NCBI RefSeq assembly: GCF_037042905.1
Contig: NC_087251.1
Location: 33,792,001 to 33,856,000, forward strand
Source: Lytechinus pictus
Lineage: Eukaryota
Length of the DNA: 64,000 nt
Reading direction: 5' to 3'
This document shows positions 1 through 64,000 of the stretch, one piece after another. Numbering within the stretch: position 1 is the stretch's first letter; the number at the start of each line of letters is the position of its first letter. The notes below the pieces were generated by a model. It did no database searches and was not told the origin of the DNA. It saw only the letters and a program-made list of their open reading frames with translations. The position numbers and the translations under genes are program-made.

Positions 1-65
1 ATCAGATAATGAGTATACTGTAGTATGAAAACAAAAAGAGCGACTTTTCAGACTTGTAAAAGTTA

Positions 66-2810
66 TGTGATTTATTTATTTATTAACAATATTTCAACAG
101 GATACCCAATCAACATAAAAGTTGCTCTCCCTTGGGGTCCTGCATATTAAAAAACAATCACAATATATCTTATTATACACAGTAAAATTAACATACATAC
201 ATTATGATAGAACATAAAAGTTGAAGATATAAACTAAACTATAAATAACTATTAACTACACACATCATCAGAAAGAAGGGAATATACATATTTGTACATA
301 GAACATAATAATCGAAATTGACATCGGAGATATTTACTATTGGGAAAAAAAAAGCTGCAACTGGATTTAAAGGTTATCGTTTAATATTTCTTAAAAATTG
401 AGAGGGAATTTATGTTTTGAGGTTCAGGTTGACTATTCCATGAGACGGCTTGATAATGAAATGAGTGTTTGAATGATTCAATATGAAATTTTGGGAAGTG
501 TAACTTATTTTGTGAGGAACTTCTTGTACAGTTCTTTCCTAAAAGTAAATAGTTTGGATAGACAAGTGGGAGCAATAGATTTCATACATTTGAACATTAA
601 AATAAATCTAAAAATGCGAACTCTATCTTCAAATCTTTCATACATTTTGGTTTTTTCATAATTCATCATCAAACGGTTTTCTTCTAACCAGCAGGCTATA
701 TTTTCTAAATCCAATTGTAATTTATTTTGTATTTCAGCTAAACTATCACCTTCAGCATAAATAGATGTATCGTCTGCGTACATAACTATTTTAGAGTGTT
801 TCAATACATTAGGCATATCATTTATAAATATGGAAAATAATTTTGGGCCCAATATGGATCCCTGCGGTACTCCTTTCCGCATCTCTTTAGTTTCAGAAAG
901 TACCCCATTTATATGAACACGTTGTGATCTATTATAGATAAGAATTAAACCATTTGATTGAGTCTGATGAGAAACCATATTTTTTCAATTTTAATAACAG
1001 CAAATTCAAATCTACCAAATCGAAGGTCTTTTTCAAATCAATGAAAATTACACCGACCATTTTCCCATTATTAATACTTGTATACCAATCATTAACCATA
1101 TATATACTAATGCAGTTTCAGTTGAATGGTTTTTTCTAAACCCGAATTGGCTTTCACATAATAATCCAGAAACATTCAGAAACGAATCTAGTTCTGTATT
1201 AACAATCTTTTCTACAATCTTGGAAACAATACTTAACACTGAAATCGGCCTATAATTACTAATTTCTTCAGTACTACCCTTTTTATGAAGGGGAACATTT
1301 TTAGCTTCCTTCCATTCCTTTGGAAAAGAGCAGGATGAAAAAGAATTGTTTATCAAAGATACTAAAGAAGGAATCAAAACGTGACCACGTAATTTAATTA
1401 TTTTACAACTTATTCCATCAAGGCCACAAGACGAATTTGTATTTAAAGTTTTAATAGCCTTTGTGACTTGATCGGAATTTACTATCGGTAAGTTAAAAAG
1501 AAAATTTTCTTGGGATGAGTTTGGACTATCAGTTTGATGTGGTGAAGAATTAATATCAGTGACATCACTAAAATCTTCAATCAAGTCTTTGGTAACTGAC
1601 ACAAAATAATCATTAAAATGGTTGGCAATATTCAGTGGATCATCATATTCATTTCCATCAAAAACAATCTTATTCAAGGAAGATTTATGTTTTGAAGGTA
1701 ATATTCGCTGCTGTTATTTTTACAATAAAAAATTTTCTTATGAAAAAAATTTCTTTTTATTAGATTTGACCATTATATTAACTGTATTTCTACTTTGTTT
1801 ATACATGACCCAGTGTTCTTCTGATTTTGATTTCATAAATTTCTTTAATTTTTTATCTCGTATCATAACATCTCGTATATCACTTGTTATCCATGGTGTA
1901 TGATTTTCTTTAACTCTCCGTGACTTAATAGGCAAATGAGCATTTACGACATTCAATAAAGATTGCTTCCATTTTTGCCATAAAAAGTCAATACCTTCGT
2001 CACTATTTAGAAAACTCCAATCTACATTGCATAAATCATGCTTAAAACTATTCTCACTGAACTTTTTAAATGATCTATAAGTGATACATTTGGATTCTTT
2101 TTTAATTTTTTAACCACAAAATTCCAAAAATCATAAAATGATCACTGATACTGTAGATAAGGTTATCACACCATATTCGGTAAATAATTCTGGTTTCGTA
2201 CACTGTAATACATCAATAATACTACTTGTTGATTGCGTCACCCTAGTAGGAGTGTCAATCATTTGAACAAATTGATAGGTTTCATTCAGTGCTTCCAGAG
2301 CGCGTGTTTCTGCTAATGATCTATCTTTATCAAAATTGCAATTTAAATCACCCATAAGAACTACCTCAATATTGTCTGGCATTTTACTAAGAACATTGTC
2401 AAGTTTGTAGAAAAAGTCCTTTGTAGCATTTGGCGGTCGATATAAACAAATGTACATAAAAGGTGAAGAAAATTTTGGTCGAACTTCAAGGCAAATCATT
2501 TCTAAGTCTTCACATTCAAGATCAACTTTACGAGATACCGATAGCGCGGCTGACACGTAAACTAATACACCACCACCTCGACTGTTGCGATCCTTGCGAA
2601 AGATTTGAAAATCCTTTAAGGAAATATTGTCATTAGATATATCGTCACTGCAGAAGGTTTCATTGAGTCCGATTATTCCAACATCAGACAGCGCCCTTGA
2701 AAAAACATATTTAAAATCATCAAATTTATTTACAAGACCTCTAATGTTTAAAAAACACAGTGGAATGCCTTTGTTAAAGTTTGGGATTAATCCATGCTGC
2801 AAGGAAATTA
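66..2810 (-). mobile_element. Decayed non-LTR retrotransposon (CR1/L2/Crack group), ORF2 with APE endonuclease and reverse transcriptase; frameshifted, internally deleted, ORF1 absent
   Basis: ORF 2131-2802 has APE motifs (FLNIRGL, IIGLNET, RGGGVLVYV, YRPPN, VLMGDLN, PTRVT). ORFs 1048-1677 and 505-978 have RT motifs (YRPISVL, QFGFR, GVPQGSILGP, YADDT). The 3' end is a GGACCCCAAGGGAGAG...GGGTATCC element followed by (AATA)n at about 70-140. It lies in PLEKHD1 intron 3. Confidence 0.92.
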
Positions 2811-3236
2811 CTTTACTCTTAATAAATATATTCTGATCATTTTTAATATATTAGTCTCTAAAAAAATACATGTATCATAAAAGAATATTTACAGGTGTGT
2901 ATTTATTTTCATTTTTGACAAGTATAATTTATCTTAATATACAATGTAAACATTAATAATGTCAAGGTTCATGAAACCTCTCCAAGCTTTAATATCAGCG
3001 ATTGACATTGACAAGACAAAAGAAATGATCGAACTCAAAAAAGGCTTTTGTGAAGTTGATAATACAGGTACACCATAAGATATTACTCATTTGGGTTGAT
3101 ATCCTTCCTTCTAATCAAGTTTCTATCAACTGTAACTGATCAGGCTTGAATACAATATTGGTCAATTATCAAAATTCAGCAGGCACTTTTAATACCATAT
3201 TAAAGTGTTGGTTGCTTTGTTGGCAGTGAGTATTAA

Positions 3237-3843
3237 AGGGATGGTCCAGGCTGGAGATATTTATATCAATAAATACATGTATATGTAGAGTAAAATTCAC
3301 AGAGCAAAATGCTGAAAATTTGATCCGAATCAGATAACAAAGTTATTGAATTTTAGATATTGGCATTATTCCAGTGAAACAGTTCTAGGTATGTCTTTAT
3401 GAATATTCATTAGGTGGGCTGATAATGTCATATCCCCACTTGTTCTTTTGTATTTTATTATATGAAATTAGGTTTATTCAAAATTGTTCTACCAAGAACT
3501 AAAACAATTGGATTGATAACTGATTGAGTGCATTAGTTATTTATTGCCGTAACTTATTTCATCATATTGGGGATGCATCATTTACACATGTATGAAAAAA
3601 ATGAAACATTTATGATTTCATGTAAAATATTAGAAAAAGGAAAATGGGGATGTGACCTCATCAACCCACCTAATGAATATTTATGAATATGTGCGTGCAT
3701 ATAAATGTTTTCCCAAAATACTGATAAACTTTAAAATTCAATAACTTCATTATTTGTTATCTGATTTTGATGAAATTTTCAGCATCTTGCTCTGTGAATT
3801 TTACTCTGTTTATTTAGATATATTTTCAGCCCGGACCATCCCT
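3237..3843. mobile_element. Kolobok-type MITE (TTAA TSD, AGGG...CCCT termini)
   Basis: TTAA|AGGGATGGTCCAGGCTG ... CAGCCCGGACCATCCCT|TTAA, with long imperfect internal inverted repeats. Same family as 23412-24021 and 25408-25620. Confidence 0.85.
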
Positions 3844-6323
3844 TTAAAAGGTTGATCATCTTTCAATGCATATAAACTGTCACTACCCCCATCTTTCAAT
3901 CTAATATCTATTGATCTTTTTAAATAATTATGTCTGTTTATTTATTTAAACTGTTCCAACATTTAATAGATCGTAAATAACAAGAAAAATAATAGATTTT
4001 GTATTGTTTCCATCAGAAAATAAACATTAATAGAGAAGATACAGATTTTGATTTTGAGACATGTTGTCTTCACACATTTAGACATTATATTATGATTGCA
4101 ATAATAAGGGCACCATGGCTATTCCAATAATTTTCCTAAATGCAATTGCATAGTTTCTTTCATTATTCATGTAGAGTTGTAGACACATCTCATTGGAAAT
4201 CTTTATAGGTTTCTTAACTTTTGTGATAATGAGGAACTTCCTCGTTACAAAAAGAAACAAGTAATTTTTACCATAAATATGTCACAATTCATTCATGAAA
4301 TATGTTAGAAAAGTGATCAAATCCCAATCTATAGACTATGTGCCAAGCTGCCCCAAAATGAGGACACAGACTTCACTTAAACTCCAAGATCAATCTGCTG
4401 TTCAATGATATCTCCCAAACTTGCATGATGATTGCCTCACCATTTCTATGAATTTCTACAATCAAACTTGTCCACCATGCATAAGTACACAATACATACA
4501 TGTATAGTTCATTAACTCAATTACTTCAAAGGGATACATATATGATTACAACCTCATACATGTATTTGCATTGAGTAAGGTGGGTATGCTTATGACAGCA
4601 ATTAGCCTCCCTAAATTAATAGAACTATCAATAACCCTTTGGGCATAAAAGACCACAAAATTACAAACGACTACACTGGTTGTAAGGAGTGTAAAATGAA
4701 AAAAAAATAGACAACACATTTCACATCTAGAATGTGTAAACTTCAGTCTCCTTATTGAAAAGAAACAGACAAGATTATTCCATAAAGAATAACTTCATGA
4801 GAGATAAAATCTATGTAGGCAAATGTTGTGCACATACAGGGATAAATCAATGCACGATAATCTTGAATATGCGACAATACAGTCTTTATGTAATCATCAT
4901 TTTACAAACCTATCGAAGAGGGTTTCAGCGGACAGAAATGACTGAGATATACATGTTTGAAGTTCAACTTTTCCTTTTTGGTTAAGAAAAGTGGGCCTAC
5001 CAACTGATTTGAATTTTTGATCCCATGATAGTACTTATCAAAAGAATTGAGCAAACCAATAAATAGACTGAAATTTTGTGAGATAGATATTTGCCAATCT
5101 AGTTCTCAGTTCTAACATTAACATTTTTTCTTCATTTTACAAGATTTAAAAAACATGTACAATAAATAAAATCCATAAAATCACATTTTATTAATGGAAC
5201 TTGATGAATAAAAATATTTTTCTAATAGAAGAGGAGATAAATGATGTATCTGATCCACCGTGCAAGTAAATTTTTGAGAAAATGGCACTTTGAAAATTGA
5301 ATATTACAAGACACATGGAGAAGCTGCTCGTCTGTGACATCACAAAATCAAAACATTCATTACTATTCTTTGATGGATTTTCATAAAATCTGCACCAATA
5401 TATTTCTACTTCTCCTAGCACTTTTATTCAAACAACCTCATTTTCAGAGTGAACTTCCCTTTTAAGCGTTCATTCATCATTTCAATTTTATTTTAAATGT
5501 TAAAAAGAAATGAGACCTGGGCCGTTTCACAAAGATAAGCAAGTAATTGATAACAGAAATGGCCCTATCAAGATCATCCTGGAATGCGTATTTTGCTAAG
5601 TAGACTGACTAGGAACCAATCAGAATCGCTGATTCAAATTACCATTAATCACTAATGTTCTTACTACAGGGTCCAGAAGATTTGGATGACCTCATTGGTG
5701 CTTACAACTTGTCAAAATAAGCATCAAGAGGGAGGAACACGTGTTAAAGACCAAGCATACATGATAAGGAAAGAATCTCAAACTGACATACTTGCACGTA
5801 ATCATGTTTACAAATCAATATGGCAAACCTGGAACAAAGGACTGATTAGATATCTTGTCTCTTGAATAATGATGCCTACATGACAGAGTTCTTATTATCT
5901 GCACGGGAAACAATGATATATTGGCAGAGCAGCCAACCTGAACAAGAACATTTCAGCATTCTAAAAGCCGAAAATCAATTTTTTGATGAGGAAATCTATT
6001 ATTTCAAAGAAATACAGGTACCATAGCACAACACGTTAGAGATCAGTATTTTGCATGAAACCATCCGTATTCTTCTCATTTTTAGGTACTAATTACTGAA
6101 AATCAATCATTACAGTATAATTGGAAGCTCTATATTGGGTATCAACTTCATTAGTGCGAAAGTAAGTGGAAATACCCCAATGGATAAAAACTGAAAATGG
6201 TAATTTTTAATGGTACATGTACAATTGTACATTATTTGTAATGTATGTTGAATACAAAAAGATGTACAATTTCAATGATTTGGGTTTTTTAACTTAGCCT
6301 TGACAAATGGAAAAACAACTTAC

Positions 6324-24276
<17,953 letters not shown>

Positions 24277-25144
24277 CTTGTTCAATAAAAAGTTCCAGCG
24301 AAACAGAGCAAATCAAAAGTTTGAAATCAGTCAGGAGAGGACATTAATCAACTCCTGGACAAAGCCATTATCATTTGAAGTAACCAAATTACTAAGGCAG
24401 TTACACTGAGGTGCACTAGTGAAGGATGGTCTCTGCCTTGGAATATCAAGATTGATAAACAGGCAAATTACAAAGGCGAGCTTGTTTTTAATCCGTGCAC
24501 GTAGCGTAGCCAGGTCCAGGATCAGGATGCAGTCCGATCCACGAGACAAGATAGCGAAAATTCAAGAACGACCACGCCGAAACCTTCCGGGTGCTACTCT
24601 ATTGATGCCCGAGTAGAGTCCACTTCGAACGTCATAATCCTAATGATTCCTATTTCAAATCACTTCCTTCCGAAATTAATGGACTTTCTGGTTATATTCC
24701 CGAGGTTTCCATCATATATCAATTCCAATTGGATGAGAATGCCACAAAATCAATACTGTATTTGTAGACCGTCGAATTTCGATGGACTATCCAACCGGAC
24801 TACTGCATTGGGCTCTCGGATTTGGTCACTTCCTGATTTTTAGGTTTAAAAAATGAAGCGATGATCGACGTAGATGGCGACAATCAATTTGTCTCTTTTA
24901 TCAACACTAATTTTGTCTGAAGAAATATATTGCTATTCGCATTCGAGTTCCATTGTGGTAAATATCCACTGACAAGTTAAAAAATAAAATGAATGAATTT
25001 GAAATAAATAAATGAATGAATAAATAAATGAATAAACTGATGTATGTTTTGATTCATCCAGGAAAAGAAATTAAGAGTAATTAATAATTAAATAAATGAA
25101 TAAATAGAAAATATAAAAAATTATAAATAAATAAGTAAGTACCA

Positions 25145-25270
25145 AAAAGAAAGAAAGAAAGAAAGAAGAAAGGAAGGAATCAGGAAGGAAGAAAGAAAGA
25201 AAGGAAGGAATGAAGGAAGGAAGTAAGAAAGAAAGAAAGATAGAAAGAAAAGAAAGAAAGAAAGAAAGTG
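25145..25270 (+). repeat. (GAAA/GGAA)n microsatellite
   Basis: Read directly from the sequence. Confidence 0.9.
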
Positions 25271-25407
25271 GAGGAGAGGGGGGGGGGGGGGTAGAAAAGG
25301 GATGGAGAAATATATGAAGATATCAATAAGAGGAGGGAGATAATTGAAAACTATAAATTCTTTCAGGTTACTCGTCCCATTGCAGAGAGATTTTCGTTTT
25401 AAGTCAA

Positions 25408-25620
25408 AGGGATACTCCGGGTTGAAGATATTTAATCAAAATAAATAGAATAAAATTCACAAAGCAAAATGCTGAAAATTTCATCAAAATCGGATAACAA
25501 ATAACGAAGTTATTGAATTTTAAAGATTTGAATTATTCCGGTGAAACAGTTCTAGGCATGTCTTCATGAATACTTTTCTTATGTTATTACATGAAATCCT
25601 AATTTTTTCATAAATGTGTA
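25408..25620. mobile_element. Truncated Kolobok-type MITE (left end only)
   Basis: AGGGATACTCCGGGTTGAAGATA...GAAAATTTCATCAAAATCGGATAACAA, colinear with the left part of 3237-3843. Confidence 0.7.
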
Positions 25621-25773
25621 AATTAATATTTTGTAGATTTTACGCAACATTGCGTTGTAATAGCCCAATATAGGGTAAAAAATAACCATGAAACACTTTT
25701 GCATGCTCCCTTTTTACCCACTAATATTGGGTAAGATTTTACTCAGGGTTTTTAGAGTGTACAAACAAATGAA

Positions 25774-26198
25774 GAGTTTGGTTGCAAACTTGAAGGGTTA
25801 GATCCACTTTGGACCATTCCGAGAAAAATCATGTTTTTTATTATTTTCCCATATTGCAATATTCTTATGAGAAACTAAATTGTCATGATGTACGTACTAC
25901 CCTGCCATGTGAACATAAAATTGGGTATGAAAGAAATCTTCCCGTCTTTATTTTTTTTTCTTCCAAAAATTACCATTGAGGATCTAACCCCGTTTTGCAA
26001 GCAAACTGAAATGGCCAATGGATCTAACCCCTTTTTAAAAAAGTGATTTTTTGGGGGGGTCATTTTTGTTCACTTTTTAATGGAAAATTAAACTGTTCTT
26101 TGGTATCATCTTATAGAGCTAATAAAAATCTATACATTGAGACAAAAAACAAATCAAATTTGATGAAAAAGGATCTATCCCCTTTTGCAATTGAGCTC
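25774..26198. mobile_element. MITE with GAG...CTC termini (possibly Sola-like)
   Basis: GAGTTTGGTTGCAAA...GGGTTAGATCC versus GGATCTATCCCCTTTTGCAATTGAGCTC, with internal GGATCTAACCCC repeats. Confidence 0.45.
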
Positions 26199-26548
26199 TA
26201 TTCAAGTACATTTTAGAGGTACAACAAATGATTAATAAAAAAATAATTGCTTGTAAATAACCAACAATTGCACACCATCACATAATTTCTAAAAATCACT
26301 TCAACTGGTCCATTCCTACTTCCATTTCACTTAAAGAAAGATTAAGAATTTCCCATTTTCAGGTCATATGGATAACCGCCCCCCCCCCCCCCCCCCCCAC
26401 CCGCGCCGGCCCCCCGGCGCGGCCTTGATACGATCAGCTGTAAAATTAGATCATGATCTCATACTCGGCTGATCAACAACGCTAATATTTATTTTGAGTA
26501 ATAAATCGAAACTCATTCTAAAAAATATTCGTGAATTTGTAGCTGAAA

Positions 26549-29500
26549 ATGGCGCATTGGTTTCACAGAAATCCCATCAAAGCAACGAATGCAGTAACAT
26601 TTGACTTTGGTGGTCAAGCTAGCACTCCTCTTGCAAGAAACATCTGCAGGTAAGTAAGAGAACAAATTTAGCTGCTGCTAGCTGTTGTGTGTGTATTGTT
26701 GTTCTTATTGGCTCATGTGCAGTCCCGTTCATCCGATTCAGTGTTTGTTATCGACTCTTTAGACTTCATTTCAGAACACTCACACAATTATCATATCACT
26801 GCAACCATGCAAGTTGCATTTAAATTTTTACATTAAGTGATTAATACATGGTACAAGATCTACAAGGGTTTAACAATAACAGTGATCTTACCTTTACTAA
26901 TTTTTAGAATACAATGCAACACTAAAATCACTCATCCTACGAACGAGGAGTAAACCACTCCTAGCATGCCTAGTACCAATGAGGTCCAACATTACATGTA
27001 TGGACCTCATAGGCGACATCAGTAGTATTTTTGGTTAGAAATCTCTGAGAACAGGATATTTATATATTATATCACAAGTACAAGCTATATTCCTTTCTCT
27101 TATTTAAATTATAATTTTATAGTGTAAATGCATCGTTAGCAACAACAAAAAATGAAAGAAATGAAGGGGAACTTACATTTTCACGGCTTTTTCCTGATTT
27201 TCTGGGCAGCTGCTCTTCTCTTCTGACTCGCGATCGAAGCTGATATGAAGATCACGTGATTCGCGTTCTCGTCAGCTGATCGGTTGGTTATTCTTTTCGT
27301 CAGACGTTAATAATATATATTTTATAATGCTAGCATTCATCGCTAATTTAGGTGAAAGAGATTGAAGTTAAACAGCGCCAGGTCGGAATCATAATTATTT
27401 TGGAAGAGTGTATTTATACACTCGATCTCATACCTGACGTAGACGGCGCTATTCAACAAATGCACAATCTTCAATATAAAAAATAAAACAGAAAGAACGC
27501 CTTGAACACAGGCCAAAATGCCTAACGATTTCTCCGCGGCATTAACAACTATCGTAAAGGGCGCTCCATTTATCAATAAAGATGGATGCTAAGCTGTCTA
27601 TGGCGACAAAATTTGCCGCAAATATTTACGAAGAATTGTGAGAAATGGTCTGAAAATGCAACAAAAGAACCGGTGAGTACCGATTAAACATTATTAAAGT
27701 TGTAAATAGATTATACATACCTTGTAGATTTAGTTTTTAAGGTGATATTAGTGCTTAGTTCTAAGCTAGGGAGGCCCAAACGCGCGTGAGTGGAGTCCCA
27801 GTTTATTAGCACGGGTAAGTATTGGGGTGTCGCCTAGAGTGGAGTAAACTAAAATTAAAAAGAGGGTGTTGCAACGCGTTGGCCATGCCATCCGATCCGT
27901 CTTGAACTTGCCCAATTTGTGTTACGCACCCATCAGCATAAAAATGGTCATAACGTTACAAATATTTACTGTATCCATACAAAAGTACCTACCGTATGGG
28001 TACTAGTACTACTAGTATTCAACCCGGCATAATTCAAAAATTTTGACATATTCCCCAAAATATTTAGAAATAGGGAATTTATCTTAATTTCACACCTTTG
28101 TTATTTCCAGGGTAATCTGTTGTCGATATTTTCTTTGTCAATCTGTCGACTGTATGCGCGGAGGATCGAATTATGCGGCGATGGCCTTTTGCACTGAATG
28201 GTACTAGTAATAGTATTCAACCTAGTGAGGATTGATGGCTAATTTCAAAATGGTTTAGATTGCTAAATTAGATCTAGATTTATGTAAGTCTCTGGCTTTG
28301 ATTAATTCCCTGTTTGGTCTCATCTCAAATGGTCTAGTCCATAGTCGGATGGGACAAGGGCAGATTGAGAGACAGGGCCATCTTTCATCGCTAGGTTGAA
28401 TACGACTACTAGTGCCGACGGGTTGAATACTAATTACTACTACTAGTGCCGACGGGTTGAATACTAGTACCAAAATCCGTCGCCGTATAATTCGATCGCC
28501 CGCGCACACAGTCAACTGGTTGAAGAAAAAAATAACAGAAAAAGAATAACCAGCATTTGCTCTTGGAAATAAGACGGGTCTGAAATTCAGGTAAATTCTA
28601 TGTTTCTATATATTTGAGGAAACTCTCCAAACGGGTTGAATACTAGTGCCCTTACGGTATATACTTTTTCTGAAAGGAATTTTCATGAGAATTTCAAAAA
28701 TGGCATGCAATTCTTTTAAATAGGGTGAACAACTCGGCTTTCAAATGACACCAATTTTATGACAATCCATCTCCATTTTGCCAAAAAATTACATCATACC
28801 GGTAACCACTCATTCTATGAACGAGGTTATGACATGACCGGGTAACGTGTTCCTCTGCGATAATTTTTGGTGTATTTTATCATTTTTATGTAAGGACTTT
28901 TTTGGGTTTCTTGATTGATTATTGTTAATTACAATTAATGAATTGCAAGAAATTGTGAATAATGTTGGATTACATACTACTAATACAACCTCAAGCTTTA
29001 AAATGAGACTAAAATTAATTCTCTAGCCCCTGTATACCAGAGTTATTTACCTTTAAAATATGAAACCTGACTCTCCCATAGACTTTGTGTGTACTGCTCC
29101 CCCCCCCCTCGTCCACCCTCGCCATTTTGTATTCTATCAGTCGATAGATATCAGATATGATAGAGTATATATGCTTAGCTTTTTAATACCAATTTCATGA
29201 CAATATCTCTCTGTTTGACCGAGATATCGTATGTAAAACTGAATAAAATTTGAAAAAGCGTCACAACACCACCTTTTTGTTGGCTGAGTTCAAGAAACAC
29301 AGCGATAAGTATAGCTAGCTGATGTCTCATTCTAACACTACAGTGGACATTCAAGTTCCATTGCATTCTAAAAGTATATATCATTGAGTTTACGGATATA
29401 CTGTGAGTGTTTTATGGAACCATTTTGCATGCCCGCACATTTGGACAAACAAAATTGATCAGTGTGACTGTGAGTGTGAGTACTGAGTAGCATACACATG

Positions 29501-32500
29501 ATTAGTGTGAATGGAGTTTACTTCAGGTGAGAGTTTGTCGAAGTGTAGGCTGTAGTGTATACAAACCGTCACCTGAGGTAAATGGAGAGGGAACAGTAGA
29601 AAGGGTTTTCAGCATCAGCAATATACCAAAGAGAAGATAGACCTGTATGTCTTCTGGTCGTTTCTTGTAAAGAAATTACAAAAAACTTTGAGAGCATGCT
29701 AGAGGGTTGGAGCATGATGTGCTACACAACAAAGTTTGTGTCAAAACGCTAATGATCTTTTAAATATATGTTCAGACTAGGTGCAATGGTTACCACTGTC
29801 CTCTTGAAGATTATAACAGTCATTGAAAAAGTTCTCTTTTGCTGAAATAGTGCCTTCTGAGGTTGAGTCTGTGAAAACTCTTCCATAGTTTATTATACAT
29901 TTTGTGTAGGTCATTCTTCGAAACATTTCCTGTTTATTTACAGTGAAGCTCGGAGTGCTCGTTCAAACCTTCTCACCATTTTTGCTGACCCAACCCGTGA
30001 CCTCACAGTCTTGACCGATGCTGCTGAGAAGTACCTGTCAATCCTCAGAGGATTTGTGGAGCCAACAGTCGACCCCAATTCCCAGCGTCCTCCAGCTGTA
30101 AGTTGTCTGAAATTAAGCCTTAAACCTGAATTTTTTTTCTTCTAAAGTCTAAACACAAAAAAATAGTATTAGAAGAATGAAGAAAAAGAAAACATGTACA
30201 GATATATCACCGGCTCCCATTTCTATTTTGACTCATAGAGCTTATCAAACAAGGCTTAAAAATGCAAATTTATTCGCTATACATGCAGTGTAGGAATGGA
30301 TGGAGGTGAAGTGCGCAATGACTCAATAAATCAGTGAATAAATTAAGAGCTTCCATCTTTGTTTGTGAAAAAGGGAAAAGGCAATTACTGTTCATGTCCC
30401 ATGATTCACCTTATGCCCCAAACTCTTTCAAGAAATATATGAGTTGCCAAATACTTTTCATTTTCAGAACTATTTAGAGTTTCTTGTTGATTATTATTAA
30501 TCAACAAAGTGAAAAGTCAAATTCATTTCACTATCTGGCAGTACTGTGTTCCAATAGCATCACGCTTAATTGACTGTTGTGTGATAAAAAAAGGGTTGGA
30601 TGCTTTATACTTATTGACTTGAAAACAGCCACTTGTTTTAGTTGGCTATTTGCCAGGATTTTCTACCCTCTCTTAAAGTATTGAGAATGTATGTCCTTGT
30701 TTGTTAAATAGTTTATTTAAAAAATTATACAAGGAAATGTGCTAGAAAAACATCCAAATGGTTAGAGATCATAAGTACTTATTTCCTGCTCATGCATATA
30801 TACTAATTGGTATGAGATTTCTTGTAATTTGAACTCTTAAAATATTCTTGATCAGTGACATGAAGAAAAATGTAATTGTAAAAGCTCTTTGTTTAACTCT
30901 TCCTTTTATACTTAATTTCAATTATGAAATAATGCAGTGTTTTTTTTTCTTAAGGCAAGTACCTGTATTTGTAGCAAACAACAATTTCATGAGAAAGTCT
31001 TCAACAAATCAAGGTTGATTGCCACCATATCATCTGATACTGTAGGTCTATGTCTGTATTGACTAGACAAACCTTGCTCTGTGTAATCCTGATACTAAGC
31101 TGAAAACACATTGAAGATCACCAACACAGATAAGCTCATGTTGGAAGGTTTTATTAATGCTTTACAAAAGTAAAAATATTTAGCTAGAATGCCATTCTTG
31201 TTTTGCCTATTTCTTAGAAATTACACATTTTTTACCAGAATTGTTCAGCATATAATACATACAAATCCTTGGTGGTCTTTTTGTTAGATTCTGTTTTAAC
31301 TCATATCTTGATTGGCATTTACATGTATGTTTTTTTTTTAAATACTTTTCAGCAAGCCCCTAATAATGAAGATGGAGAGGTCGAGAGTATGGAGGTGAGT
31401 AGCAGTGGAACAGGGGACAGCAAGCTGAGGAATGCCATCAAATTTACATGGTCTAACACACTGACTGAAAAACATTCGTAAGTCAATATTTCTTCCATTT
31501 CATATAATTTATCCTGTCTAAATTTCATATAATTTATCCTGTCTAATTTCATTCATCCATGAACACCCTACTGATATATATGCACTGCATATCATGCATC
31601 TCTTTGATAGAATGGATTTCAACCCATTGTCCTCAATAGCTGGATGACTCCTTTACAAAGCCTGTAGGAGTTGAATAATTAAGTTGGCAAAGGGTTAACA
31701 AAGCAGGTATATGTATACTATATTGCTGCATTGTATGCTTTTCATGAGTCTTTACTATACAGTAATGGGCAATGGGTTTGCAAAATTTTACATAGATCAA
31801 TCAATTCCCATCATCTTGTTATTGTTTGTATGCATGTAATACAAACTTTTCTTTGACACAATGTCAATTTGCAAAAATGAAATGTTACATAACTTGTAAG
31901 AATTGATTAATATTTTTAATCACCATCAATATGTTGATACATACCTTTATCTCTTTCTACAAATTAATGTTTCTGTCTGTAGAATGTTATCATCTGTGTC
32001 ACTTTAACTGTTGATAATATGACTATTTACAGTTAAGAGCTGTTATGTTTATATTAAAGTTTTAATGGGTTTTCTTATTTTGTGTATCTTTTTTTCCTAT
32101 CCTATAGGAGTCAGCATGACTTTGTCTTTGAACAGATCAACATTCTTTTTAATATTGCTCTCTGGCACACCAAACACGCCGCAGCACTGGCAGGAGCTAA
32201 GGAAGAGTAAGTAAACAAGACAAGATGTTTAAAATTATTTTCAGTCCAATGCACAGGTAACTTGAATATGCATCTTAATGCATCTAAAGAAATATACAAG
32301 AATTGGAAGAAAAAAATCCTGAAACAATACGATGAGGGCTTCTTATGTTACAATTTTATTAAAGAAAATTGTCAAGGACCACCCCTGGGCTAGATAGGGT
32401 TTACTGAGTATGATGTGGTTTGAACTATGACTGGAGCTATATACAATGTAATTTTAGTATATCAGATGTTGCAATTAAGCTGTAATTAATTGATAATTGA

Positions 32501-35500
32501 TGAATTGTAATTTATATATTCAACCCTATATTATTTTTGTGCGGGTTTTTCTTTTTGCTTTTCTCTGCAGTATTGCCGAAGATGATGCAAAAGAAGTGCA
32601 CAAATGTCTGAGATCTGCTGCTGGTATATTCAACTACATTGATGTAAGCTAAAGCTAGAAACAATGCAAATCAAGAATGTATGAATATTGAATTAAAATA
32701 CAATTTTCATCATTTGAAGGCCTATTTAATATTTCTGTAACATTATATGTACTTTTGTGTTAGAACAAAATTCTTTTTATTAATGGCTTATGACCTGTCA
32801 AATCTTTCAACGCTTTTACAAAACTAGTAGGATATTCCAGTTCATGACTTGCAAAATTTCTCATAGAGGTCATATGATATTCAGTAGAATTCTTCAGGTA
32901 GGATAAAGCAAGTGTACATAGCAAATGAATATGAATTTGGTGTGTTAGGGTGGAATATTGAAAGTTTTCAATCTAAGACAAGGAAGGAAAGAGAAAGGTT
33001 TTAGAACAAGGGAGACTCTCCCTATATGCCGAGATGGTAATATTTAATCAATGACTCTGTTTAATATATTGATAGATAGACTTAAAAATAGGAAGAGCCG
33101 CCTGGCATAGTTATGAATACAAGAATGCAATACCTGTACTTTCTACAGCGCCACCAGAATTTGACTGGAGGCACTCAAGAAAACACTGGTATAACAAAAG
33201 GCATCATTAGTTATCAACATAATGATGAATGACTTTGAGAGTTTAAAGGGATTGTTTCACTTTGTGAGCAATTGAAAAAATTATCATATTGCTTTTTGAA
33301 AATGGTATGAACATTTGACTAACAGCTCAAAAATACCCATGTGAAAGTTTGGGATCATAACATGTTCGGGAAGTGTTTTTAAAAACTGAAAATCTGAGGC
33401 AATGTTTGAAGAGAAAAATGCACTTCTCGACGGTTGATTCATGATTCTGTTTCCAATTTAAATCGATATTATATAGCGCCACCTTGTGATGTATGCAAGA
33501 AAGTAGGCGGAGCTTACCACGGGGAATTTCGCTTCTTGCGTGATCTGTGGGCGAAGTTAGTTTGTTTTGGGTTTTTTCTGTGTCTCCGCTCGGTGTGTGC
33601 GATAAGCGATCGATGCATGTGCGTTGCTTATTGCCTGTGTGAAAGGGTGTAGCTAGTGTGTGTCGCTTGTGCATAACATTGGGGGAATATCATAAGTCCA
33701 TGATCATACTGTCAAACTGTGTCGAACTCGTGAATGTCCATTCCGTCTGTGTTCTGTACATTTGAATATGCTACATACATGTATGCCTCATAATGAACTT
33801 TGTAGACTTACAGACCATGGGATTTTGATGAATTCATATTTTGGCGACGTAAATTAGTAGCAAATAAAACGACAACAACAGAAAAGAACGCGACAAACCG
33901 GGGCTACAAATACAATCTCGGATCTACAGTGTAGAGTAATAGTAGTTTTTTTTGTGGATCATGGGGGCCGGGGATGGAGCGTGATTTTCCAGAAGCTATA
34001 TTGTGCCCCCCCCCCAAAAAAAAGAAAAAATTCCCTCTGTTCTTTTCTTTAGTTTACCTTTGCATGCACTACAAGATATATCCTTGTGGTTGTTGATAAT
34101 TCTCTTTTACCTGGTCACGATATAGCAAACGTCCGTCGACTGATTCGAGAAGAGAATGCAATATAGCTCCATGTAATGCAATATCATGGAGCTGTAATAT
34201 GTATCCGAACTCCACTCTGGTCATGTTACGTCCACGTAGTCACAGGCCTTCGTGTGTCATGTGCATGTTTACATACACGGGGCATAGCTGGGTAGGAACT
34301 CGGAATAAAGGCAGTGACCTCTCCTTCTCCCCCCCCCCCCCCTGGCATGGACTCGAAACATCCACCATCGTGGGTTTTTTTTTGTGTGTGTGTGTGTGTT
34401 TTTACGTTCTCCACGAGCTCCCCCAACAAAGATATTCCCATCCCGGATTTCCCATCCCATCAAAATCTTCGGTAGGCCTATCTTCACGTAAGATGCTTAT
34501 GAGAAACTCCCGGGGAGAAACTATATGATCAACGTATTGCCCCCCCCCCCCCCTCCGATCGATCGGGGCCTATCCGTTTTGGACTTTATTTTGGAACGTG
34601 GTAGATAGGGTAGTTGCAAACCCAAAACATCTCAACTCCTAGACCCCGGACTATAATGAATATTAGACCTACAAATTATTATCCATAAACTTTGTTGGTT
34701 TTTTTTTTTTTTTTTTTGATTGGTTTTTTTGTAAGGGGTAGGAATCGTATTTAATTTTATCCATGATTGGGGTCAATAATTCTTTCAGTTTCTCCGCCAT
34801 ATAATCCGCTCATGACATCTTTCAAATCATATCACTTTTCTTTTACATTTTCTATTTCTTTCGGCCGCTCTTTTCTTTTCTTCTGCTTCCCCTCTCTCGA
34901 TCCTCCTTCCGTAAATTCTTTACAGTAAAAAAGAAGTCTGATTTTTTTTACACATCCCTGATTACTATATGAACCTTACGTGAAAATAGTGTTTTGTGTT
35001 CTTTTCTAGCTCGTTTACCTGAAAACCTGTAAATTGGTTATTGATTTTCTTCATACAATTTATATGAAACCTCAGCGTATATGAAGCATCCTTTACCTTC
35101 GATCTGGTATTGTTTATATTGGTTGGTTATATTCACGATTAAAAAAATGCATAAATATAAACAAAATAACATTACATAATCAAATAATTAAAAAAAAAAA
35201 CAATATAACAAATTAACAATATAACAGTAATGAAGCTTACAATGCATGTAATACAGAATCGTAGGGATAGACCCGTTTCAGATTGGCTATTGATAGCCAA
35301 CCTGTTCTTCCCCGGGGTCCCTAAAAATAAATTAATTAAATTAGCATTACAATATGAAAATTTCTAATAAATACGAGTATAACAAATCAATATAAAACAA
35401 ATGTAAAATAATATATCCTCATGATATCATTCATTTGGGGAAAATAATGAAAAATGAAATAGTGTAATTAGTCACACGTTATCAATCACGAAAGTTCCCT

Positions 35501-38173
35501 TTTCTGCTCGATCCAATCACTGAAACATTCAAATTCCATGGAACAATTAGTCATACATCATCACCACAACTATCACATAACAATACACTTAAATTCGTGT
35601 ATTTTAAAACAAATTCTTGTGAATGAGCATAATTGTATTTCCGTCGATATTGAAAGGCCGTCTCTAACAGGGTATGACCCCCCCCCCCTTCCCATGTCGG
35701 GATAAGGGGGAGTGGAAGAAGGAAAGAAAAAAAATGAAAAGAAAAGAGGCTGTCGGACTGACGTCTACCGGAAAAATGATATAACTGTTGGGTCACGAAG
35801 GAATGTTCCATTACTCCGTGTATATATATGCTATACCGACAGTGATTAGAATATACTGTCACACAGGGCGGTTCTAATTAATTGCTTCATGTTCCGAGAG
35901 AGATTTGAATGTATATAGGTTTTAGGTCTAAATCGCCTTACAATCAAGCCCATTCTTTTTTACGTACAGTGATTAAAATTGCCCGGCCATATGTCCCAGT
36001 CGCGAAAATTGTTAGCTCGCGCTTCGCGCTCGCATCATTCAGACTGTTCCATTATCATCTTCACAAGTTTCTTACGTGTTGGGCAGCGCTTTTAAGATAT
36101 TCACTTTTATGTCAGAAAATTTAGTTCGCGCTACAAACAGCTTGTCCTTTATTGTTTTACAACGTCCAGTCATGATCAATTATATATAAAAAAAATATAT
36201 ATTGTTGAGCATGATATACCCTTCGTATTCATTATTACAAGAAGTGCAAAAGGAATGTCTAGTTTTTATGTCTACATGTAAAAAATAGCTTATTGTGCTT
36301 CGCGCTTGCAATTATTGTTTACTGAGGTACATATAATTTGATATTTACATTAAAAAAACCTGCTTAGAATGTCCAGTTGTCGGGCCATAATAATATTCAG
36401 CTCGCGCTATTCGCTCGCATTGTTTAATTTAATGTCCACCATGTCCACAGTGGCGTATCTAGAACAAACGAGGCCCGGGCAAGTGCTAAAATCGCACCCC
36501 TTTCAAAATATAGGTCTATTGTGTATATACTCTGCACTCGACCAGTCAAAATAAAACATAATATTCTAGTCCGGGGTTTTTTATCATGAAAATGATGCGT
36601 ATCTAACGAAAACAACGTATGCGAGCGCTAAGCACGTGCCTATTATTTTCAGTATTAAGATCTTAAAAAGGAATATTCTAAGCACTTTTTGTAATAATTA
36701 ACATGATGCATATCCAGACAATGAACGCATTCGCGAAGCGCGAGCCGAAAATTATTGATATTGAGACCTCCAATCGGGACATATCGATGCTTGTCTAATT
36801 AAGCATTTCATGCAAGCACGAGGGGCGAGCTGAAAAATTAATATTGAGGGGAAATCTTAATAATAATGATGATAATGATAATAATTATAATAATAATAAT
36901 GACAATAATAATAATAATATTGGTGGCTTCTTATATAGCGCACGCGTCCACCTTTCGGTGCTCATGGCGCTTGTAGAAAAATAAACACAACACCCAACAA
37001 CAATAGAAAACGAAAAAGAATAGAATTTGAATTCTCCTGAATGTTAATGGGAGATCAAAATTTAGTTTTCACTGGGACTTGAATGTTTCTGTTGATGAAA
37101 ATTTGGCGTAATTGGATAGCCAATCGATTCCATAGCTTTGGTCCTATAACAGAGAATGCATCCCCCCATTTGTGTTTGGTTCTGGGTGTCTGGAGCAATA
37201 GAGCATCAGAATGATGAGCGGAGACTGCGTGAAGGCTGATATTTTGAGATAGAGCTGCGGAGATATGTGGGGGAAGAGAGAATAAATTGAATAATAGTAA
37301 AATAATTTTGAAGGAGATTCTTTTATCAACAGGCAGCCAATGTAAGGACTGGAGGATTGGCGAGATGGAGTCATACTTTTTAGTGTATGTTAGGAGACGG
37401 GCAGCAGAGTTTTGTAGACGTTGAAGTTTTGTCCAATCTTTTTGTGGGAGGTTAAAGAACAATGAGTTTGAAAAATCTAAACGGGAGGAAATCAAAGCAT
37501 GGATAATTTTAGGGGCTTTTTGTAGGAATTCATGAAAAGGATACGTATCTCATCGGGGTAGGCCCTAATGTGAGCGCGAAGCGCGATATGATATTTTGTA
37601 TATCCTCACCTAAAAATGTCTAATGGAGAGTTTTTATCTCCCTCATCAAAATCAGAGCGTGGTGAGAAGCTTTGACAAACCAGAAAATTATATTTCTGAA
37701 CTGTTTGCAAGAATTAATGAAAAGAAAGATATAAAAATAATGCAAACTCGTAGCTATAGATGAAAAGTTATGACATTTGAGTTTGAAAAACTATTTTTTT
37801 TTTATAAGGAGTGTTTGTTGGAATTCATGGAGAGAATATAAGTATATCACTAATTAAAAGTTGCACGAATATTCATCCCTGGGTAAAGACATGCACGATT
37901 ATTTTTTTACGTTGAAAAGTGCATTAATGGTACAGAGAACGGGGGTATTACCGTCAGCGGTATTCCTTTTTCAGCGTCTTAATTCCTTTGCTTTTTCTAT
38001 TCATTTTTTCCCTTTCTTTCTTTGCATCTATCTCCCGTTTTTGCACCACTGAAAGTAGCACCCGGGGCACGTGCCTCCATTGCCGCCCCGGCTAGATACG
38101 CCATGTAATAAAGTCCACTTTTCATGTCGGAAGAAATATCAGCTTGCGCTCCGCGCTCTAATCGATTGTTGAG

Positions 38174-38215
<42 letters not shown>

Positions 38216-41200
38216 AACATGTACATGTATATATGTATAACATGTACATGTATAACTTCACACATTTATATATATATATATAGCCATTCTGTTCATGGTT
38301 CCATTGCTTTTTATGTCTTGTTTTAGGTCTAAATCTAGGGGGAAAATCACCTCGCGTCTAATTCTCTAATATGACGTTTCTTCTTTAAATAAAAAACGGA
38401 CTTGAACTTTCCAGTTTTTAGATCTGAATTAAAAAAAATAATAATCAGCTCGCGCTTCGCGCTCGCATTAATTGTTTGATTACATACTCATCCTGGTTAT
38501 GATTTCAAAACGTGGTTAACATGTTCAGTTCTCAATAATACTCATATTGTACATGACAGAAAAAGTGCTTAGATTGTCCGAGTTTCGGGCGGAAAATTAG
38601 AATTTCTGTTCGCGCTTCATGCACGCTCGCATCATAAAGTTATGCTTATATATCCATCCAATTTATGGTTGAAAATGTGATTCGAATATACATTTTTTAG
38701 TCCCAGATATTGAAAATGTACAACTCGCTCTCGCATTTTATTGATTGGTGAGATTTGTACTACATGTACATTCATGAGTCACTGCAAAACGAATACTTTT
38801 GTAGGTGAGTATATTAAAAATTACTTCTGTGTTTCGCGCTCGCACGAATCTTTTCGTTAGATACGCATCTTCTTCATGATTACAATAACTGCCCAGAATA
38901 TTCAATTCTCAGTTCTAAATAAAAATATACAATAAATTTAGCTTGCATGTGATATATTTAGACCTCATGAGATAAGGTAAGATAAGACTGTATTAGAACT
39001 TCGATCTTTAGTTAGGTCAAGCCCTCTAATATATAAATGAATAAATAAATAAATAATAACGTGAATAATGCCCCCCCCCCCCAAAAAAAAAAAAAAAAAA
39101 AAAAAGAATTTGGCGGCCTATCGGGAAAGTGTGAATGATAATTCCCACCCCTACCTTTAACTGATGAAAGCCTGTACTGCCCTGGGTATGGTGGAAGAAA
39201 ATGTGACTGAGGAGAGTGTTGAACACTTCCAAGACTCATGGTCGTATAGCTGACGTCGGTACACGTTACCGATATACATTTGTAGAATCAAGGGCTATAC
39301 CGACAAACATTTTGAACATTTACGATGGAGTATAGCTCGTGAGCAAAAAATAAAATAATATAATCACTTTTGAAAATGAACACCACTTCCCCCCCCCCTC
39401 TCCCTTGCATGGTTGTGGAAGTTCGTAGTGTTTTTCGTTTGCGCGGGGGAGGGGCTCAAATAAAGGATTATAGGTATGTTCGTTTTGATCACACGAATCG
39501 GGCAGTGATAATAATACATGGGCACCTTGAGCACCTAACAAGATGGACACGTGTGCTATATAAATATTATATTATTTTATTACTATTATTATCATTACTT
39601 AGAACTTATACGCTACTCGCCCCTTCCACTTCCCTCGTCTCCATTTTTTTTTAGGGGGCCGCAGGTATAGGCATAATCTATAGCGTTCCCGCTCCCCCTT
39701 TAAATAATTTTAATATTTTTTCATCGTCCATTCTGGAGATATATGATTTTATCTCTCCGATCCGCCTCGTCTGTGTGTAAATGCGCTAGCGTGAAGGGAG
39801 GGGGTCGCTAGCAACCAACCTCCAACCTTGGACAACACAAGAAATAGGAGAAAAAATAAAGGACATTTTAATATTAGAAACGAAAATGTCTGCTATGTTC
39901 TTGTTTGTCTTTTCCCCTGTTTATATTCCATAATGATGTAATGATTTCAAAAATCACATGTTCAGACCCCCCATTCCTCCATGTCCAGGGTTGCACTTTG
40001 TGAATAAGAGAATTCAACCTGGTCACACGTCGTTTTCATATCCTTTCATTTTACTTCTCTCTCCCAATTTTCTTTCTTTAGTCATGTTCGTTGTGTTGTA
40101 GAACAATAGAGTGGACACTTTGACGTCGAAATAAGGTTACCAGACTAACGAAGGGAATGGGAAAGGTAGCGATAAATGGAAGCGAGGGGAAGGGGCACGC
40201 CCTCCTAAATTTTAGATAAGTGGGGTAGTTACCCCCTTAAAAGGAAGAGGGAAAGAAAGAAAGAAAGAAAAAAGAAAAGAAAGGAAAAATGTGAAAATAA
40301 AAATAAGAAAAAGATGAATATCACATGTTTACTAAAACCAATAATACCAAAATAGCAGTTTTGACAAAGGAAAATACTTAAAATTTAAAGCAAAATAATC
40401 ATACAATCAAAAATAAAAAGTTTGTTTTCCGCACCAAAATGAAGGTGTTTGGATCAAACCTGTACATCACCCCCATATAAATCTTGGAGGTGATTTAGCA
40501 CCCCCGCTTACAAAGGCCATGTGCATCGGTGTTTCCACAGATCCAAAACAAACTTCTCGAATTTATAGACATTTCCTAGAATTTTTAGTTTGATTTTAAC
40601 AAAAATTGTACAAAAATGTAGCCAGCCGAAACTTTCAGCAAACAATTTTAAAAATATAACATGAATGTTGACAGTTGCTATGTTTAATTATTGTTTACTT
40701 GTTATAAGGCTTTGGATTTCCCGAAATTTCCTGCATGGATTTGTTTCATTCGGAACCTTTCCTGGAAAAGGTAAAATTTCCCGAAATTTCGGGAGGAGTG
40801 GAAACACTGATGTGCATCACGGGAATATCTATATATAACCCTTCATAATGCAATGTTATAAGGGGTTATAAGTAATATCACGAACATGCTATTGAAATAA
40901 AAATGTAGGATTTTAATATAAAATCGAAAAACTTTTCAAATTCAACTCTTTGCGTTTACTCGCATTTCTCTATTTTATTACTAAACTTTATATGCCCTGT
41001 CGCCGAACCCTGCATGTGTCTTTCCACATTTTTTAAAATCGGATTAAAGTGACATTTTTAGATTGGTGACTTCATTTTTTTGTACAAAATACCATCTGGA
41101 CGTCTCAGGATTCTGGAGTTTCTTGGGGCTTTGCTATCTATGCCTAGAGAAAGCGGAAATAGAGAGGAACGATAAGAAAGGATATAAGAAGAAGAAAAGT

Positions 41201-44200
41201 GAATGAAATAATAAAAGAGGAACGATTTGAAAACAGAAAAAGTAGAAATCATTATACAAAAAAAATCAATCGCGAATATACTTTTTAAAAAATCAGCTTG
41301 CGTTTTACATGCGCTCTTATCATTATTCAGGAAAATATGCAGCAATATTCCAAAACAGTTTATACAATGTTTCGTATTAAGATCTTAATTTCAACAAATA
41401 TCAGCTCGCTTGGTGTATAAACTTTATACTTACCATAAGACCGTATTTGATTAGAATGACCCGATTCAGCTCTTCATGTCAAAATATTAATAATTTTCAA
41501 CTCGTTCTTCGTGCTCCGCGCTCGCACCATTCTGTTGTATAATCAATGCAATTTAATAAGTTTGAATCTCGGGTTTTCAGTTATTTTTTTCCAAGCAATG
41601 TGCTTATAATGACAATCCTCGATCCTGCTAATTGTTAATATCATAATATGTTGGGTGTGGATCATTTGGTGTGTGTGGGTTGAATCATATTTTTAATAAG
41701 TACACTCTATTATTCATGCCAAAATTTAAAACGATATTATGTTTCTTTTGTTATGAAAATGCTAATACGCATTTACGAGAACAATAAATCAAATCGAATT
41801 GTTTAAGATGAACATACCCTGCGTGATTACCAAAAGTGAGTAGAATGACCCGTTTAAGATGTTCATGTTCATAAAAAAGTTCGCGCTCCTATATTTATTT
41901 TCAAGGCGAAATATAAAAATAAACATTACTTTGCGCGCTTCGCGCTCGCATCATTAATTTAGGCCATAGTAGGTCCATGATTGTAAGAATAAAGCTACGA
42001 TGTACTTAAAAATTCAGACTTTAGTTGCATGGGACACCCCCCCCCCTAAATGATAATAATTAAGCATTTATCAGCCGATGTGGAAGAAATGTGGATGGAA
42101 ATATTTCTTACCCCCCCCCCCCCCCGAAGTACGTAAAAATATACATTCTGGCACTGGCGGCGGAAGATCATGCTTCAACACCGCCGGAACACCGCCAATC
42201 CAGAATCTAATATTGTTATGCTTTCGCCGCCGGCCACAAAATAATGCAATTATTTTTATGTCCTTTTTATCCCCAGCATATACCTTTTTATGCTGCACCA
42301 AATCGTTTTATATAATTATTATAAAAATGTTCGTTATACATTGGTTGTTGGGCTGTGCAGTTATGTGTTGGAGGGGGCCGGGGGGCAGCTTTACGTTGTG
42401 CAGGGGTGGATCCAGGTGAGGAGGCACAATTCATGAGAAAATTTTGAAAAGAAAAAAAAAAAGAAAAAAAAAGGTTTTCATCTAAAAATTTACAATCTAA
42501 AGGTTTTTCGCCAAAAATTTGTCAAGCAAAAGAAGAAGAAGAAAGGACCTCGCGTTCAAAGGAAGGGAGTGCATACGTGAGTAAAATATGGCAGATTTAC
42601 TACACAAGTTTTGATTACTGCTCTCAAAAAGGTGCTCGGCCCATTAGAGAAACAGTCTTGAATAAATGAAATGTTATAATCATGTGACTGCACAATTAAA
42701 AATGAATGTCCTGTATTATGTTCATTTTTCGAGCGATATGGGAAGGGTCTTACGTAATACCAAGTAATTTGCATACCCACATAAACAACGAAACGTTCAC
42801 GCATGGGATAAAGCCATCCTTCCCTCAGCTAGCCATGGTCCATGCCTCAGCTCACGACACACGCAGAGCTTGAGAGACCACATGTTCTTATTCTATTCTC
42901 AAGTACATGTATGATGTTCTGGATCGCACATATTTTATTCTGGTGCTACACTTTCGCTTTATCTTCATGTAATATTTAAGTACATCGCCCCAAATTTGCC
43001 ACGTTACTACCATCCCGGCGAGGAGTCAGTAAGTCTGCATTTTTCTTATCTTAGATGGTCTGTACATATCTTTCGTTGCGCTATCAGAATCTGTTTTTCT
43101 TCTTTCATACTACTTTCTCTGCTTCGACTAGAACCGTCAAGGCACTATAGAAAAGAGCCAGCAGAGAACATGCGCTGCATGTAATGTTTACAATTCTCAG
43201 TGCATGCCGGCCGGAGCGGCCTTGCCCCCATTCACTGTTGGTTGATTGACAGTTCTCGCTTGCGTGTCCGTTACGATCTCAACGCTGAGGGAGGCATACA
43301 ATTTTATTTTCAAATCGGGATGTCACAGTAATTTGGGAAATCGTCTAGTAGACGAGTTCTAATATAATCACATTTTCCTACCTACTAACAACTTTTCATT
43401 CAAAATAAAGATGATTTCTAGGGTTTTTTAGAACAAGTTCATAAACTCATAAACATAATTCATCTTAATTTGAGAATTTTTTAAATCAGCTTCTCACAAT
43501 GTTAAACGATCCCTTTAAGTAAAATGAAAGGAAAAAAAATAATTTAATCAAGTTATCTGAATACTTATTATTATTATTTTATTATTATTAGTATTATTTT
43601 TATTATTATCATTATTATAAGGATAAGTTGACAGTGAAGTTGTTTGAGAGAACGGGAGATGGAACTGACTTAGATCCAAACATCATCAAGGCTTATGCTC
43701 AACAGTGTACAGCAGAAGCACAAGAAGGTAAGCAGTCATATTTAAACCTTAATAGAAAACAAAATCAACTGAAAAAGTAATTTTCATAAAAAGAGATTTT
43801 AGAGAGAAGCAATATATAAAGTTCATTAACTCGGGCTAAAAATTGAAATGAAAGTGTTATGAATCTTTGAAAAGTTGTAATTTATCCTCTGTCCACTTTT
43901 TAATTTTCAATATTTCTTATATTCTATGTTGCTTCATAGTGCTATACTTAGTGAACAATTTTTACAAATTTCTTAAAAATTAGCAGTAATACAAGGCACA
44001 TGGGTCAGTGGTATAGTGCCCACCTAATGAACCTCATGAGGTAATGGTTCAGTCCCTGCCAGAGTATTACCAAAGACTTTTGAAAATGGGACCTACTGCC
44101 AATCGCCCTTAAATTATCAGGGTTGGTATATATGACTGCAATTAATTTTAGTGCTAAATCATTCCGTGATCACATAATACTTCTACATAGTGTGATTATC

Positions 44201-47200
44201 ATAACTCTATAATTTGCTACATTTTTTGTTTGTTAGTGACTGTTGCCAGGGCAATTGAGTTGAAGCACGCCTCCAATCTCGTCTCATCGCTGGCCTTTGA
44301 GACGGGTAAACAGTTCAAGATTGCGGATAACTCGCTCAAGGCTGTGGAAGAGAACCTGGTTCAGAAGTGGCGAAAGTATCTCCAGCTTAAAGCTACATTC
44401 TACCTTTCCTATGTGAGTAGTACTGTTGATTTCTACTTATTTCTACAATTTAATTTTTCACAACACATGACTTGGGGCGTTGCAAGAAACTTATGATCAA
44501 TTGCAAGTCTATTCGGGTCCCCAAACCAATCATATGTCCTGCAGTTAATTGGAAATTTGTAAATCAATGGTTATCACTTAAAACATAGATCTTTGAAAAT
44601 CTTGAATTAAGACTAATTGGTAGTGAAGATTTGGGCAAAGAATCTCAATTGATTGGGTATTACTTTGCAAATCTGAATTGCAACCTTCAAACTTTTTTTT
44701 TTGCACCAAAAACTACCCCACTAAACAGAATTTGAAAATTGTTACCTACAGTATAAATGAATGTTTGAAAGTTTGCATGGTGTTATGAACAGTCGCAGAA
44801 GTGGTTCACAGTACAATAGATGTGTTCAGCTAGGAAGTTATGTTTAGAGGATAATATGTGAAAGAATTGATCTTCTGCATGTCCTCAATAAACAGAACAA
44901 GACCTGTAATGTAAACATACATGTAATATCAAATTCATCTTCTATATCTACATGGAATTTATTCAGTAATCTGATATTTCATACGGCTATTTTGACAGGC
45001 TCATTGCTACAATGGACAGACGCTCCTAGCTCAAGATAAATGTGGGGAAGCAGTGAGAGCACTCAAAGAGAGCAAGACACGTAAGTTGGACATATTTCCC
45101 TCTGAACTCTTTAAGATCAACCCCCCAAAACTTGATTTTCGTGGAATCAGAACCATTCATATGGGACTTGTCTTTGTTTGTTTTTTTTTTTTTTTTTTTT
45201 TTTAGCTGTCTTTCCTAAGGTCCATGCAAGTCAGGGAATTGCTGGTAAACAAAAAATCAGCTAATTTCAATTTTTTTGTCTGCAAATATTAAAAAAAAAT
45301 CCTTTTGTCCTTTCAGTTTCAGAATCAGACCTTAGTATTAAAGTCAATTCATTTGATCCTAGAAATTTACATGTTTTGCTCTGTATGCTACAGTGAATTG
45401 TACCCCCCCCCCCCCCGAGTCACACTTAATGTGTGAGCTGTTTTATGAGCAATGGATTTAATTTTGCTGATTTTGCAAACTTCGTCAAAATTCCATCTGT
45501 TCATATTGTGCCACTATAGCACATGAAAATAATCCTGGGATCATGGAAATGTGTGATGAATATGTTAGAATTGTCTAAACTTTAAAGTATCTGTATGCCG
45601 AAATTGGCTTATACTCTATTTAGTAATTCAGTGTAATGTACTGAGTTTTTTTATTCATAAATGATCAGTTTACTAAGCAAATGAAATTACACACATGTGA
45701 ATATTTCACCTCCTTTCTTATTTATTGTATAGAGTTTGAGAAAGCAGATGATCTTGGAAGGAACTACACTTCGACTAAGGGAGCTGGAAAAAGTGCTAAA
45801 CCTCATGAACATGCTTTCTTCAGACGGCTATTACCGCTCGTCAGAAGAAACCTGGAGAAAGTAGAGAGGGAAAATGGATTCATGTAGGTTTTCTAGTCTT
45901 ATTTTTAAGTGATTATTTTAGTGTCGGCCGGATTTCAATAAGGGTTTACTGTGATATACCTAGTTCCTACTGTTACTATTTATGTCACAATTGTGGAGCG
46001 TTGTGGCCCAGTGGATTAGTCTCCGGACTTTGAAACAGAGGGTCTTGGGTTCGAATCCCAGCCATGGCGTAATTTCCTTCGGCAAGAAATTTATCCACGT
46101 TGTGCTGCACTCGACCCAGGAGAGGTGAATGGGTACCCAGTAGGATTTATTTCTTGAATGCTTTAGCGCCTATTAATATGGCGGCTCAGCTACAGCCGGG
46201 GTAATAATATGATACCAAGTATCAAAGCGCAGTTGAGTATATGCACATAGTAACTACGCTATATAAATGGACATATTATTATTTTTATTTTTTATTAATT
46301 GAAATGGTGGTCTTAATTGTGGAGTAATCAGTGATCAGATCACTCATGGCAATCGTATTGATCATAGAAATTTTTTTGACACTAACATATTTCGCGATCA
46401 GCTAAGAAAGGCCAATCGTGATATTCGTTGTGGATCGCATGACAGGGGGGATGAGGTATTAGTGAAATGAACTAATCATTTAAGATGACTGCTAAGAAGG
46501 TATGGATGCTCTATAAGATAGCAGCCATAGATAAGACAGCTTTATGTCCTCTCCAAGAGACAGACTAATGAGGATAGATGCCTTTCAGAGCACTCATACT
46601 TTGTGTTTTCAAACAGTATCCCAGGAGAGTGTTTCATCAACATCATTTGATGAGTTTTGAGATCTGACAACTGTCCTTGATTTTGGCTTGACTGTTCTAA
46701 AGTAAATGTTGGTGTTACAAAACCAACTTTGTCAGATAAAACATCCAACAGGTCATTTCATGAAATTATCGCTAGCTGGTATGATGAGTAAAATCACTAT
46801 ATAACTAGCTGAGCTCTGGTGCCTGTTCACCAATAAGCCAGTTCATAGTTCCATTCTGCGCATGATCAGAAGAAGGTCATTTGTGCTTAAGAGGCATAGT
46901 GGCTTAGTATTCAATGAGATAAGCACCAACTTTGATGTCTTTATTATCCATATATTCTTTTGAATTGTGCTCTTCATTAAATCCACAAGAAAGCAATAAT
47001 GCGTCAACTAGCGACTGGTATGGTTGGCCAAGTATATTGTAATAGCAACATGCTATAAAGGCATTCAAAGTAGAAATGCAACAAATACCTTCATAAAGTG
47101 TTCATTGAAGTGCTATTCTTGTCGCTTGGTTATGCAATTTCTACATCCTGCTATGTAAGGCATGCTTTCATAATATCTTGCTTTGAAATCTGCTTATCAT

Positions 47201-49052
47201 ATTGAAAGTAAGCAAAGGTCATTCGAACAAATCTACACATGAGTTAACTATGAACTTGTTTATTTACTTCATTTGAATCCAGTGATTTCCATCCTATTGA
47301 CTTAAACTCAATGAAGGAAAGACTGAATTTCTTGTCATAGGTTCAAGTCACAACCTTCGTTCTCTAGTGATGTTAGCCTTGGTATTGGTTCTACTACTAT
47401 TGTATCATCCAAATCTGTTATAAACCTTGGTGCTTACTTTGATTTTAATATGAATAGGTTAGAACAAGTTAATCAATTATGTAAATCTGTCAGATTCCAT
47501 CTAAGAAACATATCGCAGATAAGAAAGTACATAACTGAAGACACCTGCCACAGTGCTGTTCGTTGCCATATTTTGTCCAGATTAGATTCCCTAAGTGTAT
47601 TTGAAGCGCCTACAAAGTTTACAAAACTGGGCAGCCCGTATTATCTTTAAGGTGGACTGACGTCATGATACTGGCCCTTTACTTAAATCTCTTCATTGGC
47701 TCCCTGTAAAGAAGAGAATTGTCTTTAAATTACTTCTTTTTGTCTTCAAAGCCTTTAATAACCAAATGCCAAAATATATCACAGATAGCCTTGCTTCCCA
47801 TAGACCAACTCGCCCTAATCTCTGTTCATCTAAAGACCCATATTTGCTTGCCATACCCAAAACTCGTACAAAAACAGGTGATCGCACATTTAGTGTTACT
47901 GCTTCTAAAGAATGGAACAACATCCCCACTTTCATTAAATCATCAAACTCTTCAGATCAATTTAAGAAACTTCTAAAAACATACCTCTTTTCCGATTAAT
48001 TTCTATTGCGTGTATTTGTATTGTAATTATTATGTACTTTTGTTTTAAATCATTTGTAAACGCTGTGATATAGTTAACTATGGAGAGTGTACTAAATGCT
48101 AATTATTATTATTATTATTATTATTATTGAGTTGTCTCCCTCTTCTCTGTACAGATATTATCAGAAGGTGCCAGAAGTTGTACCTGAACTACCATCAAAG
48201 GCCACCTATGGACTAGCCAGTCCCGTTGAATTCGTCATGCCAAGCAAACATGAGGAATGGACTGCCGAGACTTACAATGGATTTAAGATCTCCAAACCAG
48301 ATGCTGAGAAGGTATGAAAGTGGGATACACAATATACCAATATATATCTAGATTAATAAATCTTATGAATATACATGTAATTTTAAAAGGCGTAAAAAAG
48401 ACTCTTGTCTCTTGCATTCTCATAACTCAATCTTCATCATCACTGTTAAACTCTCCGTTCAATGGACATGATCCCAAAATCATATCTCACATCATATCTT
48501 TTACATTCATATGAAATTGTGAACTCAATGTTGCCATAAATACTAACATTTAAAAATAAATCAAAATTTCTACTAGTTTGAGATACAAGGTTTTAAAACC
48601 CTGGTGACCATATGTGCGTCTTTTTAGCACAAGGAGGGGTTTTCTCTCTGCTCCTTAGATTATAGCCCACAATTCTGAAATGAAAAACCAAGAGGTCTTA
48701 AAAATCAGAAGACTATGATTAACATAAGATTATATTTGTCAATGATTAACACCTATAGCTATTATGGGCTACTGGAAATCCTTGCTTCTGATTGGAGGAG
48801 TACAAATTAGTTGGGGTGAAAATCACTGTCAAAACCCATCATGAAATACTCCCAAGGGAATCATTTGTGAAACGACAGTGGTCCCATTCATAAAGTTTTG
48901 TGTCATTGTCTATCAATTCACAAAATAAGTCCTCTTTTATGTTCCCACAGAGAGACAAGGAGAAGGAAGACGCCCCCAAACCTGTCAAAGAGGTACCTGT
49001 CAATCAGACAGACAAGGAATCTAGCAATAGCAGTGGATGCACCATCTCCTAG
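26549..49052 (+). CDS. BROX: BRO1 domain- and CAAX motif-containing protein (ESCRT accessory), 11 coding exons, 441 aa
   Basis: Exons: 26549-26649, 29944-30097, 31353-31477, 32108-32206, 32571-32643, 43622-43727, 44237-44412, 44999-45080, 45733-45883, 48155-48311, 48951-49052. Total 1326 nt, all GT-AG, phases compatible. Starts [13 protein letters not shown], contains [22 protein letters not shown] and ERENGFIYYQKVP, and ends in the CAAX box CTIS. Confidence 0.95.
27978..28670. mobile_element. ~700-bp foldback/palindromic element in BROX intron 1
   Basis: Nested inverted pairs: 27981-28026 vs 28632-28668, 28051-28110 vs 28562-28621, 28144-28185 vs 28477-28516. Repeated TAGTATTCAACC / GGTTGAATACTA motifs. 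Confidence 0.65.
36448..38105. mobile_element. Nested non-autonomous DNA element with CAGTGGCGTATCTAG TIR
   Basis: CAGTGGCGTATCTAG ... CTAGATACGCCATG. Internal GCGCGAAGCGCG-type motifs. It contains the L2 fragment below. Confidence 0.6.
36860..37520 (-). mobile_element. L2-clade LINE 3' fragment
   Basis: ORF 37055-37495 (SRLDFSNSL...[11 protein letters not shown]...LQSLHWLPV...[10 protein letters not shown]) is a typical L2 ORF2 C-terminus. It is followed by a stem-loop 3' end and an (ATT)n tail at 36860-36920. Confidence 0.85.
40527..40809. mobile_element. hAT-type MITE with a perfect 8-bp TSD
   Basis: ATGTGCAT|CGGTGTTTCCAC ... GTGGAAACACTG|ATGTGCAT. Confidence 0.85.
45993..46290 (+). mobile_element. 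tRNA-derived SINE with an L2-like tail
   Basis: A box TGGCCCAGTGG and B box GGTTCGAATCC, a core containing GACCCAGG...TGAATGGGTACC, and a tail GCGC...CGCTATATAAATG followed by (ATT)n. Confidence 0.88.
47290..48128 (+). mobile_element. L2-clade LINE 3' fragment
   Basis: Decayed ORF2 C-terminus ([35 protein letters not shown]...[10 protein letters not shown]) ending in (ATT)n just upstream of BROX exon 10. Confidence 0.85.
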
Positions 49053-51455
49053 GCAACGGTTACAATGACAACGAAATGAATCAGCGTCCTGTGGTATTAT
49101 GGGATAGCTTGGCATAACATTCATTTACAATATATTATAATTATGTGATGTATGGTAAATCTCTTCGATACACACTCTCTTTTGATCGTGAGCAGGCTTT
49201 ACCTCACCTCTTTATTCTATTATTATTTTTATTAAATTTACTTATTCATTTGTTTATTTATTTATTTCATTTATTTATTTTAGATTTATTCTTATATTTA
49301 TTTATTTTATTTATATATTTATTTTATCCATTTATTCATTATTCTTTAAATTTAGTTATTTACTTATTTATTCATTCATTCATTCATTTTTTTTTTTGGG
49401 GGGGGGGTTTGTTAGGATAGAGTTATAGATGAATTATTTCATGCTGCTCTGTACTGTTCATCTGTAATTCTGTTTTACACAAAATGAAGTGTGTTTGCCT
49501 TAAAACAAAGAAACTTGCCCTTTACTTTAACTTCATTTGATGGTATTGCTCAGTTTCAATTATGCTCAATATAGTTCATATTGAAGTTTAGTAAGATAAA
49601 CATTTGTTGCAGTTCACTCAAATTGACTTTTTTTTATACTGAACGAGATGAGAAGATTGAATTTTGAATTCCTTCTTTTATTTATGAGGCATTTTGCTTG
49701 TATTATAGTCTGTCACTGTATAACTTTTTTTATTACATAGCTTCCATTACAAGGTTTTTTTTGTGGAAAGAATATTATGTGTTTTCCAGCATTTCACTAG
49801 ATGAAATTATTAACAAGTAAGAAATTTATGTTTTTCTTTAAATGTTTCATATCTGTATGAAATGACTATATTTATTATTTTTGTCTATCATCAAATAGAC
49901 AGATGAATATTGAAAATGATGTATATTACATTTTCCATTGCAACATATTTAATTTGAATTTTCCTAGGTTTTTCGTATGAATTAAACTTCTATGTTTTCT
50001 TACTATATTTTTATAGTATTATTATTTTTAAAGAGTACCGTTATTAAAATTATTAGATCTGTTTATCTAAGAAACTATGATTTTGTAATTTACTATAAAA
50101 TTATTTAAAACAAATATTCCATGTGACTGTATTGAACAATTCATTTAAAATATCATGAACACTATTCTTCAAGTGAACCTAGAGAATACTTGAGAGAAAA
50201 ATGAGGGAGGACATCAGATTTGATAGACCTCTATGTAGTAATAGCTAGAAATATTGCACTAAATTTGTTATCAAACACAATTCTAAATGTTCTTATCAAC
50301 AGCTGTACACAACAGACCTAACATACACTTTTTGTAGAGTGAAAATTACACCCACTTACTGAAAATTTAGTTTGTTTCTAATTAATTCCCATTTTTATTA
50401 CATGTTTAATCTATTGAAGGCCAAGAATATGTACATGTATTATATTTTTATATATGCAGAATATTTTATTTATTTAATCATGTAGATAGTCGTTAAATGA
50501 AAGATTAAAATCTAGTAGTACCTTCGATTTTTACTTTTCACAGGTATTTTGCTCTCTCCTTTATTTTGGGAAAAATCATTTTTTTAATAACATGGTTGTG
50601 TTAAGCATTATTTCGGTCTTGAGTATTTAAAGAAAACAAAATAATGTACAATACATGTCTTTACTTAAAGTAGTTTTGGGATTGTGCAAATATATGTATG
50701 GTAGCCAATGAAATAAGATTTTAATTACTGAAAGGGGTGAGAGAAATGATTATTATTTTATGCGGAATTTATTACATATGTGTTTTGGATCAGATTTTGG
50801 GATGTTATGTCAAAATAGTTAATTACCGGTATGTTGCATTGTGCAAAAAAAATGCTGAGTTTTTTTTGTAAAGCCGTATCGACATTCCGTTTGCATTTTA
50901 TTTTAAAATTAGATAATCAGACTTAAAAGATGAACAAATAAATGAATACTCAGATATTGTTTAAAATGTGCCATTATGGGAATGCCATGTATGTTGAATT
51001 TTGGTTTTAATTTCCTCTTTAATATAGTTAATGATAAGAAGCAAATACAAGAGAGAAAAGTTTGTTTTCCCCATAAATTGTAGAGAAAATGATAAAGAAT
51101 TTTCAACATATTGCCTTGGATTACAAATGTTGGAGGAAATGGTTGCAGTTGGCTACTTTCCAATGATGGTTTAACAATATGCTGTGTTTAAGCATTGTAT
51201 GAATGTTGTGTAATATCATAATTATTCATTGAAAATATTTTTGGGGATTGAGATTTTTTCACTTGTTTTGGGCTAAAACAAGTGATTTTTTTCAATCAAT
51301 AAGTGTTGTGTAGAATATCATGTGATTAGATGTCAAAGGTCACACACTTTTGTGTCATTAGTGCTTATAAAAATTAAAAGATAGGAATGCCAGACTAAAT
51401 GTAACAACATACAGTAAAAAGATGTTGACATGCCCCCACTTTCTACTATTCAAAT

Positions 51456-51684
51456 CAGGGGCAGATTCTGAATTTTCCAAGGGGGGGGGCACATATCTTT
51501 ATAAGAATTTGGACAAACAAGACACTCACTCCCGAACGATGGTGATTTATGGCACAGAAAAATTTGACAAGGTAAAAAAGGGTTGCGTTTGCACAAGATT
51601 TTCCACTAAAACTATTTTGTTTCTCAGAAAGGGGGAGAGGAGGTGTTCACAGGGAGGATATGCCCCCATCTGGATCTGCCACTG
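51456..51684. mobile_element. hAT-like MITE
   Basis: CAGGGGCAGATTCTG ... CTGGATCTGCCACTG, flanked by ATTCAAAT / GCTCAAAT (6 of 8 bases match as a TSD). Confidence 0.6.
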
Positions 51685-52217
51685 GCTCAAATATTTGTCA
51701 GATGCATCCATTTATTGTGTTTTTCTTGTAACAGGAACAATCGTTTGTATGTCACTAATAAGATAATGGGATTTATATGACATTTGTTTTCTATCAATAA
51801 TAATGTACATGCTATATACATAGATGTAAATAGAAATAATAAAAAAAGGCGAAGAAAAAACAAATTAATAGTATTGCTTTGATTCCCAGTGATTTGCATA
51901 AAAATTAATCGTATAACAATACAGATTCATTTGATGAATTTTACGTTCATATCAATTTCTCCATATAAAATTAGACACTGGTAGGCTATATGAAAATACA
52001 AAATAAAAGCCAATGTCTTTTTCATTGTTTCTTCTTTATTTACATTATTTACAATGCCACAGTGAAATATATATTACAGGTGAATTTTCGTCAATTTACA
52101 CCCATGATTTATCATTAAAAAAAAATTATTGTCACAATTAAGAGATGGTTCTCTAAAATATCCTGTATTGTTGTTCCCGTGGTGACCCATTGAATCTAGT
52201 CCAAGTCTAGTCTAGGT

Positions 52218-53470
52218 CTAATCATCCGTAGGTCCATCATCCCTCTTCTGATATTCTGGAACCATTACGAGATAGTAGCCCCAGGGTATGTAGCAGCTGA
52301 AGAAGAGAGTGAAGTAGGCAAATATACAAGCTCCTGTTGAGGTGGGGCTCTTTTCTATGCAAGTCTGGGGGTCGGGGAGGGGGTATCGAAGGAATGAGTG
52401 AAAGAGAACATAGGAGAAGGGGGAGTAAGACAGAGAGAACAGAAGGAATGAAGAGAAAGTGAACGAGAGAAAAATACAAGGATATTAAAAAGGGGAGAGT
52501 GCCAGGTGGATGGAGAGGAAATGAAAGAGACAGAGAGGGTATGGCAAAACACAAAATAGAAGAGATTGAAATGAAAAAGGGGGCGGGTGTATGAGAGAAA
52601 GGGTGAAACAGAAAATTAAAGGGATATTAAAAGGGGTGCGAGGTGGATGGAGAATGAGAGCGAGGGGATGGGATGAGATCCCATAAGTATGTAGGCATAC
52701 ACTTGTCTTCCTAATGGAAATTCATTTCCCGGCACTGGTTACGTATAACAAGAGAATATACGACAAACGTACAAATCATACAAATATGAACAGAGACACA
52801 GATCTAGACAGATATATCTACTGAATTACGACAGATTCTGAAGTGAGAAGACGTCAGCGAATTTTATTGGAAAATAAAAAGAGACACTTGACCATGTGGA
52901 CGAAAAAGGGAGAAGGGTGAAAAAAGTTGGGAGGATAATAGACAAAAGTAGTGAATATTTGAGTAGACCTAGATGGAGATGATTCGTTGCGTAGTTTCAT
53001 AAAATATTTTATAGGCCTAAAGTTAGGTCTGACAAGATCTAGACTTCTAACTTACAGATAACATCAATTCATGTTTAATAAAATAAATTAAGAAACAAAT
53101 AAGCGACAAAAAAATCTCGCATGACACCCGTCTTTCTTCATCAAAAAATATAAACCTATTTCTAAGCATTCTCATGGCGGATTGGTTTTTATCAATCATT
53201 TCATAATCATATAACTTAAAAGTTGGGGCGAGGCATCGTCATTTTTTTCTCAAATTTATTTAATTACAAATAATACAAAAAATGGGAATACGGCCTAAGC
53301 TAAATATAACAAGTTAAACTCACTGTGCTGAATCCGCATGCGTTTCTTTTAATTTGTTGACCAAGTTTCTGGTTGAACTTAAAGTTCAAGGCTGACTGTG
53401 GACGTCCAACCATTTTTGCCCTTGATGTTCGCAGGGCCTGGAAAACAGCGGTTCGAGCGATCCCATACAT
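52218..53470 (-). CDS. Small two-exon mitochondrial single-pass membrane protein, cytochrome c oxidase subunit 8 (COX8)-like, 97 aa
   Basis: Exon 1, 53470-53324: MYGIARTAVFQALRTSRAKMVGRPQSALNFKFNQKLGQQIKRNACGFST, donor GTGAGT. Exon 2, 52364-52218, follows a long pyrimidine tract and CAG: TCIEKSPTSTGACIFAYFTLFFSCYIPWGYYLVMVPEYQKRDDGPTDD*. The join is phase 0. The N-terminus is Arg-rich with no acidic residues, followed by one TM helix. Minus-strand AATAAA at 52040-52035. Confidence 0.75.
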
Positions 53471-53969
53471 GATGGTGATGACAAAGACACAAGACTTTCT
53501 TTGAAATAAATGTTCAGTCAGAATGTATTGTTTTATCTAATGATGTAGTCTCAAGTTTGAAAAAAAAAATTATGTTACTTTTATAGATTAAATTTCTCTG
53601 ATAATGCGATTGAAATTATTATGCATCGCAAATGCACTACAGTAGCGTTGCTTGGAAACCAAAGCGCGTCATACGCCTTTGGCGCCAAAAGTGGGCGTGT
53701 CTGTCATAGGACCTATCGCTGGGATAATTTTATCGGGATAATCAATACGGGCCAACGGGACGCGACGGGCCACCCCTTTATTTATTTTTCATTTACGTAT
53801 TTATTTAGTCATTTTTTGCCTTTCATCTTTTCAACAGACACTTTGATTCATTATGACCGAGGCCTTTCTTTTCTTCAAATAGGCCTTATCATTTTCAAGA
53901 CTCTTTTTTTTTCAAGATCTAATGATTGGATGCATCGAAGAGATTTAATTATGTTTGTGCGCATTACGA

Positions 53970-55183
53970 TCTGCGCATATTTTACAACTCTGCGCGCTGA
54001 CGTCACAATGGATGAACAGGTGATTAATTGGTTGTAGGTATGAGCTGATTTTTTTCATCATCTCATCTGCACATCTGCAAATCCGATGCGTTATTTTGTG
54101 AAGCTAAAAAAATTGAATTAATCCATGGACCATTTTAAAAATACCTCTACAATTTAAAAATACTTTACTTTGCAGTGCTGGAAAGTATGAAGAATATGAC
54201 CCCGAGTTTGAATAAATGGTAGAGTGGTTTTGATTTTTTCTTCATAATTATAGATACAAAGCATTTGGCGCGCGTTTTTTGTGTTTTAAAAAGCACATTT
54301 GCTCTAATAAAAGTGCTGATAGTTTGAAAACAAGCACATGAACCCCTATTTTTTAATGTTTGCACCTCTTATGTATACCTTCCTCTATACAACTTTGCAA
54401 AGTTTGGTGAGAATGACATAGATTTTGAATGAAGTGCAGCATTTATTGCACTTTTCTAGTTTGTTATTGAAATTTCACATTTTTGAGATTGGTTTTTTTG
54501 TTATCTTTTACGCCATTTTGAAGAACTGACAGTGCTGTTAGACATAAAAGAGCACGCGAATAGCACTATAAATAGATTCCCAATCTTAACGATACAATTA
54601 TTAACTCCCTTGCGAAATTTGATGAAATTTTCATGGATTTTGACTGAGTAACAGAGGTTTAAACTCATTGGCCCGTATTCTGAAGTCGGGTTTAACATAA
54701 AATCAGGTTTAAAGTTGTGGTTTAAGTATGGATAGCCAATTGTTACATAATTCAATAACAGTAGAGATATCATATTTCAGCTCATTTGGCTCTCAAATCA
54801 TTCATAATTGTCTAGGAAGTATAAATATATGATTGTCTTCACCATTGAAGAATCAGGAAAGAGCACAGTAAACATACAACTTAATAAAAAAATTGACACT
54901 TTTGGCTTCCCATAAATTTAGTACAGAGTTAGACCATGGTCTAGGTTAAACCTGACTTCAGAATACGGGTCAATCTAGTGATCTCGAGAGGTCTAAAAAA
55001 ATTCCAAATTATTTTGAATGTGCAATTCTTAGGAACATCCATTTTTGTGAAGTTTGAAGCTTGATAAATCAAGCACATGGACCCATGTAAATTTTTGCAT
55101 ATTTCGATTATCAGGTTCTAAAGTATCTACATGCAAAGTTTGGTGAAAATGACATGAATTTCACTTTAACTGTGGAATGTCCT
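53970..55183 (-). mobile_element. Short relative of the 8793-16290 Kolobok-type element (inverted, one TIR lost)
   Basis: Colinear in reverse with 15240-16275. Ends in AACTGTGGAATGTCC, matching the 8793 terminus. Lacks the expanded satellite and the foldback insert. Confidence 0.85.
54670..54971. mobile_element. PIF/Harbinger-group MITE nested in the element above
   Basis: GGCCCGTATTCTGAAGTCGGGTTTAAC ... GTTAAACCTGACTTCAGAATACGGGTC. Absent at the corresponding site (about 15430) of the other copy. Confidence 0.8.
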
Positions 55184-55598
55184 AAAATGGTTGGATTCAT
55201 GTTAATTTTTTTATTTATAATTTGGATCATTGTTAAAGATAAATTAAGGGAAGCCAATTTCACAACACATATTTACACAATACATATAAAAATGCAGATC
55301 AAGATAATGTCTATACAACCAAGCTGATACGAGAAAGAAGCTTGGATACACAATTGATTTTATGAATTGTTCCATGATAAATTCAAATTTTGCTTTCAAA
55401 GAAGTTCTACAAAATTATGTACACCTCACCAATCATATTCTATCGAGATAAGAGGGTTAATAGAAGAGAAGAAGAGGAATTGAATATACCGGCCCTGGTA
55501 TTAATAGGTGAGACCAAGGCATGCAGCTCAATACCTCCCCGGAATTATATTGTTCAGTGTTTGTTAAAGAAAAGAAGATATGGAACTTTTTTCTTTTA

Positions 55599-55757
55599 TT
55601 GTTGTTGTTGTTATTATCATTATTATTATCATTAATATTTTTATTATTATCCTTATTATTATTGTTATTATTATTTTCATCATCATCATCATCATTATTA
55701 TCATCATCATCATCATCATCATCACCATCACCATCGTCATCATTATCATTATTATTA
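55599..55757 (+). repeat. (ATT/ATC/GTT)n trinucleotide microsatellite
   Basis: Read directly from the sequence. It explains the low-complexity ORFs at 55390-55802. Confidence 0.92.
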
Positions 55758-56331
55758 ATTGCATGGCCACATAAATTTTCAAGATTTTATATTTTGATGT
55801 AGAGAATATCTGCCATTAATATTTCAGTAATTTGCAGTATGATAACAAGTTGAGTGAATTAAGGAAAACAATTTATTATACAGGGTCTATTTTATATTCG
55901 TAAATATGAAACTGGTATACCCAGTTGTTGTGTATCCGGACAGGTTGTGTGTCTGGACAATCATGATCAATTTTGCAGCCATTGAGAAAAATTAACAACA
56001 GAGTTTCATTGATTTCTAGTACAAAATGTTCAGTTAGGCAATATTATAGAAAAAAAATAGAAGATGATTACAATAACTGAATTCATACTTAATGTAATCC
56101 AAAGATAAAAGCTAGAAGGTTTCAAAAATTTAAAGTGTCCGGACACTCGACCCCGCCCCCCATCCTATTAATTTAATTCTTTAGTTTATTTGATGAAAAT
56201 AAATGCATATTCACAAGACCACAAGACCACAAGACCCTTATCCATTTTCAGCTTTCAATGCCGTGGAATGGAAATAGGATTTTGGAGAAGTTGAGATCAT
56301 TTGAGTTCCCAAATTATAGCACATCAACACT

Positions 56332-57399
56332 CAGTGGCTTACACCGTGGGTCATATGGGGTGGCACCAGCGAAAATATTGAGTCACTTTTATTGGGCGCG
56401 CGAAGCGCGCTCAATTGACAGGTAAACTGACCTACTCAAATTTGGGACTAGTGCCATTAAACGAATATGATTGTATCTCACTTATCAAATAATGCGAGTG
56501 CGACTCGCGAGCTGAAATTTTTTGATATTCAGACCTAAAAAAGGATATCATAAGCAAATTTTTGTAATCATGACGTACCTCTCTCACAAAACAAACAATG
56601 CAAGCACGAAGCGCGAGCTGAAATTTTTGTATATATTGACCCTTAACATAAACATAAGGACTATTTTTAAGGAATTTATGAAGAGCATACATATCTCACC
56701 ACATCTAATGCGACCACCATGCAATTAGCGCTTGCTGATTTTGTTAGAATTACACCTAACCCATATGAAACACCTTTTGTGGTCATTGTAATACATGATA
56801 CATATCTCACTAATCAAATATTGCGAGCGCGAAGGGCGAGCTGAACATTTTTGAAATTCAGACCTGAAGAGGGGCATTGTAGGAATTGGAATTCACTAAG
56901 ACCATACATATTTCACTAACCAAATGACGCGAGCGCGAAGCACAAACAGAAAATGTTTGATTTTCAGACCTTAAAAGGGGGCAATCACTTTAAGTATATA
57001 GTCATGAAAAAAGCATATGTCACTACATAAAACAAAAAAAAAATCGAAGTGCAAGAAATATATTTGGTGTATATTGACTTGAAAATGGGAGTTTAGTAGA
57101 ACAGATCTCATTACTCAGACAATGCGAGCACCGGAATGATGAACACATATGCCCTCTATATACGCCCTAAGCCAATTATGTTTCATAAATTGATGAAAAA
57201 ATATTTCTTATGTTATAGGATATAATATATATATAATATAATATAACACAATATGATAATTTGTTCTTCCCCACTACGTTTCTCTTTCTTAATTTCTCCT
57301 TCTTTTTATCCTTTCCCCCCGTTTTTTTTTTTTGCCAACCGATGGGGGTGGGGGCACGTGCCCCCCATGGCCCCCACCGTAGTCACGCTGTCATCACTG
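56332..57399. mobile_element. Non-autonomous DNA element with CAGTG...CACTG ends and GCGAGCGCGAAGCGCGAGCTGAAA subrepeats
   Basis: Periodic GCGCGAAGCGCG-type motifs about every 110 bp. The same motif family occurs at 36000-36850, 38140-38850 and 41500-41950. Confidence 0.55.
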
Positions 57400-57834
57400 G
57401 CTAAACTTAGTCTTGGACAGTTGAACAAATTGACAAATTTTGAACAAAATAATATCTGTTTGGAATTAGGCACTCCCTTTCCCCCTTTCCCCCAGTGTAT
57501 GGAACGCGACATCGTCGATGAAGCAAACGAATGTTCCTTTTCAAGTTTTCATAATAGAGCTTAAAAATTAAAGCATCATATTTGAATAAATTCAAATCAT
57601 GAATATATATTTTTGTTAGATTATTTTATATTATGAATTCCTAGGCCCGACTGATTAAAAAAGTAAAAAATAATGATAGCCCTATGCTCAGTTCCGGCAC
57701 TCGCGGCCTATCATAAAAAATTCGTTAACGGTAAACTCCCTTGAAAACTGTCAACAACAACAAAATCTCCAAGACCAAGTCCGAGATTATCTTCTGCTGT
57801 TTGCCAGTCTATTCACGAATACCGGACTTTATTC

Positions 57835-58809
57835 ATGAGGATCAGTTTACCCACAATTGAAGCGGGAAAAATGGCGAAAATTGAAAGTATTGTGAACACA
57901 TTTGTGTCAATGATGGAGAATTTGGCGAATCTGATTGTGCCGCTGATTCCTGGCCAGAAACGGATGTTGCTCCTCGCCAACAAGAGCGGCGTAGCTTTCT
58001 ACTTCGTTGTGTCAGTTATTGTGTTCTACGTCAGTACGTTCGTAATCTTTCCATTCAACCACAGGATCGAAATGAATGATCCTACCATTGACTCGAATGC
58101 ATCAACGCCCATTTCGACATGGATCCTGAGTTTTTGCATGGGCAACATGATGCTGAATTATTTGCGAGCAATTTTCAACCCGCCATTTTACGATGCAGGG
58201 CAACTGAAAGTGCCAACGGCCGAAGGAGGGAAAAATTGGGGATATTGCGTTCCTTGTCAGCAGTATGTTCCTCCCCGAGCCCACCATTGTTCCGTCTGTA
58301 ACCAGTGTGTCCTGAAGCGAGAATCACACTGCTTCTTCTTGGGGAACTGCGTCGGTCACATCAACCAGGGATTTTTTGTCGTCTTCCTCTTCTACACTGC
58401 CCTCTCAAGTCTATTCGCACTTCTCCATTTGGGCATGTACTTCCATCATGTCATCGGACCGATCGTTTCCTTGAGGATGCACCATTACCTTGTCCCGGTT
58501 GCGACCTATCAATGTTTCATGGGCTATTTCACAGTAACGGACTATCTCATGCTGTTACTATTCTACAACATGCTGATGATTGGTCTTGGCTGCAGCGTTC
58601 TCTTTTTCAAACAGATCAGCCTTATCCTGCAGGGTCAGACGAGTTATGAAGCAGCAAAAAAGGTCAACCTGTATGACAGTGGTGCCCATTTAAATCTTCA
58701 GGATGTCTTTGGGAGGTATTGGTGGGTTCGTTTCATCATACCTATCAAGTTTTCTCAACCAGTAGATGGCATCAAGTGGAGCAGGGTCAAGGATATCAAA
58801 CGATACTGA
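57835..58809 (+). CDS. Intronless DHHC-family palmitoyltransferase (ZDHHC22/ZDHHC24-like) with variant motif ESHC
   Basis: 324-aa ORF; a second ATG in AAAATGGCG context lies at 57871. Four hydrophobic segments. Cys-rich domain YCVPCQQYVPPRAHHCSVCNQCVLKRESHCFFLGNCVGHIN, a TTxE-like GQTSYE, and NLxDVFG..W...IIP. Confidence 0.92.
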   Translation: MRISLPTIEAGKMAKIESIVNTFVSMMENLANLIVPLIPGQKRMLLLANKSGVAFYFVVSVIVFYVSTFVIFPFNHRIEMNDPTIDSNASTPISTWILSFCMGNMMLNYLRAIFNPPFYDAGQLKVPTAEGGKNWGYCVPCQQYVPPRAHHCSVCNQCVLKRESHCFFLGNCVGHINQGFFVVFLFYTALSSLFALLHLGMYFHHVIGPIVSLRMHHYLVPVATYQCFMGYFTVTDYLMLLLFYNMLMIGLGCSVLFFKQISLILQGQTSYEAAKKVNLYDSGAHLNLQDVFGRYWWVRFIIPIKFSQPVDGIKWSRVKDIKRY

Positions 58810-59338
58810 AGTTCTTGATAAAATAGTTATTCCAAGATGTTCCTTTTTTCTCAAGAAGTCTGGAAACAAACATACCATAAGCCATCTAGACCATATTTAC
58901 TGAAGACATTACTGACTTTTGGAGTTTGGACAAGCAAATGAAGAAAGATGACTTTCTATGTCTATATCTAACTTTTATTTCACTGATTAAGGTTGAGAAG
59001 TAAATTTTGTTGATTTAGTCACTTACTAAGTGACTTGCATACATGTCTTGTCAGCAAAGTATGCTCCGATTTTATTGATATTGTTTTGTAAATTTATACA
59101 AAGTAAGAGGTTATTTTCTTTGTATTATATTTGTAAATGCATTGGTACATTTATCTTGTCTTTCATTCATACAACATTCCTGAAATACTCTAAGCAGTAC
59201 ACCACATTTATTGTTAGATATCATAGGTCTCCTGAAAAGTGAAATATAATTAATGGTATAAATCAAGTGACTGATAGTGATACAAATTACTATCCAGGGC
59301 TTTGATTAATCCAAGGCTGTTGAAGGCCAAGGTTGTGG

Positions 59339-59583
59339 ATAATAATAATAGCTGGATTTATAAAGCACTTTTTGCCAGAGGATACAAAGCACTGCTATTA
59401 TTACCCCGGCTTTAGCTCAAACTACCATCACCGGACGCTCAGTGCATGCAAGGAATTACTCCTGCCGGGTACCCATTCAGTGTGGATGAATTTCTTGCTG
59501 AAGGAAAACACCATAGTTACTATTCGAACCCATGACCCTTTATTCAAAGGCGAGCGTCAGAACCACTAGACCAAGATGCACCC
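59339..59583 (-). mobile_element. tRNA-derived SINE (same family as 45993-46290), downstream of the ZDHHC stop
   Basis: Reverse-complemented B box (ATTCGAACCC), GGGTACCCATTCA core, TATTACCCCGGCT and an (AAT)n tail. Confidence 0.8.
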
Positions 59584-60685
59584 ACATGCCCTGTTGGCTT
59601 TACTTGGTGCACCTCCTAATTGGCATTGGAGACATACCCTTTTTATTTTTCCCATTTGTACAGCAATATAAAAATGTGGCCTATAGAAAATTGGGCTTGC
59701 CCTAAGTATATCAAATTAGAAGTCCCTGACTTTCCCACATGGTACATTATACATACCAGTACATAAGAAACAACAGAATTATCCTCCATGAATATTTATT
59801 GATTGTCCATCATCATTAAAGAGCAAAAGGGCCAATGGAAACTGTTTGAAATTCTACAGATCAGGAGAAAATTGTCATTTGACTTGTTTTGATCTTATTT
59901 TATTATACTTTTTACTTGAATATGCTCTGTTAAATTCTGAATTTACAATTAACTTTTCAGTCAGATAAGTTTGTACACACACCAGAAGTGCCTGATTTTT
60001 CAAATTTGAATAAGAATAAGATAAAGCCTTGGATTTCTTTTTCAAAGATGAATTTATTATGTGATGATGGAGTGAATTCAAATTCATGTTGTTTTTAGAA
60101 TGAAAAATCTAAAATTATGCATCTTGATTTGGAATTTGAAAAAGAAAGTTCTTGAAATTTAGTTTATTAAATTCAAATGTCAAATAAATTAGTTGATCTA
60201 TGATATTATTTATACCATGTGTTTTTTCAATCAGAAATTCAAGAGGTTTTGTTAATGAATTACTGCTGGATTACAATTAATTTTCATTTTCTCAAGGCTG
60301 ATCTATTTAGGTCTATAGATATTTTTAAAACATGATCTGAGCTATACAAATACATGTGTCATTTATCAATTATGAGTGATTAAGTCACATTTATGATTAA
60401 ACAACAATATTCAGGGTTTTTGTTGTTTGATGCACTTACAAATTGGGCTATTAACATTGTTTAATGCTTATGATGTTTGTATCTTTGTGCAATCAATAGG
60501 GCCTGAGTCTACATGTATCTCAATGGTCTTAGGGGTAATTATAAAAGGTATTATTCATCCCATATCAGGTCTACATTATAATTTTTTTATATGATGTAGA
60601 CATTAGGGTGTGTTTTTTGTGCAATCAAATGACTCTTGCTGATCAAACATATTGACTGGAAAAAGAAAATGGAAATATATCTTAA

Positions 60686-61274
60686 AGGACAAGTCCACCC
60701 CAACAAAAAGTTAATTTGAATAAAAGGAGAAAAATCCAACTAGCATAAAAGATAACACTGAAAATTTCATCAAAATAGGATGTAAAATAAGAAAGTTATG
60801 ACATTTTTAATTTTCGCATAATTCACAAAACAGTTATATATGCACATCCTGGTCGGTATGCAAATGAGGGGACCGATGACATCACTCACTATTTTCTTTG
60901 TATTTTATTATATGAAATGTGGAATATTCTTATTTTTTGTCCTGTAAAACAAAGTTTTATTCCCCCTGAATATTACCATTTTTATAACATTTTATGGTTC
61001 AGTTATTGGTTGGTCCTTTATGTCAAATTGGTAAAATTTGAAATATTGTATAATTCAAACAATAAAAAAAAGAAATAGTGAGTGATGGACATCAACTTTC
61101 TCATTTGCATGTCACAGAGTTGTGCATATATCTGTTTTGTGAAAAATAAGTGAAACTTTAAAATGTCATAACTTTCTTATTTTACATCCGATTTTGATGA
61201 AATTTTCAGCATTATGCTTGTTTAACTTTTCTCTATTGATTCAAATCAACATTTTTCTGGGGTGGACTTGACCT
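60686..61274. mobile_element. Kolobok-type MITE
   Basis: TTAA|AGGACAAGTCCACCCCA ... TGGGGTGGACTTGACCT|TTAA, with long inverted arms. Confidence 0.87.
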
Positions 61275-62343
61275 TTAATTTGAATAGACCTAAGAAAAGA
61301 AGTTTAAATGGACACATGTTGTGGACAGGATGCTATGCACACAGACATTGTACTGTTTATTTTTTTTAAATAAAATACATACAGAGTTGTGACATTTTTT
61401 CATCTCAGTTCATGCATGATGTGCACACACTGCACTTTCCTTGGATATCTTTGTTGACCAAACATCCTTTCTCCTTCACGTATTTTGTTTCAAATTCTCT
61501 GTACTCATATAAATTGAAAGACAATTTTCATAATATATGTTTTCATGTATTTGGAATAAATGTTTGATCTTTAGAATTCTTGACTTTATTCTCTATCAAA
61601 ATATTCTTAATTTTTTTGTGACTAATGTCCCATTATTCTACCCATCATTTTTTGGGGAACCCCCATCCTCATTCACGATTGTGGGATGGATTTGTAAAAT
61701 TCACAGATGGAAATGCCTTGAATTGACGATGCAAATTATACTATTTGTAAAAATTCCTTTTACATGAAATCTTTTGATATCTATAACTTTGTATCATCTT
61801 TTGTATAGTTGACTATAGTACTTTTTTTGCAGTTTATCCAGTGATTCTATACACTTTGTTATTCTTTGTTATCTACTAACAGAAAGCGTTCACAATCTTG
61901 TAATCTGTTTCATAAAAATAGTGACTTTTGATGATTAACACTTTCTAATTCTGGTGTATCACATATTTATTTGACGATATGTTTGAAAATGACTGAGTTT
62001 GTGTGTTGAGTGTTGATTAAAGTTTGCTTTTGAAAGTCAGATATTTTGTTTATTGTGTTATGGTATTTGCATGTGAAGATTGGCTTTTATTAATGTTTAA
62101 AGCTAAATTCAGGTAGTGCTGCAAGGATTTCACAATAAAGTCTAATAAAGGAGAAGGTCAATTATCACCTTATTGTACATGTATTTGATAAAATCATGAA
62201 ATCTAGGCTGAATAGCACACATGCTGAAGATAACGAAACCAGGTACGGATATGAGGGAACACTTATTATTTTAATAGGAGACCCATCTTACTGCAGGGAT
62301 ACCATGCTTATTTCCCTCATTTTTTTTATAGCTATTACGCATT

Positions 62344-63128
62344 TGTCTCGCCTGCATAGCAGAGCGAGACTATAGGCGCCGCTTTTTTGACGGCGGCAAT
62401 GTCAACATTGAAATCTTAACCAAGGTTATGTTTTTGAAATATATAAGTATATGGACCTAGTTCATGAAACTTGGACATAAGGGTAGTCAAGTATTACTGA
62501 ACATCCTGCCTGAGTTTCAGGTCACATGACCCAGGACAAAGGTCACTTGGGGTCAACAAACTTTGACCATGTTTGGGGTATTTGTGGAATTGTCATCATA
62601 ACTTTGACATTTTATGGATCTAGTTCATGAAACTTAGACATAAAAGCAATTAAGTATCCCTGAACATCCTGTGCGTGTTTCAGCGCACATGACCAAAGTC
62701 AAAGGTCATTTTGGGTCAACAAACTTTGATAAAGTTTTAGTTGGGGGGTAATTGTGGAATTGTTATAACTTTTATTAAAGTTTATGGATCTAGTTGATGA
62801 AACTTGGACATAAGGGTTATCAAGTATTACTGAACATCCTGCCTGAGTTTCAGGTCACATGACCAAGATCAAAGGTCATTTAAGGTCAATGAACTTTGGT
62901 CGTGTTGGGGGTATTTGTAGTTCATAAAACATAGATATAAGGGTTATCAAGTATTTTTTGCACACGTCATGGGTCACATGATTATGGTAAAAGGTCATGT
63001 TGGGTCAATGGACATAGTATTTTATTATCATGTTTTCTTTTGTGAATAATTATTTAATAACTGTTTTCAAAGTCAGCACTGTTGCTATATTGAATCGTGT
63101 AATGCAGACAAGAGGCGTTCCACTGGTT
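62344..63128 (+). mobile_element. Helentron-associated (HINE-like) element with internal ~180-bp tandem repeats
   Basis: 5' GTCTCGCCTGCAT...GCGAGAC hairpin with a degenerate partner ATGCAGACAAGA near the 3' end. About 3.5 repeats of GAAACTTGGACATAAGGG...GGTCACATGACC..GGTCAAAGGTCA. T-rich flanks. Confidence 0.65.
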
Positions 63129-64000
63129 TACCAGAATCATTTTGCACATATTATTTCTGCATACATGTACAAACACTTGAGTTGTCCTTTTATTGGATGT
63201 TGCTCTAACTTATTTGATATTGATTGTAACAACTGGCGTTTACTTTTAATGAACTTGTGCCTTTTGATAAGGGAACCAGTCTTAAAGCCTTGATTAGATG
63301 TCACGAGACATTCATTTTGACATGCACAGCAACGAAGTGAGACTAATAATCACCCCACTTACACTTATCTTAAGTGTTGGTAAATCCCCCAAAATGTTTC
63401 AATGTTATGGTTTATTACTGGATAATGTGAATGTGTATGTCATGACACAAGGTTAAAAATGTGTTTTATTGGATAAATTATTATCAACATTCACTTTGCC
63501 AGGTACACAATCAAAACAAAATATTTGGGTGCTTTTTTAATAGTTACTTTCAATATTAATCCTCTTCTAAGAGAAGCATGGATTAGGATGAAACTTTCAG
63601 GATATATCCTAATCAGACAAACAACATTTTGTTTTGTGGGTGGGAGGGGGAGGATTTACAACTAAAATAGGCTTTAATGTTTTTACCACTTTCACTAAAA
63701 ACTACTCAAGTCAGTTTTCATGCTTCTCATTCCTCTCATCAATTCACACTTCTTGTTCACATTCGTCTAGGCGAGCTTTTAGACCATGGTTTATATATAT
63801 CTAAATCTAACTTTGAATAGCCAAATCTGACACTGATCTCAGAATAGTAAAAACAACTAGCACATCAATGATGTGGAGCTCATCCGGCATCTCGCAACAA
63901 AATTTAACACAATTCTTAATTTCAGCCCAGTTGACACTGTAGTGAATTATATTGGTGACATAAATTGAGGAAACAGAATTGAAATTGGTGAGCCTCATGA

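Follow-up and report, generated by a model that had tools for sequence, protein, structure and literature searches.

Two short exons in a 64,000-nt stretch of the genome of the sea urchin Lytechinus pictus (contig NC_087251.1, positions 33,792,001 to 33,856,000; hereafter the window) raise the question of whether they form a gene missing from the annotation and, if so, whether its product is the smallest subunit of mitochondrial cytochrome c oxidase (COX8), as a sequence-only reading of this DNA had proposed. According to one survey, COX8 was widely taken as chordate-only and was then traced to the base of the bilaterians (PMC9346487). Dataset EV1 of that paper lists COX8A homologues for Saccoglossus (LOC102800874), Drosophila (Q9VP19 and Q9VIN5) and Octopus (A0A0L8GG18), and contains no echinoderm row. 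Since the subunit is documented in a hemichordate, a fly and an octopus, an echinoderm COX8 is to be expected. Two further studies did not find COX8 in the transcriptomes of any of 31 bivalve species (PMC8136519) and reported it absent in iguanian lizards (PMC3814190). No echinoderm COX8 was found in the literature by title and start of abstract, and COX8 was found in none of four supplementary files of an echinoderm genome paper (PMC7351957).

Gene model and genomic context

The two coding exons are located on the minus strand and are 147 nt each. Exon 1 (53324–53470) comprises 49 codons from the ATG, encodes a basic, acid-free, presequence-like segment and is followed by GTGAGT, and exon 2 (52218–52364), directly preceded by CAG, comprises 48 codons and a TAG stop and encodes the predicted mature part. 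Joined through a phase-0 GT-AG intron of 959 nt (52365–53323, minus strand), they give a frame of 97 codons and a product of 97 amino acids, just as the sequence-only reading had described. Self-BLAST identified no other match to the exon pair in the 64-kb window.

The candidate lies between a BROX-like gene and a gene encoding a DHHC palmitoyltransferase. Eleven plus-strand exons between 26549 and 49052 join into an open 441-aa BROX-like protein, a name taken over from the earlier reading; since these exons are on the plus strand, the candidate is tail to tail with this neighbour. The BROX-like frame ends in a CaaX-like CTIS, and its intron 5 (32644–43621) is about 11 kb long. Within intron 1 a CpG-rich stretch was seen by eye (about 27200–27900, plus strand), in which a short ATG frame ends at a GTGAGT donor near 27675; it might serve as another first exon or as a promoter. 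The DHHC gene (57835–58809, plus strand; Pfam DHHC, E 9.5e-28) is head to head with the candidate, and NCBI gene calls exist for its protein: out of four start variants looked up, a 324-aa form is present in NCBI and UniRef and shares a 90% cluster with ZDHHC22-like proteins of L. pictus and L. variegatus. This ZDHHC22-like gene is without introns, and the NCBI model, at 324 aa, exceeds both named Lytechinus members of the cluster by 12 residues. Elsewhere in the window, broken frames resembling pieces of LINE endonuclease and reverse transcriptase were seen by eye at 505–2850 (minus), 37055–37549 (minus) and 47327–47999 (plus), as were two adjacent tandem arrays at about 9200–12300 with units of a few hundred bases.

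The candidate product appears to be missing from the protein annotation, because the searches that would list it found nothing. The earlier suggestion that such a gene is easily missed thus agrees with the state of the records, in which the protein collection yielded no such product and the neighbouring DHHC protein is present in NCBI. Subscription papers, bioRxiv supplements or database gene pages may already carry a name for the gene, or may treat it as a non-coding transcript. The prefix XR_ marks accessions of non-coding transcripts. Small subunits are easily overlooked, and in the table that lists the COX8A homologues a Nematostella subunit has an accession with the prefix XR_ (PMC9346487, Dataset EV1).

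Splice sites and flanking signals

The splice sites are acceptable, not striking. At 5.6 bits the donor falls inside the leave-one-out range of the ten BROX donors (3.1–10.8 bits) and is ordinary, 303 of the 6405 GT sites in the window scoring as high. The C-rich acceptor is low (2.5 bits, a score reached by 877 of 6532 AG sites), and a competing acceptor inside exon 2 (52296–52298, minus strand) scores 9.0 bits; its use would give an out-of-frame 68-aa product without the helix. The long pyrimidine tract ending in CAG was found where it had been claimed (52365–52702, minus strand): it is 82% pyrimidine, is AG-free up to the acceptor and is in part made up of an internally duplicated segment of about 60 nt. 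In favour of the acceptor at 52364, no other AG occurs in the 337 nt before it, the longest of the 6533 gaps between AGs in the window, although low complexity alone can give long AG-free stretches, the second longest (314 nt) being a simple repeat.

Upstream of the candidate, the region at 53660–53770 had been noted as CpG-rich and indeed contains 12 CpG, a number reached by none of 581 fixed 110-nt tiles of the window (the region was chosen after the fact). It is unique in the window by self-BLAST and constitutes a candidate promoter. Within it, about 210 nt upstream of the ATG, lies a perfect 12-bp palindrome (53678–53689), which resembles an E2F site; the palindrome pattern occurs at one site in the window compared with 0.03 expected from 100 shuffles, the pattern having been chosen after it was seen. 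Just beyond the candidate promoter, an 86-nt element (53970–54051) recurs in the opposite orientation at 16192–16276 with 87% identity. On the downstream side, the poly(A) signal noted some 180 nt past the stop corresponds to an AATAAA (52035–52040, minus strand) that starts 178 nt after it, which is weak evidence since this DNA has 1.76 such hexamers per kb.

Features of the predicted product

The basic, acid-free N-terminus described earlier is borne out by the translation. Acidic residues begin at position 53, residues 1–49 contain nine K/R with an amphipathic moment of up to 0.66, and the composition of this part fits a cleavable mitochondrial presequence, as judged by composition and amphipathic moment only. 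The 'several Cys' of the earlier description are four, at positions 45, 51, 62 and 73.

Exon-2 residues 11–36 form a single uncharged segment of 26 residues (52257–52334, minus strand), the predicted transmembrane helix. AlphaFold applied to the exon-2 peptide alone gave one helix at residues 8–40 (mean pLDDT 72). The helix is of moderate hydrophobicity (best 19-residue Kyte–Doolittle mean 1.36), and, at the level of prediction, the product shows the COX8 feature of one transmembrane helix in a short mature peptide. Near the C-terminus, the exon encodes the pattern P-x-G-aromatic-x-L-x5-Y-x-K-R (52242–52286, minus strand). The C-terminal pattern of COX8 is P-x-G/A-W...Y-K/R, of which the urchin version, fitted after the fact, has Tyr for Trp and lacks the His. 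The sequence-only reading was right about the presence of this pattern, but left out an acidic tail of seven residues, including four Asp, that follows it.

Coding signal

GC content is 46% in each exon, equal to that of the BROX and DHHC coding DNA, and 28–29% in the flanks; in the pyrimidine tract it is 45%. Codon scores from a model trained on the two neighbouring genes, BROX and DHHC, placed exon 1 in the top 0.6–2% and exon 2 in the top 3.1–3.6% of 5448 stop-free non-coding windows, which overlap one another. The model is noisy: under cross-training, the scores of true coding blocks ranged from −14.8 to 13.3.

Using splice thresholds taken from the candidate itself, 68 donor–acceptor pairs in the window give two-exon frames of 85–120 aa. 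Presequence-like and helix features were combined in two of these pairs, both from the candidate's donor, and the COX8-type pattern was present in addition in one. In twelve null windows there were on average 42.9 pairs, of which 0.75 had both a presequence and a helix, and no pair had the pattern as well. The COX8-like pattern alone matched once in the six frames of the window and four times in 300 null windows. Since the filters were set after the fact, these two-exon and pattern counts represent consistency and not a p-value.

It might be argued that the locus is not coding as modelled: the two-exon frame could have arisen by chance, the transcript could be non-coding, or splicing could use the acceptor at 52296 and give some other short frame. 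Such readings would be in line with the roughly 43 frames of this size per null window that pass the same splice thresholds, with a weak proximal and a stronger internal acceptor, with the partly duplicated origin of the pyrimidine tract and with the failure of every search to find a homologue. They are nevertheless unlikely, as they leave to chance that two separate islands of GC and codon bias, lying in phase with each other, occur together with the unique CpG-rich upstream region, the rare C-terminal pattern and the structural match reported below. The two-exon locus is very probably a real coding gene.

Sequence and structure searches

The sequence-only reading had proposed a comparison with the Pfam COX8 profile. 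When the peptides of the two exons were scanned separately with a cut-off of E 10, neither matched a Pfam family (the scan filters drop most matches above about E 0.1), so this check did not bear out the family call, and the product is called COX8-like here and not filed as a member. Among PDB sequences, no relative emerged for exon 2, for the core of exon 2 or for a two-row profile of exon 2 itself; a GPCR row at E 9.8 was rejected as chance. Word-based protein searches gave nothing for exon 2 at 26–84 or 85–2000 residues and nothing for exon 1 at 87–2000 residues. No relative was found by phmmer among 1.84 billion representatives, three rows being rejected as long repeat proteins, or in the ESM Atlas. 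One metagenome locus from 332 pattern matches was rejected, its 16 residues being antisense to a 293-aa frame. An Rfam scan of 50000–57000 gave no match. For the PDB, word-based and phmmer searches, a query of 48 residues with an identity of about 19% lies below the limit of detection.

Foldseek, at E up to 10, returned a single row among 350,542 chains, the 44-residue chain m of 8pw5 ('CS respirasome from murine liver'), with E 6.9, probability 0.13 and 19% identity over 42 columns. In VIA-align, residues 1–42 of the model were aligned with residues 3–44 of 8pw5_m without gaps (42 aligned, Z 3.5, rmsd 3.5), and only two residues of the mature chain lie outside exon 2 in this register; the C-terminal pattern lies within the register. 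The COX8 idea had been fixed before the Foldseek search, and one control, a 48-residue helix from the DHHC protein, gave no rows. The search output does not name the chain, which, as a 44-residue chain m of mouse complex IV, would be COX8A; the COX8A sequence has eight identities in 42 positions in this register, equal to the 19% given by the tool. No literature naming chain m of 8PW5 was found. VIA-align against 48,161 representatives gave generic helices (best Z 4.4), with no COX8 among the best 50 matches listed, and is uninformative since the query is one helix. The earlier COX8 call has thus gained one independent line, a weak one, in the ungapped match to 8pw5_m with its blank control, and found no backing in Pfam or from any homologue. 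On balance, the product is likely to be a true COX8 homologue.

A different or lineage-specific mitochondrial single-helix microprotein, its COX8 likeness convergent, would account for the blank outcome of all COX8 sequence-profile tests. A presequence, a helix and an acidic tail fit several small inner-membrane proteins. The families considered were EMRE (with an acidic tail and an I-P motif), NDUFC1 and COX7C, which need gaps to align with the candidate. Their Pfam profiles matched neither exon's peptide, and Pfam gave no other family either; together with the ungapped alignment of a respirasome chain over 42 residues, this makes a microprotein of another kind doubtful.

Comparison with known COX8 forms

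The mammalian COX8A leader is about 25 residues long, compared with a predicted length of about 47 in the urchin candidate, and its intron is inside the mature part, whereas the urchin intron is at the predicted leader/mature boundary. If the mammalian leader is 25 residues, COX8A W57 would correspond to Tyr30 of exon 2. The mammalian N-terminal Pro, acidic positions and the His of the pattern are not kept in the candidate. The candidate also differs from COX8A in its C-terminal acidic extension and in having no Pfam match. Common to both are a basic leader of cleavable type and one helix, predicted in the candidate, and an ungapped 42-residue register at 19% identity, if 8pw5_m is COX8A. Mammalian COX8A, too, is a two-exon gene, intron 1 and exon 2 of the human gene being mentioned in the literature (PMC5448071). 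For Saccoglossus, Drosophila and Octopus COX8 the likeness is one of lineage context.

Mammalian COX8C (COX8-3) is likewise a divergent, fast-evolving form, which arose by vertebrate duplication; it is described as fast-evolving and highest in testis (PMC5448071). This precedent and the two Drosophila COX8 entries lend some plausibility to the candidate being a fast-evolving COX8 paralogue of restricted (germline or cell-cycle) expression, with a housekeeping copy elsewhere in the genome. A divergence beyond Pfam, the lack of an echinoderm relative in the searches and the E2F-like palindrome upstream would suit a paralogue. It is improbable all the same: no second COX8 is known here, and a systematic omission of products below 100 aa would explain the missing relatives equally well. 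Quite unlikely, too, is the more specific case of a COX8 remodelled in echinoids and driven by an E2F-type promoter, serving as a complex IV isoform specific to the germline or to proliferation beside a separate housekeeping copy and forming an invertebrate deuterostome parallel to COX8C; this draws on the leader of twice the mammalian length, the four cysteines and the predicted acidic tail in the intermembrane space.

Proposed function and significance

The best explanation of the locus is an unannotated nuclear gene for a COX8-like supernumerary cytochrome c oxidase subunit, most likely the ordinary COX8 counterpart (orthologue) of the sea urchin, to which we assign a probability of about 0.55. 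The exon GC content and codon scores, the two-exon model that combines presequence, helix and pattern, and the sole Foldseek row speak for it, as do the COX8 entries of Saccoglossus, Drosophila and Octopus and the ease with which small subunits are missed. Against it, one might have expected to meet a housekeeping subunit among the proteins of some echinoderm, the E value of the Foldseek row is high and its probability low, the stronger acceptor is out of frame, and models with presequence and helix alone also arise in null windows.

In the orthologue reading, exon 1 would encode a matrix-targeting presequence of about 47 residues removed after import; since the register puts the mature N-terminus at about residue 48, the exon would correspond almost exactly to the presequence. 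The mature peptide encoded by exon 2 would insert its one helix in the inner membrane, with the N-terminus in the matrix and the acidic tail in the intermembrane space, and may pack against complex IV at its rim, next to COX7B, stabilizing the enzyme and perhaps supercomplex contacts as mammalian COX8A does. In the literature, COX8A is described as running parallel to COX7B (PMC9346487), its loss in human left 10% of enzyme activity (PMC5448071), it is said to stabilize the I+III2+IV supercomplex (PMC5448071), and its W57 contacts UQCR11 in the porcine megacomplex (PMC13681648).

The locus is probably a useful annotation gap and not a surprise. As no new mechanism is added, the gain would be one of annotation and evolutionary bookkeeping, unless the product is a tissue-specific isoform. 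If confirmed, the gene would add an echinoderm to the record of a subunit which surveys keep reporting absent, would show how far COX8 can drift, beyond the reach of Pfam, and would serve as a seed for finding others.
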